Shown here: positions 1-64,000 of the stretch, in pieces | Numbering within the stretch: position 1 is the first letter of the stretch | How the letters are laid out: each line of letters opens with the position of its first letter | Assembly: GCA_964360975.1 (NCBI GenBank) | Contig: CAYHYY010000001.1 | Coordinates: forward strand, 959 to 64,958 | Reading direction: 5' to 3' | Length of the DNA stretch: 64,000 nt | Source: an uncultured Candidatus Saccharibacteria bacterium | GTDB lineage: Bacteria; Patescibacteriota; Minisyncoccia; Phycocordibacterales; Phycocordibacteraceae | Position numbers and translations under genes: made by a program | Notes under the pieces: generated by a model | What the model was told of the DNA's origin: nothing | What the model saw: only the letters and a program-made list of their open reading frames with translations | Database searches by the model: none

Positions 1-1
1 A

Positions 2-691
2 GCCCATGAGCATGCTGATCCTGTCGGCTTATATCTCAATGATTGTCTACGCTACCTCGAGGAAGGCGATATTGATCTCATATTTACCAAGCATGCCGTC
101 ATGACCTGCATTTCCGATACTTTTTACAATGACACGGATAGGGAGCTTCGTGAGAAGACGGTTTCGCGCGCAGGCTCTATCGTGGCTTTCGCGCCGAACC
201 CAGGTGACGTGGCAACCGTCGAGCGTGTTTTTTATCCCTACATTACCGCTGAAGAATTGGGAAAAGTGGAAGAAGGAGAATTTATCATTGCGCTCACCAT
301 CGATGCAATTCGTTCGCGGCCGTTTTTCGCGCGTGTCATTCCACTTTCCTCACGATCCAGTCTTTCAGAACAGGATTTGATGGGTGTCTCACGCGATCGA
401 TATACGCTGCCTCGACTCAAAGTTGATCAACTCTTTAAGTCGAGTGCCATGATTGGAAAAGAGATGCCCATGAAGGACGCGCCACCAGGAACATTTACTG
501 ATACGTTTCGCTCCATTTTTTCGAAGCGTTCCGGCGATCAGCCTCTCGCGAAAGGTGAACAGCAAAAAAAACAATCAATAAGTCCGTCCGATATGAAGAC
601 TACCCAAAAATCGGCGCAAACTGAGATACCCGAAAACGACCTGAAGACGATGCTTCGGGTTGACTCTGGCAAAGCGTTCGACAAGGAGTAA
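2..691 (+). CDS. Hypothetical protein, 5'-partial (the reading frame is open to the window start)
   Basis: The frame of ORF 101..691 stays open back to nt 2. No recognisable motif. The C-terminus is low-complexity and K/Q/S-rich. Confidence 0.35.
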   Translation, partial: AHEHADPVGLYLNDCLRYLEEGDIDLIFTKHAVMTCISDTFYNDTDRELREKTVSRAGSIVAFAPNPGDVATVERVFYPYITAEELGKVEEGEFIIALTIDAIRSRPFFARVIPLSSRSSLSEQDLMGVSRDRYTLPRLKVDQLFKSSAMIGKEMPMKDAPPGTFTDTFRSIFSKRSGDQPLAKGEQQKKQSISPSDMKTTQKSAQTEIPENDLKTMLRVDSGKAFDKE

Positions 692-708
692 GTGAGCATG
701 CGCCCTTT

Positions 709-1488
709 ATGAGAAGAAGCCTCGTGGTCATTGCCATATTGTCTGCACTATCTCCATTCACTGCTCACGCGGCGGTAGTGATTTCGGAGATCATGTATGA
801 CCTCCCTGGTTCTGATGAAAACAGAGAGTGGATAGAACTGTACAACAACGGTGTCGAGATCGTAGACCTGGAGGACTGGAGATTTTTTGAAGGCGGTGTC
901 AATCACAAAATACTCCCACGCCACGCTTTGAGCCTCATGCCAAACTCATATGTTGTCATCGTACGTCATGTCGATGGGTTCAAGACGGACTGGCCTTTAT
1001 ATGATGGGGCACTCTTTGTAAGCTCGTTTTCTCTCAATAACACGGGAGAAAACCTCACTATCAAAAACGCCAATCTTGAAACTATTTTTTCGCTCGCTTA
1101 CACAAATAACGTTGCCGCGGGGGATGGAAATTCATTGAATCTGATACAGGGCGAGCTTGCATCTCGTCGGCCAACGCCGGGTATGTCGATAGCCGATGAA
1201 CCCCTCACGATACCTAAAGTAGTTACTTCTCTGGCAGAAGCGGCACCAGTCTCGGACGGTAACCTTTCAACGCAGGACGAGGTTAGAGAGACAGGTGCAA
1301 TAGATGGGGGCGGTATGGACAGGGGGGTCTATGCCGCTTCTTTCGTAGCTGGTGAGGAGCAACGCCCGCGTTCAATATTCCCGTGGATCGCCTCACTCAT
1401 TGCGGTAATGGGGCTCGGCTTCGCATCAGTTTTGTGGCGAAAAAGAAAATCCAAAAGCGGGTACACTATCATTGAAGAGGAGGTATGA
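709..1488 (+). CDS. Lamin-tail-domain (LTD) surface protein with an N-terminal signal peptide and a C-terminal TM anchor followed by basic residues
   Basis: Signal-like N-terminus MRRSLVVIAILSALSPFTAHA. LTD hallmark VISEIMYD..G.D..EWIELYN. C-terminal hydrophobic helix followed by RKRKSK. Confidence 0.55.
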   Translation: MRRSLVVIAILSALSPFTAHAAVVISEIMYDLPGSDENREWIELYNNGVEIVDLEDWRFFEGGVNHKILPRHALSLMPNSYVVIVRHVDGFKTDWPLYDGALFVSSFSLNNTGENLTIKNANLETIFSLAYTNNVAAGDGNSLNLIQGELASRRPTPGMSIADEPLTIPKVVTSLAEAAPVSDGNLSTQDEVRETGAIDGGGMDRGVYAASFVAGEEQRPRSIFPWIASLIAVMGLGFASVLWRKRKSKSGYTIIEEEV

Positions 1489-2951
1489 AAGGAAAACTGA
1501 TATTGGTAACCGGCGGGGCCGGGTTCATCGGCTCGCATCTCTGTGAGAGATTGAGAGATGAGGGGAATACGGTGATCTCGCTCGATAACTATTTCACGGG
1601 AACGCGCACCAATCATGTGGCGGGCGTTCAGTATCGAGAAGGTCATACGAAGAACGTTGAAGCGCTCGTTCCTGAAACACCTGACGTCATCTATCACCTC
1701 GGTGAATATGCGCGTGTTGAACAGAGTGTCTTGGAGCCGGACATTGTTGAGGATTTGAATACGGAAGGCACAAAGGGCGTCGTGGATTTTTGGAAAAAGA
1801 GACGTTCGAAACTTGTCTATGCTGGTTCGTCGACCAAGTTTGGCGACGAAGGAAAAACACGTCTTGAATCACCCTACGCGCGCACAAAGGCTCTGAACTC
1901 AGAATTGGTGAAGCAGGTGGGAGAACAAGAAAAATTGCCGTACGCGATAACCTATTTTTACAATGTGTATGGAGCGCGTGAACGCGCTGGTGTCTATGGC
2001 ACGGTCATAGAGCAATTTAAGCGCATGTATGTTTCGGGAGCACCGTGCGCGGTGGTGCGTCCTGGTACGCAAGAGCGAAATTTTACGCACGTCGACGATA
2101 TTGTGGATGCGCTTATCCTCGTCGGCGAAAACGGATCGGGAGATGAATACGGACTGGGGAACGAGAAAGCGTACTCAATATTTGATGTGGCGACCATGTT
2201 TGGTTTTGGTTCTGATGTCGTGCTCTTTCCTTCGCGCTCGGGGAATCGCATGACGTCGCGACTGGACACGAGTAAAGTCAGCGCGCTCGGCTGGCGCGCA
2301 AAGCGTGAACTCGCAGCATACATTCGCGAGTTCACGAATTCAAAAACGCGAGGCGTTAAACGCGACAATCGAGTTCTTGTTTTTTCTACCACCATGCACC
2401 CGGTCGCCGGACTTGCCGAAGAATCCTTCGCTGAGCTCGCCAGAGAACTCCCCGATGTAGTCTTTGACGTCATTACGACCAAGTTCATGAGAAATGCACC
2501 GGAGGTCATTCCGTCGCCAAATATGCGGATATTTCGTCTCGGCATCGGAGCGAAAACTGACAAGTATTTTCTTCCTGTTCTTGGCGCAATCCGCGGCATA
2601 TCGTTACACATGAGCAGGCGATACCTCTTTACGTGGTCTCTGATGGCAAGCTATGCGGCTCTCTCCGCCCTCATTTTGAAGCAGTTGGTTCGTGCACCGC
2701 TCCTCATCACGCTTGCGGATCAAAATCTCGATGACCTTACCGCTCTACAGCGATTTGCGCTCTCATACATGATTTCGAAGGCTGATCAGGTGTATGGCAC
2801 CCACGGAGGCCAGGAAGCTCAGGCTATGCAAATGGCGGGGAGGAGTTTACCGAGGAATTCTGTCGGAGAGGGTGATGCCTTCGCCAATGCACTCCGTTTC
2901 GCGTACGCCGACATAGTGAGGCGTTTTCAAAATGACTACAGAACGCCATGA
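1485..2951 (+). CDS. NAD-dependent epimerase/dehydratase (extended SDR) fused to a GT4-like N-terminal half-domain
   Basis: GGAGFIGSHL Rossmann motif and YARTK (YxxxK). The C-terminal ~190 aa aligns with the N-terminal domain of the downstream GT4 (RVLVFSTTMHP../KVLIFSLAYYP..; RIFRLGIGA/FVHRIGIAS). It has no EX7E donor-binding domain. Confidence 0.6.
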   Translation: MKGKLILVTGGAGFIGSHLCERLRDEGNTVISLDNYFTGTRTNHVAGVQYREGHTKNVEALVPETPDVIYHLGEYARVEQSVLEPDIVEDLNTEGTKGVVDFWKKRRSKLVYAGSSTKFGDEGKTRLESPYARTKALNSELVKQVGEQEKLPYAITYFYNVYGARERAGVYGTVIEQFKRMYVSGAPCAVVRPGTQERNFTHVDDIVDALILVGENGSGDEYGLGNEKAYSIFDVATMFGFGSDVVLFPSRSGNRMTSRLDTSKVSALGWRAKRELAAYIREFTNSKTRGVKRDNRVLVFSTTMHPVAGLAEESFAELARELPDVVFDVITTKFMRNAPEVIPSPNMRIFRLGIGAKTDKYFLPVLGAIRGISLHMSRRYLFTWSLMASYAALSALILKQLVRAPLLITLADQNLDDLTALQRFALSYMISKADQVYGTHGGQEAQAMQMAGRSLPRNSVGEGDAFANALRFAYADIVRRFQNDYRTP

Positions 2952-4162
2952 CCAATGAAAAGAAAAAAGTGCTCATATTCTCGCTCGCGTACTATCCAAA
3001 GCACGTTGGGGGTGCCGAGGTTTCAATAAAGGAGATCACCGACCGAATCAGTGACATCGAATTTCATCTCATCACCAACCGGTTTGATTCAACCTTGCCT
3101 AAGGAGGAGAAAATAGGAAACGTCTTTGTTCATAGGATCGGCATTGCGAGCGAGAATCCAACAATGGCTGATCTAAAGCGTTTTCCTCTCAACCTCAACA
3201 AACCGCTCTATCAGTTTCTTGCTGCCTGGCGTGCGCATCGACTGCACGCACGGTACCGTTTTGATGCCATGTGGGCGATGATGGCGCACTCGACTGGTGT
3301 TCCCGCAGTGATTTTCAAAATGCTCCACCCGCGCGTTAAATATATTCTCAATTTACAGGAAGGGGATCCAATACCGTACATAGAAAGAAAGATGCTTCCT
3401 TTGTGGTTTTTCTTCAGCCGCGCATTTACGAAGGCGGATATCATTCAACCGCTTTCTACATTTCTCGCAGAGTGGGCGAGGAGGCGTGGATTTACGGGGC
3501 CTATCGTCATCATCCCGAATGCCGTCAATGCGGAGCATTTTTCTGAAGAGTATCCAGCCTCGGTGATCAATGATATTCGTGATTCGCTCGGGAAAAAAAT
3601 GGGCGACGTATTTTTGATCACGACATCTCGCCTGGTTAAAAAGAATGCGGTCGATGATGTTATCCGCGCGCTCGCACTTCTTCCGAAAAACGTGCGCTTT
3701 ATTGTTCTCGGTGTTGGGCCAGACGAAGTACAACTCAAAGAGCTCGCAAAAAAACTTGGTGTGTCGCCACGTGTTGCATTCTTGGGACACGTTGGCCATG
3801 ACGAAATGCCAAAGTATCTAAAAGCATCTGATATTTTTATACGGCCGTCACGCTCTGAGGGGTTTGGGGCGTCGTTTGCCGAGGCTATGGCAGCCGGACT
3901 TCCCGTCGTGGCGACTCAAGAGGGTGGCATCGCAGATTTTCTTTTTGATGAGAAACTGAATCCTGACAAGCCGATAACTGGCTGGGCGGTCGAAAAAGAT
4001 TCACCGCAGCAGATAGCCGCTGCAATCAACAACATTATGGAAAATCCCGAGAAAGTCCGGGCTGTCGTGAAGACCGCGAAGGCGATGGTGGTAGGTAAAT
4101 ATGATTGGGATATCATCGCGAGAGACATGCGCACCAAAGTTTTTAATGCTCTCGGCATCTAA
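2948..4162 (+). CDS. Glycosyltransferase family 4 (GT-B, retaining)
   Basis: C-terminal RPSRSEGFGASFAEAMAAGLPVVAT (EX7E-type motif). Overlaps the upstream gene by 4 nt. Confidence 0.75.
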   Translation: MTNEKKKVLIFSLAYYPKHVGGAEVSIKEITDRISDIEFHLITNRFDSTLPKEEKIGNVFVHRIGIASENPTMADLKRFPLNLNKPLYQFLAAWRAHRLHARYRFDAMWAMMAHSTGVPAVIFKMLHPRVKYILNLQEGDPIPYIERKMLPLWFFFSRAFTKADIIQPLSTFLAEWARRRGFTGPIVIIPNAVNAEHFSEEYPASVINDIRDSLGKKMGDVFLITTSRLVKKNAVDDVIRALALLPKNVRFIVLGVGPDEVQLKELAKKLGVSPRVAFLGHVGHDEMPKYLKASDIFIRPSRSEGFGASFAEAMAAGLPVVATQEGGIADFLFDEKLNPDKPITGWAVEKDSPQQIAAAINNIMENPEKVRAVVKTAKAMVVGKYDWDIIARDMRTKVFNALGI

Positions 4163-4163
4163 C

Positions 4164-5270
4164 ATGCGTATTCTCATTGCAACGGGCCTCTATCCTCCGG
4201 AGATTGGGGGACCAGCAACGTATTCAGCGCACCTCAAGAGGAGTCTGCCCGCGCATGGCATCGAAGTGGTTATCTTGCCGTTTAGCCGAGTTCGCCAATA
4301 TTGGAAAGTAGTTCGTCATCTCGTGTACTTCTACCTTGCCTTCAAGGAAGGAAAACGGACAGACCTTATATATGCTCAAGATCCTGTATCGGTCGGTGTG
4401 CCAGCGCTGTGTGCCGCGTTTTTATTACGGAAGCCTTATATGCTCAAGATTGTCGGCGATTACGCATGGGAACAGGCATCGCAGCGTTTCGGCTACGCGG
4501 GTACCCCCGATGCTTTCCAGGATGCTGAAATTCATATCATTGCAAAGATCTTCAGGACATTGGAACGTTTTGTTGCCAGGCAAGCGCACGTGGTCGTCGT
4601 TCCATCAAAGTATCTTGGCGGCATCGTGCGCCTTTGGGGTGTCCCCGAAGAGAAAATTGCGGTTATAAAAAATGGTATCGAGAGTTTCCAAGATACTGGT
4701 TCAAAGAGCGTCATTCGTGGATTATTTAAATTTCATGGAAAACTTATCATTTCGGTCGGCCGACTCGTTCCGTGGAAGGGATTTGATCTCTTAATTAGAA
4801 TTCTTCCCGCTATAAAAAAAAATTATCCTGATACAAAACTGCTCATTATTGGGTCGGGGCCTCTGATGGATGTTCTCGAAAAGAAATCTGTACAGATGGG
4901 GCTCATGAATGATGTCGTGTTTACCGGTGCACTGGAGCGGGACATCCTCATTCGCTATATTCGAGCATCAGATGTGTTTGCGTTGAATACGTCATATGAA
5001 GGACTTTCACATCAAATTCTTGAGGTGATGGCAGTCGGTGTTCCGGTCGTGACGACCCGCGTCGGTGGTAATCCAGAAGTTATTACGCACGGCGTTGATG
5101 GGTATCTCTTAAAGCACAATGACGCGAAGGGGTTTAGAGAAACTATCATGAAGCTGCTTGGTGATAGCGGTTTACGAACCCGTACGGTGGCAAACGCAAA
5201 GCGAAAAATCACGCAATTTTCTAATGAACGCATGGTCGCAGAAACGGCAGCACTGCTAAAAACAATATGA
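4164..5270 (+). CDS. Glycosyltransferase family 4
   Basis: MRILIATGLYPPEIGGPATY N-terminus and NTSYEGLSHQILEVMAVGVPVV motif. The start is taken at ATG 4164, directly after the upstream stop. Confidence 0.75.
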   Translation: MRILIATGLYPPEIGGPATYSAHLKRSLPAHGIEVVILPFSRVRQYWKVVRHLVYFYLAFKEGKRTDLIYAQDPVSVGVPALCAAFLLRKPYMLKIVGDYAWEQASQRFGYAGTPDAFQDAEIHIIAKIFRTLERFVARQAHVVVVPSKYLGGIVRLWGVPEEKIAVIKNGIESFQDTGSKSVIRGLFKFHGKLIISVGRLVPWKGFDLLIRILPAIKKNYPDTKLLIIGSGPLMDVLEKKSVQMGLMNDVVFTGALERDILIRYIRASDVFALNTSYEGLSHQILEVMAVGVPVVTTRVGGNPEVITHGVDGYLLKHNDAKGFRETIMKLLGDSGLRTRTVANAKRKITQFSNERMVAETAALLKTI

Positions 5271-6349
5271 ACGTTCTCATGTTGTCCACCGATGCGAAGA
5301 TTTTTGCTCCGGGGAGCGCGCGTGAACGCATCACATCGTATGGAACCATTGTTGATTCACTCACGCTCGTCATTTTTTCTATGGGATCTCCGGAACGAAT
5401 TAATCTTGCGCAAAATGTCATCGCCATTCGTATTGGCGGTGGTAATAAATTTATTGTGTTCGCGCGTGGGATTTTGATTCTTTTGAAGGAGACGAAGTTG
5501 CGTGCATACGACGTTGTGTCGTCTCAAGACCCGTTCGCTATCGGCTTGGCAGCGCTCATGGTTTCTTACCTTCGGAGCATACCGCTTCAGATCCAGGTAC
5601 ACACTGATTGTTTTTCTCGCGCATACCGGAGCGAATCAATCCGTCGATTTCTGGAAGCGTTCATCGCGCGGTGGGTTGTCTCTCGCGCCTCATGCGTCCG
5701 CGTTGTTTCTAAAAGGATTGCGAGGTCGGTTGCCTCGATGACTTTGGCGCCGCTCTCCATACTACCGATTCTGGTACAACCCGCGCGCGCAGTCTTGAGC
5801 GTCCCGGCCCCACATTCGGGGAAATATATTACTTTTCTTGTCGTTTCTCGTCTCACGAAAGAAAAACAACTGGGCATTGCCATTGAGGCTATTGCGCGCG
5901 TGCCATTAGCTGGCCTGATCGTTGTTGGCGATGGCTCTGAGAGGAATCGTCTAGAAAAAAAAGTTGCCGAACTTGCGCTCAGTGACCGCGTTCAATTCGT
6001 GGGGTGGAAAGATGATAGAGCGTCGTCCTACCAGCATGCCGACTGTTTTATCCAAACCTCGCGCTATGAGGGGTACGGTATGGCGCTCGTTGAGGCAGCA
6101 CTCTACGCTCTCCCGCTTATTTCAACCGATGTCGGTGTCGTTGGTGAAACTTTCATTGAGGGGCAAGAAGTACTCATCGCAGATGCCAACACAGAATCCT
6201 TCGCGGCTGCTATTCGTAAAATGGTCGATGACGAGGCATTCCGGAAAGCGATGGGAAGGCGCGCTAGAGAGAAAGCGCTGGCACTCGTTATGCCGCCTCA
6301 CGAATATCTTCGAAAGTACCAGGAGGCGCTTAAAACCTGCGTTTTTTAG
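5267..6349 (+). CDS. Glycosyltransferase family 4
   Basis: TSRYEGYGMALVEAALYALPLISTDVG motif. 4 nt overlap with the upstream gene. Confidence 0.7.
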   Translation: MNVLMLSTDAKIFAPGSARERITSYGTIVDSLTLVIFSMGSPERINLAQNVIAIRIGGGNKFIVFARGILILLKETKLRAYDVVSSQDPFAIGLAALMVSYLRSIPLQIQVHTDCFSRAYRSESIRRFLEAFIARWVVSRASCVRVVSKRIARSVASMTLAPLSILPILVQPARAVLSVPAPHSGKYITFLVVSRLTKEKQLGIAIEAIARVPLAGLIVVGDGSERNRLEKKVAELALSDRVQFVGWKDDRASSYQHADCFIQTSRYEGYGMALVEAALYALPLISTDVGVVGETFIEGQEVLIADANTESFAAAIRKMVDDEAFRKAMGRRAREKALALVMPPHEYLRKYQEALKTCVF

Positions 6350-6372
6350 CATCGTGTGCTAGCATAGCGGTC

Positions 6373-7203
6373 ATGACAGTCGGCTTCATCGGGCAAGGAT
6401 TCATAGGAAAAGCGTATGCGGATAATTTTGAGCAACGCGGCTACGCGGTCGTGCGCTATGCGCGAGAAGAGAAGTTTGCCAGTAGCAAAGACAAAATAGC
6501 TGAATGTGACTTCGTGTTCATAGCGGTTCCGACACCGACGACGCCGGGAGGTTTCGACTACTCTATTGTCGAGGGTGTCCTCTCACTCGTTGGGAAAGGA
6601 AAGGTCGCGATCATCAAGTCGACCCTCCTTCCCGGGACGACCGTAAAACTTCAGGAAAAATATCCCGATATTCTTGTGCTGCATTCGCCTGAATTTTTGC
6701 GGGCGCGTTCGGCAGGAGAAGATGTACAGCGGCCAGCGCGGAATATAGTAGGTATTCCGAAAGAGACTGCAGCATTGAGGCGTGCCGCAGAGGAAGCAAT
6801 AAAGATTATGCCGCACGCGCAATTCGATGCGGTGATTTCTTCTACTGAGAGTGAACTCGTCAAATATGCGGGGAACGTATTTCTCGCCATGAAGTTGATC
6901 TTTGCAAACATGCTGTTTGATGTATCGAAGGCAATCGGCGCAGACTACGAAAGCGTGAAAAATTCATTTGGTGCTGACCCGCGAATAGGCATGAATCATC
7001 TCGCGATAGATTTTGAAGGCGGGCGTGGCGCTGGCGGTTTCTGTTTCATCAAGGACTTCGCTGCATTCAATGAGCTTTATGAAAAAATGGCGAATGATCC
7101 AGTCGGACTCAAGGCGCTCAAAGGTTTTGAAGAAAAAAATGTAAAACTGCTCAGAGATTCTGGGAAGGACCTCGAATTGCTCAAGGGAGTTTATGGTGAA
7201 TAG
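6373..7203 (+). CDS. UDP-glucose/GDP-mannose dehydrogenase family protein, unusually short (lacks the C-terminal UDP-binding domain)
   Basis: GQGFIG Rossmann motif, VFIAVPTP, SPEFLRA (PEFLREG-like), and catalytic GGFCFIKD (GGSCFPKD-like). Only ~50 aa follow the catalytic Cys. Confidence 0.6.
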   Translation: MTVGFIGQGFIGKAYADNFEQRGYAVVRYAREEKFASSKDKIAECDFVFIAVPTPTTPGGFDYSIVEGVLSLVGKGKVAIIKSTLLPGTTVKLQEKYPDILVLHSPEFLRARSAGEDVQRPARNIVGIPKETAALRRAAEEAIKIMPHAQFDAVISSTESELVKYAGNVFLAMKLIFANMLFDVSKAIGADYESVKNSFGADPRIGMNHLAIDFEGGRGAGGFCFIKDFAAFNELYEKMANDPVGLKALKGFEEKNVKLLRDSGKDLELLKGVYGE

Positions 7204-7221
7204 TCGGAGCATCACACGCGC

Positions 7222-8565
7222 ATGAGTGAACAAAAATATTTTGGAACAGATGGGGTACGCGGGCTTGTCGGGAAAACACCGATGACGGTTGATTTCGCGC
7301 TTCGCTTGGCGAACGCGGCGGCAGTCGTTTTGACGCCAAACGGCGGGAAGGTACTGATTGGCAAGGACACACGACTCTCTGGATACATGTTTGAATCGGC
7401 CATTGAAGCAGGACTGGTTGCCGCCGGAGTAGATGTGATGCTCATCGGCCCACTGCCGACACCGGGTGTTGCGTACATGACGCGCCACCTCGGATGTGAT
7501 TTTGGTGTCGTGGTGAGCGCGTCTCATAACCATTACCTCGACAATGGCATAAAATTTTTCGACAGAAACGGAGGAAAATTATCTGATGAGTTGGAATTAA
7601 AAATAGAAGCCCATCTCGAGGAAGCGCCCGTCACGGTCGAATCAGAGAAATTAGGGAAAGTGACTCGTGTCGACCATACGCGAGATGCGTATCAGAAATT
7701 TTGCTTATCTACCGTCCCAGAAGATTTCAGACTTGATGGCATGAGCATAGTGGTCGATGCGGCGAATGGCGCCGGCTATAAGGTAGCTCCACGCGTATTT
7801 ACCGAACTTGGTGCGGAGGTGACGCCTATTGGTGCCGCGCCGAATGGAAGGAACATCAATGCGCAGTGCGGCTCCACGCATCCCGAGCTTCTTCAATTGA
7901 CGGTAAAAGGCGTTCACGCGCATTGTGGCATTGCGCTCGACGGCGATGGCGATCGTTTGCTTATGGTTGATGAGAACAGCGATATCATCGACGGTGACCA
8001 GCTCTTGTATATTCTCGCTCAAAGCATGAAGAAGAGTGGCACGCTCACCGGGCCAGTCATTGGTACCTTGATGACCAATCTTGGCGTTGAGCGTGCGATC
8101 AAAAACCTTGGCATCGAATTTAGGCGGGCAAAGGTCGGCGACCGGTATATCCGACGTTTGATGCGCGAATCAGGGAGTAATCTTGGTGGAGAATCATCTG
8201 GTCATATTATCTGTCTTACTAAAACAACTACCGGAGACGCTATCGTTGTAGCACTCCAGATCTTGGCTGAGATGAAAAAAAACAGCTCGACCCTTTCGGC
8301 TTTAAGGAGAGAGGTGAAATTGTTTCCACGCGTTCTTATTAATGAGCGAACCGAACGTAACGGAGGCTCTCTTACCAGCAAGAGACTCGTTGACGCAATC
8401 ACTTTGTCAGAAAAGGAGCTAGGCTCTGAAGGGCGCGTGGTAGTTAGGAAGTCTGGTACTGAACCCGTCATTCGCGTCATGGTCGAAGCCGCCGTTGAAG
8501 CCGATGCGAAAAGGCATGCTGAGGCACTTTCGAGCATTGTGCGTGAGGAACATAGCGCGTCATAG
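7222..8565 (+). CDS. glmM: Phosphoglucosamine mutase
   Basis: GTDGVRG N-terminus and SASHNHYLDNGIKF phosphoserine loop. 447 aa. Confidence 0.85.
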   Translation: MSEQKYFGTDGVRGLVGKTPMTVDFALRLANAAAVVLTPNGGKVLIGKDTRLSGYMFESAIEAGLVAAGVDVMLIGPLPTPGVAYMTRHLGCDFGVVVSASHNHYLDNGIKFFDRNGGKLSDELELKIEAHLEEAPVTVESEKLGKVTRVDHTRDAYQKFCLSTVPEDFRLDGMSIVVDAANGAGYKVAPRVFTELGAEVTPIGAAPNGRNINAQCGSTHPELLQLTVKGVHAHCGIALDGDGDRLLMVDENSDIIDGDQLLYILAQSMKKSGTLTGPVIGTLMTNLGVERAIKNLGIEFRRAKVGDRYIRRLMRESGSNLGGESSGHIICLTKTTTGDAIVVALQILAEMKKNSSTLSALRREVKLFPRVLINERTERNGGSLTSKRLVDAITLSEKELGSEGRVVVRKSGTEPVIRVMVEAAVEADAKRHAEALSSIVREEHSAS

Positions 8566-8574
8566 GATAGTGAA

Positions 8575-19664: not shown

Positions 19665-20683
19665 GAGCCGATATAAAAAAAGTACTGACCCTTCGCGCTT
19701 CTTCTATTGGGGATTCACTGATGGGAAAGTATTTCCTGGAGAACGTGCACGCCGCGTATCCCGAATCAAGAGCGTACATACTTGTAGGGGGCCGCGGGGG
19801 CATGATCAAGGATCTGTTCCGCGCGTATTCGTGGCTCACCGTAATAGAAGCGAACAGGAAATCACCAGGCTCCGTTGTTCGCGCGTTTCGAGAACTGTCG
19901 GGATGTGACCTAACGCTCACGCAGGAGGCAGAGAATCCGTTTTCACTACCGTCAAAAATCTTCGCACGACTTGTTACCAAGCGCGGCGGGCTTTATGGTT
20001 TCGACGACCAATGGTTCGGTAACTCCATGATCTACGATCACGTGGTTCCTTTTGAAGGGGATCACCAGAGTGACGGCATTATTGTTGAAGAGCGAAAGAT
20101 TTTAAATGCTGCCGGTATTCCCGTTTCAAAGAAGGAGTTTTCGCTCGAGTACAATCCTGACAAAGAGGTGCTCAAAAGATTTGGGCTAGAAAAGGGTTCG
20201 TTTATAGTAATGCACTTATTTGCCGGAACCCCGGGAAGAGAGATAAGTCAGAAGAAGCGCATTGAAATTGTACGTGCCGTTCATGAAAATTATGGCGGCA
20301 AGATCCTTCTCACCGGAGGTAAGGGGTCGGAACGGGAGCGAACAGACGGTGCTGCCTCGGGGCTTGAGCGCGTTATGTCCATTGCCGGTGACACCACCAT
20401 GCAAGAATTCATTAATCTCATCGCGAACGCTCAGGTGGTCGTTGCGCTCAATACGGGGGCGGGGCACATAGCCTCACATCTGAAGGTGCCGACCGTCATT
20501 ATTTCGCCGCAAGGGGTCGAGCGCGCGTGGTTCGGAGAGGAAATGTATGGCGGTCGCCCAGTCATCCTTTCTAACTATGATGTTGATGACACCGCTCCCC
20601 GCGAATCGGTACATCCTCCCTCAATGGAGCATGTTGCAACCAGCGAGGTGGTAGAGAGAGTAAGCCGGATAGTAAACAAATAA
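19661..20683 (+). CDS. Glycosyltransferase family 9 (heptosyltransferase-like)
   Basis: N-terminal [14 protein letters not shown] (l.iR.sslGD) and C-terminal [24 protein letters not shown] (DSGxxHlAAAxGxPxV-like). Confidence 0.65.
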
Positions 20684-20686
20684 GAT

Positions 20687-22537
20687 ATGTGCGGCATTGC
20701 AGGACTGGTGAGCTCTAAGGAACCGGCGAAGACGGCTACGGTTCAGGCGATGATCGACTCTATAAAGCACCGTGGACCTGACGACGAGGGGGTCTACACG
20801 CAAGAGGAGGTAGGTTTGGGACAGCGAAGGCTTTCAATTCTCGACGTATCCGCCAAAGGGCACCAGCCGATGCGTTTCGGTAACCGATACGTCATGACAT
20901 TTAATGGGGAAATTTATAACTATCTTGAGCTCAAGAAAGAACTGCCCGACATTAAGTACGAATCGGCGAGCGATTCTGAAGTCCTCATGCATGCGTATGC
21001 GACGTGGGGACCTGACTGCGTAAAGAAGTTCAACGGTATATTTGCATTTGCGATATGGGATGAGAAAGAGCGCACGCTCTTTGCAGCGCGCGACCACGTA
21101 GGCGTGAAGCCTTTTTACTATGCGACCGCGGGAGAGACGACGTACTTCGCTTCAGAAATCAAAGCGATTCTTGCGGCAGGGTTTAAGGCAAAGCCGAACG
21201 AGCACATCATGTATGAATACCTTGCGCACGGCGTCTACGATCATTCAAACGAAACGTTCTTTGACGGAGTCTTTCAGCTTCCGGCAGGGCACTCGCTGTT
21301 CATACGAGCGGGAAAACCAGTGGTCACGAAATATTGGAATCTTGCCGAGCGCATCGTCGACACGAATGGCTGGAGTGATAGCAAAGTGCAGGAAACCTTC
21401 CGCGACCTTTTCGAGGACGCGGTCAAAATACAATTGCGTTCTGACGTGCCCGTTGCACTCGATGTCTCTGGTGGTATCGACTCATCCATCCTCGCGCACG
21501 CTATTAACAAAGCAAACAATGGGCAGAAAAATTTTAGAATGTTTTCGTTTGCGTATGCAGGCTCGCCCTACGACGAGGAGCCATACGTTCGGGATTTAGC
21601 GAAGGTGCTTGGCTGGGAGGTCTCTATAAAGCATCTATCGCCAGACGACGTGAAGCGACTCATAGAACCCGCCACGTGGCATCAGGACCAACCATTTTCA
21701 GGCCTGCCATCTCTCGCCCTTCAAAATCTTGTTGAGTCGTACAAGGATTCTGATATTAAGGTCGTCCTCGAAGGCCAGGGCGGGGATGAAATAGCCGCGG
21801 GGTATGAATACTACATCGGCGCGTACTGGCTCGATGTTGCAAAGGAAAAGGGTGAGGAGGCAGCGAACAAAGAGTATGAAGCATTTGCGAAGATACGAGG
21901 ATTCAAAGACGATGAATCAAAACGCGCGTTTCTGAAAAACGCTATAGATGCGTACCGGACACCCGGGAGTTCAGCAGATGGCTCTCGCTTTGCAAAGCCA
22001 GAAGTGCTGCAGAAAGATTTTTTGTCGCGAGCTCATGTGGAACCGAAAACGTACGAAGCGCCTTTTGAGAGCGCGCTCACCAACATGCAGTACCGAGATA
22101 TTTTCCATACGAAATTACCGCGCATCCTTCGGTCTGTTGACCGAGCATCAATGGCGTACGGGAGAGAACTACGCGTGCCACTTCTTGATTATCGATTGCT
22201 CGAGTTTTCTCTTGGCCTCCCACTTGAACAAAAGATCAGGAACGGTGAACAAAGATTCTTCGTGAGGGACGCGTACCGCCCGCTCCTGCCGAAGCATATT
22301 GTCGAAGCGCCGAAGCGAGCAGTCGTGAACCCCCAGCGCGAATGGTTCCAGAAAGAGCTTAGGCCGTTGGTAGAGGGCATTCTGTCTTCGAAATCATTCG
22401 GTGAACGAGGCGTGTTCGATCAGAAGGCCGTGCTTGAGGAGTACGAGCGCTACTGCTCGACGCCTCAGAAAAACTCATTCCACGTGTGGCAGTGGGTAAA
22501 CCTTGAGCTGTGGTTCCGAGCATTCATGGATCGATAG
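20687..22537 (+). CDS. Asparagine synthase family amidotransferase, copy 2
   Basis: MCGIAGLV, DVSGGIDSSILA. 616 aa. Confidence 0.8.
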   Translation: MCGIAGLVSSKEPAKTATVQAMIDSIKHRGPDDEGVYTQEEVGLGQRRLSILDVSAKGHQPMRFGNRYVMTFNGEIYNYLELKKELPDIKYESASDSEVLMHAYATWGPDCVKKFNGIFAFAIWDEKERTLFAARDHVGVKPFYYATAGETTYFASEIKAILAAGFKAKPNEHIMYEYLAHGVYDHSNETFFDGVFQLPAGHSLFIRAGKPVVTKYWNLAERIVDTNGWSDSKVQETFRDLFEDAVKIQLRSDVPVALDVSGGIDSSILAHAINKANNGQKNFRMFSFAYAGSPYDEEPYVRDLAKVLGWEVSIKHLSPDDVKRLIEPATWHQDQPFSGLPSLALQNLVESYKDSDIKVVLEGQGGDEIAAGYEYYIGAYWLDVAKEKGEEAANKEYEAFAKIRGFKDDESKRAFLKNAIDAYRTPGSSADGSRFAKPEVLQKDFLSRAHVEPKTYEAPFESALTNMQYRDIFHTKLPRILRSVDRASMAYGRELRVPLLDYRLLEFSLGLPLEQKIRNGEQRFFVRDAYRPLLPKHIVEAPKRAVVNPQREWFQKELRPLVEGILSSKSFGERGVFDQKAVLEEYERYCSTPQKNSFHVWQWVNLELWFRAFMDR

Positions 22538-22558
22538 TTCTCTTGCTACAATTCGCCT

Positions 22559-23554
22559 ATGAAAAAAATAGGCCATCTCATTTGGGGAAGGATATACCTG
22601 TGGTTTTTCCGCCCACTTTATAAGATTGAAAACTTTTATCCCATCTGGCACGGCATCGTGAATCGGGAGCCGGTGAAGAGCCTGAAGCGTTTGGGGCGTG
22701 CACCGGACGAGTTGGAGTCGAGAATTCTATCGGATCTTCGCAAAGACGGCATTGCGTTTTCATCGCTTGAGGAACTTTTCGGAAAAGGGAAGCTTGAAGA
22801 ACTTTTGACTTTTGCTGACTTTGAACATGCGCCGAGGAGAACGAACCGCCAGAAGCCGTTCATCAGTGAGTTCCTCGAAGAAATGCCAACCGTCACACGC
22901 GATAACAAATTATCTGCTATCGCGCTCAATGAGAGGGTACTTACTATCGCAGGGAACTACATCGGCATGGCCCCTAAACTCCAAGAATTTACGCTGACGG
23001 AAATTAAAGCAGTGCCAGAGGGAGCGGGTAAATCTGCTTCGATGCGATGGCACCGCGATCCGCACGATTTGCGACTTCTTAAGATGTTTGTCTACTACGT
23101 TGACGTTGGACCTGAAAATGGCCCCTTTACCTACCTTCGCGGTTCCAATTACGGAAATAAGTATGGACGCCTTTTCCCGCAGACACCACCTTCCGGCGTC
23201 TACCCACCAGACGGCGCGGTAGACAAGGCAATCGATAAAGCTGATCTTGTGCAGGCTATTGGGAAAGCGGGCACAGTGGTCTTTGCGGACACAGCAGGAC
23301 TTCACTGGGGCGGGCACGTAAAACAGGGGATGCGAAGGATGTCGACCATAGGCTTCCTTCCGCCAAAGTCATTTCTTATTCGTCAGCTTACCTACAAGAA
23401 AAGTCCTGATGAGACGTTGAGTCTGCTTCAAGAATATGTGGCATTAAAAAGTGACCGTCTCGCTTCTCGAAATGCGTACATTTATTTGAAAAGTCTCTTT
23501 GTGGGAGCCGACAGCGTCGGAGGACACATCACCGGTATGAAAGGTTGGATGTGA
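22559..23554 (+). CDS. Phytanoyl-CoA dioxygenase (PhyH)-like 2OG/Fe(II) oxygenase family protein
   Basis: WHRDPHD ... YYVDVGPENGPFTYLRGSN ... VVFADTAGLHWGGH resembles the PhyH HxD...H facial triad. Confidence 0.45.
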   Translation: MKKIGHLIWGRIYLWFFRPLYKIENFYPIWHGIVNREPVKSLKRLGRAPDELESRILSDLRKDGIAFSSLEELFGKGKLEELLTFADFEHAPRRTNRQKPFISEFLEEMPTVTRDNKLSAIALNERVLTIAGNYIGMAPKLQEFTLTEIKAVPEGAGKSASMRWHRDPHDLRLLKMFVYYVDVGPENGPFTYLRGSNYGNKYGRLFPQTPPSGVYPPDGAVDKAIDKADLVQAIGKAGTVVFADTAGLHWGGHVKQGMRRMSTIGFLPPKSFLIRQLTYKKSPDETLSLLQEYVALKSDRLASRNAYIYLKSLFVGADSVGGHITGMKGWM

Positions 23555-23574
23555 TGTCGGGTAGAGTCAAGTGA

Positions 23575-24555
23575 CTACATTCCGTTTACTATTCCCAATG
23601 GTCTTTCGCCTTTGCCGACTCGTCTGAAATTTTCTAGCGCATTCTCAAGCGCTGTCTTGTATGCGTCCATAGTTGAACCCGCCATGTGCGGTGTCGCGAC
23701 CACATTAGGAAGCGTGAGAAGGGGATCGTTAGCCTCTGTTGGCTCTTTGTAGTACACGTCGAGCCCCGCGCCATGTAAGTGGCCATCGCGGAGTGATTCC
23801 TCGAGTGCGCCATAGTCGACGAGCTGCGCGCGAGACACATTAATGAAGGTTGCACCCTTCTTCATTTTTGAAAGTTCGCTCTTTCCGATCATGCCTTCGG
23901 TTTCTTTCGTGTGGTGAAGATGGAGCGTGACGATGTCAGATGTCGCGAGAAGCTCATCAAGAGAAACGAATTGCGCGTTTAAAGATTTTTCAATGTCTTC
24001 CTCGGCGCGTTTGATGTCGTAATACACCACTTCCGATCCGAAGCCATTTACGATTTTAGCGACAGCGCGGCCAATATTTCCGAAACCAACAATGCCGACT
24101 CGTTTGCCTTTTAACATGAACATATCCACGCCGTGACTGTTTCCAACCCAGGTGCCAGTTGTTGTTCTCTTGTGCGAGTCGGGCAAGCGCTTTGCTACCG
24201 CAAGCATGAGAAGCACCGAGTGTTCCGCGACGGATCCGGCGTTCGCTCCGCCGTTATTTGCCACAGGAATGCCATGCTTTGTGGCGCCCGCCGTATTGAA
24301 CTTATCGTAGCCTGAGCTCCACAACTGCATAAGCTTCACATTTTTCCCTGCTTCTAGAATCTCATCTGAGAGAAATCTGCCTGGCGCGAAAAGCACGACT
24401 TCCGCCCACGAAAGCTTTTGCTTTTTTTCTTCGTCCGGCGTGAGGTACGTCATGGAGTCCATCTCAAATTCCGACTCGGGGAAGTAAGACTTCACGAGCT
24501 TTTGAAGGTCAGCAGGAATTCGCTCTTCGTAAACGTAGAGAAGTTTTTGTTTCAT
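23575..24555 (-). CDS. D-isomer-specific 2-hydroxyacid dehydrogenase family (NAD-binding)
   Basis: GIVGFGNIGRAVAKI Rossmann motif and a catalytic His region with PHMAGST. Confidence 0.75.
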   Translation of the reverse strand: MKQKLLYVYEERIPADLQKLVKSYFPESEFEMDSMTYLTPDEEKKQKLSWAEVVLFAPGRFLSDEILEAGKNVKLMQLWSSGYDKFNTAGATKHGIPVANNGGANAGSVAEHSVLLMLAVAKRLPDSHKRTTTGTWVGNSHGVDMFMLKGKRVGIVGFGNIGRAVAKIVNGFGSEVVYYDIKRAEEDIEKSLNAQFVSLDELLATSDIVTLHLHHTKETEGMIGKSELSKMKKGATFINVSRAQLVDYGALEESLRDGHLHGAGLDVYYKEPTEANDPLLTLPNVVATPHMAGSTMDAYKTALENALENFRRVGKGERPLGIVNGM

Positions 24556-25544
24556 GCGTGATCACTTTTCTCTATAATGACATACAGGCTCGTAGCGTGT
24601 CTGCCACCCGTTACGTAGAGGTACGCGTACAAAAGAACTGTGGGAATAAAGAAGAGTCCGTAAAGCTTTGTAAGTGACAGCGCACGAATAACGCGATTTC
24701 GCATAGAAACGCTTCTCTTCACGGGCTTTCCTGATACTACTCTCGGAGCAGTCGCGCCGTCACTCTTGCCAGTCAATTTTTTCGACAACCCAAAGCTCAA
24801 CCACCCGGAGGTCCATTCCGAGAAGCGCATGAGGAGTCGTGAGAAGTAGCCGGGGGCTCCGGTCATATGTCGCATACGGCGGATGCGAAACCCTCGAGCT
24901 TCAAAGAAATTTCTAATTGCAGAATCACTCCATCGCGTTAGATGTTCCGGCGGGTTGTCGCCGTTAAAGAAACCACTCCACCTACCGCGCCATGGCGTAG
25001 AGATTACCAATAGGCCTCCGGGATTTAAGAGCTGGTGCAACTTCGGAATGACGTCGAAGCCATCCAAGTGTTCCAGAATTTCAAACATCGTGATAACGTC
25101 GAACTTCTTTTCAGGAAACTTTGCGACAAACTCATCCACTGACAGCGGATGGACATCAGTGAGTCCCCAAAAATCCTTGGCCGTTTGAATTGCCTCGGTG
25201 TCAAAGTCGCAACCCGAAACGGTGTAGCCCGCTTTTTCAGCACCGGCCAAAAATCTTCCTGCGCCCATGCCGAGATCAAGTAACGTGCCGCCCGCGTTCG
25301 GGCGATGCCGCAAGAAATGTTTCTGCATTGCAAAAAGCGGTTGGGAAAGCGGGTCATGGTTTCGCATCACCGACTCCTTGTTGTCGACTTCGTAAAAAGT
25401 ATTTCCAGGGTTATGGAATGGCCACCAAAATTGAAGATCGCACGCACCGCACTCATACAGCGTCGAAGCATCGAGCGTCTGTCGTTTCGTGAGTGACGTA
25501 GAGCCGCACGCTACACAAGTTCGAGGAACTGAAGTCGGCTCCAT
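24552..25544 (-). CDS. Class I SAM-dependent methyltransferase with an N-terminal Zn-ribbon and a C-terminal TM helix (paralog of 17287..18240)
   Basis: CVACGS..CGACDL, LLDLGMGAGRFL, and a hydrophobic C-terminus. Confidence 0.6.
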   Translation of the reverse strand: MEPTSVPRTCVACGSTSLTKRQTLDASTLYECGACDLQFWWPFHNPGNTFYEVDNKESVMRNHDPLSQPLFAMQKHFLRHRPNAGGTLLDLGMGAGRFLAGAEKAGYTVSGCDFDTEAIQTAKDFWGLTDVHPLSVDEFVAKFPEKKFDVITMFEILEHLDGFDVIPKLHQLLNPGGLLVISTPWRGRWSGFFNGDNPPEHLTRWSDSAIRNFFEARGFRIRRMRHMTGAPGYFSRLLMRFSEWTSGWLSFGLSKKLTGKSDGATAPRVVSGKPVKRSVSMRNRVIRALSLTKLYGLFFIPTVLLYAYLYVTGGRHATSLYVIIEKSDHA

Positions 25545-25671
25545 GAGTATTCATCCTATGATACGCGCTAGAATACTGTATGCAATCAAATATTGCGTGC
25601 GGGGACGCGTGATCTTTGGTCAGCGTAACCTTGAGAAGCGAGTCCTGGTACGATACACTAGAAAGCTCACA

Positions 25672-27342
25672 ATGAAGAAAAAGCTAGCTGTTAAGCCAAA
25701 AAAACACCCTCTTCGTAGGACCAGCGTTCGCGCGAGGGCATTGAATTCGAAGGGAAAGTCAGCGTACGTCTCGGCGCCTGAAAGCTTCATGCCATCACAC
25801 GCGCTTTTTAAGCGTGGTGAATTTGATTTCAAAAATCTATTCATTTTTGAGATGGCGAACAATCATCAAGGAGATGTTCAGCACGGACTCAAGATAATTG
25901 ACGAATTGGGAAAAATTTCGAAAAAGATGGGAATCCGTGGCGCGATAAAGTTTCAATTGCGCGACCTCGACACATTCATTCATCCCGCACACAAGAAAGG
26001 ATCAAACAATAAACACGTTCCCCGATTTCTCTCTACGAGACTCTCACAAGCCGAATTCCAGAAACTCGTCGATGCAGCGCGCGATGCGGGTCTCCTCATT
26101 ATGGCGACGCCGTTCGATGAGAAGTCGGTTGATCTTCTAGAAGCGCTGCATATAGACATAGTTAAAGTCGCGAGCTGCTCGGCTCTCGATTGGCCGCTTT
26201 TGGAGCGCATTGCCGAAACGAACCGCCCTGTCATTGTATCGACCGCTGGAGTAGCGCTTCACGATGTCGATCGCGTCGTGGCGTTCTTCCAACACCGCGG
26301 CGTTCCGTTCGCGCTTATGCACTGCGTGGCGCTGTATCCGACGCCGAGCGAGAAACTTAATTTGGGACGGATCGAAATGTTTGCAAAGCGGTACCCTGAT
26401 GTACCGGTCGGCTACTCGACGCACGAAGATCCCAAGGATACGAATGCAGTGCGTGTTGCATACGCAAAAGGTGCGCGCATTTTTGAGAAACACGTAGCGC
26501 TTCCCACTGACCAATATTCTGTGAACAAGTATTCAGCGACGCCAGTTCAACTCATCAAATGGATAGAGGCGTGGCAAGAAACTGCCGCAATGCTTTCCGG
26601 AGACTCCACCATGACCGCTGGACCTGAAGAAACACAATCGTTGAGAGAGCTCATGCGCGGCGTGTTCGTGAAAAAGGCGGTAAAGAAGGGAGGAGCGCTC
26701 TCAAGGAACAACATTTACTTTGCGATGCCAGCATCTTCCGGGCAACTCGTGAGCGGCGAGTGGAAAGAGAGCATGGTTGCCGATCGCTCCTATAAAGCTC
26801 ACGAGGCTGTCTCGGCAGACGTCATCAATTCTTACCGCGTATCGAAAAATGAGCTTGTCGCGTCCTTTGTTCGCAGAATTAAGGGAATGCTTGCCGAGGC
26901 GAACATCGCTGTCGGTGCTGCTCCTGAGGTTGAATTGTCACACCACTATGGCCGTGAGCGATTTCTTGAATATGGCACGGCGATCATTAGTTGTATTAAC
27001 AGAGAGTATTGCAAAAAAGTACTCCTCCAGCTTCCGAACCAGTATCACCCAGCGCACTATCACAAAAAGAAAGAAGAGTCGTTCCAGGTGCTTTCAGGAG
27101 AGCTTGTGGTGGAGTTGGAAAAGAAACGAAAAATTCTTTATCCCGGAGACGTGTTGGTAGTGCCGCGCGGCACGTGGCACAGCTTCTGGACCGACACGGG
27201 TGCTATCTTTGAAGAAGTATCAACAACGCATTTCAATGACGATTCATTTTATGCAGATAAGACGATCAATAAAGTTCCACGAGACGAACGAAAGACGCAG
27301 CTGGTAAATTGGGGACGACATCAGTTTGATAACGAGCAATAG
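25672..27342 (+). CDS. NeuB-family nonulosonic-acid synthase (PEP aldolase TIM barrel) fused to a C-terminal cupin
   Basis: FIFEMANNHQGDVQHG (IAEIGxNHNGD-like) and an HEDPKD metal site. The C-terminus carries the cupin motif YHKKKEESFQVLSGELVVELEKKRKILYPGDVLVVPRGTWH. The start is uncertain: ATG 25672 was chosen, and the track ORF begins at 25489, overlapping the divergent neighbour. Confidence 0.65.
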   Translation: MKKKLAVKPKKHPLRRTSVRARALNSKGKSAYVSAPESFMPSHALFKRGEFDFKNLFIFEMANNHQGDVQHGLKIIDELGKISKKMGIRGAIKFQLRDLDTFIHPAHKKGSNNKHVPRFLSTRLSQAEFQKLVDAARDAGLLIMATPFDEKSVDLLEALHIDIVKVASCSALDWPLLERIAETNRPVIVSTAGVALHDVDRVVAFFQHRGVPFALMHCVALYPTPSEKLNLGRIEMFAKRYPDVPVGYSTHEDPKDTNAVRVAYAKGARIFEKHVALPTDQYSVNKYSATPVQLIKWIEAWQETAAMLSGDSTMTAGPEETQSLRELMRGVFVKKAVKKGGALSRNNIYFAMPASSGQLVSGEWKESMVADRSYKAHEAVSADVINSYRVSKNELVASFVRRIKGMLAEANIAVGAAPEVELSHHYGRERFLEYGTAIISCINREYCKKVLLQLPNQYHPAHYHKKKEESFQVLSGELVVELEKKRKILYPGDVLVVPRGTWHSFWTDTGAIFEEVSTTHFNDDSFYADKTINKVPRDERKTQLVNWGRHQFDNEQ

Positions 27343-27348
27343 TTATTT

Positions 27349-28071
27349 ATGAACATCTATGCGGTGATCCTTGCCCGCGGTGGTTCAAAAGGGGTACCAC
27401 GGAAAAATGTCCTGCCGCTGAACGGAAAGCCGTTGATTGCGTGGACTATTGAGGCCGCAAAAAAAGTGCCGACGATTTCTAGGGTCGTGGTGAACACCGA
27501 TGATGATGAGATTGCTTCCGTCGCTGAATCGTACGGCGCGGAGATTTACATGCGCCCGAGTGAACTTGCAGGGGATGACACTCCCGATCTTCCGGTATTT
27601 GAGCAGTACCTAACGCGCCTCAAAGCGCAAGGCGAGTTGCCGGACATGATTGTCGATCTTCGTCCCACCGCGCCACTCCGCAGCGCGAAACGCATTGCTG
27701 AAGGGATTGAACTTTTATCCCGGATTGGCATTCTGAAAGCTGACTCGGTTCGAGCTGTTTCAAAAGCCGCGAAACATCCTTACAAGATGTGGAATCTCAA
27801 GGGTGAACACATCACCCCGTTTCTTTCGAAGTCCGTTACGGGGCTCAATGAGCCGTACAACGCTCCGCGACAAGTATTGCCACAGGTATATCAGAATAAT
27901 GGGTGCATGAATGCATTCTGGCCGGCAACAGTACTTGAGAAGCATTCGATGTCAGGCAACACTATCGCAGGTTTCGTTATGGATGATTGGGAGTCCGTTA
28001 ACATTGATACAAAGCTCGACTTCAAACTTGCCGAACTACTTATGAAAGAACACGAGAAGTTGTTTGCCTAA
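27349..28071 (+). CDS. CMP-nonulosonic-acid cytidylyltransferase (NeuA/PseF/LegF family)
   Basis: AVILARGGSKGVPRKNVLPLNGKPLI signature. Confidence 0.75.
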   Translation: MNIYAVILARGGSKGVPRKNVLPLNGKPLIAWTIEAAKKVPTISRVVVNTDDDEIASVAESYGAEIYMRPSELAGDDTPDLPVFEQYLTRLKAQGELPDMIVDLRPTAPLRSAKRIAEGIELLSRIGILKADSVRAVSKAAKHPYKMWNLKGEHITPFLSKSVTGLNEPYNAPRQVLPQVYQNNGCMNAFWPATVLEKHSMSGNTIAGFVMDDWESVNIDTKLDFKLAELLMKEHEKLFA

Positions 28072-28099
28072 TACGGTAGCGTGCGCGATACTGACCGCC

Positions 28100-29158
28100 A
28101 TGTCTGTTAAAGTAAAAATCATCGGAGCTGGCTCTATTGGAAATCATCTCGCGCAAGCGTCTCGGCGCATTGGGTGGGACGTTACCGTAGTGGATGCGAA
28201 CCGCGATGCGCTGAAGCGCATGAAGGACGATATCTATCCAACTAGATATGGAATGTGGGATTCACGCATTAAGCTCGCGCACATGAGTGAAGAACCGAAG
28301 GGTGGCTTCGACATCGTTATGATCGGGACGCCTCCCGACAGTCATCTCAAACTCGCGCTCGCCGCACTCCGCGAAAAACCGCGTGTGCTACAAATAGAGA
28401 AGCCGCTCTGCCCACCATGTGATCCGCTCCTCTCCCGATTCCTCGCAGCAGCAAAAAAGTCGCGAACGAAAATCATTGTTGGCTACGATCACACCGTAGG
28501 CGCGTCCATTGAATACGTCGCGTCGCATATACAGATGCTTGGGACTCCGCTTACCTTAGATGTCGAATTCCGTGAACACTGGCAAGGCATTTTCAAAGCG
28601 CACCCTTGGCTTTCTGGTCCATCAGATTCGTATTTGGGATACTGGAAGCGAGGCGGAGGAGCATCCGGGGAACACTCGCACGCACTCCATCTCTATCAAT
28701 ACCTAGCAAAAGAGATGGGGTTGGGGACCTGGAAGAAGGTCGTACCGCATCTGACGGTAGAGAAAGCAGCAGGAGGAGTGCAATACGATTCGGTGGCATC
28801 ATTCGGATTCGAGATGAGCAAGGGGCGATACGGACGTGTTATTCAAGATGTCATAACACTTCCAACGCGAAAGTGGGCGCGAGCGCAGGGATCCGATGGA
28901 TTCATCGAGTGGATCTGTGGTGGTTCGCCGAAAGGGGACATTGTCCGCCATGCGCTGAAGGGTAAAAAGCTAGAGGAGAAAGTGTTTGAGAAGACGCGCC
29001 CTGACGATTTCTTGAGAGAAGTAAAACACATTGATAAAATCCTGAAAGGCAAGCAAAGCGCCGCGACTTCCCCTATGTCTCTAGAGAGCGCGGTCGCGGT
29101 GATTCGTGTACTAGAGAAAACGTGGAAGAGTAAATCAAAGGTCGCGATTTCTTTGTAA
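28100..29158 (+). CDS. Gfo/Idh/MocA-family NAD(P) oxidoreductase
   Basis: VKIIGAGSIGNHLAQA Rossmann motif and family-typical length. The start was taken at ATG 28100. Confidence 0.6.
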   Translation: MSVKVKIIGAGSIGNHLAQASRRIGWDVTVVDANRDALKRMKDDIYPTRYGMWDSRIKLAHMSEEPKGGFDIVMIGTPPDSHLKLALAALREKPRVLQIEKPLCPPCDPLLSRFLAAAKKSRTKIIVGYDHTVGASIEYVASHIQMLGTPLTLDVEFREHWQGIFKAHPWLSGPSDSYLGYWKRGGGASGEHSHALHLYQYLAKEMGLGTWKKVVPHLTVEKAAGGVQYDSVASFGFEMSKGRYGRVIQDVITLPTRKWARAQGSDGFIEWICGGSPKGDIVRHALKGKKLEEKVFEKTRPDDFLREVKHIDKILKGKQSAATSPMSLESAVAVIRVLEKTWKSKSKVAISL

Positions 29159-29328
29159 AACAAGCCGCCCGTTCGACAGTCCCCCGGACTATCGAACACC
29201 CCGCCCCAAAGGGGACGGGGTATTGAGCGGGCGGCACCGGGGTGTTTTTCTAGGTAGAGAATCGGCCACCGCCGATACTGGTTTACCCTCAATCCCCGCG
29301 GCAAGCCGCGGGGATTGAAACCTAGTAA
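29159..29328. repeat. Copy A of a ~170 bp GC-rich multi-hairpin intergenic element that begins directly after a stop codon
   Basis: About 95% identical to 57303..57475. Hairpins: ttcgacagtcc/ggactatcgaa, caccccgcccc/ggggacggggtg, and ccccgcgg-caag-ccgcgggg. An enclosing stem gccgcccg/cgggcggc is followed by a T5 run. Confidence 0.7.
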
Positions 29329-29532
29329 ACTACCCCGCTACTACCATATATGGTAGTGATGCGGCCTCCGCCGAGATTCTCTTGACGGTACTCCGTCATA
29401 GAGAATCCAAGTGTGGTCGCCCTGCGCGAGCCACCGGGCGCGCGTGGCGACGATTCACCCCCGTGCCAGAGGCACGGGGCACTCTCGTCGTCCAGCCAGT
29501 AGAAATCTCAAGCCGGTGCGCTTGAGATTTGC
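29329..29532. other. Hairpin-dense non-coding stretch of at least five strong stem-loops between convergent genes. Possibly a structured RNA.
   Basis: Stem-loops ctacca-tata-tggtag, gattctct[tgacgg-tact-ccgtca]agagaatc, gtcgcc..ggcgac, ccccgtgcc-aga-ggcacgggg, and aaatctcaag-ccggtgcg-cttgagattt. No ORF. Confidence 0.35.
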
Positions 29533-30890
29533 ATTATCGTGTCGGCAATGTGCGAGCCCGCAGTTCCGAAATTAGGCAAATACGAATTCACCAGCGTTAC
29601 TCTCTTTTCAGCATTTTGTTCTGGGTCGTTCATGTAGCTCCCGATGATTGACCTGAACGTATCTTTGTCGTATGCAACATCAACGCCACCTGTTTCGAGA
29701 GCCTTTCGAATAAAAGAGAACGTGAAGAGTAACCTGATTACTGCGTCGTCGTTTTCTGCATGATCCAAACCAGACAGTCCCGTGTAAATCATCGGCTTGT
29801 TCAAAACTGCCGCGTCGAGCGCAAGTGAGGAGAAAATACTCAAATTGACGTCAGCAAAGTTGAGAAGATTCGCGACGTGATCTTTGTTTGGGAGTGTGTC
29901 TGCGGATTCTAGCAAGAGATTCGGGAACTCTTGCTGGAGAGATATATACGCCTCGGGAATACGTTGCGTTGGTCCAAACCGAACGAGGACCATGCTCTCA
30001 GGGATTCTCATCGCTTTGATGTCTTCAAGGAGCAGCTTCGTGACGTCCAACTGATGTGGGTGCCAATTGTCCGTTCCGACGAAATACGTGATGAGCTTCT
30101 TTTGAGGATCAGCGCCGATTGATTTGAAAAGTTCTTCACGGGTAGCGGATGGAGAAAACTTTGCGTAGGTATCGTATCGCTGACATCCCTCGACATGTAT
30201 CAGTTCTGCATTGATCGACTTAAGATCAACGAGTTCCTGCTTCATCAGGTCATTCCAGACAAAGATGTGTGCCTGCCGCGGCACCGAGTACAGGCGATTT
30301 TCAAAATAGTTCCATGGCAAGTCGACGACGAATACGGGAACTCGATGTTTTCTACCAACGGCAAGCCACGCGATATCGTGTGCATCATGAGAAAGTGTAC
30401 CCACCACAATACCGTCAGGAGAGTGCTCGCGAAGTAGTCCTTCGAACGATGGCTCTGAGATTGCATACTCCTCGAGGTAGTCAAATAGATTCACCAAAGT
30501 ACTTCGAAAAGGCCTGAGAAGCATGCGCAAGAATTTCATGACTCGATCCTTCGGGGGGAGAGAGCGAATCAGTGCGTTTGCGGTCGTGCTCATTTCAACC
30601 AATTTCGCGTGTTCGTGCTTTGCGGTATCAAGTGCCAATGCATGTTCACGGACCCGGCTCGTTTTTACTAATGACGCGGGCAGTGCGGGCAGTGCTTGGT
30701 GGACTACATTTTCGCCAGAAAACTCCTTCGTGAAGTCTTCATCATCCACAAATGGAGAAAGGATCACGATCTTCGACTTTGTTTTCAGAGACGAAAAAAT
30801 GTCTGAACGAAGAATGGCGTTCGTGCGGTACGCGGTCGGAATAATGAAAAAAAAGGTCTTCATGAAGCGGCGCGATTGTACCACGCTCAT
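29508..30890 (-). CDS. TagF/TagB-like GT-B fold protein, paralog 1 of 5 (putative polymer glycosyl- or glycerophospho-transferase)
   Basis: Shares with 33205, 36414, 48570 and 58828 an N-terminal ILxI..P motif, HSPDGIVVGT, WNYF, VEGCQRYD (GYPxxD-like), and C-terminal SSLALDAAVLNKPMIYTG. Confidence 0.45.
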   Translation of the reverse strand: MSVVQSRRFMKTFFFIIPTAYRTNAILRSDIFSSLKTKSKIVILSPFVDDEDFTKEFSGENVVHQALPALPASLVKTSRVREHALALDTAKHEHAKLVEMSTTANALIRSLPPKDRVMKFLRMLLRPFRSTLVNLFDYLEEYAISEPSFEGLLREHSPDGIVVGTLSHDAHDIAWLAVGRKHRVPVFVVDLPWNYFENRLYSVPRQAHIFVWNDLMKQELVDLKSINAELIHVEGCQRYDTYAKFSPSATREELFKSIGADPQKKLITYFVGTDNWHPHQLDVTKLLLEDIKAMRIPESMVLVRFGPTQRIPEAYISLQQEFPNLLLESADTLPNKDHVANLLNFADVNLSIFSSLALDAAVLNKPMIYTGLSGLDHAENDDAVIRLLFTFSFIRKALETGGVDVAYDKDTFRSIIGSYMNDPEQNAEKRVTLVNSYLPNFGTAGSHIADTIMQISSAPA

Positions 30891-30939
30891 GCCAGTGTAC
30901 CAGTCGCCAGATACATCATTTGGCGTATAATCGAGCTAC

Positions 30940-31842
30940 ATGAGAGCGTTAGTAACCGGTGCAACTGGCTTTGTCGGATCGAACCTCGCCTTAAAACTTG
31001 CCGACGACGGTCACGACATTATTGCTGTTGGAGCAGCGCACGAGCAGAGGCTAGAACATCCGAACGTGCGCGTTATTTATATGGGCGCTCTCGAGATCCC
31101 GTGGGATACGATTGGGGACATTGATGTTCTGTTTCATCAGGGCGCGATTGCTGACACGACGATTTATGATCGAGAACAATTGATACGTGCGAACGTGGAG
31201 ACGTCAAAAAAATTTTTCGAGTACGCCATGACGCATGGTGCGAAATCCATCGTGTACGCCTCATCGTGCGCGGTCTATGGCGATCTCCCTGGAATTTTTA
31301 AAGAAGATGGCCCCGTCAAGCCTTTGAACGCCTATGGAGAATCAAAGGTTGCACAGGATGAATTTGCGAAAGAATTCTGGGCAAAAAATTCTGTTCGCGT
31401 GGTCGGCCTTCGGTACTCAAACGTCTACGGCCCCAGAGAGAACCACAAGGGGAGGATGGCGAATATGATCTATCAGCTTGCGCAGCAAATGCAGAGGGGC
31501 AATCCGCGCCTTTTCAAAATGGGCGAACAATTGCGCGAATATATTCATATTGATGACGTTGTCCGCGCAAATATTCTCGCGGTGGACTCGAAGGATAACG
31601 GCATCGCTAATATCTCATACAGTCCGCCACGTACCTTTAATGATGTCGTCACCGTTTTGAACAGCGTACTTGGCATGAAACGCACGCCGGAATATATCGA
31701 CAATCCATACGTGGGCAAATACCAGTCACACATTGAATGTGACGTCTCGCGCGCAAAGGAGCTGTTCGGCTTTACCGCCGCAATCTCTTTGGAGGAGGGA
31801 ATCAAGAGCTACTACGATTCGGGACATCTCGTACCCCGCTGA
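30940..31842 (+). CDS. ADP-L-glycero-D-manno-heptose 6-epimerase-like (HldD/RfaD family SDR)
   Basis: VTGATGFVGSNL, IVYASSCAVYG, KPLNAYGESK, and VGLRYSNVYGPRENHKGRMANM align closely with E. coli HldD (RYFNVYGPREGHKGSMASV). Confidence 0.75.
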   Translation: MRALVTGATGFVGSNLALKLADDGHDIIAVGAAHEQRLEHPNVRVIYMGALEIPWDTIGDIDVLFHQGAIADTTIYDREQLIRANVETSKKFFEYAMTHGAKSIVYASSCAVYGDLPGIFKEDGPVKPLNAYGESKVAQDEFAKEFWAKNSVRVVGLRYSNVYGPRENHKGRMANMIYQLAQQMQRGNPRLFKMGEQLREYIHIDDVVRANILAVDSKDNGIANISYSPPRTFNDVVTVLNSVLGMKRTPEYIDNPYVGKYQSHIECDVSRAKELFGFTAAISLEEGIKSYYDSGHLVPR

Positions 31843-31979
31843 AGCATAACTTTTTTGATTGCTTCGATCAGAAGGGTTTTGATGGATAGAAGTGTTGAGC
31901 GTATTTCAGTCGTTTATCGCGGGCTACCTTTGGTTTCGTGCGTATGAGAGGCTGACGTTCAAGATTTCAAATGGTATTA

Positions 31980-31995
31980 TTTTCATATATGAAAA
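31980..31995. promoter_or_regulatory. 16 bp perfect palindrome TTTTCATATATGAAAA centred on the start codon of the TrpR-like gene (candidate operator)
   Basis: Seen in the sequence. A near-identical 18 bp palindrome recurs at 32439..32456. Confidence 0.4.
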
Positions 31996-32426
31996 AAAAG
32001 AAAGGAGATTTAAGTAAGGAAGAATTTATCAAGACACTCGACATGCTCTATACAGCTGCTGGTACTGTTAAAGGTCGAAAGGATATGAAGTCGTTCCTGC
32101 GCGACCTTTTGACGGAGAGCGAGCGAATAATGCTCGGGCGACGTATTTGGATTGCGAGGCTCCTCCTTAATGGAATAAGTGTCATTGAAATTAGTCACCA
32201 GCTCAGAGTGAGTGTGGCAACTGTATACCGGGTGGAGCGCTGGCTCAAGGATCAGTTCACAGGTTACGAAGGCGCGGTCAGGGGTCTTGAGCGTGAGATG
32301 GAAAAGCGCGCGCGCATCCGCGAGGCAATCGCAGAACCTTTTTCATTTGTTGCATTAAAGCGTAGGTATCCACTCCATTTTCTGCTGTTCCCTGACCCTA
32401 AACCCAAGAAGCGGTACCACGATTAA
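31989..32426 (+). CDS. TrpR-like DNA-binding protein (YerC/YecD family)
   Basis: LTESERIMLGRRIWIARLLLNGISVIEISHQLRVSVATVYRV matches the Trp-repressor-like helix-turn-helix. The start was taken at ATG 31989 (MKKKKGDL). Confidence 0.6.
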   Translation: MKKKKGDLSKEEFIKTLDMLYTAAGTVKGRKDMKSFLRDLLTESERIMLGRRIWIARLLLNGISVIEISHQLRVSVATVYRVERWLKDQFTGYEGAVRGLEREMEKRARIREAIAEPFSFVALKRRYPLHFLLFPDPKPKKRYHD

Positions 32427-32438
32427 TATATTTTCGAG

Positions 32439-32456
32439 ATTTTCATATATGAAAAT
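32439..32456. promoter_or_regulatory. 18 bp perfect palindrome ATTTTCATATATGAAAAT, 13 nt after the stop of the TrpR-like gene (second candidate operator)
   Basis: Seen in the sequence. Pairs with the site at 31980..31995. Confidence 0.4.
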
Positions 32457-32589
32457 ATTTGCGAGTTGCTGTTCGTCATTGTTGAGAAGACCATACGTGA
32501 GTCGGCAGCGTCCCTATACATACTATACGCAGCAACATCAATGCACGTTTTCCTTACGTGCTTAAAGCACTGTATGCTGCTCTGTTATT

Positions 32590-33198
32590 GTGTATAGTGG
32601 TGTGGAATCAATTTCAAAAATTACTACGTCTTTCATGCTCTACGCGCCGCAGATATACGCTCTCAATGGATTCGCACGAATTTCGTTCAAAAAGGATACG
32701 CAAAAGTTTCTTGACGTTGGGTGTGGATTTCGCAAATTACCGGGAGCGGTAGGCGTCGATGCGGACCCTTCAACTGATGCAGACGTCGCACACGACCTTG
32801 AAAAATTTCCGTGGCCTTTTGCCGATGGGGAATTTGATCTTATACTTATGTCCCACGTTCTTGAGCATCTCTCTAACACCGCGAAGACCCTTCGCGAGGT
32901 ACACCGTGTCGGGAAGCCGGGCGCGCGCGTCGTTATTCAGATACCCTATTTTAGATCACCTGACGCTTTTTCTGACCCTACACATAAGCATTTTTTCACG
33001 ATAGAGTCAGAAACCTTCCTTCTTGCGGAAGGGTATGAACGGGTGGGCTTTTGGATTGGTTGGCCGCACCGATCGAGGAACCCAATAAAGGAGGCATTCA
33101 AGCAGTATGTCCACCAACACCCAAAATTTTATGAATCACATCTCTCGCTTCTCTTTCCAACCGAATGTCTTACGTGGGAGCTCGAAGTGAAGAAATAA
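32590..33198 (+). CDS. Class I SAM-dependent methyltransferase (Methyltransf_11-like)
   Basis: LDVGCGFRKLPGAVGVD motif I, DLILMSHVLEHL, PGARVVIQIPY. The exact start is uncertain (an alternative ATG lies at 32638). Confidence 0.6.
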   Translation: MYSGVESISKITTSFMLYAPQIYALNGFARISFKKDTQKFLDVGCGFRKLPGAVGVDADPSTDADVAHDLEKFPWPFADGEFDLILMSHVLEHLSNTAKTLREVHRVGKPGARVVIQIPYFRSPDAFSDPTHKHFFTIESETFLLAEGYERVGFWIGWPHRSRNPIKEAFKQYVHQHPKFYESHLSLLFPTECLTWELEVKK

Positions 33199-33204
33199 AG
33201 TGTT

Positions 33205-34623
33205 ATGGCAAGCGACAAAACAAAAACGTTGCTCTTTTCCATAAGTGTTGGCGAGTGTTACAAAAATTTTGCCGCGTTTCCGGGAGGCTTGTTTGAACTG
33301 CTGGAGGCGGATGTCGTGCGAGGCGCACTTCGAATAATTTTTGTCGTTCCTAAAGAAAAGACTGCGCTTCTCGAGCCAGTTGAAGCATTCGCAAAGCGTC
33401 ATCCTGATCGGGTCGTCGTCGAAACGGTTACCATAGCTCCAAGAACGACGATACAAAAAATATTTGCCTTTCTCTACTCGTACTTCGTGTACACCGGGAC
33501 TACAAAAACGCTCGCCACGGTAGGCATGCGGCCGAACGACGCACCAGGCGGAGGTAATCGGTGGCTCGCGCCACTCAAGTTCGCACTATCCAAAACGTTC
33601 GGCAGAAGTCGCTGGATTCGTTTTTCTGTAGTCCCTGTTCTCTACCGCTTATTTTTTCCACAACGCCCATTTGCGCAGATCGTCGATACATACGAACCAG
33701 ATCTTGTATTTGTTCCCGATTTATTTGATCGATTCGACGTCGAACTTTCGCGAGAAGCAATGTACCGGAAGATTCGGCGCGTGGGGATGGTGATGAACTG
33801 GGATCACCTCGATAAATATTTCCTCCCCTTTCCCGTGGAGATACTCTTTGCGCAGAGCGATCAAATGCGGAGATTCGCCGTTGAATTTCAGATGTATCCG
33901 AACGAGGCGATTAGAATTGTGGGGTACCCGTTTCTCGATTTTGTGGCAAACAAAGAATACCGCGCGCCGCGCGAAGAAATAATAAAAAAGCTTGGATTTT
34001 CACCGAACGCGAAATACGTTTTGTATATCGCTGGCAGCATGTATGCGCCCGACGAGCCAGACGTTATCGAGGAGATGATCAAGTGGGCGGACCATAACGA
34101 ATACGGCGGCGAAGACGTGTACTTTGTCATTAGGCCGTATCCTGGCGGAAGAGGGAAAGATGTGGAATTTGACGAGCAAAAATTCAACGGGTTTGCGAAT
34201 CATCCGCGCGTATCGTTTCAGATGGAAAAATTCTGGGCCGGATTTGAAACGAACATCGAATTCATGAATATTATGCGGCATGCCGACGTTTTGATTCAGG
34301 TATTTTCAACGGCGGTTATTCCCGCAGCGGCCTTGGATCGCCCTATGATAACGCCCTCCTTCGATGGGCATCATCTCCGACCATTTAATCGTTCGGTGAG
34401 GAGATTTGAAATGCGAGAGCATTTTAAGGATGTCCTTGAAAGTGGAGGGCAACAGCGCGCGCTGACTTTTGAGGAGCTTAAGGAAAAACTCACGATGTAC
34501 TTAAAGCACCCAGAAACTCACGCTCGGGAGCGCGAAGATATGAGACAGAAAGTTGTCGGACCTCTTGATGGAAACGCGTCAAAACGCATGCACGAGCTAC
34601 TCATCAAAGAACTCGATTCATAA
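33205..34623 (+). CDS. TagF/TagB-like GT-B fold protein, paralog 2 of 5
   Basis: YEPDLVFVPD, MNWDHLDKY, VGYPFLD (GYPRxD-like), FSTAVIPAAALDRPMITP. Confidence 0.45.
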   Translation: MASDKTKTLLFSISVGECYKNFAAFPGGLFELLEADVVRGALRIIFVVPKEKTALLEPVEAFAKRHPDRVVVETVTIAPRTTIQKIFAFLYSYFVYTGTTKTLATVGMRPNDAPGGGNRWLAPLKFALSKTFGRSRWIRFSVVPVLYRLFFPQRPFAQIVDTYEPDLVFVPDLFDRFDVELSREAMYRKIRRVGMVMNWDHLDKYFLPFPVEILFAQSDQMRRFAVEFQMYPNEAIRIVGYPFLDFVANKEYRAPREEIIKKLGFSPNAKYVLYIAGSMYAPDEPDVIEEMIKWADHNEYGGEDVYFVIRPYPGGRGKDVEFDEQKFNGFANHPRVSFQMEKFWAGFETNIEFMNIMRHADVLIQVFSTAVIPAAALDRPMITPSFDGHHLRPFNRSVRRFEMREHFKDVLESGGQQRALTFEELKEKLTMYLKHPETHAREREDMRQKVVGPLDGNASKRMHELLIKELDS

Positions 34624-34626
34624 CGC

Positions 34627-36417
34627 ATGACTGCATCAAGCACTGTACCCCGTATGCGCGCAACCGAGCTCCTTTGGACGCTCTATGGTGAGCATAAAGG
34701 ATACGTCGTCATCCTTCTGGTTCTTGGCATACTTGGTGGATTTCTCGAGACGCTGGGGATTAGTATTCTCATTCCGCTTTTCTCGCACGTGTTAGACAAG
34801 CCTCTCATAGAAACAGGAAATTTCGCCGCGTTTTTCGTGCGGCTTTTTGATTTTTTCCACATTCAGCAACGCCTGAGCGTGCTCTTGCCACTTCTCGTCT
34901 CCATTTTTGTGTTTCGAGGTCTCGTCCTCTATAGCTTCAATTATGTTCGCGCACGGGTTATGGGCGATTACGAACGTGCGACACGGACGAGTGTCTATAA
35001 AAAATTGCTGCATGCTGACTGGCCATTTCTATCGGCACAACGCATCGGACATGCGGAGAATACGCTCATGGCCGATGTTGATAGGGCGACAAAGCTACTC
35101 GCCAATCTCACGAATTCCATTCTTCAGGTATCGAGTCTCGCGATCTACGTCACGGTGGCCATAGCTATTTCTCCAGAGGTGACCGCGGCAACCTTGATAA
35201 CCGGTGGAGCGCTGCTTTACTTCTTTCGGCCGCTCATTCGCAGGAATCGTGAGTATTCAGCTAAAACCGTCGATCTCAATAAACGGATCGCGCACGATGT
35301 CAATGAAAGCATCATCGGAATAAAATCAGTCAAAATCATGAACCGTGAAGACGCATTGAGCGATCGGATGGCGCGCCTCTTCAATTATCTCCGTGATCTG
35401 AAAATCAAACGCACATTAATTTCATCCGCGACGACAGAATTCATTCAGCCCGTGAGTGTCATTTTCGTTGTGCTCGTGTTTATCTACGCTTTTTATCGAC
35501 CCGGATTTGATCTGGCGACATTTGCGGTCGTCATGTTTCTCATTCAACGCATATTCATCTATGTTGATCGAGGGCAGACGCTCATGCATGAGATTAATCA
35601 GCAACTACCGCACGCAACGTATTTAGTGAATTTCCTCGGCTTACTTGAAGGTCGAACGACGGGAGTCAATGGCGAGAAGCCTTTCGCATTTGGCAAAGAA
35701 ATCGTCTTCGATCATGTTTCATTCGTGTATGAGTCGGAACGCACGGTGCTCAAGGACGTAACGTTTTCAATCAAGCACGGTGAAATGGTTGGCATCATTG
35801 GGCCTTCAGGCGTTGGGAAGACCACGGTCGTTGATCTCATCATGAGACTTCTTGACCCGTCGGATGGGAAAATTACGGTCGACGGCGTTCCGCTTGACCG
35901 TATAAGCACGAAGGAATGGCGCTCCCATATTGGTTACGTGCCACAAGACATCTTTCTCCTGAATGAGAGTATTTTTCAGAATATTCGATTTTTTGACCAC
36001 TCAGTTTCTCCCGATGATGTCCGTATCGCTATTCGCGATGCGAAACTCGACGAGGTGGTCGCGGCGCTTCCTCAGGGCATAGAGACTAACGTGGGAGAGC
36101 GGGGCGTCGCGCTTTCTGCGGGACAACGACAGCGCATTGTTCTCGCGAGAGCTCTTGCTCGGAAACCGGACATTCTCATTCTCGATGAGGCGACGAGTTC
36201 TCTGGATGCTGAATCTGAGAGTGTCATTCACGAGGCGCTTGAAGCAATACGCGGAAAAGTCACGGTCATCATAATCGCGCACCGACTTTCTACGATTATG
36301 AATGCAGATACGCTGGTAGCACTTGAGGGTGGACAGATCGTCGAGCACGGGACGCCAGATGCGCTACTAAAAAACCCGAAGTCATATTTCTATCGTTTGC
36401 GGTCTATGCAAACATGA
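34627..36417 (+). CDS. ABC exporter with a fused six-TM permease and ATPase (MsbA-like family)
   Basis: Six N-terminal TM helices. Walker A GPSGVGKTT, ABC signature LSAGQRQRIVLARAL, and Walker B ILILDEATSSLD. Confidence 0.85.
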   Translation: MTASSTVPRMRATELLWTLYGEHKGYVVILLVLGILGGFLETLGISILIPLFSHVLDKPLIETGNFAAFFVRLFDFFHIQQRLSVLLPLLVSIFVFRGLVLYSFNYVRARVMGDYERATRTSVYKKLLHADWPFLSAQRIGHAENTLMADVDRATKLLANLTNSILQVSSLAIYVTVAIAISPEVTAATLITGGALLYFFRPLIRRNREYSAKTVDLNKRIAHDVNESIIGIKSVKIMNREDALSDRMARLFNYLRDLKIKRTLISSATTEFIQPVSVIFVVLVFIYAFYRPGFDLATFAVVMFLIQRIFIYVDRGQTLMHEINQQLPHATYLVNFLGLLEGRTTGVNGEKPFAFGKEIVFDHVSFVYESERTVLKDVTFSIKHGEMVGIIGPSGVGKTTVVDLIMRLLDPSDGKITVDGVPLDRISTKEWRSHIGYVPQDIFLLNESIFQNIRFFDHSVSPDDVRIAIRDAKLDEVVAALPQGIETNVGERGVALSAGQRQRIVLARALARKPDILILDEATSSLDAESESVIHEALEAIRGKVTVIIIAHRLSTIMNADTLVALEGGQIVEHGTPDALLKNPKSYFYRLRSMQT

Positions 36418-37781
36418 AAGTTCTCTTCGTCATCCGTTCGGTGAACTTGTTTCACTACTATAAGAGCATTATCACTGCGCTCGCCAAGCGGGGACATGTG
36501 GTCGAGATGTTATTCGATGAAAAGTGGAGTACTGCTCATTCTATTGAACCGGTGAAAGAATTCATTGCACGATATCCTGCGTGCACCTACGGATGGTCTC
36601 TGCGAAGGCATGGTTGGCTTAAGCCATGTATCTTTCAAGTGCGCGAGCTTCGTAGTTACCGACGATTCCTCATTGTTCCGGGGCAGTCGACGTATTATCG
36701 CGACCGATGGCCAAACCACATGCCCTGGTTATGGCGACAGACGCTCAAACGCGTTCCGGGCGCGAAAGCAATATTGAAAACAAAGTTGTGCGGACGCTTC
36801 CTCGCATTCATAGAGGACAGCGTTCGACCTGATCCGAGAATAGTCGAGGACATTCGAAAGCATGCGCCAGACATTGCAGTGGTCACGCCGCTCAATCTGC
36901 GACTCTCCGAGGATATCGAATATTTAAAGGCTGCGCGCTCTCTAAAGATACCGACCGCGGGCGCTGTGCTTTCGTGGGACAATTTGACCACGAAGGGACT
37001 TATGAGCATTTTGCCAGATATACTCTTGGTCTGGAATGAAGCGCAAGTCGAAGAAGCGCGCGTGCATCACCAGATTCCTCCCGAGAAAACTCGAGTCGTT
37101 GGCGCTGCAGTTTTCGACCAATGGTTTGATTCAAACCTTTCTGCTTCAGCAGATAGAGAAGTTTTTTGCACGGCCCACGGACTGGATCCCAAGAAGCCGT
37201 ACGTTTTGTATCTCGGATCGTCTCGCAACATGGCGTACGACGAAACGTGGATTATTAAGAAACTGCGAACAGCGCTCGACGAGAGCGACGATCCTCTCCT
37301 TCGGTCGGTGCAGCTCGTGGTACGACCGCACGGGGCTAATTACGCAATCTATAAGGATATAGAAACACCCGGCATTGTGCTGGTCCCCCGTGAGGGAACG
37401 CTTCCGAATACGAGGGAGACGCTTCAGCTCTTTTACGATACCGCGTATCATTCTGTCGGCGTCATTATCGGTGCGAACACGAGCGCCATCATTGACTCAA
37501 TGACCGTGGGGAAGCCAGCGATAGTGTTTCAAACAGACCAGTACCGAAAGACGCAGATGGATACGCAGCACTTTCGGCAACTTCTTGAAATGGAAGTGCC
37601 GTACCTGGTGCCAGATACAGTTTCATTCTTAAAGCGCATGTTTTCACTTTTGAAAGGTGACGACCCGAAGCGAGAAAACAGGCATGCATTCATCAAACGG
37701 TATATTCGACCGCATGACGTGAGCGCCGGCGAAAAGGCGGCAGACATTCTTGAGGGACTTGCGAAAAAACGCGCGCGCTAG
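36414..37781 (+). CDS. TagF/TagB-like GT-B fold protein, paralog 3 of 5
   Basis: MKVLFVIRSVNLFHY, HAPDIAVVTP, SWDNLTTKG, VVGAAVFDQ, GANTSAIIDSMTVGKPAIVF. Confidence 0.45.
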   Translation: MKVLFVIRSVNLFHYYKSIITALAKRGHVVEMLFDEKWSTAHSIEPVKEFIARYPACTYGWSLRRHGWLKPCIFQVRELRSYRRFLIVPGQSTYYRDRWPNHMPWLWRQTLKRVPGAKAILKTKLCGRFLAFIEDSVRPDPRIVEDIRKHAPDIAVVTPLNLRLSEDIEYLKAARSLKIPTAGAVLSWDNLTTKGLMSILPDILLVWNEAQVEEARVHHQIPPEKTRVVGAAVFDQWFDSNLSASADREVFCTAHGLDPKKPYVLYLGSSRNMAYDETWIIKKLRTALDESDDPLLRSVQLVVRPHGANYAIYKDIETPGIVLVPREGTLPNTRETLQLFYDTAYHSVGVIIGANTSAIIDSMTVGKPAIVFQTDQYRKTQMDTQHFRQLLEMEVPYLVPDTVSFLKRMFSLLKGDDPKRENRHAFIKRYIRPHDVSAGEKAADILEGLAKKRAR

Positions 37782-37945
37782 AGCATGTCCGGAAACCTCC
37801 CCCTACCTGGAAACCGCTCATTTCCTACTCAACATTTCGTCTCGTCCTCAACGTACTCTCAGTACGCTTCGGACTCCGACTCATGTCTCATGACGGAAAT
37901 GAACGGTTTCGGTTCGGGTACCGCGGGTTTCCGGACATGCTCTAG
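37778..37945. repeat. 168 bp imperfect palindrome with 20 bp perfect terminal inverted repeats (CTAGAGCATGTCCGGAAACC ... GGTTTCCGGACATGCTCTAG). Could be a structured RNA or a MITE-like element.
   Basis: The terminal inverted repeats are 37778..37797 and 37926..37945. An inner pair ggaaaccgctcatttcc (37809..37825) / ggaaatgaacggtttc (37895..37910) has one mismatch. The element overlaps the stop of the upstream gene and lies just before the ATG of the next gene. Confidence 0.45.
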
Positions 37946-37978
37946 TTCAGTTGGCGCGCTTCTGCTACCATTTCTCAC

Positions 37979-39043
37979 ATGTCGTACTCAAAAGATCTTG
38001 CAGAACATATTCGAGCGGCTTCCGAGAGTCATGCATTCAGCAAATACAAGGAAGCGCGTAGCGCTATTCTTGCGCTCATTGATGAATCCAAATCCGACGC
38101 GGGAGCAAGCGATTACTGGAAACAGGAAATTGCAGGGTTCGAGTATCTTTTCGATGCATCCCCGTTGATTATCGAAACATTACGCCATCACTCGTATCAC
38201 CTCACGGGTCTCTATGAGTACCACTACCGCACGCACCATGCACGCATGAAGGGTCCGTATCGTGAGAAACTTGCGCTCCTCAAAACGCTCGATTCAAAAT
38301 CACTCCTCGTGCCAGAATCACCCGCGCTCGGCGGGTTTGGGTACGACATAGATGGCGCACTTTATAATCTCGACACGCTGAAATTTTATGAATTCCTTAT
38401 AGGCCTCGACAAGGCTGGATTCATAGAACCCGTACGGAATGCAGACCGTCCCGTTGTTGTTGAAATAGGCTCCGGGTGGGGAGGATTCGCGTACCAGTTT
38501 AAAACGCTTTTTCCGAAAACATCCTACGTCTTGGTCGACTTGCCGCACAGTCTTTTACTTGCCGCGACGTATATCCAGGCACTGTTTCCCGACGCGCATA
38601 TATATCTTGGCAATTCTATCCAATCATATGCACAGGTGGATTTTTCTCAATACGATTTCATTTTCGTTCCGAACACGGCGTGGGGAACACTACGCAAGCA
38701 ACGCATCGATCTCGCGATGAACATGATTTCATTTCAAGAAATGACTGATGAACAGGTGCGTTCGTATGTCTCGCGTCTGGCGGATTTTGAGTGTCCTCGA
38801 CTCTATAGCTTGAATCGCGATCGATCTCCCAACAACAGTGAAATCAGTGGGGTCATCGGCATTATGTCTGAGCAGTATCGCGTAGAGCATGTTTCCGTAC
38901 TTCCCGTTCCATATCACGTACTCAAAACTCCGAAACTATCGTTTATCGGTTCAGTAAAACATATAGTAAAGCAGGTTATCGGTAGGAAATCGAAACCAAT
39001 GTCTCGTGAGTATCAACACGCGAGCGGGGTGTTATCAGCATGA
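37979..39043 (+). CDS. SAM-methyltransferase-fold protein (putative sugar O-methyltransferase family), tandem paralog A
   Basis: VVEIGSGWGGFAYQF motif I and VLVDLPHSLLLAATY. Paralogous to the next gene (LLEIGSGAGNFAIF / VLIDLPQMLAYAAF). Confidence 0.5.
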   Translation: MSYSKDLAEHIRAASESHAFSKYKEARSAILALIDESKSDAGASDYWKQEIAGFEYLFDASPLIIETLRHHSYHLTGLYEYHYRTHHARMKGPYREKLALLKTLDSKSLLVPESPALGGFGYDIDGALYNLDTLKFYEFLIGLDKAGFIEPVRNADRPVVVEIGSGWGGFAYQFKTLFPKTSYVLVDLPHSLLLAATYIQALFPDAHIYLGNSIQSYAQVDFSQYDFIFVPNTAWGTLRKQRIDLAMNMISFQEMTDEQVRSYVSRLADFECPRLYSLNRDRSPNNSEISGVIGIMSEQYRVEHVSVLPVPYHVLKTPKLSFIGSVKHIVKQVIGRKSKPMSREYQHASGVLSA

Positions 39044-40050
39044 ATAGAGAGAAATCCGCAGCAAAACGATTCCACGAATTTCTGGCAACGGTTCCAGAGT
39101 TGCGAGATCCTACGCATGAGTCTACGTTTTGGGGCCCGCACATCAAGGCGTTCCGTCTCCACGAGCAGCCAAGCGAGGCGGAGGAGCTCGCAACGATTGT
39201 GGCAACTTCCGAATTTGGCTTTCGGGAAAAGTCGACGCTTCGTCTCTTGTTCGATGCGACCGTAGCTCGTTTCGTTAATTTTATTGCAACGAGATTGTAT
39301 TTTCTGAGTGATTCGAAAAGCAAGAAGTATGAACACGCACGAGCGCTTGCCTTTATGCAAAAGAAGGGGCTCTATGCTGACTACCTCTCTTTCACACAAA
39401 AATTCGACATTGGCTCCTCGATGCCGTCGGTTCGTCACTACTGGTACTTCTTAACATTGAAGAAATTCTTGAAACCGGAAGAGACTGCCTTGCTTGAAAT
39501 AGGAAGTGGAGCAGGGAATTTTGCTATCTTTTGCCTAAAAGAATTACCAGTTTCGACGTACGTACTCATTGATCTGCCACAGATGCTTGCGTACGCGGCG
39601 TTTCAGCTGCGGCGCTTCACACCAGGGGTGCACATCATATATCCCAACGAATTCAGAGGCTCTATCGATACAGGAAACGGCAAGACCGTTGTCATGCTTA
39701 CGCCTTCACAAATAGCCATGCTCCCTCCTGCATCAATCGATGCGCTTTTCAATTTTAATTCATTTTCTGAAATGGATAGAGAAGAAATTGCTCGATATCT
39801 TAAAGAGATCTACCGGGTCGGAAAGAAGAACGCGCTCACCTATTTGGTGAACCGTATTAAAGCAATGAAGGATATGCAGGGTGTTCCGTATGAGAACAAT
39901 CCCTATCTATTTCCGTACCGTGCGGATGATGAGATTTTTGCCATGGGTCTTGATGAATTTCACCACTTTACCCGCAGTGGTTTCAACGTAATCCCCGCGG
40001 TGACGATTTCGCGCATTGCCCGTATTAACACAGAGAATACGGGAGAGTAG
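39040..40050 (+). CDS. SAM-methyltransferase-fold protein (putative sugar O-methyltransferase family), tandem paralog B
   Basis: LLEIGSGAGNFAIF and the NFNSFSEMDREEIARYL region shared with paralog A. 4 nt overlap with paralog A. Confidence 0.5.
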   Translation: MNREKSAAKRFHEFLATVPELRDPTHESTFWGPHIKAFRLHEQPSEAEELATIVATSEFGFREKSTLRLLFDATVARFVNFIATRLYFLSDSKSKKYEHARALAFMQKKGLYADYLSFTQKFDIGSSMPSVRHYWYFLTLKKFLKPEETALLEIGSGAGNFAIFCLKELPVSTYVLIDLPQMLAYAAFQLRRFTPGVHIIYPNEFRGSIDTGNGKTVVMLTPSQIAMLPPASIDALFNFNSFSEMDREEIARYLKEIYRVGKKNALTYLVNRIKAMKDMQGVPYENNPYLFPYRADDEIFAMGLDEFHHFTRSGFNVIPAVTISRIARINTENTGE

Positions 40051-40082
40051 ATTAATGAGCGTTAGATTGATAGCATACAGCG

Positions 40083-41330
40083 ATGCGCGTCTCCAGAGGG
40101 GTCACTGTACGAACAACCTGTCGCATGTGCGGGAGCGACAAACTACACCAGTTTCTGGATCTCGGTATCCAGCCATTGGCAAATTCATTCGTAAAAAAAG
40201 AGGACTTGGATCAGCCTGAAGAAAAATACCCGCTCGAGGTGTACTGGTGTGAGCGTTGCTCGCTTGCACAATTAATTCATGTCGTCAGTCCCGAAATACT
40301 CTTTCGCGACTACGTGTACTTCTCAACGGCCATGCCGAAGCTCTCGAATCATTTTAAAGACTACGCAAAGGACGCGGTGAAGCGTTTCGTATCGAAGGAA
40401 GGACAGTTAGTGGTAGAGATCGGCTCGAACGATGGCGTCTTGCTCAAGACCATTCAGGACACAGGAGTTCGAGTGCTCGGTGTTGATCCTGCGAAAAATA
40501 TTGCGACGATTGCGAATGAGCGGGGCATAGAAACGATTCCCGAATTTTTTAACGAACCATTAGCAAAAGGGATTCGTGAAAGCCGTGGGGTGGCGCGCAT
40601 CATCATCGGCAACAACGTGGTAGCGCACATTGATAACCATCTCGACTTACTCCGCGGCGCTCTCGCGCTCTTGGATGAGGATGGGGTATTTATCTTTGAA
40701 GCCCCCTACCTGATCGACATGTTTGATAACCTCACGTTCGACACGGTGTATCACGAGCACCTCTCGTATCTTGCCGTGAGGCCCCTTGTTTCTTTTTTCG
40801 CTGCGAACGGTCTTGAGGTGTTTGACGCCCGAACGTCGCCAGTCCAGGGAGTCTCGCTCCGCATGTACGCAGGTCGACCCGGGCGTCACCCTATTTCTCC
40901 GTCTGTGAGAGATCTCCAGGAAGCGGAGAAACGTCGTGGACTCGACACATTGGAACCGTATCAAGCATTGGCTCGTCGCATACAGGATCTAAAAGAAGAT
41001 GTGCGAAAAGAGCTCTGGAATCTTAAAAAAAGCGGCAAGCGTCTCGCGGGGTATGGGGCGCCTGCAAAGGGGAACACGCTGCTCAACTACTATGATATCG
41101 GTCCTGACATGCTCGACTATGTCACGGAAACCCTTCCTTCAAAAATCGGGTTATATACTCCGGGCATGCATATTCCAGTAATCCACATTGATGAGGCCCG
41201 GAAGAACCCGCCAGACGCCTATTTGCTTCTGGCGTGGAACTACCAGAAAGCAATCTTGGAACAGGAGGAAGCATTTCTAAAAAGCGGCGGGACCTTTGTG
41301 GTTCCCATCGGTGACAAACGCACCAACTGA
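40083..41330 (+). CDS. NDP-hexose C-methyltransferase-like (TylCIII-type: Zn-ribbon, SAM methyltransferase, and C-methyltransferase C-terminal domain)
   Basis: CRMCGS...CERCSLAQL Zn-ribbon and VVEIGSNDGVLL motif I. The C-terminal domain has the RLAGYGAPAKGNTLLNY pattern typical of the C-methyltransferase C-terminus. Confidence 0.6.
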   Translation: MRVSRGVTVRTTCRMCGSDKLHQFLDLGIQPLANSFVKKEDLDQPEEKYPLEVYWCERCSLAQLIHVVSPEILFRDYVYFSTAMPKLSNHFKDYAKDAVKRFVSKEGQLVVEIGSNDGVLLKTIQDTGVRVLGVDPAKNIATIANERGIETIPEFFNEPLAKGIRESRGVARIIIGNNVVAHIDNHLDLLRGALALLDEDGVFIFEAPYLIDMFDNLTFDTVYHEHLSYLAVRPLVSFFAANGLEVFDARTSPVQGVSLRMYAGRPGRHPISPSVRDLQEAEKRRGLDTLEPYQALARRIQDLKEDVRKELWNLKKSGKRLAGYGAPAKGNTLLNYYDIGPDMLDYVTETLPSKIGLYTPGMHIPVIHIDEARKNPPDAYLLLAWNYQKAILEQEEAFLKSGGTFVVPIGDKRTN

Positions 41331-41335
41331 AATCT

Positions 41336-43267
41336 ATGAAAGTACTCGTTGCAGGAGGAGCAGGATATATCGGGTCGCAAGTTGTGCCGCACCTGGCGAG
41401 TCTTGGTCATGACGTGACTGTTGTCGATTTATTGTGGTTTGGGAATCATCTACCGAAAAGTATTACCGTTATACAGAAAGATTTGTTTGATCTCGAAGAC
41501 AAAGATTTGTGGGGGTTTGATGCAGTGATTTTTCTCGCCGGTCTTTCAAATGATCCGATGGCTGATTATTCGCCGGGTCTCAACTTCATAGCAAATAGCG
41601 CAGCGCCCACGTATGTAGCCTACATCGCAAAAAAGGCTGGCGTACCGCGCTATATATACGCGGGCTCGTGCTCGGTGTATGGATACACAAAAGATGACGA
41701 ACTTACATCAGAAGAATCAGAGGTGCGGAGCGTGTACCCGTACGGTATATCCAAACTGCAGGGTGAGCGTGGCGCACTGCTTCTAAACGACGAGCATTTC
41801 TCGGTCATTTGTCTTCGCCAGGGAACGGTGTGTGGCTACAGCCCGCGTATGCGCCTCGATCTGATGTTGAATGCCATGTACACACATGCGCTCAAAAAAG
41901 GCACGATCACGGTAAATAATCCGAGTATATGGCGACCACTTTTGGCCATGACCGATGTGCTCAAGGTGTACGAGCGCGCGCTTGCAGTTCCACTTTCGGT
42001 GAGCGGCATCTTTAACGTGAACTCTACGAACGTCACCGTCGGGGAAGCTGCAGAAGCCATACGCGCTTATTTTGACCGAGTCTACGACAAAAAGATTCAT
42101 ATCGATACCAAGCACGTTGCTGATGTTCGCAATTATCGCGTCACGAACGAAAAAGCCAGAACCATTCTTGGCATTGAATTCAATGGATCTCTCGAATCTA
42201 TTATAGAAGATCTTCATAAAAACCTGAACGATTCAGTCGATATTGATGACCCACAATATTCCAACATTAAAACGTTTATGGCGCTTTTCCCAAACAAATC
42301 ATTTCCTGACCCATCCGCAGACAGAGCGAGCGTGGGCACCATAAAAGAAAAAAGTCTCGAGCCTGGATTGGTAAGTATTGGAATTCCTGTCTACAATGGC
42401 GCGAATAAGATCCGACCGGCGCTCGAATCGTTTCTCAAGCAGACATACAATAATATTGAAATAATTCTCTCTGACGACGCATCAACTGACGAGACCGCAG
42501 CAATCTGCCAAGAGTATGCCAAGCGCGATAAGCGCATTCGTTACATACGGCAACAGAAGAACCTCACCCAACTTCCGAACATCGAGTTCGTGATGAACGC
42601 TGCCCGCGGCGAATATTTCGTGCTCGGCGCTGATGACGATTGGTGGGACAAGACATTTGTCGAAAAATTGAAAAATATTCTCGATATGAATCCTTCGTAT
42701 GGCGCGGCGATCGGCTCTGTGCGTCGCGTTTATACTGATGGAGAAATAGAACGAGAAGTTATTTACTCCGGAGCGTTTGATTTAACCAATCAGTCGTATG
42801 CTGAAGTTTTCGACAAGATGTCAGGCAAGTGGCCCACCCATTGGTTTTGCGGCGTGTACCGAACAAAATTGATACAAGACCTCATGAAGAATCCGTTTCC
42901 TCAGTGCAAGTCTCACGACCGCGTTTTTATGTGTGAGCTTGCGCTCGCCACGCGCATATTCTCAATTCCGGAGGTGTTGCATCACAAGACCATGTATCGG
43001 CAAACGCTTGCTGAGCGCTATAGCGCGCAAAATGTTGGCAAAGTGTTTCGCGATCCTCAGTCGCAAACGAAGTATGTCGTTGCCATGCTCAAACGATTGG
43101 TACTCTCGCCAAACATTCCATTGGAGAGGAAACTTCGTCTCTACCCGTACCACCTGAGTCTTTTTGTTTGGCGGAATCGCGTGTTTTTGCGCGAATGGTT
43201 CCCGCGGCTCTTTCGGGCCGCTCTGCATATTCGGGCAGGGGTCAGGCGGGCAATAGCTCGCGCTTAG
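41336..43267 (+). CDS. Fusion protein: NAD-dependent epimerase/dehydratase (N-terminal ~300 aa) plus a GT2 glycosyltransferase (C-terminal)
   Basis: N-terminus VAGGAGYIGSQVV with YGISK (YxxxK). C-terminus VSIGIPVYNGANKI...ILSDDASTDET (GT2 DxD context). Confidence 0.7.
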   Translation: MKVLVAGGAGYIGSQVVPHLASLGHDVTVVDLLWFGNHLPKSITVIQKDLFDLEDKDLWGFDAVIFLAGLSNDPMADYSPGLNFIANSAAPTYVAYIAKKAGVPRYIYAGSCSVYGYTKDDELTSEESEVRSVYPYGISKLQGERGALLLNDEHFSVICLRQGTVCGYSPRMRLDLMLNAMYTHALKKGTITVNNPSIWRPLLAMTDVLKVYERALAVPLSVSGIFNVNSTNVTVGEAAEAIRAYFDRVYDKKIHIDTKHVADVRNYRVTNEKARTILGIEFNGSLESIIEDLHKNLNDSVDIDDPQYSNIKTFMALFPNKSFPDPSADRASVGTIKEKSLEPGLVSIGIPVYNGANKIRPALESFLKQTYNNIEIILSDDASTDETAAICQEYAKRDKRIRYIRQQKNLTQLPNIEFVMNAARGEYFVLGADDDWWDKTFVEKLKNILDMNPSYGAAIGSVRRVYTDGEIEREVIYSGAFDLTNQSYAEVFDKMSGKWPTHWFCGVYRTKLIQDLMKNPFPQCKSHDRVFMCELALATRIFSIPEVLHHKTMYRQTLAERYSAQNVGKVFRDPQSQTKYVVAMLKRLVLSPNIPLERKLRLYPYHLSLFVWRNRVFLREWFPRLFRAALHIRAGVRRAIARA

Positions 43268-43268
43268 T

Positions 43269-44204
43269 ATGAAAAAAATACTTATTACGGGAGCGGCGGG
43301 GTTTGTCGGCTCTCATGTCGTACGACAGGCGCTCGAAAAGGGTTTTGAGGTGCACGCACTCGTTCGCAGAAATTCTTCCCTCGAGCGCATTCAGGATGTT
43401 ATGGAACGTATCACTATCCATGAGGAATCACTGGAAGACAAAGCGTCACTTGAAGCACTGCTAAAACGAATTGGCGCTGAGGCGGTGATCCACCTCGCTA
43501 CCTCTCCGATAATGAGCGGCCAGACAGCAGACGCGGAGACGCTTATCAGGACAAATATTGAAGGTACGGTTCACCTTATGGATGCCGCAGCAGCCGTTGG
43601 AGTAGATGCTTTCATTCATATAGGAAGCGGTGGAGGGGAGTATGGCCCCAAGGATCATCCTGTTCGCGAGGATGAGCGATGCGAACCGGTCGAACTGTAC
43701 GCCACGACGAAATTAGCGGCGACGCTCTATGGGCAGGGACTTGCACGACGCACCGGGTTTCCCTGTATGACGTTCCGTATCTTCACGCCGTACGGACCTG
43801 GAATTCAAAAGGGGAGGCTCGTCTACAATCTCATCGATAAAACCCTTAAAGGAGAATCCATCCAAATGAGTAGTCCGAAAATTTCTCGCGATTTCGTGTA
43901 CGTGGAAGATATTCCACCGCTTCTCCTCGAGGCTTTACCGCATGCCAAGGAACACGCGGGTGAAATATACAATCTGGGCAGCGGCACGTCGACGTCACTC
44001 AAGCAACTCACCGATGCCGTTTTTAAAGCTCTCGGTAAAGAAACGGAAGTAGCATGGAACGCGCTCCCCGTCTTAAGTTATGACAGCGAAATATGGCAAG
44101 CAGATATGAGGAAAACATTTTCAGCGTTCACGTGGCGACCGCAAACCACATTAGAAGAAGGGATGAAGAGAACGATACAATGGATGCAAGCCTCACGCGC
44201 ATGA
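43269..44204 (+). CDS. NAD-dependent epimerase/dehydratase family (possibly a GDP-4-keto-6-deoxyhexose reductase)
   Basis: ITGAAGFVGSHVV and YATTK (YxxxK). Adjacent to the RmlC-like epimerase and close to gmd. Confidence 0.65.
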   Translation: MKKILITGAAGFVGSHVVRQALEKGFEVHALVRRNSSLERIQDVMERITIHEESLEDKASLEALLKRIGAEAVIHLATSPIMSGQTADAETLIRTNIEGTVHLMDAAAAVGVDAFIHIGSGGGEYGPKDHPVREDERCEPVELYATTKLAATLYGQGLARRTGFPCMTFRIFTPYGPGIQKGRLVYNLIDKTLKGESIQMSSPKISRDFVYVEDIPPLLLEALPHAKEHAGEIYNLGSGTSTSLKQLTDAVFKALGKETEVAWNALPVLSYDSEIWQADMRKTFSAFTWRPQTTLEEGMKRTIQWMQASRA

Positions 44205-44737
44205 AGGTCACTCCACTTCGATTAGCTGGACTCGCTTCCATAACTCCAGAAGTTCACGGTGATTCGCGCGGATATTTTATGGAAGTGTTTAACAAAGACA
44301 CTTTTACGGACGCCGGTTTACCATTCGACGTTGTCGAGCATAATCAATCGCACTCACAAAAGAATGTTCTCCGTGGACTTCACTTCCAGTATGATCCACC
44401 GCTGAGTAAAATAGTGCGCGTTGTACGAGGGAAAGCTTTTTTTGTCGCCGTCGATACCAGAAAGGAGTCTCAAACGGTGGGTGGGTGGGAGGCGCGAGAG
44501 CTGTCACCTGAAACAAAAGAATTGTTTTTTATTCCTGCTGGGTTTGCTACAGGATTTTGCGCTTTGGAGGACGACACCGATATTGAGTATTACTTTAACA
44601 ATCACTACAATCCAAGAGGGGAAACAAACATCGCGTGGAATGATCACCTCATAAACATTTCGTGGCCTATAGAAAATCCGATTCTTTCAGAACGAGATGC
44701 AGGAGCGCAATCTCTTAAAGATTGGCTCGCTCGATAA
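44201..44737 (+). CDS. NDP-4-keto-6-deoxyhexose 3,5-epimerase (RmlC/RfbC cupin family)
   Basis: GDSRGYFMEVF (GDERGFFxExF), NQSHSQKNVLRGLHFQ, and the AGFATGFCALED region. The start at 44201 overlaps the upstream stop (ATGA). Confidence 0.8.
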   Translation: MKVTPLRLAGLASITPEVHGDSRGYFMEVFNKDTFTDAGLPFDVVEHNQSHSQKNVLRGLHFQYDPPLSKIVRVVRGKAFFVAVDTRKESQTVGGWEARELSPETKELFFIPAGFATGFCALEDDTDIEYYFNNHYNPRGETNIAWNDHLINISWPIENPILSERDAGAQSLKDWLAR

Positions 44738-44749
44738 ATTTCGACGCAG

Positions 44750-45688
44750 TTAGAGAATCAAAGGAAAAACGAAGGCGACGAAAAAGGGGATGTAGATAAG
44801 CGCAAAGAGCGTCGTCGAGACCACGGCAACGGCCGCTTTTTCGGGGACGGTGTTTAGTTGTGACGCATAGGCAACAGTGTTTGAAGCGAGCGGCACAATC
44901 GAAAAGGTGAGCATGATCGGATATACAGAAGCACTAAAAAAATGAAAAGTGTTGATGTCCAACAAGATAAGACTAATCGCTGCAGCGGGCCAGACGAGGA
45001 ATTTTGATGCAAACGATAAGAGTAGGAATTTTTTGTCTACGTCGCTCCATGCGACACCAGCGAGGCCAATGCCGACAAGCATCATGCCGAGCACGGAGTA
45101 CGCTCCTCGAAAATGAGCGAAAAGAGTTGACGCGTTTTCATATATGGATATGTGCAGCGCTAGAAACAGGACACCCACAATGAAGGCATACAGCGTGGGA
45201 AGCCTCAACACTCGCATGATCGCGTCACGAGGAAGAAAATTTCCGCGTGCGACGAAGTAATAGCCAATAGAATTTTCAAAGAGGGATATGCCGAGAATGA
45301 GGAGTACCGCTACCGACAAGTACTGTTCACCAAAAAGTGCGAGGACGAGGGGTAGACCAAAGTAGCCAGCGTTACCTGTGCCCGCGCCAAATGCCAAAAT
45401 ATTCTTTTCTGGTCCCTGCCAATACATTTTTCCAATGTTATAGAACGCGATACTCATGATTGTTGCTAGAGAAAACGATAGAAGCGGCAGGAGCATGATA
45501 GACCGATCGGGGGACGCAGTGACCACGCCATTAAAAATGACGAAGGGCACAATAAAAAAAATGAGGAGGCTCGCTATTGATTCTTTGTTGACCTTGAAAT
45601 AGCGGCCAGCGAGGTATCCAAGCAATACCAGTACGTAAAGAGGGAGAATTTTCGAAATGAGATCGACAAAGAGTTCCATGTGTGGCAA
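44750..45688 (-). CDS. AEC-family (auxin-efflux-carrier-like) membrane transporter
   Basis: About 10 TM helices. N-terminal ILPLYVLVLLGYLAGRY is typical of the family. Confidence 0.55.
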   Translation of the reverse strand: MPHMELFVDLISKILPLYVLVLLGYLAGRYFKVNKESIASLLIFFIVPFVIFNGVVTASPDRSIMLLPLLSFSLATIMSIAFYNIGKMYWQGPEKNILAFGAGTGNAGYFGLPLVLALFGEQYLSVAVLLILGISLFENSIGYYFVARGNFLPRDAIMRVLRLPTLYAFIVGVLFLALHISIYENASTLFAHFRGAYSVLGMMLVGIGLAGVAWSDVDKKFLLLSFASKFLVWPAAAISLILLDINTFHFFSASVYPIMLTFSIVPLASNTVAYASQLNTVPEKAAVAVVSTTLFALIYIPFFVAFVFPLIL

Positions 45689-45732
45689 CCCAATAGTACA
45701 CTCATTTTTTGCAGAAAGCGTATACTGACTCT

Positions 45733-46911
45733 ATGAAAATTACCGCAGTCGAGATGCTCCATGCGGACGCCGGGTGGCGTCCATGGTCGTTCGTCAAAAT
45801 TGAGACGGACGGCGGTATCGTTGGATGGTCAGAATGTACGGACTCACACGGCTCGCCTCGAGGCATGGAGGGCGTCGTGCGCGATATGGCGCCGCTCATC
45901 GTCGGGAGAGACCCGGAAGACCTTGATCGATTGCTGTGGGAGATGCACGCGAGAACAAAACAAAGTCCTGGTTCAATTCTTCAGAAAGCGCTTGGTGGGA
46001 TTGAGAACGCGCTTTGGGATATTGTCGGAAAATCAAAGGGCGTCCCTGTCTACAAACTTTTTGACGGGCCGGTCCGAAAAGAATTGCCGCTCTACTGGTC
46101 TCACTGCGGTACGTCGCGCGTTCGTGCTTGGGATGCGATAAAGAAACCGCGTATCAAAACGCGTGACGATGTCATTGCATTCGGCAAGGAGGTTCGTGAC
46201 TCAGGATTCAAAGCAATAAAGACCAATATCGGCATCTTGGGTGACGAGCCGTACGTGTATATGCCGGGGTTCTTCAAGAGTCCTGGCGATCGCGATGGTC
46301 ATGTGTCCGCCGGCATTCTTTCGGGGATCGAAGCTTGGGTGAGCGCTTTGAGAGAAGCGGTCGGTAAGGATGTTGCAATAGCACTCGATCTCAATTTCAA
46401 TTTTAACGCTGGGGCATGCATCACCATCGGGAAAACTCTGGAGCAATATAACCTTGCGTGGTTCGAGATAGACCTGTATGACCCGAAAGCGCTTCGCACC
46501 GTGCGCGACGCCATACAGACACCAATCACCTCATGCGAGAACATTCTTGGACTTTCAAATTATCGGCCGTATTTTGACGCTGGTTCGATGGATGTGACGT
46601 CGGTGGATATCATTTGGAATGGATTCAGAGAGTCGGTTGAGATAGCGAAAGAGGCGGGAACACGCGGTATGGAAGTTGTTCCGCATAACTATAATGGTCA
46701 TCTCTCGACCATGATCAGTGCGCATTGGGCGGCCGTCCTCGAGAACGTGAAGATAATGGAGTACGACGTCGATGACGTTCCATGGCGAGATTCACTATTC
46801 ACTGATATCCCCGCGGTTTCGAATGGAGTAATGACGTTGAATGATAAACCTGGATGGGGATGTGATGTGCGAGAGGATGTACTAAAAGAACACCCATGGC
46901 CAAAAAGCTAA
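45733..46911 (+). CDS. Enolase-superfamily enzyme (mandelate racemase/muconate-lactonizing family; sugar-acid dehydratase-like)
   Basis: N-terminal capping domain KITAVEM...VKIETDGGIVGWSE. The barrel region carries D/E metal ligands (IALDLNFNF, WFEID). Confidence 0.6.
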   Translation: MKITAVEMLHADAGWRPWSFVKIETDGGIVGWSECTDSHGSPRGMEGVVRDMAPLIVGRDPEDLDRLLWEMHARTKQSPGSILQKALGGIENALWDIVGKSKGVPVYKLFDGPVRKELPLYWSHCGTSRVRAWDAIKKPRIKTRDDVIAFGKEVRDSGFKAIKTNIGILGDEPYVYMPGFFKSPGDRDGHVSAGILSGIEAWVSALREAVGKDVAIALDLNFNFNAGACITIGKTLEQYNLAWFEIDLYDPKALRTVRDAIQTPITSCENILGLSNYRPYFDAGSMDVTSVDIIWNGFRESVEIAKEAGTRGMEVVPHNYNGHLSTMISAHWAAVLENVKIMEYDVDDVPWRDSLFTDIPAVSNGVMTLNDKPGWGCDVREDVLKEHPWPKS

Positions 46912-47804
46912 CGGTTGGCATACTTGGTGTCGGCGCAATCGGGGGCCTCATTGCGGCCGCAGCGGCCGCAAAGGGTTATGCGGTGACGTGCATCACGACA
47001 GAGGAACGCGCTGAAAAGCTGTCGAAGGATGGTCTACCGTACCGCATCGCCTTTCTTGGTGAAGGCACCGTACGACCAAACGTGGTCACTGAACTCCGTG
47101 AATCCCCTGACATCCTCATTGTTACGGTGAAGGCACCGCATTTGGATGACGCATTGAAGAGAGTTGAACACATCGCTCCCACGGCGCAAGCAGTATCGCT
47201 TTTGAATGGGACTGGGCATCTCCAAAAAATACGTGATGCCCTCAAATGTTCGGTGTCTGTGGGGACGATTGGACACCTTGAGGCGTACCGGGAGGCCGAT
47301 GGCGTCGTTGTATCCGCGTCGCGTGCGCCTACCGTTGAGCTTGCAACAGAACGCGGGGCTTCCGCTGACGAGGTAATAGAATTTTTTGAATCGATAGGTG
47401 TTCGTGTAGAGACATTTCCGAATGAGGTCGACGTTATTTGGAGAAAACTATCCCGACTCGGTCCGCTTGCGGCAGTGACTGCGGCCAGCAAAAAAAGTAT
47501 TGGAGAAGTTCTAGAGGACGATGCGTGGAGAGCGCGACTCGACGCTGCTATCGATGAAACAGCGGCCGTGGCTCTTCACGCCGGGGCCTCGGTTGATGCG
47601 GCAGCAAATCGCGATGAAATGAGAAAATATCCACCGACGCTGACGACATCTTTGGCTCGCGATATAGCAAAACATGAAGCAGGCGAACTTGATAGTATTG
47701 TCGGCTCAATTGTCGCAGAAGGCGAAAAACACTCAATTCCAGTAGATACAATGAGAGAACTCTACGCCCTGTTGCAATCGTCTTTGAAACTCACCGGCTC
47801 GTAG
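46896..47804 (+). CDS. 2-dehydropantoate 2-reductase-like (ApbA/PanE family) NAD(P) oxidoreductase
   Basis: VGILGVGAIGGLIA Rossmann motif. Length and the C-terminal helical domain are typical of the family. Confidence 0.55.
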   Translation: MAKKLTVGILGVGAIGGLIAAAAAAKGYAVTCITTEERAEKLSKDGLPYRIAFLGEGTVRPNVVTELRESPDILIVTVKAPHLDDALKRVEHIAPTAQAVSLLNGTGHLQKIRDALKCSVSVGTIGHLEAYREADGVVVSASRAPTVELATERGASADEVIEFFESIGVRVETFPNEVDVIWRKLSRLGPLAAVTAASKKSIGEVLEDDAWRARLDAAIDETAAVALHAGASVDAAANRDEMRKYPPTLTTSLARDIAKHEAGELDSIVGSIVAEGEKHSIPVDTMRELYALLQSSLKLTGS

Positions 47805-47812
47805 CTTAGTAT

Positions 47813-48577
47813 ATGAACACAATGGACAACGCACAGCCTCAGATACTCGCGATCATCGGCGCCCGCTCTGGGTCAAAGGGAATACCGAACAAGAACATCA
47901 AACCGCTTGTCGGCGTTCCGCTTCTTGGTAGATTGGTTGAGAAGGCGAAAAAATCGAAACACGTCTCACGGGTTTTTGTTTCTACCGATTCAGAGGAGTA
48001 CGCAAATCTTGCGAAATCGTTCGGGGCGGAGGCAACGTTTTTGCGACCCGCAAACATTTCAGGGGATACCGCTACCGACTATGAGTACATTCGCCACGTC
48101 GTCGACGAGCTGAAACGAACGGAGGGTTATGTGCCGGACGTGGTGCTTCGCCTCATGTGCACCGTACCGTTCCAGATTACCGCTGATATCGATGGCGTCA
48201 TTGAAGTATTGCAAAACGATGCCGACGCTGACTCAGGCGTCGTCGCCGCCGAGGGGCATCAACATCCTAAGAAAGCGCTCAAGATAATAGAAAAGAACGG
48301 GATACGCCGTCTCGCGTCGTACATGACAGGTTCAACAGAGGAAGTGGAGCCGCTACCGCGGCAAGGATACGAAAAGCCTTACTTTCGAGCAAATATCATT
48401 GCGTCGCGAATGCGCGCGATTGAGAAAGGCTCATTGACGGGAGATTCAGCCGTTCCGTATATTATCCCGATGGAGCGTTCGCTCGACATAGATACGGTGA
48501 CTGATTTTCTTACTGCAGAGAAACTGTATCCGAACTTTGACGAGGGATCGGGGAAATTTCGACTCGACCATGAGTAG
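47813..48577 (+). CDS. CMP-nonulosonic-acid cytidylyltransferase family, copy 2
   Basis: ILAIIGARSGSKGIPNKNIKPLVGVPLL signature. Confidence 0.7.
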   Translation: MNTMDNAQPQILAIIGARSGSKGIPNKNIKPLVGVPLLGRLVEKAKKSKHVSRVFVSTDSEEYANLAKSFGAEATFLRPANISGDTATDYEYIRHVVDELKRTEGYVPDVVLRLMCTVPFQITADIDGVIEVLQNDADADSGVVAAEGHQHPKKALKIIEKNGIRRLASYMTGSTEEVEPLPRQGYEKPYFRANIIASRMRAIEKGSLTGDSAVPYIIPMERSLDIDTVTDFLTAEKLYPNFDEGSGKFRLDHE

Positions 48578-49973
48578 CACGCAACCGAAAACGATTCTCA
48601 TGCCTATTTTCAATGGCCTTCGCGCGAGGAATTTTTTTCTGACGGACACATTCGATGAGCTGTTAAAAGCGAATATCCGCATTGTCATTCTCGCGCCGTC
48701 ACATAAGATCGATTTTTATCGCAAGCATTACGCGCACGAACTGGTCGTTTTTGAGGACTGGAAAATGGTGAAGGAGCCATGGCAGGGGAAAAAGCTTCAT
48801 AAAATTGCGTTCAGTCTCCTTGATACCGGGACGATCCGCGCAAAGCAGTACATGTTTTACGTTCGCCATAAAAATTTCCTGAAGTTTCTTCTCCAACGCA
48901 TGGTCACCGTCGTATTTGGAAATCGAAGGCCGTTGCGTCTTTTCGTACGCTGGCTTGATCAATTCGTTCCGTTGAACAAAGAAATGGTTGCGTATCTCAA
49001 CAAATACAAGCCGGATCTTGTTATCGCGCCAGACATAATTCTTTCGACGGATCGCATTACGCTTCGTGCGGCAAAGCGGCTCGGTTACCCGACGCTTGGC
49101 ATGGTTCGTTCATGGGACAATTTAACGGCTAAGGGTGTCATACAATTGATCCCTGACCACTTGGTGAGCCAAACAAGTCGAATGAAAGGTGAAGCGATTC
49201 ATTACGGTGATATGAAGGCGGAAAATATCTCGGTCGTTGGCGCACCGCAGTTTGATATTCATTTCAAACCAACACGACTGACGCGTGAACAATTTCTCGA
49301 TTCACTTGATATTCCCCGTGACCGAAGGTTGGTCCTGTGCGCTCCATTTTTTGGCGAATATTCTACGAAGTCAGGCATGCAAATTGTACGAGACCTCGCA
49401 CAAGCAATCGACGACGGGAAAATTCCCAAGGATGTGCATCTTCTCGTTCGCTACCGACCTGAGGACTACACTGACGCTGCGACCGTTTTGCAGCACTCAT
49501 TTGAGCATCCTCATGTGACTATTACGCGTCCAGCCAGTCGGTCATTCCGAGATGCTCATGGAAAGGCCGATTTTGAGTTCACGATAGACGATCTGTACGT
49601 CATGGAGCATTCGCTTCGTTACAGTTCGCTCTCAATAAATACAATTTCGACGTTTACCATCGATGCGGCAGCAATCGATTGTCCGGTTATCAATGTGCGT
49701 TACGACGCGGATCCAGAGACTCCACCGCCTTTCAGGGTAGAACTTTTTTCGCATTACGATCACTACCTTATCCTGGAGAAGACCGGTGGCGTGCGACTCG
49801 TGTACACGCCGGATGAACTGCTTCGCGCCGTGAACGAGTATCTTCAAGATCCATCGCGCGATCGGGAGGGAAGGGCACGCATTCGCGATGAGCAGATAGA
49901 ATTCACCGATGGGAAATCGGGAGCGCGAACGGCGGAAGCTATCGTTGCACGACTTAAGGTTGTGGCACCGTAA
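48570..49973 (+). CDS. TagF/TagB-like GT-B fold protein, paralog 4 of 5
   Basis: YKPDLVIAPD, RSWDNLTAKG, VVGAPQFD, ISTFTIDAAAIDCPVINV. The start at 48570 overlaps the upstream stop (ATGAGTAG). Confidence 0.45.
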   Translation: MSSTQPKTILMPIFNGLRARNFFLTDTFDELLKANIRIVILAPSHKIDFYRKHYAHELVVFEDWKMVKEPWQGKKLHKIAFSLLDTGTIRAKQYMFYVRHKNFLKFLLQRMVTVVFGNRRPLRLFVRWLDQFVPLNKEMVAYLNKYKPDLVIAPDIILSTDRITLRAAKRLGYPTLGMVRSWDNLTAKGVIQLIPDHLVSQTSRMKGEAIHYGDMKAENISVVGAPQFDIHFKPTRLTREQFLDSLDIPRDRRLVLCAPFFGEYSTKSGMQIVRDLAQAIDDGKIPKDVHLLVRYRPEDYTDAATVLQHSFEHPHVTITRPASRSFRDAHGKADFEFTIDDLYVMEHSLRYSSLSINTISTFTIDAAAIDCPVINVRYDADPETPPPFRVELFSHYDHYLILEKTGGVRLVYTPDELLRAVNEYLQDPSRDREGRARIRDEQIEFTDGKSGARTAEAIVARLKVVAP

Positions 49974-49978
49974 TACCT

Positions 49979-51004
49979 ATGGCATCAAAGCGAGCACTCA
50001 TTACAGGAATAAGCGGTCAAGACGGATCGTATCTTGCCGAATTGTTACTCAAGAAAGGATACGAAGTGCATGGGCTTATACGTCGCTCGAGTCGAGATCC
50101 GTTCGTTCGCCTGCAGCACATAAAGCAATCTATTGTTCCGCACTACGGCGACTTGAGGGACCGAGGAGCACTCGAGCGCGCTGTCTCGAAGAGTCAGCCG
50201 GACGAGGTCTACAATCTCGCCGCGCAATCAGACGTCGGTATCTCATTCATGGTTCCCGAGGAAACATACGAAATTAATTACGCAGGTGTGGGACGATTGG
50301 CGCAGGTCATTCTCGATATAAAGCCGTCAGCACGTCTGTATCAAGCGTCGACGTCCGAGATGTTCGGTGATACGCTGCCGCCTCAAAGTGAAACATCCCC
50401 GTTCAATCCGGTGTCGCCGTATGGCATAGCGAAACTAAGAGCACATGAGGATTATGTAGTCGGATATCGTGAAAAACGCGGTGTGTTTATCGCGTCTGGC
50501 ATTCTCTTTAATCACGAGAGTCCACGGCGCGGTGAACATTTTGTCACGAGGAAGGTCACCATATCATTTGCAAAAATAGCTGCAGGCATCCAAGAATCAG
50601 TTGAGCTCGGTAATCTTGATGCGAAGCGTGACTGGGGATTCGCGGGAGATTATGTGGATGCAATGTGGCGCATGATGCAGCGAGATGTTGCCGAGGATTA
50701 TGTGATTGGTACCGGCAAAGCGCATTCCGTACGAGAACTGGTAGAGGAGTGTGCAAAGGCGTTCGGTCTGAAATTACACTGGGAGGGAAGTGGCGTGAAG
50801 GAAGTGGCGAAAGACGATACGGGTACCGTTCGCGTCCGGATTAACGAAAAGTTCTACCGACCAAAAGAAGTAAATTCGCTGTTGGCAGATGCCCACAAAG
50901 CTGAACGCGATCTTAAATGGAAACCTGAAACGACGTTCCGAGAGCTTGTCACGATGATGGCTGAATCCGATCGTACTGCCCAAGAGAATCGAGCCACACA
51001 TTAA
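49979..51004 (+). CDS. gmd: GDP-mannose 4,6-dehydratase
   Basis: ALITGISGQDGSYLAELLLKKGYEVHG, YQASTSEMFG, NHESPRRGE, RDWGFAGDYV. Near-canonical Gmd. Confidence 0.9.
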   Translation: MASKRALITGISGQDGSYLAELLLKKGYEVHGLIRRSSRDPFVRLQHIKQSIVPHYGDLRDRGALERAVSKSQPDEVYNLAAQSDVGISFMVPEETYEINYAGVGRLAQVILDIKPSARLYQASTSEMFGDTLPPQSETSPFNPVSPYGIAKLRAHEDYVVGYREKRGVFIASGILFNHESPRRGEHFVTRKVTISFAKIAAGIQESVELGNLDAKRDWGFAGDYVDAMWRMMQRDVAEDYVIGTGKAHSVRELVEECAKAFGLKLHWEGSGVKEVAKDDTGTVRVRINEKFYRPKEVNSLLADAHKAERDLKWKPETTFRELVTMMAESDRTAQENRATH

Positions 51005-51024
51005 TCCATGATATAGTAGGCCGC

Positions 51025-53211
51025 ATGAAATCCGATGCTCTTTTTCGCTTTGTCATCATCGCGGGACTCAGCGCCCTCACCCTCGTCCCTCTCTATGTAG
51101 CGAACACAAGCTTTTTCCCTTTTATTACGGGGAAAAATTTTGCATTTCGTATTGGTGTCGATATCTTGTTTGCGCTCTGGGCAATGCTTGCCCTGAGAGA
51201 TACGTCGGTTCGACCAAAACCGATGCTCATTCTGTATGTTGTTGGCGCGTTTGTTCTCTCTCTTGGAATCTCGGCAGTCCTTGGCGTGAATTTCGATAAG
51301 AGCTTTTGGTCAAATTTTGAGCGCATGGAAGGGTGGATTGGCCTCTTTCATCTCGGTTTGTACTTCTTTCTGATTGCGGCCATGTTCCAAGGCGAGAAGG
51401 CGTGGAAATACTTTTTCAATACAACGATTACCGTTTCCGTGCTCATTGGCTTGTTTGGCTTTGCGCAACTTGCTGGCTTTACGGTCATTAACCAGGGCGG
51501 CGTTCGTGTCGACGCAACGTTGGGCAACGCGACGTACCTCGCAGTCTACATGCTCTTCCACCTCTTTATTACGGCCCTCGCCGCTTTCAAATGGGGGTTG
51601 CGTTCGCGGATGCTCCAGCTTTGGTACGGAGCAGCATTCTTTGTACAGGCGGTCATACTGTATTTCACCGCGACGCGTGGCACGATACTCGGTTTGATTG
51701 TCGGTATTTTTGTTACGGGACTCGTACTGGTTTTCTTCTCCAAAGGGAATGCTGCGCTCAAGAAGTATGGAGCCGCAGTACTTATTGGGGTAGTGCTCTT
51801 GATTGGCGGGTTTCTGCTTATTAAAGACACGTCGTTCGTCAGAGAGAACGAAACACTTGGACGGCTCGCATCAATTTCATTGTCTGAGGGGGCGACGCGT
51901 TTCACCGTGTGGGGAATGGCGTTTCAAGGATTTCTCGAGCGGCCAATTTTTGGTTGGGGGCAAGAAAATTTCAATTACGTATTCAATCAGTACTATGAAC
52001 CGTCCCTCTATGCGCAGGAGCCGTGGTTTGACCGAGCGCACAACGTTGTTCTCGACTGGCTCATCGCGGGCGGCCTTATAGGTTTTCTGCTCTACCTGTC
52101 CGTCTACGCGGTCACTTTCTGGTACCTGGTGCGTCCGCAATCAACCTTTCCGCTCATAGAACGCGCGCTCATTGCAGGTCTCATTGTGGCGCATGCCATT
52201 CATAATCTTTTTGTTTTTGACAACCTTATTTCATACCTGTTTTTCCTAACCATCATTGCCTACGTGGCGTACCAAGCGCACGACGTTCCAGCGACTACCG
52301 AGCAGCGCCCTTCGCTCGCGCTTCCGCAACATGCATTTATCGTTGGCGCGCCAATAATTATTATCCTCTTATGTATCGTCGTCTATTTCGTGAATGTGCC
52401 GGGCATAGCAACCGCCACAGGGCTCATTGACGCTATTCGTCCACAGCCGGGAGGTGCTGTAGAAAACTTTGAGAATTTTAAGGCGCTTTCGGAAAAAACT
52501 ACCGGATTGGGAAGGCAGGAAGTGCGCGAGCAGCTCATTCAGTTCGCCCTACAGGTGCTCAGATCAGATTCACCAGATCAGGCTTTCAAACAGCAGGTTG
52601 TGGAATACGCAATAGAAGAATTTAAGGACGAGATAGCGAACAATCCAGAAGATGCTCGCCTCAGACTCTTTCTCGGCTCACTCTATCGGCAGATTGGTCT
52701 TGGAGATCAAGCGCTCGCGGAACTGACGAAAGCGTTAAAGCTTTCCCCACAAAAGCTTACGACCTACCTCGAACTCGGAGTTCTCTATCACGATGCGAGT
52801 GATATTTCGGCGTCTCAGGAATGGTTTAGGAAGGCGTTAGAACTTGAGCCGCGATATGACCTCGCGCGGAGCTTCTATGCGGTGACTGCTATAGAAAGTG
52901 GGGACGATGCTCTCCTTAAGGAAATATTGCTCCCACGATACGGGACCATTACACCGGACAATGACTATATTCTTCAGGCATACGTTGCGAAGAACGATGC
53001 AGCAAGTATTGTAGGGGTATTGGAGAGTCGCGTGGAAGGAGATCCAGAAAACGCCGACGCTCGCTTGCAGCTCGCGTCTGCATACGTAGAAGTCGGGAAT
53101 CGCCAGGCCTCTATAGAGCAGGTTCGAAAAGTTATTGAATTGAGGCCGGACTTTAAAGAACAGGGCGAAGGATATATTCGCGATATCGAAGCAGGACTCA
53201 AGCCGCAATAG
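51025..53211 (+). CDS. Wzy_C (O-antigen-ligase/O-oligosaccharyltransferase-like) polytopic membrane protein with a C-terminal TPR-repeat domain
   Basis: About 12 TM helices. RAHNVVLDWLIAGGLIGFLLYL matches the Wzy_C H-N-x3-L-x4-E/D-x-G motif. The C-terminal 250 aa contains TPR-like repeats. Confidence 0.6.
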   Translation: MKSDALFRFVIIAGLSALTLVPLYVANTSFFPFITGKNFAFRIGVDILFALWAMLALRDTSVRPKPMLILYVVGAFVLSLGISAVLGVNFDKSFWSNFERMEGWIGLFHLGLYFFLIAAMFQGEKAWKYFFNTTITVSVLIGLFGFAQLAGFTVINQGGVRVDATLGNATYLAVYMLFHLFITALAAFKWGLRSRMLQLWYGAAFFVQAVILYFTATRGTILGLIVGIFVTGLVLVFFSKGNAALKKYGAAVLIGVVLLIGGFLLIKDTSFVRENETLGRLASISLSEGATRFTVWGMAFQGFLERPIFGWGQENFNYVFNQYYEPSLYAQEPWFDRAHNVVLDWLIAGGLIGFLLYLSVYAVTFWYLVRPQSTFPLIERALIAGLIVAHAIHNLFVFDNLISYLFFLTIIAYVAYQAHDVPATTEQRPSLALPQHAFIVGAPIIIILLCIVVYFVNVPGIATATGLIDAIRPQPGGAVENFENFKALSEKTTGLGRQEVREQLIQFALQVLRSDSPDQAFKQQVVEYAIEEFKDEIANNPEDARLRLFLGSLYRQIGLGDQALAELTKALKLSPQKLTTYLELGVLYHDASDISASQEWFRKALELEPRYDLARSFYAVTAIESGDDALLKEILLPRYGTITPDNDYILQAYVAKNDAASIVGVLESRVEGDPENADARLQLASAYVEVGNRQASIEQVRKVIELRPDFKEQGEGYIRDIEAGLKPQ

Positions 53212-53291
53212 AGTTGTTCCGCAAGCTCGTTCATGGTACAGTGCTGGCTGTGAGTGCTAGTAATTGCTAGCTCTTCGAAAATCTACATAAG

Positions 53292-53320
53292 ATCCCGCCT
53301 CGGCGGGATTTTGTGTTTTT
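53292..53320 (+). terminator. Rho-independent terminator after the Wzy_C/TPR gene
   Basis: atcccgcc-tc-ggcgggat hairpin followed by tttgtgttttt. Confidence 0.5.
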
Positions 53321-53466
53321 CTAGAAAAAGGAGGAGGTATTGCCGCTATCTGAAATCATAGTTACAGTGGTGGTGTTGCCCGCAGTGTGCGGCTGGCGGC
53401 GGCACTCACATAGATTTTTGCTTGGAGCTCGCACCCGTCGGTCGCACACTGAGGACAACGTCGTAT

Positions 53467-54492
53467 ATGAAAATAGAGGAGTATATCCCGCTTTTACGGT
53501 TGACGACCATGAAAACAGGCGGCGCGGCGCGGTATGTCGTTACCGCGTCAGGTGAGCACGAGGTGAAGACTGCGGTACAATTTGCTGCCGAAAAAAAACT
53601 TCCGGTGATACCTCTCGGGGCGGGATCGAATATGCTTGCGCCTGACGATGGGGTAGAAGCGGTATTTATGAGGATGAGTGATGAAATAGGTATTCATCGC
53701 TTTGAAGAGGTAGGGGGAGGAATTCAGATACTGGTCAGCGCTGGAGTGCCATGGGACTCGTTTGTCGATGAAGCGGTTTCGCGCGGTTGGTGGGGGATAG
53801 AGAATCTATCTGGTATACCGGGGACCATTGGAGCGGCCGCTGTTCAGAACATTGGAGCGTACGGCATGGCGCTCAGTGAGTCTGTTGTAGAAGTTTTTGC
53901 GTATGATCTTAAGGAGCATGCGCTAAAAACGTTTTCTCATAGAGATTGTCTCTTTGGGTATAGAACCAGTGTTTTTAAGGAAGAGAGGGACCGATACTTT
54001 ATCGCACGTATTCGATTTCGATTATCCACAACCGCAGCACCACGTCTGTCGTATCGAGATATCACAGAGCACTTTACTGATACGAACGAGGAACCATCGC
54101 TCTTAAACATTCGCCATGCTGTGCTCGCGATACGAATGAAGAAATTTCCACCACTCGATACATACGGCACGGCAGGTTCATTTTTTATGAATCCGGTGCT
54201 TCCAGAGGCAACCGCTTTGACTCTAAAGGAAAGGTTCCCCGGGATGCCGCTCTTTTCGATGCCAGAGGGAGGAGTAAAAGTACCGCTCGCATGGATTCTC
54301 GATCGGGTACTCAACATGAAAGGAGAGCGCGTGGGCGGCGCATTTCTTTGGAATCAGCAGCCAATTGTTATTGCAACGGAAACTGGCGCAACGACGCGCG
54401 ATGTTTTGATGCTTGCTGATCGAGTTCGCTCGTTGGTGAAAGAAAAAATTCATATCGATATACTTCCTGAAGTGCGCACCGTATTCAAATAA
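53467..54492 (+). CDS. murB: UDP-N-acetylenolpyruvoylglucosamine reductase
   Basis: FAD-binding domain (TMKTGGAARYVV, PVIPLGAGSNML) and the C-terminal MurB domain. The start was taken at ATG 53467. Confidence 0.8.
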   Translation: MKIEEYIPLLRLTTMKTGGAARYVVTASGEHEVKTAVQFAAEKKLPVIPLGAGSNMLAPDDGVEAVFMRMSDEIGIHRFEEVGGGIQILVSAGVPWDSFVDEAVSRGWWGIENLSGIPGTIGAAAVQNIGAYGMALSESVVEVFAYDLKEHALKTFSHRDCLFGYRTSVFKEERDRYFIARIRFRLSTTAAPRLSYRDITEHFTDTNEEPSLLNIRHAVLAIRMKKFPPLDTYGTAGSFFMNPVLPEATALTLKERFPGMPLFSMPEGGVKVPLAWILDRVLNMKGERVGGAFLWNQQPIVIATETGATTRDVLMLADRVRSLVKEKIHIDILPEVRTVFK

Positions 54493-54686
54493 TTTTATTT
54501 TTTTATAAAAAAGTTTTCATATATGTTATCCACATGTACTGGTTGATTGTGTGGTGAGATGTTTTATGCGCTACATAATGATGAGAGCTTGTATGGCGAC
54601 GCAGGAATAATGTTTGCACAACGCATTGTTCCAGGTCAGGCGTAGAGCGCATGTACAGGTCGTTATTTGTCCTAAAGCAAACTCAT

Positions 54687-54761
54687 ATGGCAAAAAAGCG
54701 AAAGGCGAAAGCGGCAAAAAAGACGAAGACAAAGAAGCGAACTTCGAAGCGCCGCAAATAG
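54687..54761 (+). CDS. Candidate 24-aa lysine/arginine-rich peptide (MAKKRKAKAAKKTKTKKRTSKRRK). Speculative.
   Basis: A short ORF followed 10 nt later by a strong bidirectional terminator. No clear Shine-Dalgarno sequence. Confidence 0.2.
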   Translation: MAKKRKAKAAKKTKTKKRTSKRRK

Positions 54762-54771
54762 TTTCCGTAAG

Positions 54772-54808
54772 AAAAAAAGCTTCGATACATTCGAAGCTTT
54801 TTTCTTTT
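54772..54808. terminator. Bidirectional rho-independent terminator (A-run, agcttcga-tacat-tcgaagct, T-run)
   Basis: An 8 bp GC-containing stem flanked by A7 upstream and T7 downstream. Confidence 0.5.
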
Positions 54809-54833
54809 TATATCAGGCATCGCTCATGCAAAT

Positions 54834-57302
54834 GTGCTAGGATGCCTTACCATGCTTGGCTTCGGGAAGCTGTTTACATCGGCAAGCCCTCTCTTAGGGA
54901 AAGCACAAGAGGCAGTCCTCGCCGTTAATACTTTTGAGGCTGCCATGAAGGCGCGGTCACTTGATGAAATTAAGGCCTTAACGAGCGACTTTAAGGATCG
55001 CGTAGCCAAAGGAGAGCATCTTGACGACCTACTCCCTGAGGCGTTCGCGGCTGTGCGCGAAGCATCGCTTCGAACCCTTGGGGAACGACATTATGACGTG
55101 CAAATAATCGGTGGGTATGTACTCCATAACCACGCCATTGCCGAGATGCGCACTGGTGAAGGTAAAACGTTGGTCGCAACGCTCCCTGCTTATTTGAATG
55201 CACTCACCGAAAGAGGTGTCCACATTATTACGGTGAACGATTATCTCGCGAGACGCGATGCGGTATGGATGGGACAGATTTATGCCGCGCTCGGACTGAG
55301 CGTCGGCGTTATCAATCATGACGCATCGTATGCGTACGATCCGTCGCATTCAGAAAAAGATGAAGCGCGAGACACGCTCGGATCGTTTAAAGTCATGCAC
55401 GAATTTCTTCGTCCCGTGTCCAGAAAAGAATCATACGCTGCTGACATTACGTACGGCACGAATAACGAATTTGGATTTGACTACTTGCGAGATAATCTTG
55501 AATACGACGCAGTTAATCTCAGGCAACGCGATCACTACTACGCTATTGTCGATGAAGTAGACTCGATACTTATTGACGAGGCGCGCACCCCATTAATTAT
55601 TTCGGGTCCTGCAAAGGATCCTGAAGCGTTGTATCAGACGTTTGCAGCTATCGCGAAATCGCTCAAAGAAACTGAGGACTATACCGTTGATGAAAAGATG
55701 CGCGCCGTCATTATTACCGACTCTGGGGTAGAGAAGGCGGAGAAAGCACTTGGCATAGAAAATTTGTACGCTGAAGGCGGTGCAAAGATGGCGCACCACT
55801 TAGAGTCCGCAGTAAAGGCGAAGGCGCTTTTTATGCTCGACAAAGACTACGTTGTAAAGGATGGCCAGGTAGTCATCGTTGATGAATTTACGGGACGTTT
55901 GCAGCCGGGGCGTCGGTGGTCCGAAGGTTTGCATCAAGCCATTGAAGCGAAGGAAGGGGTAACCATACAAAAAGAGAGTCAGACTTACGCGTCGGTGACG
56001 TTCCAAAATTACTTCCGTATGTACGAGAAGATTGCAGGCATGACGGGAACGGGGGAGACCTCAGAGGAGGAATTCAGGACTGTGTATGGCTTGGATGTAG
56101 TCGCCATTCCAACGCATCGACCGACGGCGAGAGACGACCAACATGATCTTATATTCCAAAATGAATCGGGAAAATTCAGAGCGATAGCGAAAGCGGTTGC
56201 TGAGCGTCACGCGAAAGGGCAGCCGGTCTTAATTGGCACGACGTCGATTGAAGCAAATGAGCGTCTCGCGGCCGTTTTACGCGTCGCAGGCATTCCGCAC
56301 GAGGTCATGAATGCGAAGAATCATGAGCGAGAAGGGGAAATTATTGCGCAAGCCGGACGAAAAGGAGCAGTGACGGTTGCGACGAACATGGCGGGGCGAG
56401 GTGTGGACGTAAAACTCGGCGGCAATCCTGCGACCAAAGAAGCGTACGAAGCGGTGAAGAATCTGGGGGGGTTGTTTGTGGTGGGTACTGAGCGTCACGA
56501 TGCTCGGAGGATCGATAATCAGCTTCGCGGTCGCGCGGGTCGTCAGGGTGACCCCGGCGTTACACAATTCTTCGTATCGCTCGAAGATCGATTGATGCGC
56601 GTTTTTGCATCGGATATGGTGAAGAAAATGATGGGAAAACTGGGTATCCCAGAAGATGAACCCATTCAGAGCGGCATGGTTTCTCGTTCTTTGGAGTCTG
56701 CGCAGGAAAAGATTGAAGGAGTGAATTTTGATTCTCGGAAGCACGTTTTAGGATTTGATGATGTGTTGAATCACCAGCGCGCGGTGATATATAAGAAGCG
56801 GCATGCGGTTCTCACTGGTGGACCAGATGAAGTCATTGCTATGGCGCGCGAACACATGGATGCTGCGGGAGCGGACGGCAGCGTTCTCGACGCCAAGGAG
56901 CAAGCATTAGGTCGAGATGCATTCGTGATTGCGCTCAGGCGTCTTCTTTTGCAGGCATATGATATGTTCTGGATTGAGCATCTCGAGACGATGGATCACT
57001 TGAGAGGGTCGGTAAATCTCCGGTCGTATGGCGGCAGAGATCCATTCATTGAATATCGTCGTGAAGGATTACGTCTCTTCAGAAACCTCGAAGAGTCACT
57101 CTCAGTCTTTGTCGCAGAGTCCGTTCCCCGTGTCGTCCCCGCATCGTCCAATCCGCAAAAAACGGTGCGCCTCGTCGCACCTGTTGCCCAAAAACTTGGT
57201 CGCAATGATCACGTGAAGATAACGAACGGCACCGAGACACGCGAAATGAAGTACAAGAAGGCGGAAGCTCTGCTATCCCAAGGTTGGAAAATCGTGGAGT
57301 AA
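54834..57302 (+). CDS. secA: Preprotein translocase ATPase SecA
   Basis: MRTGEGKTLVATLPAYLNAL (Walker A), ITVNDYLARRD, HQAIEAKEGV, TNMAGRGVDVKLGG. The track start at 54834 is GTG; an internal ATG at 54852 is an alternative. Confidence 0.9.
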   Translation: MLGCLTMLGFGKLFTSASPLLGKAQEAVLAVNTFEAAMKARSLDEIKALTSDFKDRVAKGEHLDDLLPEAFAAVREASLRTLGERHYDVQIIGGYVLHNHAIAEMRTGEGKTLVATLPAYLNALTERGVHIITVNDYLARRDAVWMGQIYAALGLSVGVINHDASYAYDPSHSEKDEARDTLGSFKVMHEFLRPVSRKESYAADITYGTNNEFGFDYLRDNLEYDAVNLRQRDHYYAIVDEVDSILIDEARTPLIISGPAKDPEALYQTFAAIAKSLKETEDYTVDEKMRAVIITDSGVEKAEKALGIENLYAEGGAKMAHHLESAVKAKALFMLDKDYVVKDGQVVIVDEFTGRLQPGRRWSEGLHQAIEAKEGVTIQKESQTYASVTFQNYFRMYEKIAGMTGTGETSEEEFRTVYGLDVVAIPTHRPTARDDQHDLIFQNESGKFRAIAKAVAERHAKGQPVLIGTTSIEANERLAAVLRVAGIPHEVMNAKNHEREGEIIAQAGRKGAVTVATNMAGRGVDVKLGGNPATKEAYEAVKNLGGLFVVGTERHDARRIDNQLRGRAGRQGDPGVTQFFVSLEDRLMRVFASDMVKKMMGKLGIPEDEPIQSGMVSRSLESAQEKIEGVNFDSRKHVLGFDDVLNHQRAVIYKKRHAVLTGGPDEVIAMAREHMDAAGADGSVLDAKEQALGRDAFVIALRRLLLQAYDMFWIEHLETMDHLRGSVNLRSYGGRDPFIEYRREGLRLFRNLEESLSVFVAESVPRVVPASSNPQKTVRLVAPVAQKLGRNDHVKITNGTETREMKYKKAEALLSQGWKIVE

Positions 57303-57475
57303 AACAAGCCGCCCGTTCGACAGTCCCCCGGACTATCGAACACCCCGCCCCAAAGGGGACGGGGTGTTGAGCGGGCGGCACCGGGGTGTTTTTCTAGGCA
57401 GAGAATCGGCCGCCGCCGATACTGGTTTACCCTCAATGCCCCGCGGCATAGCCGCGGGGCATTGAAACCTAGTAA
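57303..57475. repeat. Copy B of the ~170 bp multi-hairpin element, directly after the secA stop codon
   Basis: About 95% identical to 29159..29328. The terminal hairpin carries compensatory changes on both arms (gccccgcgg-cata-gccgcggggc versus ccccgcgg-caag-ccgcgggg). Confidence 0.7.
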
Positions 57476-57489
57476 TATACAATAGATAT

Positions 57490-57828
57490 ATGTTTATAGA
57501 ACTTATTGCGCGTTTCCTTGGAACTATTTTTGCGGTTCTCCTTGCGGCCTACATAGTCCCCGGGTTTACCGTCGATAGTTTTTATACGGCAGCAATTGTT
57601 GCGGTAATCCTTGGCGTATTGAATGTGACCATTAAACCGATCCTGATCCTTTTGACACTTCCACTCACCATACTTACCATGGGGCTGTTCACTTTTATTA
57701 TCAACGCGCTTCTGATTCTTATTGTTTCTAGTTTCGTAGAAGGGTTTAGTGTCGCAGGGTTCGTCCCAGCGCTAATCGGTGGCGCGGTCATTGCACTCAT
57801 TGGCTGGGCATTGCACCGGCTCACCTAA
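57490..57828 (+). CDS. Small four-TM membrane protein (YvlD/DUF360, holin-4-like family)
   Basis: 112 aa, four hydrophobic helices, family-like GFTVDSFYTAAIVAVILGVLNVTIKP. Confidence 0.5.
   Translation: MFIELIARFLGTIFAVLLAAYIVPGFTVDSFYTAAIVAVILGVLNVTIKPILILLTLPLTILTMGLFTFIINALLILIVSSFVEGFSVAGFVPALIGGAVIALIGWALHRLT

Positions 57829-64000: not shown

What the first reader, a model, noticed from the sequence alone, without database searches (positions are those of the whole stretch)
1485..2951. Epimerase/dehydratase fused to a half glycosyltransferase (GT4 N-terminal domain only)
The C-terminal ~190 aa of this extended-SDR protein are colinear with the N-terminal (acceptor-side) Rossmann domain of the next gene's GT4. 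Examples are RVLVFSTTMHPVAGLAEESF versus KVLIFSLAYYPKHVGGAEVS, and LFTWSLMASYAALSALI versus FDAMWAMMAHSTGVPAVI. The protein then stops without a donor-binding EX7E domain. The next gene follows with a 4 nt overlap, so a simple frameshift is unlikely. A duplicated and truncated GT half-domain fused to a nucleotide-sugar-modifying enzyme suggests a scaffolding or acceptor-binding role, analogous to the Alg13/Alg14 split GT. It could couple sugar modification to transfer.
Basis: seen in the sequence. Interest (0 to 1): 0.5.

Follow-up and report, generated by a model that had tools for sequence, protein, structure and literature searches.

The report
Sugar-modifying enzyme fused to half glycosyltransferase
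This gene encodes an intact nucleotide-sugar-modifying enzyme permanently joined to only the front half of a glycosyltransferase copied from the family of the next gene; the fusion is conserved in over a hundred Patescibacteria species, so it is a real, apparently undescribed adaptor-like design and not a broken gene.

Summary
ORF 1485-2951 (488 aa) is a complete extended-SDR enzyme (residues 1-288) followed by a GT4-type GT-B N-terminal Rossmann domain (about 295-452) and one long helix (461-486). It has no donor-binding C-domain.

- **Not a pseudogene.** More than 100 homologues keep the same length. In 82 of 83 related loci the SDR and the half domain share one frame, and 58 of 188 half-domain columns are at least 90% conserved.
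- **Link to GT4a.** GT4a lies directly downstream in 57 of 83 loci and is fused in frame to the protein in 8.
- **A second version exists.** A rarer UXS-like SDR carries the same half domain in the same operon.
- **No Alg13/Alg14-type partner.** No orphan C-half was found in the 64-kb window.

Best reading, by inference: a catalytically dead GT4a paralogue tethers the SDR to GT4a and/or its membrane acceptor. The architecture is a new variant of known kinds and of moderate interest.

The parts
1485..2951 (+). Complete ORF of 488 aa: extended SDR fused to a GT4-derived N-domain. The start ATG overlaps the upstream stop (ATGA) and a GAGGAGG ribosome-binding-like site lies upstream.
   Evidence: The identical protein, P0001, is in public data.
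1485..2348 (+). Extended-SDR nucleotide-sugar epimerase/dehydratase-type domain (residues 1-288). It has GGAGFIGS (residues 10-17), the triad S115/Y131/K135, and the invariant R198 and R251 at NDP-binding-type positions.
   Evidence: PF01370 at 138.5 bits. PDB sequence hits to UDP-Glc 4-epimerase 7ys8 (E 6.7e-24) and to UXS (E 1e-22). Foldseek TM-score 0.80-0.81 (target-normalised) to the 308-aa epimerase 4zrm. Invariant columns.
2367..2840 (+). GT-B (GT4-type) N-terminal Rossmann domain only (residues 295-452), with six predicted beta-alpha units. Motifs shared with GT4a: PxxGxAE, RxGxG...DKYLLP and WxxMASY. Motifs changed from GT4a: G[LP]AE for GGAE, ITLADQ for LTLQEGD, ADQVYG for ADxIQxIS.
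   Evidence: consensus sequences.
2847..2942 (+). Invariant tail LPRNS-GEGDAFAN-LR-AY, which forms one long C-terminal helix (model residues 461-486) that closes the half domain. Its origin is unresolved: either the GT-B crossover helix or a relic of the EX7E segment.
2948..4162 (+). GT4a: a full-length GT4 glycosyltransferase (N-domain PF13439, C-domain PF00534 containing EX7E). It is the paralogue of the half domain and its likely functional partner.
709..1488 (+). Upstream lamin-tail-domain protein with hydrophobic N- and C-terminal segments. It overlaps the start of the fusion gene by ATGA and is a frequent upstream neighbour in related loci.
4101..6349 (+). GT4b (4101/4161-5270) and GT4c (5267-6349): two further full-length GT4 genes of the conserved operon. 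Neither is detectably similar to the half domain.
6373..7203 (+). Short UDP-glucose/GDP-mannose-dehydrogenase-like protein (276 aa; N-terminal and central domains only). It is a frequent member of the operon and hints at a UDP-uronic-acid substrate for the SDR.

Best explanation
**What it is (shown).** The gene encodes a conserved two-domain protein of Patescibacteria (Paceibacteria/Parcubacteria lineages).
- The N-terminal 288 residues are an intact NAD-dependent extended SDR of the nucleotide-sugar epimerase/dehydratase/decarboxylase class.
- The C-terminal 190 residues or so are a paralogue of the N-terminal Rossmann domain of the neighbouring GT4a glycosyltransferase.
- This paralogue lacks the whole donor-binding Rossmann domain and is closed by a single C-terminal helix, so it cannot be a glycosyltransferase by itself.

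**How it most likely works (inferred).** The half domain is a non-catalytic adaptor. It keeps the subfamily-specific surface shared with GT4a (RxGxG...DKYLLP, WxxMASY) and is basic, like GT4a's N-domain. It would dock the SDR onto GT4a and/or onto the same membrane-proximal acceptor. The NDP-sugar made by the SDR, probably from a UDP-uronic acid supplied by the operon's UGDH-like enzyme, would then be produced next to the transferase that uses it. GT4b and GT4c would extend the glycan.

**Confidence.** The architecture part is near-certain (above 0.9). The adaptor-to-GT4a mechanism is about 0.45. The overall figure given blends the two.
For: **Architecture and fold**
- The SDR is intact: Pfam, PDB sequence and fold matches, the GxxGxxG motif and the S-Y-K triad.
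- The half domain is homologous specifically to the GT4a N-domain: BLASTP E 3e-10, hhalign E 3.9e-42, and no significant match to GT4b or GT4c.
- A profile search of 1.84 billion representatives gave only 646 hits. After the fusion family itself, the best are full-length GT4a-like enzymes matched over their first 150 residues or so (E about 1e-28).
- The fold is a GT4 N-domain. The full-length model has pLDDT 92 and pTM 0.90.

**Selection**
- 117 homologues are 58-72% identical and 478-510 aa long.
- The half domain has 55% mean pairwise identity, and 58 of 188 columns are at least 90% conserved.
- The SDR and the half domain share one frame in 82 of 83 loci. The genome-collection scan found relatives in 128 places; 79 of the 80 kept are among those 83.

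**Coupling to GT4a**
- GT4a is directly downstream in 57 of 83 loci and fused into one ORF with the protein in 8 of 83. The fused proteins P0003, P0019 and P0121 are end-to-end junctions.
- A different, UXS-like SDR carries the same half domain in the same LTD-SDR/half-GT4a context.

**Charge**
- The half domain has a mean net charge of +6.8 and the GT4a N-domain +10.2, against -3.6 for the SDR.
Against: - No direct evidence of a physical contact between the half domain and GT4a. No complex could be modelled, and neither coordinates nor PAE were available.
- GT4a-like enzymes work without any SDR-half partner in other lineages (L087, L090).
- In 15 of 83 loci an unrelated gene sits between the two genes, and in 1 locus no GT4a was found within 6 kb.
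- The high pTM of the full-length model suggests that the conserved cleft face of the half domain may pack against the SDR itself and not against GT4a.
- The substrate of the SDR is unknown. It is only 26-30% identical to any solved enzyme.
Confidence: 0.55

Rival explanations
1. The half domain is a membrane- or lipid-acceptor-targeting module that works independently of GT4a. It would place the SDR at the membrane, or bind a polyprenyl-phosphate-linked or protein acceptor, as the basic N-domains of peripheral GT-B enzymes do.
For: - The half domain is basic (+6.8 on average), like the GT4a N-domain (+10.2), while the SDR is acidic.
- The motifs shared with GT4a lie at the C-terminal edges of the strands, the face that lines the cleft in GT-B enzymes (general knowledge of the fold).
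- The upstream gene is a membrane LTD protein whose stop overlaps the fusion gene's start (ATGA).
- The fusion persists where GT4a is not adjacent.
Against: - There is no transmembrane segment, and no amphipathic helix was demonstrated.
- The eight in-frame fusions and the strict specificity for the GT4a subfamily point to GT4a itself.
- The SDR keeps NDP-binding-type arginines, so it probably acts on a soluble substrate.
Confidence: 0.25
2. The half domain is an oligomerisation or allosteric regulatory domain of the SDR. For example, it could bind a nucleotide sugar or a pathway product and tune SDR activity, with no role in recruiting a transferase.
For: - The full-length model has pTM 0.90, which implies a fixed SDR/half-domain interface.
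- The half domain's own invariant residues (TLADQ, ADQVYG, GEGDAFAN) differ from those of GT4a, which suggests a new function.
- Two different SDR subtypes carry the domain.
Against: - The TLADQ and GEGDAFAN motifs are not conserved in the UXS-type fusions, so they are not essential to the architecture.
- This reading does not explain the adjacency to GT4a or the fusions with it.
Confidence: 0.15
3. It is one half of a split glycosyltransferase of the Alg14/Alg13 or EpsE/EpsF type. A separately encoded donor-binding half would assemble with it to form an active GT-B enzyme.
For: - The domain is a bona fide GT-B N-half.
- Split GT-B enzymes exist (PMC8993221, read).
Against: - All six GT4 C-domains in the 64-kb window sit in ORFs of 373-408 aa that have their own N-domains. 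There is no orphan C-half.
- No gene with a GT4 C-domain alone was called in the three neighbourhoods inspected.
- The domain carries its own closing helix.
- GT4a's conserved N-domain motifs GGAE and QEGD are replaced.
- Its relatives are GT4, not the Alg13/14 clade.
Confidence: 0.03
4. It is a broken gene: a frameshifted or truncated duplicate of a full-length GT4 that was accidentally joined to an SDR.
For: The domain ends where a GT4 C-domain would begin. One related locus (L019) has the SDR and the half domain in different frames, and L084 was flagged for an internal stop.
Against: - The same architecture and length occur in more than 100 homologues at 58-72% identity.
- The SDR and the half domain share one frame in 82 of 83 loci (81 without an internal stop), and the half domain is strongly conserved.
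- No GT4 C-domain remnant lies downstream, because GT4a starts inside the stop codon.
Confidence: 0.01

Closest known systems
Extended SDR nucleotide-sugar enzymes (UDP-glucose 4-epimerase GalE such as TM0509 4zrm and Rv3634c 7ys8; UDP-xylose synthase UXS 4lk3/2b69)
   Same: Residues 1-288 have the complete extended-SDR fold, the NAD-binding motif, the S-Y-K triad and arginines at NDP-binding-type positions. The DNYFTG motif resembles UXS-type enzymes.
   Different: - Identity to any solved enzyme is only 26-30%.
- It lacks the TSE and YDEGKR motifs that the UXS-like fusion proteins P0132, P0137 and P0154 carry (these are UXS signatures from general knowledge).
- It carries a family-specific invariant EYxRVEQS motif.
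- None of these enzymes has a GT-B half domain attached; the best query-normalised TM-score is 0.54.
GT4 retaining GT-B glycosyltransferases (WbnH 4xyw, PimB' 3okc, MshA 3c48, BshA, sucrose-phosphate synthase 6kih)
   Same: Residues 295-452 have the GT4 N-domain fold and sequence signature, including the PxxGxAE loop.
   Different: The whole donor-binding C-domain with EX7E is absent, so the domain is not a transferase. The engineered SPS construct 6ldq_D (residues 27-220 plus 406-426, per its PDB title) is a laboratory counterpart of a half-GT-B of this kind.
Alg14/Alg13 and bacterial EpsE/EpsF split GT-B enzymes
   Same: In both cases a GT-B N-half is encoded without a covalently attached C-half.
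   Different: - In Alg14/Alg13 the two halves are separate proteins that assemble into an active site (PMC8993221). Here no C-half partner exists in the window.
- The domain closes itself with its own helix.
- It belongs to the GT4 lineage, not to the GT1/GT28-related lineage.
Non-catalytic GT-B paralogues that partner a catalytic GT (GtfB/Gtf2 with GtfA; Asp1 of the accessory Sec system)
   Different: Those proteins keep both Rossmann domains and are not fused to a sugar-modifying enzyme. Here only the N-domain remains, and it is fused to an SDR.
ArnA (formyltransferase fused to a UDP-GlcA decarboxylase SDR)
   Same: It is a bifunctional fusion that attaches an extended SDR acting on a UDP-sugar to another pathway module. 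ArnA appears among the fold hits of the SDR part.
   Different: The partner domain in ArnA is a catalytic formyltransferase placed N-terminal to the SDR. Here the partner is a non-catalytic GT half placed C-terminal to it.

Membership tests
Extended SDR (NAD-dependent epimerase/dehydratase, PF01370) | Score above the Pfam gathering threshold over the whole domain | tested here: met
   138.5 bits against a cutoff of 20.9; residues 6-222 cover profile positions 1-237 of 240.
Extended SDR (NAD-dependent epimerase/dehydratase, PF01370) | GxxGxxG NAD-binding motif and catalytic Ser/Thr-Tyr-x3-Lys triad | tested here: met
   GGAGFIGS at residues 10-17. S115/S116, Y131 and K135 align with the SS, Y and K of epimerase 7ys8 and are invariant in 117 homologues.
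Extended SDR (NAD-dependent epimerase/dehydratase, PF01370) | Two-lobed extended-SDR fold of about 300 aa | tested here: met
   Foldseek target-normalised TM-score 0.80-0.81 to the 308-aa chain 4zrm.
UDP-xylose synthase / UDP-GlcA decarboxylase (UXS) subfamily | S/T-S-E motif at the catalytic Ser/Thr and Y-D-E-G-K-R around the catalytic Tyr (UXS signature, from general knowledge) | tested here: not met
   The window protein has AGSSTKFGD and SPYARTKA. The UXS-like fusion proteins P0132, P0137 and P0154 have STSE[IV]YGD / SSADIYGE and CY[DE]EGKR, plus a 10-residue insert that is absent here.
GalE UDP-glucose 4-epimerase (TIGR01179 equivalog) | Score above the NCBIfam equivalog cutoff | tested here: not met
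   79.1 bits against a cutoff of 262.3. The specific activity is therefore unassigned.
GT4 glycosyltransferase (GT-B, retaining) | N-terminal acceptor-side Rossmann domain of GT4 type | tested here: met
GT4 glycosyltransferase (GT-B, retaining) | C-terminal donor-binding Rossmann domain (PF00534) with the EX7E motif | tested here: not met
   No PF00534 or PF13692 hit even at E up to 10. The GT4a C-domain HMM does not hit this ORF. The ORF ends 36 residues after the N-domain, and the next gene starts inside the stop codon.
Alg14/Alg13-EpsE/EpsF split GT-B | A separately encoded donor-binding half that completes the active site (PMC8993221) | tested here: not met
   All six GT4 C-domains in the 64-kb window lie at positions of about 180-400 in ORFs of 373-408 aa. 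No C-half-only gene was called in the three neighbourhoods inspected. The rest of the genome was not available.
Alg14/Alg13-EpsE/EpsF split GT-B | Sequence membership in the GT1/GT28-related Alg14/EpsE clade | tested here: not met
   The nearest relatives are GT4a-type GT4 enzymes, and the top structural matches are GT4 enzymes.
Non-catalytic GT-B helper paralogues (GtfB/Gtf2-like) | Stable complex with the adjacent catalytic GT | not testable with these tools
   Only indirect support: adjacency in 57 of 83 loci and in-frame fusion in 8 of 83. No multimer modelling was available.
Non-catalytic GT-B helper paralogues (GtfB/Gtf2-like) | Complete two-domain GT-B fold retained | tested here: not met
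   Only the N-domain plus one helix is present.

The most novel reading that the evidence does not exclude
The half domain keeps the acceptor pocket of GT4a and presents the GT4a substrate or product, a lipid- or protein-linked sugar, to the SDR active site. The SDR would then oxidise, epimerise or decarboxylate the sugar after or during transfer and would not act on the free nucleotide sugar. This would be a new way of building an acceptor-directed sugar-modifying enzyme from a glycosyltransferase half.
Probability: 0.08. Interest if true: 0.7.

Novelty: new variant of a known kind. Interest (0 to 1): 0.4.

Why it matters
**For protein evolution.** The fusion shows that a GT-B N-terminal domain can persist for a long evolutionary time as a self-contained, non-catalytic module. 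It was cut out of a working transferase and re-used as an add-on to nucleotide-sugar SDRs.

**For experiment.** The arrangement predicts a physical complex between an SDR and a GT4 enzyme that would channel an NDP-sugar. The complex can be tested directly and is backed by natural three-part fusions. It sits in the cell-envelope glycan operon of Patescibacteria, organisms whose surface chemistry is almost unknown.

**For annotation.** These proteins are currently named only 'epimerase/dehydratase' or 'hypothetical'. Their last 190 residues carry no curated domain call, because the Pfam matches in homologues fall just below threshold.

It is not a new catalytic principle, and the functional reading is still inference.

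Tried and rejected
- **PDB sequence search with the half-domain profile.** No hit even at E up to 10. Fold comparison was needed instead.
- **AlphaFold-database fold search.** The library was not installed.
- **Literature.** Four full-text searches found nothing describing this architecture: epimerase + glycosyltransferase + fusion + Patescibacteria; truncated or non-catalytic GT-B; lamin tail domain + Parcubacteria; split GT.
- **Tail as an EX7E relic.**
  - hhalign places LPRNSxGEGDAFAN on GT4a's PSRSEGFGASFAEAM, but with E 0.15 and probability 0.4%.
  - An HMM of the tail scores no better on real GT4a-like proteins than on shuffled ones.
  - The idea is kept only as an open question.
- **Pseudogene or frameshift.** Rejected on conservation.
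- **Split-GT partner.** Searched with a C-domain HMM over all six-frame ORFs of the window; none found.
- **A conserved extra gene between the fusion gene and GT4a.** Rejected: the intervening ORFs in L008 and L055 are unrelated and lie on different strands.
- **Naming the neighbours.** NCBIfam gave only sub-threshold generic GT4 matches.
Full report
**Observation**

ORF 1485..2951 (+) encodes 488 aa. Its ATG overlaps the stop of the upstream lamin-tail-domain (LTD) gene (ATGA), and its own stop overlaps the ATG of the next gene, 2948..4162, also as ATGA.

Pfam finds only extended-SDR families on residues 6-237 (PF01370, E 3.2e-40) and nothing on residues 290-488, even at E up to 10. BLASTP against the downstream 404-aa GT4 ("GT4a") aligns residues 296-436 with GT4a residues 7-166, at 27% identity and E 3e-10.

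**Is the C-terminal part a GT4 N-domain?**

Three independent lines say yes.
- *Profiles.* An alignment of 30 half domains (A3) against 42 GT4a-like proteins (A5) gives hhalign probability 100% and E 3.9e-42 over 159 columns, half-domain positions 5-164 against GT4a 4-167. A GT4a N-domain HMM hits only GT4a and this ORF in the whole window (E 2e-33). The GT4a C-domain HMM does not hit this ORF. Homologues P0056 and P0067 give PF13579 at E about 1e-6, just below the Pfam threshold.
- *Specificity.* The half domain shows no significant similarity to the other two GT4 genes of the operon (E 0.09 and 0.15). A profile search of 1.84 billion representatives gave only 646 hits. After the fusion family itself, the best are GT4a-like enzymes of 360-400 aa matched over their first 150 residues or so (E about 1e-28). 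The half domain is therefore a paralogue of one narrow GT4 subfamily, the one its neighbour belongs to.

**Not a pseudogene**

- The first search returned more than 100 proteins of 478-510 aa, 58-73% identical and covering 97-100% of the query. They come from Yonathbacteria, Kaiserbacteria, Minisyncoccia and other Patescibacteria.
- A scan of one genome per GTDB species found relatives in 128 places, and the 80 kept are almost all labelled as Patescibacteria lineages.
- Over 83 loci, the SDR and the half domain share one frame in 82. The exception is L019; L084 was flagged for an internal stop.
- Mean pairwise identity is 69% for the SDR and 55% for the half domain, and 58 of 188 half-domain columns are at least 90% conserved.
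- The conserved positions of the half domain cluster in and just after the predicted strands: PxxGxAE after beta1, RxGxG...DK after beta3, WxxMASY after beta4, TLAD after beta5, and D-QVYG at beta6. A further invariant block, GEGDAFANxLRxAY, forms the tail.

**What changed relative to GT4a**

| Feature | GT4a | Half domain |
|---|---|---|
| Loop after beta1 | GGAE (G21, G22 invariant) | G[LP]AE |
| Motif after beta5 | LTLQEGD | ITLADQ |
| Motif at beta6 | ADxIQxIS | ADQVYG |
| Shared motifs | RxGxG...DKxLLP, WxxMAS | RxGxG...DKxLLP, WxxMAS |

These come from the consensus sequences. Conserved GT4a N-domain motifs have thus been replaced by other conserved residues, while subfamily-specific surface motifs are retained. 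In other GT4 enzymes the glycine-rich loop after beta1 faces the donor (general knowledge); that was not tested here.

**Origin of the tail helix (unresolved)**

The tail may be the GT-B crossover helix, or it may be a relic of the EX7E segment. hhalign puts it on PSRSEGFGASFAEAM with both Glu replaced, but at E 0.15, and an HMM test was no better than shuffled sequences.

**The SDR**

- Residues 1-288 are a complete extended SDR, with GGAGFIGS and the S115/Y131/K135 triad aligned to epimerase 7ys8.
- R198 and R251 are invariant in the motifs PGTQxRNFTHV and PxRxGNR. These resemble the NDP-contacting motifs of GalE and UXS; this comparison rests on general knowledge and on the sequence.
- The fold matches UDP-hexose 4-epimerases with a target-normalised TM-score of 0.80-0.81 at 26-30% identity.
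- The protein fails the GalE equivalog cutoff (79 bits against 262) and lacks the TSE and YDEGKR signatures seen in the UXS-like fusion proteins. Its exact reaction is unknown.
- A UGDH-like gene in the operon suggests a UDP-uronic-acid substrate. This is inference.

**Context**

- The order LTD protein, SDR-half, GT4a (about 403 aa), GT4b (about 365 aa), GT4c (about 355 aa), short UGDH-like protein is conserved.
- GT4a lies directly downstream in 57 of 83 loci and is separated by an unrelated inserted gene in 15.
- No GT4a was found in 3 loci; in two of these the contig ends within a few bases of the gene.
- GT4a is fused in frame into a single ORF with the SDR-half protein in 8 loci: L004, L005, L006, L010, L024, L036, L074 and L081.
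- The fused proteins P0003 (854 aa), P0019 (849 aa) and P0121 (876 aa) are clean end-to-end junctions. Where the two genes share a frame, as in L003, loss of a stop codon is enough to produce the fusion.
- In other lineages GT4a is fused to GT4b (P0146) or occurs without any SDR-half partner.
- A rarer family (P0132, P0137, P0154, P0271; 9 clusters) joins a UXS-like SDR to the same half domain in the same LTD-SDR/half-GT4a context. P0154's half domain still reads SLYEGK where GT4a has TLQEGD, so it looks less diverged.

**Mechanism**

*Shown.* The protein is an intact SDR covalently joined to a GT4a-derived N-domain that has no donor domain. It is under purifying selection and is genetically coupled to GT4a.

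*Inferred.* The half domain is a non-catalytic adaptor that docks the SDR to GT4a and/or to the shared membrane-proximal acceptor, coupling NDP-sugar modification to transfer. The half domain is basic (+6.8), like GT4a's N-domain (+10.2), whereas the SDR is acidic (-3.6).

*Rivals.*
- A membrane or acceptor anchor independent of GT4a.
- A regulatory or oligomerisation domain. The pTM of 0.90 hints that its conserved face may contact the SDR.
- An Alg13/14-type split GT. This is disfavoured: there is no orphan C-half in the window, the domain has its own closing helix, and it belongs to the wrong clade.
- A pseudogene, which the conservation data refute.

**Comparison and novelty**

The components are ordinary: an extended SDR and a GT4 enzyme. 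The architecture, an SDR plus a GT-B N-half only, has no counterpart among solved structures; the best query-normalised TM-score is 0.54. None was found in four full-text literature searches either. Public records call these proteins 'epimerase/dehydratase family' or 'hypothetical'. I rate it a new variant of a known kind, of moderate interest.

Noticed in passing
window 6373-7203 (+): A 276-aa UDP-glucose/GDP-mannose-dehydrogenase-like protein with only the N-terminal and central domains (TIGR03026 positions 67-282 of 413). The C-terminal UDP-binding domain is missing, although a GGFCFIKD Cys motif is present. The same short form (289-294 aa) sits in the operon in L001 and L003, and tblastn finds it in about 40 of the 83 related loci. 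A second 'incomplete' enzyme in the same operon.
   Followed up: partly
window 709-1488 (+); also L001, L003, L004, L085: A lamin-tail-domain protein with hydrophobic N- and C-terminal segments lies directly upstream, overlapping the SDR start by ATGA. It recurs upstream of the fusion gene in many loci, including the UXS-type locus. It could be the glycosylation target or an envelope partner.
   Followed up: partly
P0132, P0137, P0154, P0271; loci L085, L086: A second, rarer fusion family joins a UXS-like SDR (STSE[IV]YGD, CYDEGKR) to the same GT4a-derived half domain, in the same gene context. In L085 the SDR part is split into three ORFs, which looks like assembly errors.
   Followed up: partly
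L004, L005, L006, L010, L024, L036, L074, L081 (proteins P0003, P0019, P0121): In about 10% of the related genomes the SDR-half protein and GT4a form one ORF of about 850-876 aa (SDR, half GT, then full GT4).
   Followed up: yes
P0146 (733 aa), locus L090 5001-7202: In another lineage GT4a is fused to GT4b in one protein, and the cluster has no SDR-half gene.
   Followed up: partly
window 2847-2942 (residues 455-486): The invariant tail LPRNSxGEGDAFANxLRxAY lines up with GT4a's EX7E segment PSRSEGFGASFAEAM. The Gly, Gly and Phe positions coincide and both Glu are replaced. The match is not statistically significant (E 0.15; HMM scores equal to shuffled sequences).
   Followed up: partly
window 8575-29158: A large glycan-biosynthesis island follows the operon. 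It contains a PMT_2-like GT-C membrane protein, a GT2, an LPG_synthase_TM protein, three more GT4 genes, two asparagine-synthase-like genes, several methyltransferases (one FkbM-type), a hexapeptide acyltransferase, a GT9, a 617-aa NeuB-cupin fusion and a CMP-sugar cytidylyltransferase.
   Followed up: no
L019 (about 2825-2836) and L084: In L019 the SDR and the half domain are in different frames. L084 was flagged for an internal stop in the fusion ORF. These may be assembly errors or rare decay of the gene.
   Followed up: no

What the first reader, a model, noticed from the sequence alone, without database searches (positions are those of the whole stretch)
29159..29328. About 170 bp GC-rich multi-hairpin element present twice, each time starting directly after a stop codon, with compensatory base changes
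Sequences 29159..29328 (after the Gfo/Idh/MocA gene) and 57303..57475 (after secA) are about 95% identical, and both begin 'AACAAGCCGCCCG' right after the stop codon. They fold into a closing stem gccgcccg/cgggcggc enclosing hairpins ttcgacagtcc/ggactatcgaa and caccccgcccc-aaa-ggggacggggtg. A U-run follows (ggggtgttttt), then a terminal perfect hairpin. That terminal hairpin differs between copies on both arms so that pairing is kept: ccccgcgg-caag-ccgcgggg versus gccccgcgg-cata-gccgcggggc. Conservation of structure while sequence changes is a signature of selection on an RNA or DNA secondary structure. The element is likely a terminator-containing repeat, a small structured RNA, or a miniature mobile element.
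Basis: seen in the sequence. Interest (0 to 1): 0.7.

Follow-up and report, generated by a model that had tools for sequence, protein, structure and literature searches.

The report
Small hairpin-rich mobile element at stop codons
The two ~170-base GC-rich repeats are copies of a small, gene-less mobile DNA element that inserted right after stop codons in a groundwater Patescibacteria (CPR) genome; its folded shape is conserved in a distant relative, but it is a fairly ordinary kind of bacterial "junk" repeat, not a terminator or a CRISPR repeat.

Summary
Copies at 29159..29328 and 57303..57475 are 96.6% identical, and each starts right after a TAA stop codon. Nothing else in the 64 kb window matches.

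Copy B is a clean insertion. Three SecA orthologues at 77-80% identity have only 15 nt between secA and the next gene. The window has that same spacer plus 173 nt.

Every junction I could read has GTAA on both sides, always in the same orientation, and there are no terminal inverted repeats. Other copies with different flanks occur in the same Hainich groundwater population, and short-read contigs break at the element.

The two window copies alone show no significant covariation. A distant homologue (L015, covariance-model E about 1e-21) keeps the same fold of two three-way junctions, with 10 of the 11 stem pairs that differ on both sides.

The element matches no Rfam family. It has no canonical terminator on the + strand. 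The terminal hairpin only weakly resembles a CRISPR repeat, and that resemblance is lost in the homologue.

Best reading: a non-autonomous, TIR-less element specific for GTAA/TTAC sites. I infer that it moves as single-stranded DNA through an HUH (IS200/IS605- or RAYT-like) transposase supplied in trans. No transposase was found. It is a new member of a known kind and of moderate interest.

The parts
29155..29158 (+). GTAA at the left junction of copy A. TAA at 29156..29158 is the stop codon of the Gfo/Idh/MocA-type ORF 28064..29158.
29159..29328 (+). Copy A of the element (170 nt), ending in CCTAGTAA.
   Evidence: covariance-model hit 211.5 bits
29164..29235 (+). Copy A, 5' domain. This is a three-way junction closed by GCCGCCCG (29164..29171) / CGGGCGGC (29228..29235). 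It encloses hairpin 1 (29172..29196, absent in L005 and L015) and hairpin 2 (29197..29222, with a bulged A and an AAA loop). Hairpin 2 is the most conserved part of the family.
29236..29249 (+). Linker ACCGGGGTGTTTTT. The T-run can pair with AAAACA at the 5' end. It is not a canonical terminator tail.
29250..29325 (+). Copy A, 3' domain. This is a second three-way junction closed by CTAGG (29250..29254) / CCTAG (29321..29325). It encloses hairpin 3 ATCGGC-CACC-GCCGAT (29261..29276) and the long terminal hairpin (29280..29322). The terminal hairpin gives a sub-threshold Rfam CRISPR-DR18 hit.
29329..29507 (.). Hairpin-rich spacer between copy A and the convergent gene 29508..30890 (-). Segment 29333..29436 is itself a repeat, 99% identical to L009 49..152. 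Fold z-score is -6.6.
57299..57302 (+). GTAA at the left junction of copy B. TAA at 57300..57302 is the secA stop codon.
57303..57475 (+). Copy B of the element (173 nt). It is an insertion relative to SecA orthologous loci. Sub-parts: 5' domain 57308..57379, hairpin 1 57316..57340, hairpin 2 57341..57366, linker 57380..57393, 3' domain 57394..57472, hairpin 3 57405..57420, terminal hairpin 57424..57469.
   Evidence: (227.2 bits)
57476..57489 (+). Ancestral 14-nt spacer TATACAATAGATAT before the holin_4_2-like gene 57490..57828. It corresponds to the 15-nt secA-to-next-gene spacer of relatives and contains a TACAAT -10-like box.

Best explanation
The two repeats are copies of a small (about 150-175 nt) non-coding, non-autonomous mobile element in a Patescibacteria (CPR) genome.

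Shown:
- Copy B is a base-exact insertion between the secA stop codon and the 14-15 nt spacer that precedes the next gene in relatives.
- The element is multi-copy in the source population.
- It has no terminal inverted repeats.
- At every junction read it is bracketed by the non-palindromic tetranucleotide GTAA (TTAC on the other strand), always in the same orientation.
- It folds into two tandem three-way junctions. This architecture is kept, with compensatory changes, in a distant homologue.

Inferred:
- It is moved in trans by a strand-specific, hairpin-recognising enzyme. The most likely candidate is an HUH/Y1 single-strand DNA transposase of the IS200/IS605 or REP-associated (RAYT) type.
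- Such an enzyme inserts 3' of a short target (TTAC/GTAA) without duplicating it. The element's own end carries the same tetranucleotide.
- Because GTAA contains TAA, a gene end reading G-TAA is a target that leaves the ORF intact. In a genome that is about 94% coding, those are among the few insertions that survive. This explains 'always right after a stop codon, always in the same orientation'.
- The element's terminal GTAA re-creates a target. This would explain the tandem and mosaic clusters seen after copy A, in L009 and in L017.
- The conserved hairpins are then transposase recognition structures. Any effect on mRNA, such as 3' end protection of the upstream message or displacement of the next gene's -35 region, would be a by-product.
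For: Insertion:
- SecA orthologues at 80%, 77% and 77% identity have 15 nt between secA and the holin_4_2-like gene.
- The aligned junctions read ..GAG TGA TATACAATAGACTTC ATG in L011, against ..GAG TAA [173 nt] TATACAATAGATAT ATG in the window. The SecA C-terminus is unchanged in length.

Multi-copy:
- L009 holds a 96%-identical copy plus inverted fragments.
- L005 joins a hairpin-1-less variant to a different upstream flank ending GGGTAA.
- P0121 is an over-extended rpsP ORF that reads through another copy about 70 nt upstream of rpsP.
- L017 shows another right junction.
- Five short-read contigs start or end inside the first 30 nt of the element.

GTAA on both sides:
- Seen in A, B, L005, L009 (right side mutated to GTGA), P0121 (back-inferred) and the distant L015.
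- No other flank conservation was seen.

No terminal inverted repeat.

Structure:
- z-scores are -8.5 to -10 on both strands, for RNA and DNA parameters.
- The L015 homologue scores 75.8 bits, E about 1e-21, over the full model.
- Its independent minimum-energy fold gives the same two domains.
- 11 pairs are changed on both sides, against 0-1 in slid controls and 0 of 500 shuffles.

Conserved hairpin 2:
- It carries a bulged base and a fixed loop, and a 26-nt run CCCCGCCCCAAAGGGGACGGGGTATT is identical between X and L015.
- This is the kind of feature Y1 transposases read (PMC8266576).

Known biology: IS608 inserts 3' of TTAC without target duplication and has subterminal palindromes instead of inverted repeats (PMC8612924).

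Target supply: the window is 93.7% coding, 5 of 55 genes end in GTAA, and only 27 of 288 GTAA/TTAC sites are intergenic.
Against: - No transposase of any kind was found in the window or in any fetched locus. No full-length insertion sequence with these ends is known, so the HUH assignment rests on anatomy only.
- A 3-4 bp target-site duplication (TAA or GTAA) by another enzyme class cannot be formally separated from 'target plus identical element end', because the same four bases sit on both sides.
- The two end hairpins are not close copies of each other, as they usually are in IS200/IS605.
- The active strand is unresolved. The minus (TTAC) strand always folds 5-8 kcal/mol better. GC skew, however, suggests the + strand is the lagging-strand template, which IS608-type elements prefer.
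- Copy number per genome is unknown. The two big DNA scans used patterns that later proved not to be the most conserved, and they found almost nothing.
- Several extra 'copies' come from 1.6-4x coverage contigs that may be chimeric across the repeat (L005, L017).
Confidence: 0.6

Rival explanations
1. The element exists because of what its RNA does. It would be a structured 3'-UTR or intergenic RNA module, such as an exonuclease block or mRNA stabiliser, a partial terminator, or a small RNA. It happens to spread, and the covariation reflects selection on the RNA fold.
For: - Copies A, B and the left half of L005 lie in sense orientation directly behind ORFs, so they would be co-transcribed.
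- The fold is very stable.
- Compensatory changes occur in the homologue.
- Two C-to-T changes in terminal stems give G.U pairs on the + strand.
- REP/BIME elements are known to have such roles (PMC8266576).
Against: - No Rfam family matches.
- No canonical + strand terminator is present.
- The structure is equally or more stable on the opposite strand, where the C.A mismatches become G.U pairs.
- The P0121 copy is antisense to the neighbouring rpsP.
- The L015 copy sits after the upstream gene's own terminator.
- Close relatives do without the element at the secA site.
- This reading is not exclusive of mobility.
Confidence: 0.15
2. It is a classical DDE-transposase MITE that duplicates a 3-4 bp target (TAA or GTAA) on insertion. 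IS5/PIF-Harbinger-type elements make TNA/TWA duplications of this kind.
For: - Identical bases on both sides are formally compatible with a target-site duplication.
- Size, absence of an ORF and multi-copy status fit a MITE (PMC3184786).
- A separate, true TIR-type MITE is present in the same window at 37778..37945.
Against: - There are no terminal inverted repeats. The only inverted repeats are internal to each domain.
- The flanking tetranucleotide is non-palindromic and orientation-locked in all copies. This is unexpected for two-fold symmetric DDE cleavage.
Confidence: 0.1
3. It is moved by a site-specific recombinase that needs no inverted repeats and leaves a short repeated core. Candidates are DEDD IS110/IS492-type enzymes or a serine or tyrosine recombinase.
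For: - There are no TIRs and a constant short core on both sides.
- IS110-family elements are known to target repeat sequences (PMC3184786).
Against: - Beyond GTAA the flanks share nothing. These enzymes normally need 10 nt or more of target identity.
- No recombinase gene was seen.
Confidence: 0.07
4. The terminal hairpin is a solitary CRISPR repeat, acting as a crRNA-like regulator or decoy carried on a repeat element.
For: - Rfam CRISPR-DR18 aligns to GTTTACCCTCAAT-CCCCGC..GCGGGG-ATTGAAAC in both copies, at 27.5 bits (E 0.012) and 20.4 bits (E 0.26) in small search spaces.
- Solitary repeat units with functions are known in phages (PMC10651486, listed).
Against: - The scores are far below the gathering score of 50, and nothing passes the gathering threshold when the whole window is searched.
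- There is no array and no cas gene in the window.
- ATTGAAAC and its partner are simply the lower stem of a long palindrome. In L015 they are replaced by GTCCA/TGGAC.
- No CRISPR-DR hit is found in L015 or L009 at E up to 1.
Confidence: 0.03
5. It is a recent segmental duplication with no mobility and no constraint on structure.
For: Only two copies are in the window, and they are 96.6% identical.
Against: - Similarity stops exactly at GTAA on both sides, and the flanks are unrelated.
- Empty sites exist in relatives.
- Other copies exist elsewhere, and a distant homologue shows covariation.
Confidence: 0.01

Closest known systems
Non-autonomous derivatives of IS200/IS605 elements (palindrome-associated elements). 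IS608 is the reference for a TTAC target.
   Same: - No terminal inverted repeats.
- GC-rich hairpins near both ends.
- A constant, non-palindromic, orientation-locked tetranucleotide next to the element. It reads TTAC on one strand, exactly the IS608 target (PMC8612924).
- A conserved hairpin with a bulged base.
   Different: - No cognate tnpA or tnpB was found.
- The two end hairpins are not near-identical.
- The hairpins are embedded in two three-way junctions instead of being simple subterminal stem-loops.
- The host is a CPR bacterium.
- Membership is not demonstrated.
REP / BIME / REPIN repeats mobilised by REP-associated tyrosine transposases (RAYT, TnpA_REP)
   Same: - Extragenic GC-rich palindromes next to a conserved tetranucleotide (GTAG there; GTAA here, often as TAGTAA).
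- Mosaic clusters of units in both orientations, as in L009 and the region after copy A.
- Location at gene 3' ends (PMC8266576; PMC3116915, listed).
   Different: - REP units are 20-50 nt single palindromes present in hundreds of copies. This is a 150-175 nt composite with a fixed order of five stems.
- Copy number is unknown.
- No RAYT gene was seen.
Classical bacterial MITEs (Correia/NEMIS, Nezha, ERIC, RUP, BOX)
   Same: - Size under 200 bp, no ORF and a stable predicted fold.
- Intergenic position close to gene ends.
- Mobility shown here by the same filled-versus-empty-site logic used for Nezha (PMC3184786).
   Different: Those elements have terminal inverted repeats and site-variable target duplications. 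This one has neither.
Right-end guide RNAs (reRNA / omega RNA) of TnpB
   Same: - A structured non-coding segment of roughly 150-200 nt ending exactly at an element end.
- That end abuts a TTAC-type motif, which would serve as the transposon-associated motif (PMC8612924).
   Different: - No tnpB lies adjacent or anywhere in the sequences held.
- No Rfam hit.
- No evidence of transcription.
- This is a resemblance only.

Membership tests
Classical MITE | Terminal inverted repeats at the two ends | tested here: not met
   The inverted-repeat scan of 57296..57480 finds only internal stems and none joining the two termini.
Classical MITE | Target-site duplication flanking the element | tested here: inconclusive
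   GTAA lies on both sides in all copies. This could be a duplication, or a target plus an identical element end.
Classical MITE | Small, non-coding and multi-copy, with filled and empty sites among relatives | tested here: met
   The element is 150-175 nt with no ORF. At least 5 distinct flank sets were found. Empty secA sites are seen in L010, L011 and the P0002 contig.
IS200/IS605-derived non-autonomous element | No inverted repeats; subterminal hairpins at both ends | tested here: met
IS200/IS605-derived non-autonomous element | Insertion next to a fixed 4-5 nt target, strand-specific, without target duplication | tested here: inconclusive
   The GTAA/TTAC tetranucleotide is fixed and orientation-locked in 6 junction sets. 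Absence of duplication cannot be shown, because the element end carries the same four bases.
IS200/IS605-derived non-autonomous element | A cognate full-length element (tnpA and/or tnpB) with the same ends in the same or a related genome | not testable with these tools
   None is present in the window or the fetched loci.
REP/BIME with RAYT | A 20-50 nt palindrome directly preceded by the conserved GTAG, in very high copy number | tested here: not met
   The unit is a 170-nt composite and the tetranucleotide is GTAA. There are only 2 copies in 64 kb.
REP/BIME with RAYT | Mosaic clusters of units in alternating orientation | tested here: met
   L009 positions 1..820 contain a 96-nt inverted duplication, tandem 66-nt units and shared modules with window 29333..29436.
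Intrinsic terminator | A GC-rich stem-loop immediately followed by a U-run on the transcribed strand | tested here: not met
   Copy A has no + strand site. Copy B has only a weak alternative hairpin. The T-run lies 9 nt after the closing stem. Genuine terminators in this genome look canonical, at 53293..53320 and 54773..54810.
CRISPR repeat (Rfam RF01331 CRISPR-DR18) | Score at or above the gathering threshold, and repeat-spacer array organisation | tested here: not met
   Scores are 27.5 and 20.4 bits against a gathering score of 50. There is no array. The motif is not conserved in L015.
Any curated RNA family (Rfam 15), tRNA or tmRNA | Match at the gathering score / ARAGORN detection | tested here: not met

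The most novel reading that the evidence does not exclude
The element could be a stand-alone guide-RNA cassette.

- Read on the TTAC strand, it is a structured scaffold of about 170 nt that ends exactly at the element boundary next to a TTAC-type motif. This is the layout of a TnpB/IscB right-end (omega) RNA, whose guide would be the flanking DNA.
- The flanking DNA here is the antisense of the upstream gene's 3' end.
- The strongly conserved domain next to that boundary would be the protein-binding scaffold.
- The element would then be a trans-acting homing or regulatory RNA for a nuclease encoded elsewhere in a CPR genome.
Probability: 0.06. Interest if true: 0.7.

Novelty: new member of a known kind. 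Interest (0 to 1): 0.38.

Why it matters
CPR/Patescibacteria genomes are tiny and densely packed, and they are usually described as poor in mobile DNA. A structured, gene-less element that survives there by landing exactly on G-TAA stop codons is a clear example of how target choice and purifying selection shape where selfish DNA can persist.

There are practical consequences:
- The element breaks short-read assemblies and creates chimeric contigs in these metagenomes.
- It causes over-extended gene calls, for example the 208-aa 'S16' protein.

If the mobilising enzyme is an HUH transposase, or a TnpB-type nuclease is involved, the family gives a handle on active single-strand transposition in an uncultivated phylum.

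The finding does not open a new mechanism. It is a new family within the well-known class of small palindromic bacterial repeats.

Tried and rejected
1. Genome-contig scan with GCCGCCCGTTCGACAGTCCC gave 3 hits in unrelated GC-rich genomes. All are bare 20-mers by chance.
2. Metagenome-contig scan with ACTGGTTTACCCTCAATN{0,1}CCCC gave one hit, L009. In hindsight the conserved core CCCCGCCCCAAAGGGGACGGGG would have been the better probe. Both scans were then exhausted.
3. Viral scans with three element patterns gave 0, 0, and 2 chance hits in AT-rich phage coding DNA. blastn against phage and plasmid collections found nothing.
4. I searched all six reading frames of the element, concatenated, against the protein database to catch spurious ORFs. 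Only P0121 came back. Its contig is not on record, and an S16 search gave no identical twin.
5. The same trick with exhaustive HMMER gave P0241, and through it L015. This was the productive lead.
6. Pfam on 10 neighbouring ORFs found sugar and polysaccharide enzymes and a Trp-repressor-like protein. No transposase, recombinase or Cas protein was found.
7. The terminator reading was rejected.
8. The CRISPR-repeat reading was rejected.
9. The tRNA-like or tmRNA reading of the 5' domain was rejected.
10. An alternative pairing, AACACCCCG with CGGGGTGTT followed by the T-run, could look like a switchable terminator. It is not conserved in L015, so I dropped it.
11. I tried to orient the active strand from fold energies and from GC skew. 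The two weak clues disagree.
12. A literature search for CPR repeat elements returned nothing relevant.

Full report
**1. The observation**

Window 29155..29336 and 57299..57482 align with 3 substitutions and 3 single-base indels. Similarity starts at G-TAA and ends at CCTAGTAA, and the flanks beyond are unrelated. blastn gives 96.6% identity over 177 columns, E 2.6e-81. Neither word-7 blastn, the repeat finder nor a covariance model finds a third copy in the window.

Copy A lies between convergent genes: a Gfo/Idh/MocA-type ORF 28064..29158 (+) and an unknown ORF 29508..30890 (-). Copy B lies between secA 54834..57302 and a holin_4_2-like gene 57490..57828, both on the + strand. Both intergenic gaps are among the largest in a window that is 93.7% coding.

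**2. Anatomy**

Both strands fold far better than dinucleotide shuffles, as RNA and as DNA. RNA z-scores are -9.5, -8.8 and -8.5; DNA z-scores are -10.0 and -9.0. The element has two tandem three-way junctions.

- The 5' domain is closed by GCCGCCCG/CGGGCGGC. It holds hairpin 1 (TTCGACAGTCC/GGACTATCGAA) and hairpin 2 (CACCCCGCCCC-AAA-GGGGACGGGGTG, with a bulged A).
- A linker ACCGGGGTGTTTTT follows. Its T-run can pair with AAAACA at the very 5' end.
- The 3' domain is closed by CTAGG/CCTAG. It holds hairpin 3 (ATCGGC-CACC-GCCGAT) and the long terminal hairpin (GGTTT.CTCAAT-[GC stem]-ATTGA.AACC).

No inverted repeat joins the two termini.

**3. What it is not**

- Rfam has no match at gathering thresholds anywhere in the window. 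ARAGORN finds no tRNA or tmRNA.
- With permissive thresholds the terminal hairpin hits CRISPR-DR18 at 27.5 and 20.4 bits, against a gathering score of 50. There is no array, no second repeat and no cas gene. The ATTGAAAC tail is just the lower stem of a palindrome, and the distant homologue replaces it.
- The T-run lies 9 nt after the closing stem. The terminator scan finds nothing on the + strand of copy A and only a weak alternative hairpin in copy B. Real terminators in this genome are canonical, for example 53293..53320 and 54773..54810.

**4. Source organism**

Exact-protein look-ups place the window in 0.1-µm-filtered Hainich groundwater metagenomes. The best named SecA homologues are from Patescibacteria: Paceibacteria and Kaiserbacteria.

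**5. Copy B is an insertion**

The three nearest SecA orthologues (80%, 77% and 77% identity) are followed by the same holin_4_2-like and Obg genes. Only 15 nt separate secA from the next gene in each. The junctions aligned:

- L011: ..GCCGAG TGA TATACAATAGACTTC ATG
- L010: ..GTCGGC TGA GGTACAATAGTGCGT ATG
- window: ..GTGGAG TAA [173 nt] TATACAATAGATAT ATG

The SecA C-termini have the same length. The element therefore sits exactly between the stop codon and the ancestral spacer. Nothing resembling the element occurs elsewhere in those relatives' 13-19 kb loci.

**6. More copies in the population**

- Five short-read contigs from several Hainich samples begin or end within the first 30 nt of the element, as expected for a repeat.
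- L009 carries a 96%-identical 5' domain preceded by GGTAGTAA. Around it is an 820-nt non-coding mosaic containing a truncated 3' domain, a second complete terminal hairpin, an inverted 96-nt duplicate, tandem 66-nt units, and the module that follows copy A in the window (29333..29436, 99% identical).
- L005 joins a variant lacking hairpin 1 to a different upstream flank. That flank is open in one frame up to ...GTC GGG TAA.
- P0121 is a 208-aa 'S16' from another NCBI contig. It is an over-extended ORF reading through an antisense copy about 70 nt upstream of rpsP. Back-translation gives ..GTAGTAA|AACAAG at one end and CCTAGTAA|T at the other.
- L017 follows window 27034..29329. Right after CCTAGTAA it continues with AACAAGCCGC, the element's first 10 nt, and then the end of a gene not in the window. 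This is another right junction, a recombinant, or a chimeric contig.

Some of these contigs have 1.6-4x coverage and may be chimeric across the repeat. Even so, they document additional flanks.

**7. A distant homologue and the structure question**

On four close copies, 98% of cells pair but covariation is nil: 379 of 500 shuffles score as high. The in-window 'compensation' is one paired gain or loss of a G-C pair plus a loop change. The loop occurs as CAAG, ATA and TAT. ATA and TAT are each other's inversion. Such flips can arise in one step by template switching in a palindrome, which is my inference.

An exhaustive HMMER search with the minus-frame translation found an 82-aa spurious ORF, P0241, at E 3e-4. 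Its contig is L015. L015 contains a 162-nt element, ccgGTAA|ACCAGGCCGCCCG...ACGCCCGTAA|ATAAT. It scores 75.8 bits, E about 1e-21, over the full covariance model.

- Its 5' domain is about 90% identical to the window copies, including a 26-nt identical run covering hairpin 2. It lacks hairpin 1, as L005 does. Hairpin 1 is therefore probably a later addition.
- Its 3' domain has diverged in sequence, but it folds on its own into the same three-way junction.
- On the model alignment, 11 pairs differ on both sides. Slid controls give 0-1, and 0 of 500 shuffles reach 11. All but one are contributed by L015. They include all 5 pairs of the lower terminal stem (UCAAU/AUUGA to GUCCA/UGGAC), 2 pairs in the closing stem, 2 in hairpin 3, and C-G to U-A in the upper stem.

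Two caveats apply: this rests on one divergent sequence, and the alignment was fitted to the model. The independent fold agrees with it. The structure is therefore under selection.

**8. The flanking tetranucleotide**

GTAA lies on both sides of A, B, the L005 variant, the P0121 copy (back-inferred from the protein) and L015. In L009 the right side has mutated to GTGA. The orientation is always the same, and no other flank conservation exists.

A constant, non-palindromic, orientation-locked tetranucleotide without inverted repeats is what strand-specific single-strand transposition produces. IS608 inserts 3' of TTAC, the complement of GTAA, without duplication. It has subterminal palindromes instead of inverted repeats (PMC8612924). 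Y1 enzymes read bulged bases and loop bases of such hairpins, and REP elements combine a palindrome with a conserved tetranucleotide and form mosaics (PMC8266576).

GTAA contains TAA, so a G-TAA gene end is a target that leaves the ORF intact. Five of 55 genes in the window end that way, and two of those are occupied. Only 27 of 288 GTAA/TTAC sites are intergenic. Since the element ends in GTAA, it re-creates a target. This fits the tandem and mosaic clusters. In L015 the element is not at a stop codon. It lies about 85 nt downstream of the upstream gene's stop, after that gene's own terminator. The stop-codon position is therefore a consequence of target and selection, not a requirement.

**9. 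What remains inferred**

No transposase or recombinase was seen. 'Target plus identical end' cannot be separated from a 3-4 bp duplication.

The active strand is also open. The TTAC strand folds 5-8 kcal/mol better in A, B and L015, because C.A mismatches on the + strand become G.U pairs. The positive GC skew, however, suggests the + strand is the lagging-strand template that IS608-type elements use. An RNA-level role is possible and not exclusive of mobility, but there is no positive evidence for one.

**10. Verdict**

This is a real, well-delimited feature: a new family of small, TIR-less, hairpin-rich non-autonomous mobile elements in a CPR bacterium. Its structure is conserved and it is specific for GTAA/TTAC sites. 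The kind is known (REP/BIME, IS200/IS605-derived elements, MITEs). Membership in a specific family is not established.

Noticed in passing
window 37778..37945: A different 168-bp element with perfect 20-nt terminal inverted repeats (CTAGAGCATGTCCGGAAACC ... GGTTTCCGGACATGCTCTAG). It starts on the TAG stop codon of ORF 36414..37781 and fills most of the 197-nt gap before the next gene. It looks like a classical TIR-type MITE with CTAG/TA ends.
   Followed up: partly
window 29329..29507; L009 1..183: The spacer after copy A is built of other repeated hairpin modules, with fold z -6.6. Segment 29333..29436 is 99% identical to L009 49..152. In L009 a 39-nt piece between two CCCCGC direct repeats is missing, and a 66-nt unit is tandemly duplicated.
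   Followed up: partly
window, upstream of many start codons (e.g. 57478..57483, 22559, 30940, 40083, 51025): Many genes have a TAnnnT (-10-like) box 6-9 nt before the start codon and no obvious Shine-Dalgarno sequence. TACAATAG before the holin_4_2-like gene is conserved in L010, L011 and L015. This suggests leaderless transcripts. Copy B would then have replaced the -35 region of that promoter.
   Followed up: partly
window 4162..5267 and 44204..44750: Apparent 'intergenic' gaps that read like coding sequence. One carries a glycosyltransferase motif of repeat family D2, and the other resembles an RmlC-type epimerase. They may be frameshifted or pseudogenised sugar-pathway genes, or start or frame miscalls in my crude ORF map.
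   Followed up: no
window 31971..32457: A 151-aa Trp-repressor-like / HTH ORF (Pfam PF01371, E 4e-14) is bracketed by a 33-nt imperfect inverted repeat (31978..32010 / 32425..32457) and by unusually long AT-rich spacers.
   Followed up: no
L017 2255..2310: The terminal hairpin is a hybrid: the 5' arm matches copy A, while the loop TAT and 3' arm match other copies. The element's 3' end CCTAGTAA is directly followed by its own first 10 nt, AACAAGCCGC. This could be a tandem or circle junction remnant, a recombinant, or an assembly chimera.
   Followed up: partly
L015 1257..1449: A partial tmRNA gene (Rfam RF00023, 30.5 bits, E 8e-10, cut by the contig end) lies on the contig that carries the distant homologue.
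   Followed up: no
P0121 (NCBI contig of 36,212 bp, not in the window): A public 208-aa 'ribosomal protein S16' is a mis-called ORF. Its first ~87 residues are the antisense translation of this repeat element plus the rpsP leader.
   Followed up: yes

What the first reader, a model, noticed from the sequence alone, without database searches (positions are those of the whole stretch)
29329..29532. Unique hairpin-dense extension (at least five strong stem-loops, ~200 nt) between convergent genes. Possible structured ncRNA.
Immediately 3' of copy A, the 350 nt gap between the Gfo/Idh/MocA gene and the convergent TagF-like gene holds consecutive stable hairpins: ctacca-tata-tggtag; a nested gattctct[tgacgg-tact-ccgtca]agagaatc; a 12 bp gtcgcc...ggcgac stem; ccccgtgcc-aga-ggcacgggg; and aaatctcaag-ccggtgcg-cttgagattt. 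There is no ORF. A gap this large is exceptional in a window where most genes overlap. I looked for RNase P CR-I/CR-V, tmRNA and SRP motifs and did not find them, so the identity is open.
Basis: seen in the sequence. Interest (0 to 1): 0.55.

Follow-up and report, generated by a model that had tools for sequence, protein, structure and literature searches.

The report
Mosaic hairpin repeats between convergent genes
The hairpin-packed stretch is real, but it is not a one-off RNA gene: it is the far end of a 350-base patchwork of reusable hairpin modules inserted between two genes of a groundwater Patescibacteria (CPR) bacterium, and one two-hairpin module in it is also kept, with compensating base changes, in other groundwater bacteria.

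Summary
All five hairpins are present, and 29329-29532 folds far better than shuffled sequence (z -7.6 on +, -6.9 on -). The whole gap, 29155-29540, gives z -11.7.

The claim that the stretch is unique is wrong.
- Bases 29333-29436 recur at 99% identity in another contig from the same aquifer (L014), in a different arrangement and partly in tandem.
- A spurious ORF (P0019) shows yet another arrangement of the same modules.
- The core module U (29370-29436, hairpins h2 and h3a) occurs twice each in two other contigs (L095, L097). Four of its base pairs change on both sides there. It is 98-100% identical between those two contigs, while their flanking genes are only 67% identical.

In the only syntenic relative (L004) the two convergent genes overlap, so the 349-nt gap is a lineage-specific insertion.

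No Rfam family matches. The window holds no Cas, Tas/Nop, reverse transcriptase or transposase. Hairpins h1-h4 have no U-tails.

Best reading: a mosaic of dispersed palindromic intergenic repeat modules that works like REP/BIME or pneumococcal BOX elements. It sits next to a 180-nt repeat that supplies the upstream stop codon and looks like a terminator.

Module U may be a new conserved structured motif. The strand, any transcript and the means of spread are unknown.

The parts
28064..29158 (+). Gfo/Idh/MocA-type oxidoreductase gene, the last gene of a NeuB / CMP-sugar synthetase / oxidoreductase run. Its TAA stop (29156-29158) lies inside the repeat.
   Evidence: Pfam. 53% identical over its full length to the L004 orthologue.
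29155..29251 (+). Module a of the 180-nt repeat. It runs GTAAAACAA (which includes the stop codon), then an 8-bp closing stem (29164-29171 with 29228-29235) enclosing two hairpins (29171-29197 and 29195-29224), then TGTTTTTCT (29243-29251). It looks like a bidirectional intrinsic terminator: A-tract, stem, T-tract.
   Evidence: Repeat. Fold z -9.1. Terminator-like hit on the - strand at 29179-29165. The tail GTGTTTTTCTAG is shared with the canonical terminator at 53290-53325.
29254..29292 (+). Module b: GTAG, then hairpin AGAATCGGC-CACC-GCCGATACT (29258-29279), then GGTTTACCCTCAAT. It contains the junction motif GGCC(N)CCGCCGA at which other modules are found inserted.
29289..29333 (+). Module c: a perfect 14-bp hairpin TCAATCCCCGCGGC-AA-GCCGCGGGGATTGA, then AAC-CTAGTAAACTAC. 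It looks like a CRISPR repeat (GTTT...ATTGAAAC). This is the end of the part shared with copy B.
   Evidence: Weak CRISPR-DR18 match, 27.5 bits against a gathering score of 50. Copy B carries a compensating G...C insertion in the stem.
29333..29361 (+). Module d: CCCCGC (a direct repeat of 29293-29298), hairpin h1 ACTACCATA/TATGGTAGT (29340-29357), then GATG.
   Evidence: Recurs in L014 at 661-699 (+) and inside 152-49 (-).
29352..29374 (+). Junction b': GGTAGTGATGCGGCCTCCGCCGA, a diverged duplicate (19 of 23 bases) of GGTAGAGAATCGGCCACCGCCGA in module b.
   Evidence: Local alignment score 26 against a shuffle mean of 16.6 (sd 2.4); 0 of 300 shuffles reach it.
29370..29436 (+). Module U, the conserved two-hairpin unit: GCCGA; h2 (29375-29407: GATTCTCT-TGACGG-TACT-CCGTCA-T-AGAGAATC); linker CAAGT; h3a (29413-29434: GTGG-TCGC-CCTGC-GCGA-G-CCAC); CG.
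   Evidence: Copies in L014 (two, 66-nt period), L095/L096 (two) and L097/L098 (two, one with a nested inverted copy). In the alignment 96.5% of cells are paired and 4 pairs change on both sides. The covariance model finds only these copies.
29437..29502 (+).
   Evidence: No match in any held locus, phage or plasmid record.
29503..29530 (.). Hairpin h5, AAATCTCAAGC-CGGTGC-GCTTGAGATTT, a perfect 11-bp stem. It overlaps the last seven codons and the TGA stop (29508-29510) of the minus-strand gene and is preceded by an unpaired GTAG.
29508..30890 (-). TagF-like (Glyphos_transf-related) glycan gene, convergent with the oxidoreductase.
   Evidence: Homologues carry PF04464. Weak NCBIfam hits. C-terminal alignment.
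57299..57480 (+). Copy B of the a-b-c repeat, between SecA and a holin-family gene. It starts at SecA's TAA stop and has no extension.

Best explanation
29329-29532 is the distal part of a composite of dispersed, modular, hairpin-forming intergenic repeats. This is a mosaic element of the REP/BIME or BOX kind. It has accumulated between two convergent glycan-synthesis genes of a groundwater Patescibacteria (CPR) bacterium.

The composite is a-b-c | d-b' | U | f-h5.
- The proximal 180-nt element (a-b-c) supplies the upstream gene's stop codon and a terminator-like domain.
- The following modules (h1; the two-hairpin unit U; h4/h5) are extra cassettes. They are joined at short recurring motifs: CCCCGC and GGCC(N)CCGCCGA.

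Shown:
- The hairpins exist.
- The modules recur elsewhere in other orders and orientations.
- The gap is absent from the syntenic relative.
- U keeps its pairing through compensatory changes and is more conserved than the neighbouring genes.

Inferred:
- The modules spread by a non-autonomous route. Candidates are transposition by an enzyme that recognises hairpins and is encoded elsewhere, or recombination or template switching at the junction motifs.
- Once in place they are carried in the 3' untranslated RNA of the flanking genes. Most likely this is the minus-strand TagF-like transcript, which would read through h5, h4 and U and stop at module a.
- There the stem-loops would block 3' exonucleases and insulate the convergent genes.
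For: - Structure: z -7.6, -6.9 and -11.7.
- Repeat a-b-c: two copies in the window at 97% identity. Further copies with other flanks or missing modules are in L009 and L014. Contigs L001, L008 and L010 all break at the same base inside module a, as expected at a multicopy repeat.
- Extension not unique: 29333-29436 is 99% identical to L014 152-49, with U in tandem there. P0019 encodes a fourth arrangement, a(short)-b-U-x-b.
- Internal duplication of module b inside the extension.
- Lineage-specific insertion: in L004 the orthologous genes (53% and 42% identity) overlap by 11 nt.
- U in other organisms: two copies each in L095 and L097, one with a nested inverted copy. Four pairs change on both sides and 96.5% of cells are paired. 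U1 is 72/73 identical and the h2 part of U2 is 52/52 identical between L095 and L097, whose coding DNA is 67% identical.
- The TAA of GTAAAAC is the in-frame stop of the upstream ORF in three copies.
- No known RNA family, tRNA, Cas, Nop/Tas, reverse transcriptase or transposase in the window.
- Published REPs lie mostly downstream of genes and between convergent ORFs, often in opposite orientations (PMC3733652). BOX elements are structured, co-transcribed with neighbouring genes and can form spurious ORFs (PMC3049150).
Against: - Copy number is known only from five or six sightings in fragmentary assemblies. The genome is not available, so 'dispersed, high copy' is not established.
- No transposase of any kind is in the 64 kb window, and the mobilising mechanism is pure inference.
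- Module f (29437-29502) was found nowhere else.
- U's near-identity at an orthologous site in two organisms with 67% coding identity looks more like a selected function than a selfish repeat.
- Substitutions that would leave a wobble pair on only one strand point to both strands, so they give no support for an RNA on a given strand.
- L014 has only about 2x coverage, so some of its arrangements could be assembly errors.
- No expression data were available.
Confidence: 0.55

Rival explanations
1. Module U (29370-29436) is a genuine, previously undescribed structured RNA motif of Patescibacteria: a small RNA, a protein-binding site or a cis-regulatory element. It would work as two adjacent hairpins with conserved loop and linker sequences. 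The rest of the gap would be incidental repeat material around it.
For: - Compensatory changes in 4 of 23 pairs, 96.5% of cells paired, and every slid-register control far lower.
- The blocks ACGGTAC, AATCCAAGTGTGGTCG and CGAGCCACCG are invariant.
- 98-100% identity between L095 and L097 against 67% for their genes. Conservation there extends to the start codon of a neighbouring T4SS-pilin-family gene.
- No Rfam family matches.
Against: - Only three lineages are known, so there are few independent substitution events.
- The context is inconsistent: between pilin genes in L095 and L097, between convergent glycan genes here, and in a long non-coding tract in L014.
- It occurs in tandem, in inverted nested copies and inside other modules, which is repeat-like behaviour.
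- Which strand is used is undetermined.
- No promoter or terminator brackets it in the window.
Confidence: 0.25
2. The gap is only the sum of the transcription terminators of the two convergent genes.
For: - Module a has an A-tract, a long GC stem and a T-tract, and scores as terminator-like on the minus strand.
- h5 overlaps the stop codon of the minus-strand gene.
Against: - h1-h4 are not followed by a U-run on either strand.
- This genome's clear terminators are single hairpins with long T-tracts.
- About 250 nt of extra hairpins, which recur elsewhere as modules, are not needed for termination.
- The relative manages with overlapping genes.
Confidence: 0.07
3. It is a degenerate guide-RNA array: either a decayed CRISPR array seeded by the CRISPR-like repeat at 29281-29321, or a TIGR-type stem-loop array.
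For: - Module c has GTTT...ATTGAAAC ends and a weak CRISPR-DR18 match at E 0.018 in a 701-nt search.
- TIGR-Tas systems occur in CPR bacteria. Some have tandem arrays of variable palindromic stem-loops (PMC12045711).
Against: - Only one CRISPR-like unit is present per copy, and the later hairpins are unrelated in sequence.
- The whole-window Rfam scan gives nothing at E up to 0.1.
- No Cas or Nop-domain protein is among about 57 ORFs.
Confidence: 0.03
4. It is a decayed protein-coding remnant or encodes a small protein.
For: One + frame is open from 29142 to 29522 except for a single stop codon. Mechanical ORFs of 47 and 54 aa exist.
Against: - The translation is Arg/Pro/Gly-rich and of low complexity.
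- An exhaustive search of 1.84 billion proteins found only spurious ORFs laid over other copies of the modules and biased long proteins.
- Both flanking proteins are full length compared with their homologues.
Confidence: 0.03

Closest known systems
REP sequences and BIMEs (bacterial interspersed mosaic elements) of proteobacteria
   Same: - Short, GC-rich, near-perfect palindromes clustered in mosaics.
- Extragenic, just downstream of genes and between convergent genes.
- Units occur in both orientations and as nested or inverted pairs.
- Stems are kept by compensatory change.
- An unpaired GTAG sits directly 5' of three stems (29254, 29353, 29499).
   Different: - No sequence similarity to any described REP family.
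- The GTAG or CGTC tag is not consistent.
- Units are longer and heterogeneous (28-180 nt).
- No RAYT or any Y1 transposase was seen.
- The host is a Patescibacteria (CPR) bacterium, a phylum not named among REP hosts in the abstract of the survey read (PMC3733652).
- Copy number is unknown.
BOX elements of Streptococcus pneumoniae
   Same: - Modular build, with variable numbers and orders of sub-modules.
- Extensive predicted RNA structure.
- Intergenic position, co-transcribed with neighbouring genes.
- Large copies create spurious ORFs (PMC3049150); that is how the extra copies were found here.
   Different: - Unrelated sequence.
- No fixed set of terminal modules: module a is truncated or missing in some copies (L009, P0019, the minus-strand run of L014).
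- Module a supplies the upstream stop codon.
Rho-independent (intrinsic) terminators
   Same: Module a has an A-tract, a GC stem and a T-tract, and it follows the stop codon directly. h5 overlaps the other gene's stop codon.
   Different: The extension's hairpins h1-h4 have no U-tract. Bona fide terminators in this window are single hairpins (53290-53325, 54771-54812).
TIGR-Tas stem-loop arrays (PMC12045711)
   Same: Tandem, variable palindromic stem-loops in non-coding DNA; known from CPR bacteria and their phages.
   Different: - No Tas (Nop-domain) gene.
- No regular unit.
- No box C or box D motifs flanking 8-12 nt spacers.
- The hairpins here have small loops and are nearly contiguous.
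CRISPR repeats
   Same: Module c has the GTTT...ATTGAAAC ends and a central GC stem of many type I/III repeats.
   Different: It is a solitary unit embedded in a dispersed 180-nt repeat, 41-44 nt long with a 14-bp stem. There are no spacers and no cas genes, and it scores below the Rfam threshold.

Membership tests
REP / BIME | Short (about 20-40 bp) imperfect palindromes able to form stem-loops | tested here: met
   The hairpin in module b, h1, h2, h3a, h4 and h5 are 18-43 nt palindromes.
REP / BIME | Extragenic, mostly downstream of genes and between unidirectional or convergent ORFs | tested here: met
   Between convergent genes here, between co-directional genes at copy B and in L097. Criterion taken from PMC3733652.
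REP / BIME | Many dispersed copies per genome | tested here: inconclusive
   Two copies of a-b-c in 64 kb, plus L009, L014 and P0019. U is seen about four times in this population. The genome is not available: genome and metagenome scans gave 0 and 1 hit.
REP / BIME | Unpaired GTAG or CGTC tag at one end of the palindrome | tested here: inconclusive
   GTAG lies directly 5' of the stems at 29258 and 29503, and five bases (TGATG) before the weak 4-bp stem of junction b' near 29353. It is not found at h2, h3a or h4. Two of the three sites are duplicates of each other.
REP / BIME | Cognate RAYT (Y1 tyrosine transposase) in the genome | not testable with these tools
   None among about 57 ORFs of the window. 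The rest of the genome could not be obtained.
REP / BIME | Units clustered in alternating orientation within mosaics | tested here: met
   An inverted h2 copy is nested in U2 of L097. L014 carries modules in both orientations.
BOX-type modular repeat | Composite of sub-modules whose number and order vary between copies | tested here: met
   Five arrangements were seen: a-b-c; a-b-c-d-b'-U-f; a-b-d-b'-x-b-c; b-d-b'-U-U; and a(short)-b-U-x-b.
BOX-type modular repeat | Sequence homology to pneumococcal boxA, boxB or boxC | not tested
   No BOX sequences were available to compare. This is a resemblance of kind only.
Any Rfam RNA family | Covariance-model score at or above the family's gathering threshold | tested here: not met
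   0 matches in the window at gathering thresholds and at E up to 0.1. The best local hit is CRISPR-DR18 at 27.5 bits against 50. Nothing for L097 or L014.
CRISPR array | Several near-identical direct repeats regularly spaced by unique spacers, usually with cas genes nearby | tested here: not met
   One CRISPR-like unit per copy, and no direct-repeat family within the gap. No cas genes.
TIGR-Tas | Adjacent Tas protein with a Nop domain | tested here: not met
   No Nop domain in any ORF of the window by Pfam or NCBIfam. The 518-aa unknown protein has no PDB relative.
TIGR-Tas | [quoted passage not shown] | tested here: not met
   The spacing between hairpins is 17, 8, 7 and 23 nt, so there is no room for dual spacers, and there is no periodic unit.
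Intrinsic terminator | GC-rich stem-loop followed directly by a U-tract | tested here: not met
   The scan finds none within 29329-29532 on either strand. The only hit in the gap is module a on the minus strand.

The most novel reading that the evidence does not exclude
Module U (GCCGA, h2, CAAGT, h3a, CGC; window 29370-29436) is a new, selectively maintained two-hairpin RNA or single-stranded-DNA motif of Patescibacteria. It would be recognised by a dedicated protein, for example a hairpin-specific transposase or recombinase, or an RNA-binding regulator of pilin or cell-surface genes. The mosaic tracts would then be its proliferating arrays. That would make it a first repeat-plus-enzyme system of the REP/RAYT kind, or a first family-specific regulatory RNA, in these ultra-small genomes.
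Probability: 0.2. Interest if true: 0.6.

Novelty: new member of a known kind. Interest (0 to 1): 0.38.

Why it matters
Patescibacteria (CPR) genomes are about 1 Mb and tightly packed, and in this window most genes abut or overlap. A 350-nt tract of reusable hairpin cassettes therefore stands out.

The tract starts at the upstream gene's stop codon. It includes a two-hairpin unit that is better conserved than the neighbouring proteins. This suggests either an active, unrecognised way of spreading small repeats in these organisms, or a structured element with a real role in the 3' ends of messenger RNAs.

In practice:
- Such tracts break short-read assemblies. Three contigs end at the same base of module a.
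- They generate spurious ORFs in protein databases.
- Module U is a concrete, testable candidate for a new RNA motif family.

Tried and rejected
- Known RNA. Rfam over the whole window at gathering thresholds and at E up to 0.1, and locally at E up to 10 on the gap, L097 and L014, gave nothing credible. ARAGORN found no tRNA or tmRNA.
- Public DNA scans.
  - The 3' end of the repeat in GTDB genomes gave 0 hits.
  - The h2 pattern in the metagenome collection gave 0 hits.
  - The module b/c pattern there gave one hit, L014, which proved decisive.
  - Seven viral-contig scans gave only chance or unrelated hits: L005/L006, L012/L013 and L099-L107, the last set rejected by the covariance model.
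  - blastn against phage and plasmid records gave no match.
- Relatives. The second GTDB scan used SecA. The nearest genomes are only 59-64% identical (Paceibacterota and Kaiserbacteria MAGs). nhmmer and the U model found no module in 1.44 Mb of their DNA, so no close relative exists for covariation at this locus.
- A concatenated six-frame translation of the extension, used as a protein query, returned nothing. The word prefilter was swamped. The exhaustive single-frame search and a short profile did work.
- Strand inference failed. I looked for substitutions that leave a G-U pair on only one strand. Two C-to-T changes favour the + strand (L009, L014 copy C). One G-to-A in L014 and one T-to-C in L097 favour the - strand. 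No conclusion is possible.
- MITE reading rejected: no terminal inverted repeats at the ends of a-b-c, and the flanking GTAA could be a target duplication or part of the element.
- CRISPR, TIGR-Tas, terminators only, pseudogene and assembly artefact are rejected as given under the rival explanations.
- The 29-nt similarity between 29512-29540 and 12279-12307 is at chance level for a 12-mer seed in 64 kb.

Full report
**Observation**

- As RNA it folds to -105.9 kcal/mol on the + strand (z -7.6) and -109.6 kcal/mol on the - strand (z -6.9). No shuffle of 200 does as well.
- The whole non-coding tract with its flanking repeat (29155-29540) gives z -11.7.
- In a GC-corrected scan of 100-nt windows, this gap, the second repeat copy at 57.3 kb and one further intergenic region (53.2-53.4 kb) are the most structured places in the 64 kb.
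- An independent contig from another sample (L001) is identical over 29167-29560, so the arrangement is not an assembly artefact.

- The last hairpin (29503-29530) is not intergenic. It encodes the last seven residues and the TGA stop (29508-29510) of the minus-strand gene. The true gap is 29159-29507, 349 nt.
- The '12 bp' stem has one mismatch and one G-T pair. It competes with a smaller hairpin, h3a, which is the one conserved elsewhere.

**Setting**

- The window comes from a groundwater bacterium of the Hainich aquifer. Identical contigs are named Hain_H52 and Hain_H51.
- Its SecA is at most 59-64% identical to any species representative. The nearest are Paceibacterota and Kaiserbacteria MAGs, so this is a Patescibacteria (CPR) organism with no close sequenced relative.
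- Nearly all of the window is a glycan-synthesis cluster plus MurB, SecA and Obg.
- No transposase, Cas, reverse transcriptase or Nop-domain protein is among about 57 ORFs.
- The gap lies between a Gfo/Idh/MocA oxidoreductase (+) and a TagF-like transferase (-).
- In the only syntenic relative found (L004; 53% and 42% protein identity; same NeuB / cytidylyltransferase / oxidoreductase order) the two genes overlap by 11 nt. The 349 nt are therefore a lineage-specific insertion, not a conserved feature of this locus.

**The neighbouring repeat**

- 29155-29333 is 97% identical to 57299-57480, which follows SecA.
- Both copies begin GTAAAACAAGCC, and the TAA is the upstream gene's stop codon. The same holds for a third copy with a different upstream ORF (L009).
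- The first domain (module a) is an A-tract, a long GC stem enclosing two hairpins, and TGTTTTTCT. It scores as terminator-like on the minus strand, and its tail matches the tail of a canonical terminator at 53290-53325.
- The last hairpin (module c) looks like a CRISPR repeat but scores only 27.5 bits against a threshold of 50. Between copies A and B it differs by a compensating G...C insertion.
- Three contigs (L001, L008, L010) end at the same base inside module a, as expected at a multicopy repeat.

**The extension is not unique**

- A pattern from modules b and c found one metagenome contig, L014, from well H51.
- L014 152-49 (minus strand) is 99% identical to window 29333-29436, which covers h1, the junction, h2 and the 5' half of the long stem. 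There it joins module b directly, without module c, and its last 51 bases recur as a 66-nt tandem repeat.
- On its other strand L014 carries a further a-b copy. In that copy h1 and the junction, plus a 26-nt piece (x), sit between two copies of module b's 3' part, ahead of module c.
- L014's 520-nt non-coding tract is itself dense in hairpins (z -7.7).
- The extension begins with a diverged duplicate (19 of 23 bases) of a segment of module b.
- The open + frame of the extension, searched against 1.84 billion proteins, hit two spurious ORFs. P0019, from a 5186-nt NCBI contig, spells out a fourth arrangement: a without its first domain, b, U, x, b.
- Modules join at the recurring short motifs CCCCGC and GGCC(N)CCGCCGA.
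- Only 29437-29502 (module f, with h4) has been seen nowhere else.

**A conserved core**

- The other spurious ORF, P0022, and a third one, P0023, led to DNA from two other organisms: L095/L096 (a groundwater metagenome) and L097/L098.
- Each holds two copies of a 66-73 nt unit, U, which is homologous to window 29370-29436: GCCGA, h2, a linker CAAGT, a second hairpin h3a, then CGC.
- On the five-sequence alignment 96.5% of cells pair and 4 of 23 pairs change on both sides. In h2, GATTCTCT/AGAGAATC becomes GATTTACT/AGTAAATC and TGACGG/CCGTCA becomes TCACGG/CCGTGG. In h3a, C-G becomes U-A. Every slid-register control drops to about 40% paired.
- The blocks ACGGTAC, AATCCAAGTGTGGTCG and CGAGCCACCG are invariant.
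- Between L095 and L097 the coding DNA is 67% identical. In contrast U1 is 72/73 identical and the h2 part of U2 is 52/52, while the middle of the spacer between them cannot be aligned.
- In L097 a diverged, inverted h2 copy is nested in U2, exactly at the linker.
- In both organisms U lies between T4SS-pilin-family genes, on the strand opposite to them.
- A covariance model of U found no further copy in the window, in 0.5 Mb of CPR loci or in nine viral contigs that share its 16-mer. Rfam has nothing like it.

**Interpretation**

It is not one ncRNA gene. The evidence:
- the modules recur in shuffled, truncated, tandem and inverted forms;
- they are joined at short recurrent motifs;
- the tract is absent from the syntenic relative;
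- it sits downstream of genes and between convergent ORFs.

This is the behaviour described for REP/BIME elements (PMC3733652) and for modular BOX elements, which are structured, co-transcribed with neighbouring genes and prone to spurious ORFs (PMC3049150).

By inference, the tract is carried in 3' untranslated RNA. On the minus strand, a transcript of the TagF-like gene would read through h5, h4 and U and reach the good terminator formed by module a (stem followed by UUGUUUUAC). This is the same orientation of U relative to the upstream gene as in L095 and L097. The stem-loops would then act as 3' protective and insulating structures. How the modules spread is unknown. An unpaired GTAG precedes three stems, which hints at a REP-like system, but two of those three sites are duplicates of each other and no Y1 transposase is in view.

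**Rivals**

- The strongest rival is that U is a functional, selected structured motif in its own right. Its covariation and its conservation far above the flanking genes argue for this. Its inconsistent context, its nested and tandem copies and the few lineages known argue against. The two readings are not exclusive, because REPs are also maintained.
- 'Only two convergent terminators' fails because h1-h4 have no U-tract, while this genome's real terminators are simple.
- CRISPR and TIGR-Tas readings fail on repeat structure, spacing and the absence of the proteins.
- A coding remnant fails on homology and on the full length of both flanking proteins.

**Limits**

- The genome outside the window, any transcript data and close relatives were not available.
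- Copy number rests on five or six sightings in low-coverage assemblies.
- Which strand is used is unresolved. Substitutions that would leave a wobble pair on only one strand point both ways.

**Verdict**

This is a real, strongly structured feature. It is a new family of a known kind, mosaic intergenic palindromic repeats, found in a phylum where such elements appear to be little described (the one literature search run here, turned up none). It contains a two-hairpin module that deserves follow-up as a candidate new motif. Interest is moderate.

Noticed in passing
window 57299-57480: Second copy of the 180-nt a-b-c repeat, directly after SecA's stop codon and 10 nt before a holin-family gene. 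Relative to copy A it has a compensating G...C insertion in the CRISPR-like hairpin.
   Followed up: yes
window 29281-29321 and 57425-57468: A solitary hairpin that looks like a CRISPR repeat (GTTTACCC...ATTGAAAC, 14-bp stem) embedded in a dispersed repeat. It gives only a weak CRISPR-DR18 match, and the window has no array or cas genes.
   Followed up: partly
window 54687-54761: A tiny Lys/Arg-rich ORF (MAKKRKAKAAKKTKTKKRTSKRRK), followed by a textbook bidirectional terminator at about 54771-54812, just upstream of SecA.
   Followed up: no
window 53290-53325: A canonical intrinsic terminator (GATCCCGCC-TCG-GGCGGGATC followed by TTTTGTGTTTTTCTAG). Its tail is the same 12-mer as in module a of the repeat. 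The surrounding gap, 53212-53421, is the third most structured region of the window.
   Followed up: partly
window 1-53211 and 58828-62819: A very large glycan and nonulosonic-acid cluster. It has two NeuB genes (one fused to a cupin), two CMP-sugar synthetases, three TagF-like transferases, two AsnB-like amidotransferases, many GT4 glycosyltransferases, methyltransferases and a Wzy-TPR protein. This is a large share of what is presumably a small genome.
   Followed up: partly
L014 340-371, 420-444 and 499-523: A perfect 14-bp palindrome (CTATCCATTAGCTA/TAGCTAATGGATAG) followed by the same TAAACTACCCCG 12-mer as window 29326-29337. Two 25-nt direct repeats lie 79 nt apart, just upstream of a repeat copy.
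   Followed up: no
L097 733-790 (also L098 2009-2066): An inverted, diverged copy of hairpin h2 is nested inside a U unit, exactly at its linker. It has its own compensatory stem changes (ATTTCACT/AGTGAAAT and CGACGG/CCGTCG).
   Followed up: partly
L095 1-300 against L097 474-740: The intergenic DNA that holds the U units, together with the leader of a T4SS-pilin-family gene, is far more conserved (U1 72/73, the h2 part of U2 52/52) than the adjacent coding DNA (67%).
   Followed up: partly
L009 64-227: A repeat copy with a different upstream ORF. It lacks the first inner hairpin (window 29172-29197), so even sub-hairpins of module a are optional.
   Followed up: partly
L001, L008 and L010 contig ends (equivalent to window 29167): Three independent short-read contigs stop at the same base inside module a. 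The repeat family fragments assemblies of this population.
   Followed up: no

What the first reader, a model, noticed from the sequence alone, without database searches (positions are those of the whole stretch)
31979..32456. TrpR-like (YerC/YecD) regulator bracketed by two copies of an 18 bp palindrome ATTTTCATATATGAAAAT
A perfect 16 bp palindrome TTTTCATATATGAAAA sits exactly on the regulator's start codon (31980..31995). A perfect 18 bp version lies 13 nt after its stop (32439..32456), just upstream of the next operon (a methyltransferase, a TagF-like gene and the ABC exporter). A half-site TTTTCATATATG also occurs at 54514..54525 upstream of the secA region. This looks like an autoregulatory operator plus an operator controlling the downstream glycan operon. 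Ligand-responsive control of surface glycan synthesis in such a compact genome would be notable.
Basis: seen in the sequence. Interest (0 to 1): 0.5.

Follow-up and report, generated by a model that had tools for sequence, protein, structure and literature searches.

The report
Self-bracketed TrpR-like repressor cassette in Parcubacteria
A small TrpR/HisR-type DNA-binding protein of an ultrasmall groundwater bacterium sits between two copies of its own palindromic binding site, a layout kept in about 60 related genomes, so it most likely switches itself off rather than controlling the neighbouring sugar-polymer genes.

Summary
TTTTCATATATGAAAA occurs exactly twice in a ~50% GC window: on the start codon of a 145-aa TrpR-family gene (31980-31995) and, as an 18-mer, 12 nt after its stop (32439-32456).

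Comparison with 80 homologous loci from Patescibacteria/Parcubacteria MAGs shows the bracket is family-wide. About 70 loci have a palindrome with a CATATATG or GATATATC core over the promoter, and 63 of 81 also have a second copy just after the stop. The two copies share the central ~18 bp.

Operator sequence differs between genomes and paralogs and tracks the recognition helix. An acidic residue at position 77 (TrpR Ala80 equivalent) goes with G at position ±4 in 33/34 loci, and other residues go with C in 41/43. There were about 8-10 independent switches.

The geometry (ACT-12 bp-AGT, 18-20 bp) matches the validated HisR (YerC) operator. The upstream site covers the -10/TSS of an apparently leaderless gene, which points to autorepression.

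The idea that the downstream site controls the glycan operon is not supported. In relatives the downstream neighbour is unrelated, and it lies on the opposite strand in 56/68 loci.

The role of the downstream copy, and the palindromy that extends up to 62 bp in relatives, remain unexplained. This is a new variant of a known kind, of moderate interest.

The parts
31952..31980 (+). Predicted promoter of the regulator gene: -35-like CTGACG (31952-31957), 17-bp spacer, extended -10 TGgTATTAT (31972-31980). The -10 ends 8 nt before the ATG, implying a leaderless or near-leaderless mRNA.
   Evidence: Consensus scan, (CTGACG-17-TATTAT, TG present). In 47/80 homologous loci a TANNNT hexamer ends 7-9 nt before the ATG, and 74/80 have no SD-like motif. 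Inference only; no transcript data.
31980..31995 (.). Upstream operator (U): perfect 16-bp palindrome TTTTCATATATGAAAA. It matches 17/18 of the 18-mer over 31979-31996. It is centred on the predicted TSS and start codon (ATG 31989-31991).
   Evidence: A homologous palindrome is present upstream of the gene in about 70/80 relatives.
31989..32426 (+). Gene for a 145-aa TrpR/HisR-family HTH protein. Residues about 10-100 form the TrpR fold, with recognition helix V76-A77-T78-V79-Y80-R81. Residues about 100-145 form a family-specific C-terminal extension (…KRRYPLHFLLFPDPKPKKRYHD).
   Evidence: PF01371 E 3.7e-14. PDB profile hits 3FRW/3KOR/3G1C at 1e-10 to 1e-8, and E. coli TrpR at about 1e-3. AF2 pLDDT 86. 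Foldseek TM(target) about 0.8, rmsd 2.0 Å. hhalign to E. coli TrpR maps T42/R52/A77/T78/R81 onto T44/R54/A80/T81/R84. 1220 homologues of about 145 aa. The C-terminal 50 aa has no relatives outside the family.
32439..32456 (.). Downstream operator (D): perfect 18-bp palindrome ATTTTCATATATGAAAAT, 12 nt after the stop codon and about 145 bp before the methyltransferase gene.
   Evidence: A second copy of the locus-specific palindrome lies 7-95 bp after the stop in 63/81 loci. It shares a median of 18 central bp with the upstream copy.
29340..29357 (.). Orphan site of the same operator family but another specificity type (ACTACCATATATGGTAGT). It lies between convergent gene ends, inside a highly structured 349-nt spacer. 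It is presumably the target of a paralogous regulator encoded outside the window.
   Evidence: (the only other ATATAT-core palindrome in the window, and only one TrpR-like ORF there). This type flanks paralogues in L033, L035, L048, L057 and L209.
45135..45146 (+). Isolated 12-mer half-site TTTTCATATATG inside the minus-strand AEC-family transporter ORF (44750-45688). Not palindromic. Meaning unknown.
   Evidence: Flanks are unrelated to the other copies.
54514..54525 (+). Isolated 12-mer half-site TTTTCATATATG in the murB-like/secA spacer, about 320 bp before secA. Not palindromic. Meaning unknown.
   Evidence: No remnant of a regulator gene nearby.

Best explanation
The two palindromes are the cognate operators of the TrpR/HisR-family protein encoded between them. 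Together, operator, gene and operator form a self-contained autoregulatory cassette. This cassette is conserved across Parcubacteria (Patescibacteria).

A dimer most likely binds each 18-20-bp site through its helix-turn-helix. The residue at position 77 (the equivalent of TrpR Ala80) reads the base pair 4 positions from the dyad (inferred from covariation).

The upstream operator lies on the -10/TSS of a leaderless gene, so bound protein should block RNA polymerase and repress its own synthesis (inferred from position).

The downstream operator belongs to the same cassette rather than to the next operon. Its most likely roles are two:
- an auxiliary operator that raises local repressor concentration, or loops to the upstream site;
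- a protein roadblock that insulates the gene from transcription of its neighbours.
Both roles are inferred and weakly supported.

What is shown: the sequence facts, family-wide conservation of both sites, protein-DNA covariation, and fold and family membership.
What is not shown: binding, repression, a ligand, or looping.
For: 1. Exact duplication far beyond chance in a 50% GC window.
2. In 554 kb of 80 homologous loci there are 211 perfect palindromes of at least 14 bp. Of these, 134 have a CATATATG or GATATATC core. 130 of the 211 lie in the bins just before the start or just after the stop of the TrpR-like gene.
3. 63/81 loci have both copies. The two copies share a median of 18 central bp, while sequences differ between genomes and paralogues.
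4. Dyad symmetry is at least 0.87 out to ±9 and falls after ±10. That is an 18-20-bp operator, the size and ACT-12 bp-AGT geometry of the experimentally validated HisR operator cacTTTAnnnnnnTAAAgtg (PMC9413887).
5. Covariation: D/E at residue 77 goes with G at -4 in 33/34 loci. Other residues go with C in 41/43, plus one Val with T. Only 3 of 79 loci are discordant, with about 8-10 independent changes on an NJ tree.
6. Proteins about 72% identical to the window's have ATTACG (E77), mixed ATTACG/ATTACC (Q77) or ATTACC (R77) operators, with both flanking copies changed together.
7. Residue 77 aligns with TrpR Ala80, listed as a DNA-contacting residue in PMC9413887.
8. The upstream site overlaps the core promoter. 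In the window TGgTATTAT ends 8 nt before the ATG. In relatives the centre clusters at -14 to -20 (over the -10) or at -27 to -39 (over the -35/spacer). A TANNNT hexamer ends 7-9 nt before the ATG in 47/80 loci, and 74/80 have no SD-like motif.
9. Fold and family membership.
Against: - There is no binding, transcript or expression data of any kind.
- Covariation is partly confounded by shared ancestry. The tree is a rough NJ tree.
- The distance between the two operators (432-586 bp) shows no helical phasing, so there is no positive evidence for looping.
- A plain operator model does not explain why 52 of 89 sites continue as perfect palindromes well beyond the shared 18-20 bp, up to 62 bp.
- It also does not explain why sites occur between convergent gene ends.
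- Only 64 kb of this genome is visible, so the regulon beyond the gene itself is unknown.
- About 10 loci have only the upstream copy, and a few have palindromes with other cores.
Confidence: 0.72

Rival explanations
1. One reading: the downstream palindrome is the operator through which the regulator controls the methyltransferase/TagF-like/ABC-exporter (surface glycan) operon. This would act at a promoter overlapping the site, or by blocking read-through from upstream.
For: - In the window all genes from 30940 to 37781 are on the plus strand, so a protein bound at 32439-32456 lies in the path of any read-through.
- The right arm plus flank reads TGaAAATAT, a weak extended -10-like string (my reading).
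- In 12/68 relatives the next gene is co-directional.
Against: - The site is present after the regulator gene regardless of what follows. The neighbour is on the opposite strand in 56/68 loci.
- Neighbours are SecA, SMC, tRNA synthetases and the like. The closest relatives have different neighbours.
- No consensus plus-strand promoter overlaps the site.
- It lies about 145 bp upstream of the methyltransferase start.
Confidence: 0.2
2. The palindromes act mainly as nucleic-acid hairpins, with sequence similarity secondary. They would be RNA stem-loops serving as bidirectional terminators, insulators or mRNA stabilisers, or DNA cruciforms.
For: - Many sites in relatives are far longer perfect palindromes than any HTH dimer needs, up to 62 bp.
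- The outer arms differ between the two copies of one locus, yet each site stays self-complementary.
- L005 and L033 fold at -54 and -47 kcal/mol, z about -11.
- Downstream copies are longer than upstream ones (median 22 against 18 bp, p = 0.007).
- Many sites lie between convergent gene ends.
Against: - In the window the hairpins are weak and no better than shuffles (z -0.5 and +0.2). No terminator-like site was called there.
- Long stems are not followed by T-tracts: a fraction of 0-0.09 has at least 5 T in 8 nt.
- Upstream copies usually lie before the inferred TSS, so they would not be in the mRNA.
- A pure structure model does not explain the invariant ATATAT centre, the shared central 18 bp, or covariation with residue 77.
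Confidence: 0.1
3. The cassette is a selfish or mobile unit analogous to REP/RAYT or IS200-type elements. These have a small gene flanked by its own hairpin-forming palindromes, further copies scattered in intergenic DNA, and paralogues each with a private palindrome type.
For: - Gene of about 145 aa bracketed by cognate palindromes.
- 1-3 paralogues per genome, each with its own type (L012/L075/L080).
- Orphan copies lie in intergenic spacers, often at 3' ends.
- Genomic neighbours are highly variable.
Against: - The protein is a plain HTH with no nuclease or HUH domain.
- It is strongly conserved (60-74% identity across candidate phyla), as expected of a vertically inherited housekeeping gene.
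- Partial synteny with Obg and SecA recurs.
- Orphan sites are rare, about 12 in 648 kb, and several of those flank further paralogues.
- There are no homologues in 2.9 million viral contigs.
Confidence: 0.05

Closest known systems
HisR (YerC of Bacillus subtilis; TrpR-family histidine repressor; PMC9413887)
   Same: - Closest solved structures by sequence profile and fold: 3G1C, which PMC9413887 names as HisR, and the similar 'putative TrpR' entries 3FRW and 3KOR.
- A 20-bp palindromic operator with ACT and AGT separated by 12 bp. Compare cacTTTAnnnnnnTAAAgtg with CACTTTCATATATGAAAGTG in L047.
- Frequent autoregulatory site upstream of its own gene.
   Different: - HisR is under 100 aa and usually single-copy, and its sites lie upstream of his biosynthesis and transport genes.
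- Here the protein is 145 aa with a conserved C-terminal extension.
- It scores below the YerC/YecD NCBIfam cut-off.
- It has 1-3 paralogues per genome and an invariant ATATAT operator centre.
- A second operator follows the stop codon, and no his genes lie nearby.
E. coli TrpR and its autoregulated trpR gene
   Same: - Same Pfam family and fold.
- The LLT-x-SER-x-x-LG-x-R motif and T44/R54/A80/T81/R84 equivalents are conserved.
- Palindromic 18-20-bp operator overlapping the promoter of its own gene (operator consensus as quoted in PMC9413887; autoregulation from textbook knowledge).
   Different: - The TrpR operator has ACT and AGT 8 bp apart, not 12.
- TrpR is about 108 aa with a single operator at trpR, and its regulon is the aromatic amino-acid genes.
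- The score is well below the TrpR equivalog cut-off: 29 against 67 bits.
Repressors with auxiliary operators flanking or inside the regulated unit (LacI O1/O2/O3, GalR OE/OI, DeoR)
   Same: Two identical operators a few hundred bp apart around one transcription unit. One sits at the promoter and one at the 3' side. LacI O3 at the end of lacI is a precedent for 3'-end roadblock autoregulation (my knowledge, not tested here).
   Different: - No evidence here for tetramerisation or looping, and no helical phasing.
- The whole gene, not just the promoter, is bracketed.
- The arrangement is conserved across a whole candidate superphylum branch.
REP elements with their RAYT gene (REPIN-RAYT systems)
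   Same: Architecture only: a gene of about 150 aa flanked by its cognate hairpin-forming palindromes, type-specific pairing of paralogue and palindrome, and extra copies in intergenic 3' regions (my knowledge for REP/RAYT).
   Different: RAYT is an HUH/Y1 transposase and REPs number in the hundreds. Here the protein is an HTH repressor-type fold and extra copies are few.

Membership tests
Trp repressor family (Pfam PF01371) | Significant match to the family model above the gathering score | tested here: met
   53 bits against a cut-off of 27, E 3.7e-14, residues 16-97.
Trp repressor family (Pfam PF01371) | All-helical TrpR fold with HTH (helices D/E) | tested here: met
   AF2 model pLDDT 86. 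Foldseek best hits are 3FRW, 3G1C, 1TRO and 3KOR, with TM(target) 0.64-0.80 and rmsd 1.9-3.3 Å over about 88 residues.
Trp repressor family (Pfam PF01371) | 18-20-bp palindromic operator recognised by a dimer | tested here: inconclusive
   Sequence side met: dyad symmetry at least 0.87 to ±9 and covariation with the Ala80-equivalent residue. Binding itself cannot be tested with these tools.
TrpR proper (NCBIfam TIGR01321 equivalog) | Score above the equivalog cut-off | tested here: not met
   29.4 bits against a cut-off of 67.25.
YerC/YecD = HisR (NCBIfam TIGR02531; PMC9413887) | Score above the family cut-off | tested here: not met
   31.6 bits against a cut-off of 42.2.
YerC/YecD = HisR (NCBIfam TIGR02531; PMC9413887) | Short protein (<100 aa) without extra domains | tested here: not met
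   145 aa. A conserved C-terminal region of about 45 aa is absent from 3FRW/3KOR/3G1C.
YerC/YecD = HisR (NCBIfam TIGR02531; PMC9413887) | Operators upstream of histidine biosynthesis or uptake genes | tested here: not met
   Sites flank the regulator itself. Neighbours are Obg, SecA, SMC, tRNA synthetases and glycan genes. Only ±4 kb per locus and 64 kb of this genome were seen.
YerC/YecD = HisR (NCBIfam TIGR02531; PMC9413887) | Operator geometry CACTTTA-n6-TAAAGTG (ACT and AGT 12 bp apart) | tested here: met
   Family consensus aaATACTATCATATATGATAGTATtt. The window variant is ATT…AAT.
YerC/YecD = HisR (NCBIfam TIGR02531; PMC9413887) | Amino-acid co-repressor required for DNA binding | not testable with these tools
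   T42, R52, T78 and R81 align with TrpR T44, R54, T81 and R84. From memory, those TrpR residues line the tryptophan pocket. No ligand can be inferred.
Looping repressors with auxiliary operators (LacI/GalR/DeoR type) | Two or more operators per unit plus oligomerisation of DNA-bound dimers | tested here: inconclusive
   Two operators are present in 63/81 loci. There is no helical phasing of their spacing (Rayleigh p 0.4-0.9). Oligomerisation via the C-terminal helix was not tested.
Intrinsic (Rho-independent) terminator | GC-rich stem-loop followed by a T-tract | tested here: not met
   No terminator-like call at either palindrome. RNA folds no better than shuffles. Long palindromes in relatives lack T-tracts.
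REP/RAYT or IS200-like element | HUH/Y1 transposase gene flanked by its hairpins, with many dispersed copies | tested here: not met
   The protein is an HTH of the TrpR fold. There are about 12 distant sites in 648 kb, and several of them flank further paralogues. None in viral contigs.

The most novel reading that the evidence does not exclude
The Parcubacterial TrpR-like proteins may not be ordinary metabolite-sensing repressors. They may instead be the protein half of a family of 'addressable' palindromic boundary elements. In this reading each paralogue recognises a private, rapidly co-evolving 18-20-bp palindrome. That palindrome is placed at both ends of the paralogue's own gene and at a few other intergenic positions, often 3' gene ends. 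There the protein-DNA complex, or a protein-stabilised cruciform, would act as a transcriptional insulator or factor-dependent terminator in genomes with very few regulators. The extended, site-specific palindromy and the 3'-end positions would then be functional rather than incidental.
Probability: 0.15. Interest if true: 0.8.

Novelty: new variant of a known kind. Interest (0 to 1): 0.5.

Why it matters
Almost nothing is known about gene regulation in Patescibacteria (CPR). Three full-text searches of the held library found no paper on this protein family in CPR, and one recent Patescibacteria review contained none of five regulator-related terms.

What this gives:
- One of the most conserved DNA-binding proteins of Parcubacteria, with more than 1200 homologues.
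- Its predicted operator.
- A simple, testable recognition rule: residue 77 acidic goes with G, otherwise C, at position ±4.
- A predicted leaderless promoter layout.

The rule can be tested in vitro without cultivating the organism. It would also allow regulon prediction across thousands of MAGs. The conserved operator-gene-operator bracket and the unexplained long palindromes may point to an insulation or looping mechanism. For the window itself, the practical message is negative: there is no good evidence that the surface-glycan genes are under this regulator's control.

Tried and rejected
1. **Unbiased scan of metagenome contigs** for AYTWTCATATATGAWART.
It was dominated by AT-rich variants from low-GC contigs: ATTATC…GATAAT gave 54 hits, none next to a TrpR-like gene. 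As an association test it is inconclusive.
   - Only the ACTATC…GATAGT type was informative. Of 26 hits, 13 were scored as lying within 300 bp of a TrpR-like gene, and 1 more lies next to a divergent paralogue (L197). The rest lie in housekeeping spacers.
2. **Intrinsic-terminator reading.** Rejected for the window and for the long palindromes.
3. **DNA looping with helical phasing.** No phase preference.
4. **Known RNA families or tRNAs** at or near the sites. None found.
5. **Decayed regulator pseudogene** next to the half-sites at 45135 and 54514 or the orphan at 29340. No tblastn signal.
6. **Second TrpR-like gene in the window.** None.
7. **Phage or mobile origin.** No homologues in viral contigs.
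8. **C-terminal extension shared with other protein families.** Only family members were recovered.
9. **Conserved functional neighbour** such as a glycan operon. Rejected.
10. **Start codon at 31971** (MVLFSYMKKKK). Rejected in favour of 31989, because orthologues start at MKK/MKR and 31972-31980 is the -10 region.

Full report
**1. The observation**

The sequence is as described.
- TTTTCATATATGAAAA lies at 31980-31995 and contains the ATG at 31989-31991.
- Gene callers on the same contig in public data use this ATG as the start of a 145-aa protein. All orthologues also begin MKK/MKR there.
- The stop is TAA at 32424-32426.
- The 18-mer ATTTTCATATATGAAAAT lies at 32439-32456.

The window is 46-52% GC everywhere.
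- The 16-mer with up to 3 mismatches gives 5 hits against 0.38 expected.
- The 12-mer TTTTCATATATG occurs at four places against 0.01 expected.

There is also a third perfect palindrome of the same family but a different type, ACTACCATATATGGTAGT, at 29340-29357.

**2. The protein**

- It matches Pfam Trp_repressor (E 3.7e-14).
- It falls below the NCBIfam cut-offs for both YerC/YecD and TrpR.
- A profile of 30 orthologues finds the YerC/HisR-type structures 3FRW, 3KOR and 3G1C at 1e-10 to 1e-8, and E. coli TrpR at about 1e-3.
- An AlphaFold model (pLDDT 86) superposes on these over about 88 residues, with TM(target) about 0.8 and rmsd 2 Å.
- The last 45 or so residues form a long helix, then …KYPLHFLLFPxPKPKKxYR. 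They have no counterpart in solved structures and no relatives outside the family.
- hhalign to E. coli TrpR maps T42, R52, A77, T78 and R81 onto T44, R54, A80, T81 and R84.
- There are about 1220 homologues, almost all about 145 aa. The few that a source names are called Patescibacteria or Parcubacteria group bacteria. The window's own protein is found in Hainich groundwater assemblies and one Logan run.

**3. Relatives**

One scan of GTDB species genomes gave 80 loci, and some genomes have 2-3 paralogues.

Upstream of the start codon, about 70 loci carry a palindrome with a CATATATG (38) or GATATATC (29) core.

Counting every perfect palindrome of at least 14 bp in 554 kb gives 211.
- 134 of them have these two cores.
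- 130 of the 211 fall in the bins just before the start or just after the stop.

Both copies are present in 63 of 81 loci. The two copies share a median of 18 central bp. The sequence differs between genomes and between paralogues of one genome. The bracket seen in the window is therefore a conserved property of the gene family.

It also holds for a more divergent subfamily: L010 2430-2846, and apparently L197 3918-4328, where only the downstream copy was seen.

**4. Is it the protein's own operator?**

*Size and geometry.*
- Dyad symmetry is at least 0.87 out to ±9, 0.73 at ±10, and decays afterwards.
- The folded consensus is aaATACTATCATATATGATAGTATtt.
- This is the size of TrpR-family operators. 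The ACT-12 bp-AGT geometry is that of the HisR (YerC) operator cacTTTAnnnnnnTAAAgtg, whose binding was validated in vitro (PMC9413887).

*Covariation.*
- The base pair at ±4 tracks residue 77, which aligns with TrpR Ala80. PMC9413887 lists Ala80 as a DNA-contacting residue.
- Acidic residues go with G in 33/34 loci.
- Other residues go with C in 41/43, plus one Val with T.
- Three of 79 loci are discordant. A rough NJ tree needs about 8-10 independent changes.

*Concerted change in close relatives.* Proteins only about 28% diverged from the window's carry different operators, and in each case both flanking copies changed together:
- ATTACGATATATCGTAAT with E77;
- a mixed ATTACG/ATTACC site with Q77, with the downstream copy inverted;
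- ATTACCATATATGGTAAT with R77.

I regard direct recognition as well supported, though not demonstrated.

**5. Position relative to the promoter**

- The consensus scan finds CTGACG-17-TATTAT with an upstream TG at 31952-31980.
- The -10 ends 8 nt before the ATG.
- Across relatives a TANNNT hexamer ends 7-9 nt before the ATG in 47/80 loci.
- 74/80 loci lack a Shine-Dalgarno-like motif.

The gene is therefore probably leaderless.

The upstream palindrome centre lies in one of three places:
- at -14 to -20, where the right arm itself supplies TAGTAT;
- at -27 to -39, over the -35/spacer;
- on the start codon itself, as in the window and in L210.

In every arrangement a bound dimer would occlude RNA polymerase. 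This is the basis for inferring autorepression.

**6. The downstream copy**

- The neighbour after it is on the opposite strand in 56/68 loci.
- Neighbours are diverse housekeeping genes: Obg, SecA, SMC, tRNA synthetases and primase.
- The closest relatives of the window have other neighbours.
- In the window it lies about 145 bp before the methyltransferase gene, and no plus-strand promoter was called over it.

However, all genes from 30940 to 37781 are co-directional, so a roadblock effect on read-through cannot be excluded.

- Looping is possible, but the 432-586-bp spacing shows no helical phasing.
- A terminator role is not supported. The window hairpins fold no better than shuffles, and the long palindromes of relatives lack T-tracts.

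**7. What remains unexplained**

*Extended palindromy.*
- Of 89 sites perfect to 20 bp, 52 continue for at least 2 more pairs, against about 7 expected. The longest reaches 62 bp.
- The outer arms are not shared between the two copies of a locus.
- In several loci the right arm runs up to or into the ATG and is mirrored on the left (L027, L033, L057).
- This suggests arm-to-arm copying, selection for a hairpin or cruciform, or mirror-image promoters.
- Downstream copies are longer than upstream ones (p = 0.007).

*Orphan sites.*
- Sites away from the regulator genes exist but are rare.
- In relatives several lie between convergent or tandem housekeeping genes.
- In the window the ACTACC site sits in a 349-nt spacer that folds with z about -11 on both strands and matches no Rfam family.

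**8. Comparison and novelty**

By sequence, fold and operator geometry this is a TrpR/HisR-family repressor. It is not a member of TrpR proper, nor of YerC/HisR as defined by NCBIfam or by regulon. It differs in several ways:
- length;
- the C-terminal extension;
- an invariant ATATAT centre;
- paralogue number;
- the operator-gene-operator bracket.

Architecturally it recalls two known arrangements. One is repressors with auxiliary operators (LacI O3 at the 3' end of lacI). The other, superficially, is REP/RAYT units. The protein has no catalytic domain, and there are no viral homologues.

Three full-text searches found no paper on this protein family in CPR. One recent Patescibacteria review contained none of the five regulator-related terms searched.

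Verdict: a real feature, and a new variant of a known kind. Autoregulation is likely. Control of glycan synthesis is not supported. The downstream site and the long palindromes remain open questions.

Noticed in passing
window 29340-29357: Perfect 18-bp palindrome ACTACCATATATGGTAGT. It belongs to the same operator family but to the type that flanks other paralogues in relatives. It lies between convergent gene ends (28064-29158 on the plus strand, 29508-30890 on the minus strand). No second TrpR-like gene is present in the window.
   Followed up: partly
window 29159-29507: A 349-nt GC-rich spacer made of several hairpins, for example TCAATCCCCGCGGCAAGCCGCGGGGATTGA at 29289-29318. It folds at -194 and -200 kcal/mol, z about -11 on both strands. 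There is no Rfam match at gathering score and only weak sub-threshold hits. It could be an unannotated structured RNA or a cluster of terminator/REP-like hairpins.
   Followed up: partly
window 45135-45146 and 54514-54525: Two isolated exact copies of the 12-mer half-site TTTTCATATATG: 4 places in the window against 0.01 expected. One lies inside a coding region on the opposite strand. The other lies in the murB-like/secA spacer, next to an AT palindrome at 54497-54514. Flanks are unrelated and there is no regulator remnant.
   Followed up: partly
L005 about 4448-4509; L033 about 4436-4489; L027 and L053 upstream sites: In relatives, the operators are embedded in perfect palindromes of 46-62 bp. 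Their outer arms are unique to each site. In L027 the palindrome mirrors the start codon (TTTTCAT…ATGAAAA). This is not explained by an HTH-dimer footprint or by intrinsic terminators.
   Followed up: partly
L010 2392-2902; L197 3918-4370: A more divergent TrpR-like subfamily has recognition helix ISPSTIARL or MSPSTVSAI and C-terminus GKGRWKF/YL. In L010 it is bracketed by ATATAT-core palindromes. In L197 only the copy after the stop was seen. The architecture therefore extends beyond the 145-aa family.
   Followed up: partly
L210 4549-4566; L018; L051: Some loci carry arrays of 3-6 operators spaced about 60-70 bp apart (L018, L051). L210 carries a site of another paralogue's type (CGTATCATATATGATAAG) next to the cassette. 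These hint at cooperative binding and at cross-regulation between paralogues.
   Followed up: no
L209 2072-5827: In one relative the cassette sits inside a type IV pilus/T2SS gene row (T2SSE, then the TrpR-like gene, then T2SSF, all on one strand). This is another case, like the window, where it interrupts a co-directional operon-like cluster.
   Followed up: no
80 homologous loci, 60 nt upstream of the regulator start: The regulator genes look leaderless. A TANNNT hexamer ends 7-9 nt before the ATG in 47/80 loci, and 74/80 have no Shine-Dalgarno-like motif. This may reflect a general feature of Parcubacterial promoters.
   Followed up: partly
window 36414-37781 and 29508-30890: A 455-aa ORF in the glycan cluster has no Pfam match at all. 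A second TagF-like (Glyphos_transf) gene on the opposite strand matches only weakly (E 0.0024). The cluster holds poorly characterised glycan enzymes.
   Followed up: no

What the first reader, a model, noticed from the sequence alone, without database searches (positions are those of the whole stretch)
37778..37945. 168 bp imperfect palindrome with 20 bp perfect terminal inverted repeats between a TagF-like gene and a methyltransferase gene
CTAGAGCATGTCCGGAAACC (37778..37797) is exactly reverse-complementary to GGTTTCCGGACATGCTCTAG (37926..37945). Inside, ggaaaccgctcatttcc (37809..37825) pairs with ggaaatgaacggtttc (37895..37910) with one mismatch, and a central cgtact-ctc-agtacg hairpin is present. 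The left repeat overlaps the upstream gene's stop codon (TAG at 37779..37781). The right repeat ends 33 nt before the ATG of the downstream gene. This layout fits a MITE-like insertion with terminal inverted repeats, a long attenuator or riboswitch-like leader for the methyltransferase operon, or an sRNA.
Basis: seen in the sequence. Interest (0 to 1): 0.55.

Follow-up and report, generated by a model that had tools for sequence, protein, structure and literature searches.

The report
IS5-derived MITE in a Patescibacteria operon
The palindrome is a 162-bp non-autonomous transposable element (a MITE) that uses the ends of an IS5-family insertion sequence common in ultra-small groundwater bacteria; it landed on the stop codon between two sugar-pathway genes, which is an ordinary kind of event in an unusual host group.

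Summary
The 20-nt arms are perfectly complementary, with none expected by chance, and the region folds far better than shuffled sequence.

It is a MITE. The element proper is 37781-37942 (162 bp). It has 17-bp perfect terminal inverted repeats (GAGCATGTCCGGAAACC) and is flanked by a duplicated TA inside a cTAg target.

The same termini bound full-length IS5-family insertion sequences of about 913 bp (270-275 aa transposase) in Saccharibacteria and Kaiserbacteria. They also bound at least 17 other MITE copies of about 160 bp at different loci in Patescibacteria genomes and metagenomes. One genome has three copies, and some pairs are 96-97% identical.

In three relatives the two flanking genes abut (28-bp gap, or 4-bp overlap). 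The window has 197 bp between them. The upstream ORF is intact because TA plus the element's first G rebuilds the TAG stop.

No riboswitch, attenuator, promoter or terminator was found.

Across the family the hairpin is kept by compensatory substitutions. It also has a strand polarity: mismatches are purine-purine or G-T on one strand. This remains unexplained.

Verdict: a new member of a known kind, of modest interest.

The parts
37781..37942 (-). The MITE proper: 162 bp, GAGCATG...CATGCTC. It is non-coding and folds as a long imperfect hairpin. Its family polarity (the better-matching, better-folding orientation) is on the window's - strand.
   Evidence: A family profile scores 94.5 bits on - and 21.6 bits on +. 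The MFE of the 162-nt element is -92.6 kcal/mol on - and -75.8 on +.
37781..37797 (+). Left terminal inverted repeat, GAGCATGTCCGGAAACC (17 nt). It is identical to the left end of the IS5-family IS in L004.
37926..37942 (-). Right terminal inverted repeat, the perfect reverse complement of the left one.
37779..37780 (.). Left copy of the TA target-site duplication. With the element's first base G (37781) it forms the TAG stop of the upstream gene.
   Evidence: TA on both sides in 14 of 18 MITE copies and in all 3 full-length IS.
37943..37944 (.). Right copy of the TA duplication. Together with g37945 it is the original TAG of the cTAg target.
37810..37825 (+). Left middle arm of the hairpin. 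It pairs with 37895-37910. The sequence of this arm is subfamily-specific, but pairing is kept by compensatory change across the family.
37895..37910 (+). Right middle arm of the hairpin.
37852..37866 (+). Central hairpin CGTACT-CTC-AGTACG. The GTA...TAC core is invariant or nearly so in all 13 aligned copies.
36414..37781 (+). Upstream gene (455 aa, no Pfam domain, Patescibacteria-wide family). The ORF is intact and is colinear end to end with its closest relative.
37979..39043 (+). Downstream gene (354 aa, weak SAM-methyltransferase signature). In relatives it directly abuts or overlaps the upstream gene.

Best explanation
The palindrome is a miniature inverted-repeat transposable element. 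It is a type II MITE, meaning it shares only its termini with its autonomous partner. It belongs to a family mobilised in trans by an IS5-family DDE transposase (IS1031/IS427-like: about 913 bp, one ORF of 270-275 aa) that is widespread in Patescibacteria (CPR bacteria).

Shown:
- The transposase-bearing IS and the MITEs share the terminal about 17-19 bp (GAGCATGTYCRGAAACCC).
- Both are flanked by a duplicated TA, preferentially within YTAG/CTAG.
- The window copy sits in a cTAg whose TAG was the stop codon of the upstream gene.
- Because the element begins with G, TA+G rebuilds the stop, so the upstream protein is unchanged.
- The original TAG now lies on the right side, 33 nt before the downstream ATG.

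Inferred:
- The element was mobilised in trans by an IS copy elsewhere in the genome or population.
- At this locus it is co-transcribed within the polysaccharide-modification operon as a hairpin of about -76 kcal/mol. That hairpin could act as an RNase III substrate or a barrier that uncouples the two cistrons, as described for Correia and ERIC elements.
- The family's hairpin is under selection on one strand. The reason is unknown.
For: Parent IS:
- L004 133-1053 reads CTAGAGCATGTCCGGAAACCC...GGGTTTCTGAACATGCTCTAG around a 272-aa ORF.
- That ORF matches NCBIfam NF033580, IS5 family transposase (233.9 bits, cut-off 110), and Pfam DUF4096 + DDE_Tnp_1.
- Further full-length copies have the same termini and TA/TA flanks, in Kaiserbacteria (L103-L106) and in L107/L108.

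Dispersed copies:
- Paired termini at nearly the same spacing occur in Parcubacteria, Liptonbacteria, Paceibacterota and Saccharibacteria genomes.
- Eleven more copies came from metagenomes, including the same aquifer.
- There are three copies in one genome (MHXH01: L018, L082, L024).
- L018/L082 are 96% identical and L051/L100 97% identical, each pair with different flanks.
- Degenerate, terminus-less copies also exist.

Target duplication: TA on both sides in 14 of 18 copies, with a YTAG target.

Membership of the window copy: the profile built from the family scores it at 94.5 bits, E 3e-27. It shares the central block and the length with L094 and L097.

Insertion polymorphism at gene level:
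- The orthologous gene pair has a 28-bp gap in the P0002 contig (62% identity).
- The pair overlaps by 4 bp in L101 and L102.
- The window gap is 197 bp, which is 33 + 162 + 2.
- The upstream protein is colinear, 455 aa against 455 aa.

Not an artefact: the same sequence appears in three independent assemblies.
Against: - No second copy and no transposase are present in the 64-kb window. The rest of this genome could not be searched, so multicopy status is shown for related genomes only.
- No relative close enough to show an exact empty site (cgcgcgCTAGttcag) was found. The nearest relative with DNA available is about 50% identical at protein level.
- The interior of the window copy is only about 60-71% identical to other copies, so no near-identical sibling documents recent movement of this particular subfamily.
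- Transcription, processing and any regulatory effect are untested.
Confidence: 0.9

Rival explanations
1. The hairpin is, or has become, a functional structured RNA expressed from the strand antisense to the operon, or from its own transcript. It could be an sRNA or a processing signal. The MITE would be only the vehicle.
For: - The hairpin is maintained by compensatory change: 34 of 56 pairs have double substitutions, 91% of cells are paired, 0 of 500 shuffles reach this, and slid controls score <=0.157 against 0.436.
- There is a strand polarity. The - strand orientation folds better in 13 of 13 copies.
- By a strand-symmetric method, mismatches are purine-purine 125 against pyrimidine-pyrimidine 8, and G-T 39 against A-C 10.
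- Lineage-specific events are purine-purine 12 against pyrimidine-pyrimidine 2.
Against: - No sigma-70-like promoter or intrinsic terminator lies in or near the element.
- There is no Rfam family; the only hit is 22.9 bits against a 140-bit threshold.
- Copies are not preferentially oriented so that host mRNAs carry the better-folding strand: roughly 7 against 3 the other way, by crude ORF calls.
- The same pattern could come from a single-stranded DNA step, from asymmetric transposase contacts, or from mutational skew.
- The copies are related, so the counts are not fully independent.
Confidence: 0.15
2. The element is a gene-specific cis-regulatory leader (attenuator or riboswitch) controlling the downstream methyltransferase-like gene.
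For: It lies immediately upstream of the gene (33 nt from the ATG) and is very stably folded.
Against: - Homologous elements lie next to unrelated genes in many genomes.
- Orthologous gene pairs in relatives abut or overlap with no leader at all.
- There is no Rfam match.
- No terminator or anti-terminator arrangement and no T-run follows the hairpin on the + strand.
Confidence: 0.02
3. It is a REP/BIME-, ERIC- or PATE-like palindromic repeat moved by a different enzyme (for example a RAYT or IS200/IS605 transposase), and the similarity to the IS5 ends is coincidental.
For: It is a long palindromic intergenic repeat, as those elements are.
Against: - The left end of L004 matches 17 of 17 nt. 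The shared consensus runs to about 19 nt and is seen in several IS copies.
- The IS and the MITEs have the same TA duplication and YTAG target.
- IS200/IS605-type elements have no TIRs and make no target duplication (general knowledge of that family).
Confidence: 0.02
4. It is an assembly artefact (a palindromic chimera).
For: Two low-coverage contigs break inside the element, at window positions 37830 and 37882.
Against: An independent 27-kb contig from another sample spans it with identical sequence (L088). The partial contigs agree base for base. Homologous elements exist in many unrelated assemblies.
Confidence: 0.01

Closest known systems
Prokaryotic type II MITEs derived from IS elements (class as defined in PMC10969869, sections 2.1-2.2)
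   Same: It is <500 bp with TIRs within the 4-30 bp range and flanking direct repeats. It has no coding capacity, is multicopy in related genomes, is located intergenically or in 3' UTRs, and is predicted to give a stable stem-loop transcript. It shares only the TIRs with an autonomous IS.
   Different: It is GC-neutral (about 50%) rather than AT-rich. The host group (Patescibacteria/CPR) is not in that review's list of taxa, and no paper in the searched library describes MITEs there.
IS5 family, IS1031/IS427-type insertion sequences (the autonomous partner)
   Same: The partner IS is about 913 bp with a single ORF of 270-275 aa (DUF4096 + DDE_Tnp_1; NCBIfam transpos_IS5_3). Its TIRs of about 17-20 bp begin with GAG, and it makes a very short target duplication. 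These features match those tabulated or described for these groups in PMC3196728 and PMC2516522.
   Different: The window element has no transposase. The duplication here is best read as 2 bp (TA in YTAG) rather than the 3 nt noted for the IS1031 group. Subgroup assignment was not tested phylogenetically.
Correia elements (Neisseria) and ERIC elements (Enterobacteria)
   Same: They are of similar size (about 100-200 bp) and are near-full-length imperfect palindromes. They are often co-transcribed with neighbouring genes, where the hairpin is cut by RNase III (Correia) or alters mRNA decay (ERIC) (PMC10969869, section 4.1). From my own knowledge, not tested here, Correia elements also duplicate a TA.
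   Different: There is no sequence similarity. No IHF site or outward promoter was identified here. No autonomous partner is known for Correia, whereas this family has a clear IS5-family partner. RNase processing is untested here.
Tourist-like MITEs of PIF/Harbinger transposons (eukaryotes)
   Same: They are the non-autonomous derivatives of the eukaryotic relatives of IS5-family transposases. They have short T/A-containing target duplications and hairpin-forming bodies (my own knowledge).
   Different: They occur in a different domain of life and use a 3-bp TAA/TTA duplication. There is no sequence relationship.

Membership tests
MITE (PMC10969869 definition) | Length typically <500 bp and no transposase | tested here: met
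   The element is 162 bp. tblastn of the parent transposase against the window finds nothing. The only ORF starting inside the element (37785-38168) overlaps the real downstream gene out of frame.
MITE (PMC10969869 definition) | Terminal inverted repeats (about 4-30 bp) | tested here: met
   The TIRs are 17-bp perfect repeats, 20 bp if the TA and the flanking C/G are included.
MITE (PMC10969869 definition) | Flanking direct repeats from target duplication | tested here: met
   The window copy has TA on both sides, as do 14 of 18 family copies and 3 of 3 full IS. Whether the duplication is 2 bp or longer cannot be settled at palindromic CTAG sites.
MITE (PMC10969869 definition) | Multicopy, dispersed at different loci | tested here: inconclusive
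   This is met for the family: three copies in genome MHXH01, two loci in JACPLI01, and 18 distinct copies overall. The window's own genome is not testable. There is only one copy in the 64 kb, and the genome is not among the species representatives searched.
MITE (PMC10969869 definition) | Termini shared with an autonomous IS able to act in trans | tested here: met
   The IS copies in L004, L103-L106 and L107/L108 carry the same termini and an IS5-family transposase. Actual trans-mobilisation was not tested.
MITE (PMC10969869 definition) | Presence/absence polymorphism (empty site) | tested here: inconclusive
   The orthologous genes abut in three relatives, with gaps of 28, -4 and -4 bp against 197 bp here. 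These relatives are only 50-62% identical, so an exact empty site was not seen.
IS5 family (autonomous partner) | DDE transposase of the IS5 type | tested here: met
   NF033580 scores 233.9 bits against a cut-off of 110. PF13340 scores 106.8 bits and PF01609 81.5 bits.
IS5 family (autonomous partner) | Subgroup (IS1031 or IS427): size 850-1000 bp, single or frameshifted ORF, 2-4 bp duplication | tested here: inconclusive
   The size (912-913 bp), the single ORF and the TA duplication fit both subgroups (PMC3196728, PMC2516522). No phylogeny against ISfinder references was possible.
Riboswitch / attenuator leader | Conserved association with the regulated gene across relatives; match to a known RNA family or a terminator/antiterminator design | tested here: not met
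   It is absent from the orthologous junctions. It has no Rfam match and no terminator.
Correia/ERIC-like RNA-level action | Co-transcription with flanking genes and RNase III/E processing of the hairpin | not testable with these tools
   Only the predicted hairpin is available: -75.8 kcal/mol for the element on the mRNA strand.

The most novel reading that the evidence does not exclude
The family is more than selfish DNA. Its full-length hairpin is kept by compensatory substitutions, and it has a consistent polarity (purine-purine and G-U mismatches on one strand only). This would mean that a single-stranded form of that strand is under selection. That form could be an element-encoded or read-through hairpin RNA with a role in CPR gene expression or in control of the transposon. 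Alternatively it could be a single-stranded DNA intermediate in the transposition of an IS5-type element, which would be mechanistically unexpected for a DDE transposase.
Probability: 0.2. Interest if true: 0.6.

Novelty: new member of a known kind. Interest (0 to 1): 0.33.

Why it matters
It explains the odd 197-bp spacer in an otherwise tightly packed cell-surface polysaccharide operon. It also removes the riboswitch/attenuator reading.

More broadly, it documents an active-looking IS5/MITE pair spread across several Patescibacteria classes (Saccharibacteria, Paceibacteria lineages). These organisms have about 1-Mb genomes and are usually thought of as poor in mobile DNA. I found no description of MITEs in them in the searched literature.

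The element breaks short-read assemblies (two contigs end inside it), which is practically relevant for CPR MAG quality.

The target choice, TA in CTAG with the element supplying a G, lets it sit on TAG stop codons without harming the gene. This is a neat example of a tolerated insertion niche.

The strand-polar, compensated hairpin would be a testable lead for anyone with metatranscriptomes from these aquifers.

Tried and rejected
- Rfam at gathering threshold on the whole window found nothing. A permissive scan of the region found only a plant miRNA-precursor model at 22.9 bits against 140, which I treat as noise.
- There are no tRNA or tmRNA genes in the window, so the element is not a tRNA-linked integration site.
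- The promoter/terminator scan of 37500-38200 found nothing relevant.
- Most of the 86 hits from the 17-mer genome scan were single chance matches in unrelated phyla and were discarded. Only loci with paired termini or a transposase were used.
- blastn of the window element against the hit loci matched only the termini. This first suggested unrelated interiors. Oriented alignment and a profile later showed real but diverged homology.
- I looked for the exact empty site. Contigs holding the identical flanking proteins are the same population and carry the element. DNA of the closest relative's contig (P0002) was not retrievable.
- A G-U against A-C count on the RNAalifold structure was set aside as biased, because the structure was predicted on that strand. 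It was replaced by a strand-symmetric self-alignment.
- Assigning the MITE ends to the left and right ends of the parent IS by eye was inconclusive. The only support is a weak profile hit, in the transposase-sense orientation, covering the last 126 bp of the L004 IS (E 1.5e-4).
- My first structure string for alignment A1 had the wrong length, and that count was not repeated.
- Literature searches for MITEs in CPR/Patescibacteria returned only irrelevant papers.

Full report
**1. The observation**

- The sequence is as described. 37778-37797 (CTAGAGCATGTCCGGAAACC) is the exact reverse complement of 37926-37945.
- With up to three mismatches allowed, the 20-mer occurs nowhere else in the 64-kb window, and shuffles give 0 expected matches.
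- The inner arms (37810-37825 / 37895-37910, one mismatch) and the central CGTACT-CTC-AGTACG hairpin (37852-37866) are also present.
- As RNA the region folds at -85.8 kcal/mol on the + strand (z = -8.3) and -100.2 kcal/mol on the - strand (z = -11.0).
- TAG 37779-37781 ends ORF 36414-37781, and the next ORF starts at 37979.

**2. What it is**

*Other copies.* A scan of one genome per prokaryotic species for the core of the repeat (GAGCATGTCCGGAAACC) gave mostly single chance hits. In Patescibacteria (CPR) genomes, however, the motif occurs as inverted pairs at almost the same spacing as here. These genomes include:
- Parcubacteria RIFCSPLOWO2_01_FULL_48_18, with three loci;
- a Liptonbacteria genome;
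- a Paceibacterota genome;
- several Saccharibacteria genomes.

A paired-termini scan of metagenomes added eleven more copies, two from the same aquifer system. Most copies are 160-163 bp. Shorter (58, 74 bp) and longer (199, 208 bp) variants exist.

*Boundaries.* Reading the flanks of all copies shows that the element proper is GAGCATG...CATGCTC. It is flanked by TA on both sides in 14 of 18 distinct copies. The base before the left TA is usually C/T and the base after the right TA is usually G, so the target is YTAG, often CTAG. In the window the element is therefore 37781-37942 (162 bp). TA lies at 37779-80 and 37943-44 inside c-TA...TA-g.

*Autonomous partner.*
- In Saccharibacteria locus L004 the same termini, with the same CTAG flanks, enclose a 912-bp element with one 272-aa ORF.
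- This ORF is an IS5-family transposase: NCBIfam NF033580 at 233.9 bits against a cut-off of 110, plus Pfam DUF4096 and DDE_Tnp_1.
- Its relatives are very numerous in metagenomes. Many sit on stand-alone contigs of about 900-1200 bp, as expected for multicopy IS.
- Full-length copies were checked in Candidatus Kaiserbacteria (L103-L106) and in another genome (L107/L108). They are 913 bp, with termini GAGCATGTCTGAAAACCC / GGGTTTTTGAACATGCTC and TA/TA flanks.
- Size, single ORF, TIR length and the very short duplication fit the IS1031/IS427 part of the IS5 family as described in PMC3196728 and PMC2516522. I could not assign the subgroup.

*Evidence of mobility in the family.*
- L018 and L082 are 96% identical copies at different loci, in opposite orientations, in one genome.
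- L051 and L100 are 97% identical with different flanks.
- A profile search also finds degenerate copies lacking termini (L091 989-1112; L093 3180-3326).

*Membership of the window copy.*
- Its interior is only 57-71% identical to the others.
- It aligns over its whole length to L094 and L097. It shares the termini, the CCCT(A/G)CCT block, the central GTCTC..CCTCAA.GTA-loop-TAC...TCCGAC block and the length.
- The family profile scores it at 94.5 bits, E = 3e-27.
- Because only the termini match the IS, it is a type II MITE in the sense of PMC10969869.

**3. The insertion at this locus**

- The window comes from Hainich groundwater, well H52, 0.1 and 0.2 um filter fractions.
- The flanking protein's named homologues are all Patescibacteria.
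- Independent assemblies of the same population carry the identical element. Two low-coverage contigs end inside it, as assemblers do at repeats and palindromes.
- In relatives the two flanking genes are neighbours without any spacer:
  - a 28-bp gap in the closest relative (62% identity; gene coordinates only);
  - a 4-bp ATGA overlap in L101 and L102. Their downstream genes are confirmed orthologues at 51% and 62% identity.
- The window spacer is 197 bp, which is 33 bp plus the 162-bp element plus one TA.
- The upstream protein aligns end to end with its closest relative, 455 aa against 455 aa with no gaps.

The simplest history is insertion into the cTAg that contained the upstream gene's TAG stop. 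The stop is rebuilt from the left TA and the element's first G. The same arrangement, with a stop codon abutting the element's end, is seen at L095 and L051. An exact empty site in a near-identical strain was not found.

**4. How it probably works**

*Shown.* The TIRs are identical to those of an IS5-family IS. The element has a TA duplication and a YTAG target, dispersed copies exist, and it has no coding capacity.

*Inferred: mobilisation.* It was mobilised in trans by that transposase. No transposase lies in the window, so the source would be elsewhere in the genome or the community.

*Inferred: effect on the operon.*
- The element carries no sigma-70-like promoter and no intrinsic terminator and matches no RNA family.
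- It is therefore most likely transcribed passively within the operon as a hairpin of about -76 kcal/mol.
- By analogy with Correia and ERIC elements (PMC10969869, section 4.1), this could be cut by RNase III or alter mRNA decay, uncoupling the two cistrons. This is untested.

**5. An unexplained feature**

*Compensatory maintenance.* The hairpin is not just a decaying palindrome.
- Across 13 distinct copies, 34 of 56 consensus pairs keep pairing through substitutions on both sides, with up to five different standard pair types at one position.
- 91% of cells are paired, against 76.7% in shuffles.
- The covariation score is 0.436, against 0.181 in shuffles and at most 0.157 when partners are slid. 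None of 500 shuffles reaches the observed values.
- The copies also share non-palindromic features and a fixed length. Common descent with compensatory change is therefore more parsimonious than repeated fold-back births.

*Strand polarity.*
- In all 13 copies, the strand corresponding to the window's - strand folds better, by 4-21 kcal/mol.
- The profile scores one orientation far higher, for example 94.5 against 21.6 bits for the window copy.
- I used a strand-symmetric definition of pairs, aligning each copy to its own reverse complement. Non-Watson-Crick positions on that strand are purine-purine 125 times and pyrimidine-pyrimidine 8 times. G-T occurs 39 times and A-C 10 times, or 29 against 9 after collapsing close relatives (p = 0.002).
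- Events private to one lineage are purine-purine 12 against pyrimidine-pyrimidine 2.

*Interpretation.* This suggests a constraint on a single-stranded form of that strand, either RNA or DNA. However, the copies are not preferentially oriented so that host mRNAs carry that strand. By crude ORF calls the split is roughly 7 against 3 the other way, and the window copy presents the weaker strand in the operon mRNA. I leave this open.

**6. Comparison, novelty and score**

- The element meets the defining features of a prokaryotic MITE: size, TIRs, direct repeats and an IS partner.
- Multicopy status is shown only in related genomes, and the empty site only at gene-order level in relatives.
- It works like other IS-derived MITEs and resembles Correia and ERIC elements in architecture. 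It shares no sequence with them.
- The searched literature has nothing on MITEs in CPR/Patescibacteria, and the 2024 review's taxon list does not include them.
- It is therefore a new family of a well-known kind.
- Interest is modest at 0.33. It is raised slightly by the host group and by the compensated, strand-polar hairpin.

Noticed in passing
window 29156-29335 and 57300-57478: A second, unrelated repeat family of about 175-180 nt, with two copies 28 kb apart. The first 143 nt are 97% identical, and an alignment that includes 16-20 nt of unrelated flank on each side has 92% mean column identity.
- Each copy begins exactly at the TAA stop of a + strand gene: an oxidoreductase (28064-29158) and secA (54834-57302). 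Each ends in ...GAAACCTAG|TAA, so each is bracketed by TAA.
- There are no terminal inverted repeats.
- It is very strongly structured (-105.8 kcal/mol, z -9.7).
- The last hairpin differs between the copies by a compensatory G/C insertion.
- An internal GTGTTTTTCT run follows the first GC-rich hairpins.
- It may be a different non-autonomous element or a 3'-UTR RNA.

   Followed up: partly
window 29278-29321 (and the matching part of the 57-kb copy): The tail of that second repeat, GTTTACCCTCAATCCCCGCGGCAAGCCGCGGGGATTGAAAC, resembles a CRISPR direct repeat: Rfam RF01331 CRISPR-DR18 at 27.5 bits against a gathering score of 50, E 0.008, ending in ATTGAAAC. The window has no CRISPR array, and the eight neighbouring ORFs scanned include no cas genes (identified neighbours: secA, obg, murB-like, an epimerase, a holin-like protein and an oxidoreductase). 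It is a solitary repeat-like hairpin of unknown meaning.
   Followed up: partly
window 31978-32010 and 32425-32457: The palindromic motif TTTTCATATATGAAAA occurs twice, about 450 bp apart, in the AT-rich region just upstream of the start of the polysaccharide gene cluster (first ORF from 32590). It is possibly a pair of operator sites.
   Followed up: no
window 1-64000: There are no tRNA genes in 64 kb. Nearly all large ORFs lie on the + strand and are tightly packed or overlapping. Much of the sampled part of 28-43 kb encodes sugar-modification and export functions: NAD-dependent sugar epimerases/dehydratases, methyltransferases, a family-2 glycosyltransferase, an ABC exporter and a Glyphos_transf protein.
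   Followed up: no
L004 180-240; L103 1455-1503; L107 1465-1503: In the full-length IS copies, the stretch just before the transposase ATG contains a conserved inverted repeat (e.g. CATATGGATATA...TATATCCATATG) whose second arm includes the start codon. This may be a translational control hairpin for the transposase.
   Followed up: no
L093 3180-3326 next to 3351-3512; L091 989-1112: Degenerate MITE copies lacking termini. One lies immediately beside a full copy, which suggests clustering or nested insertion and decay of old copies.
   Followed up: no
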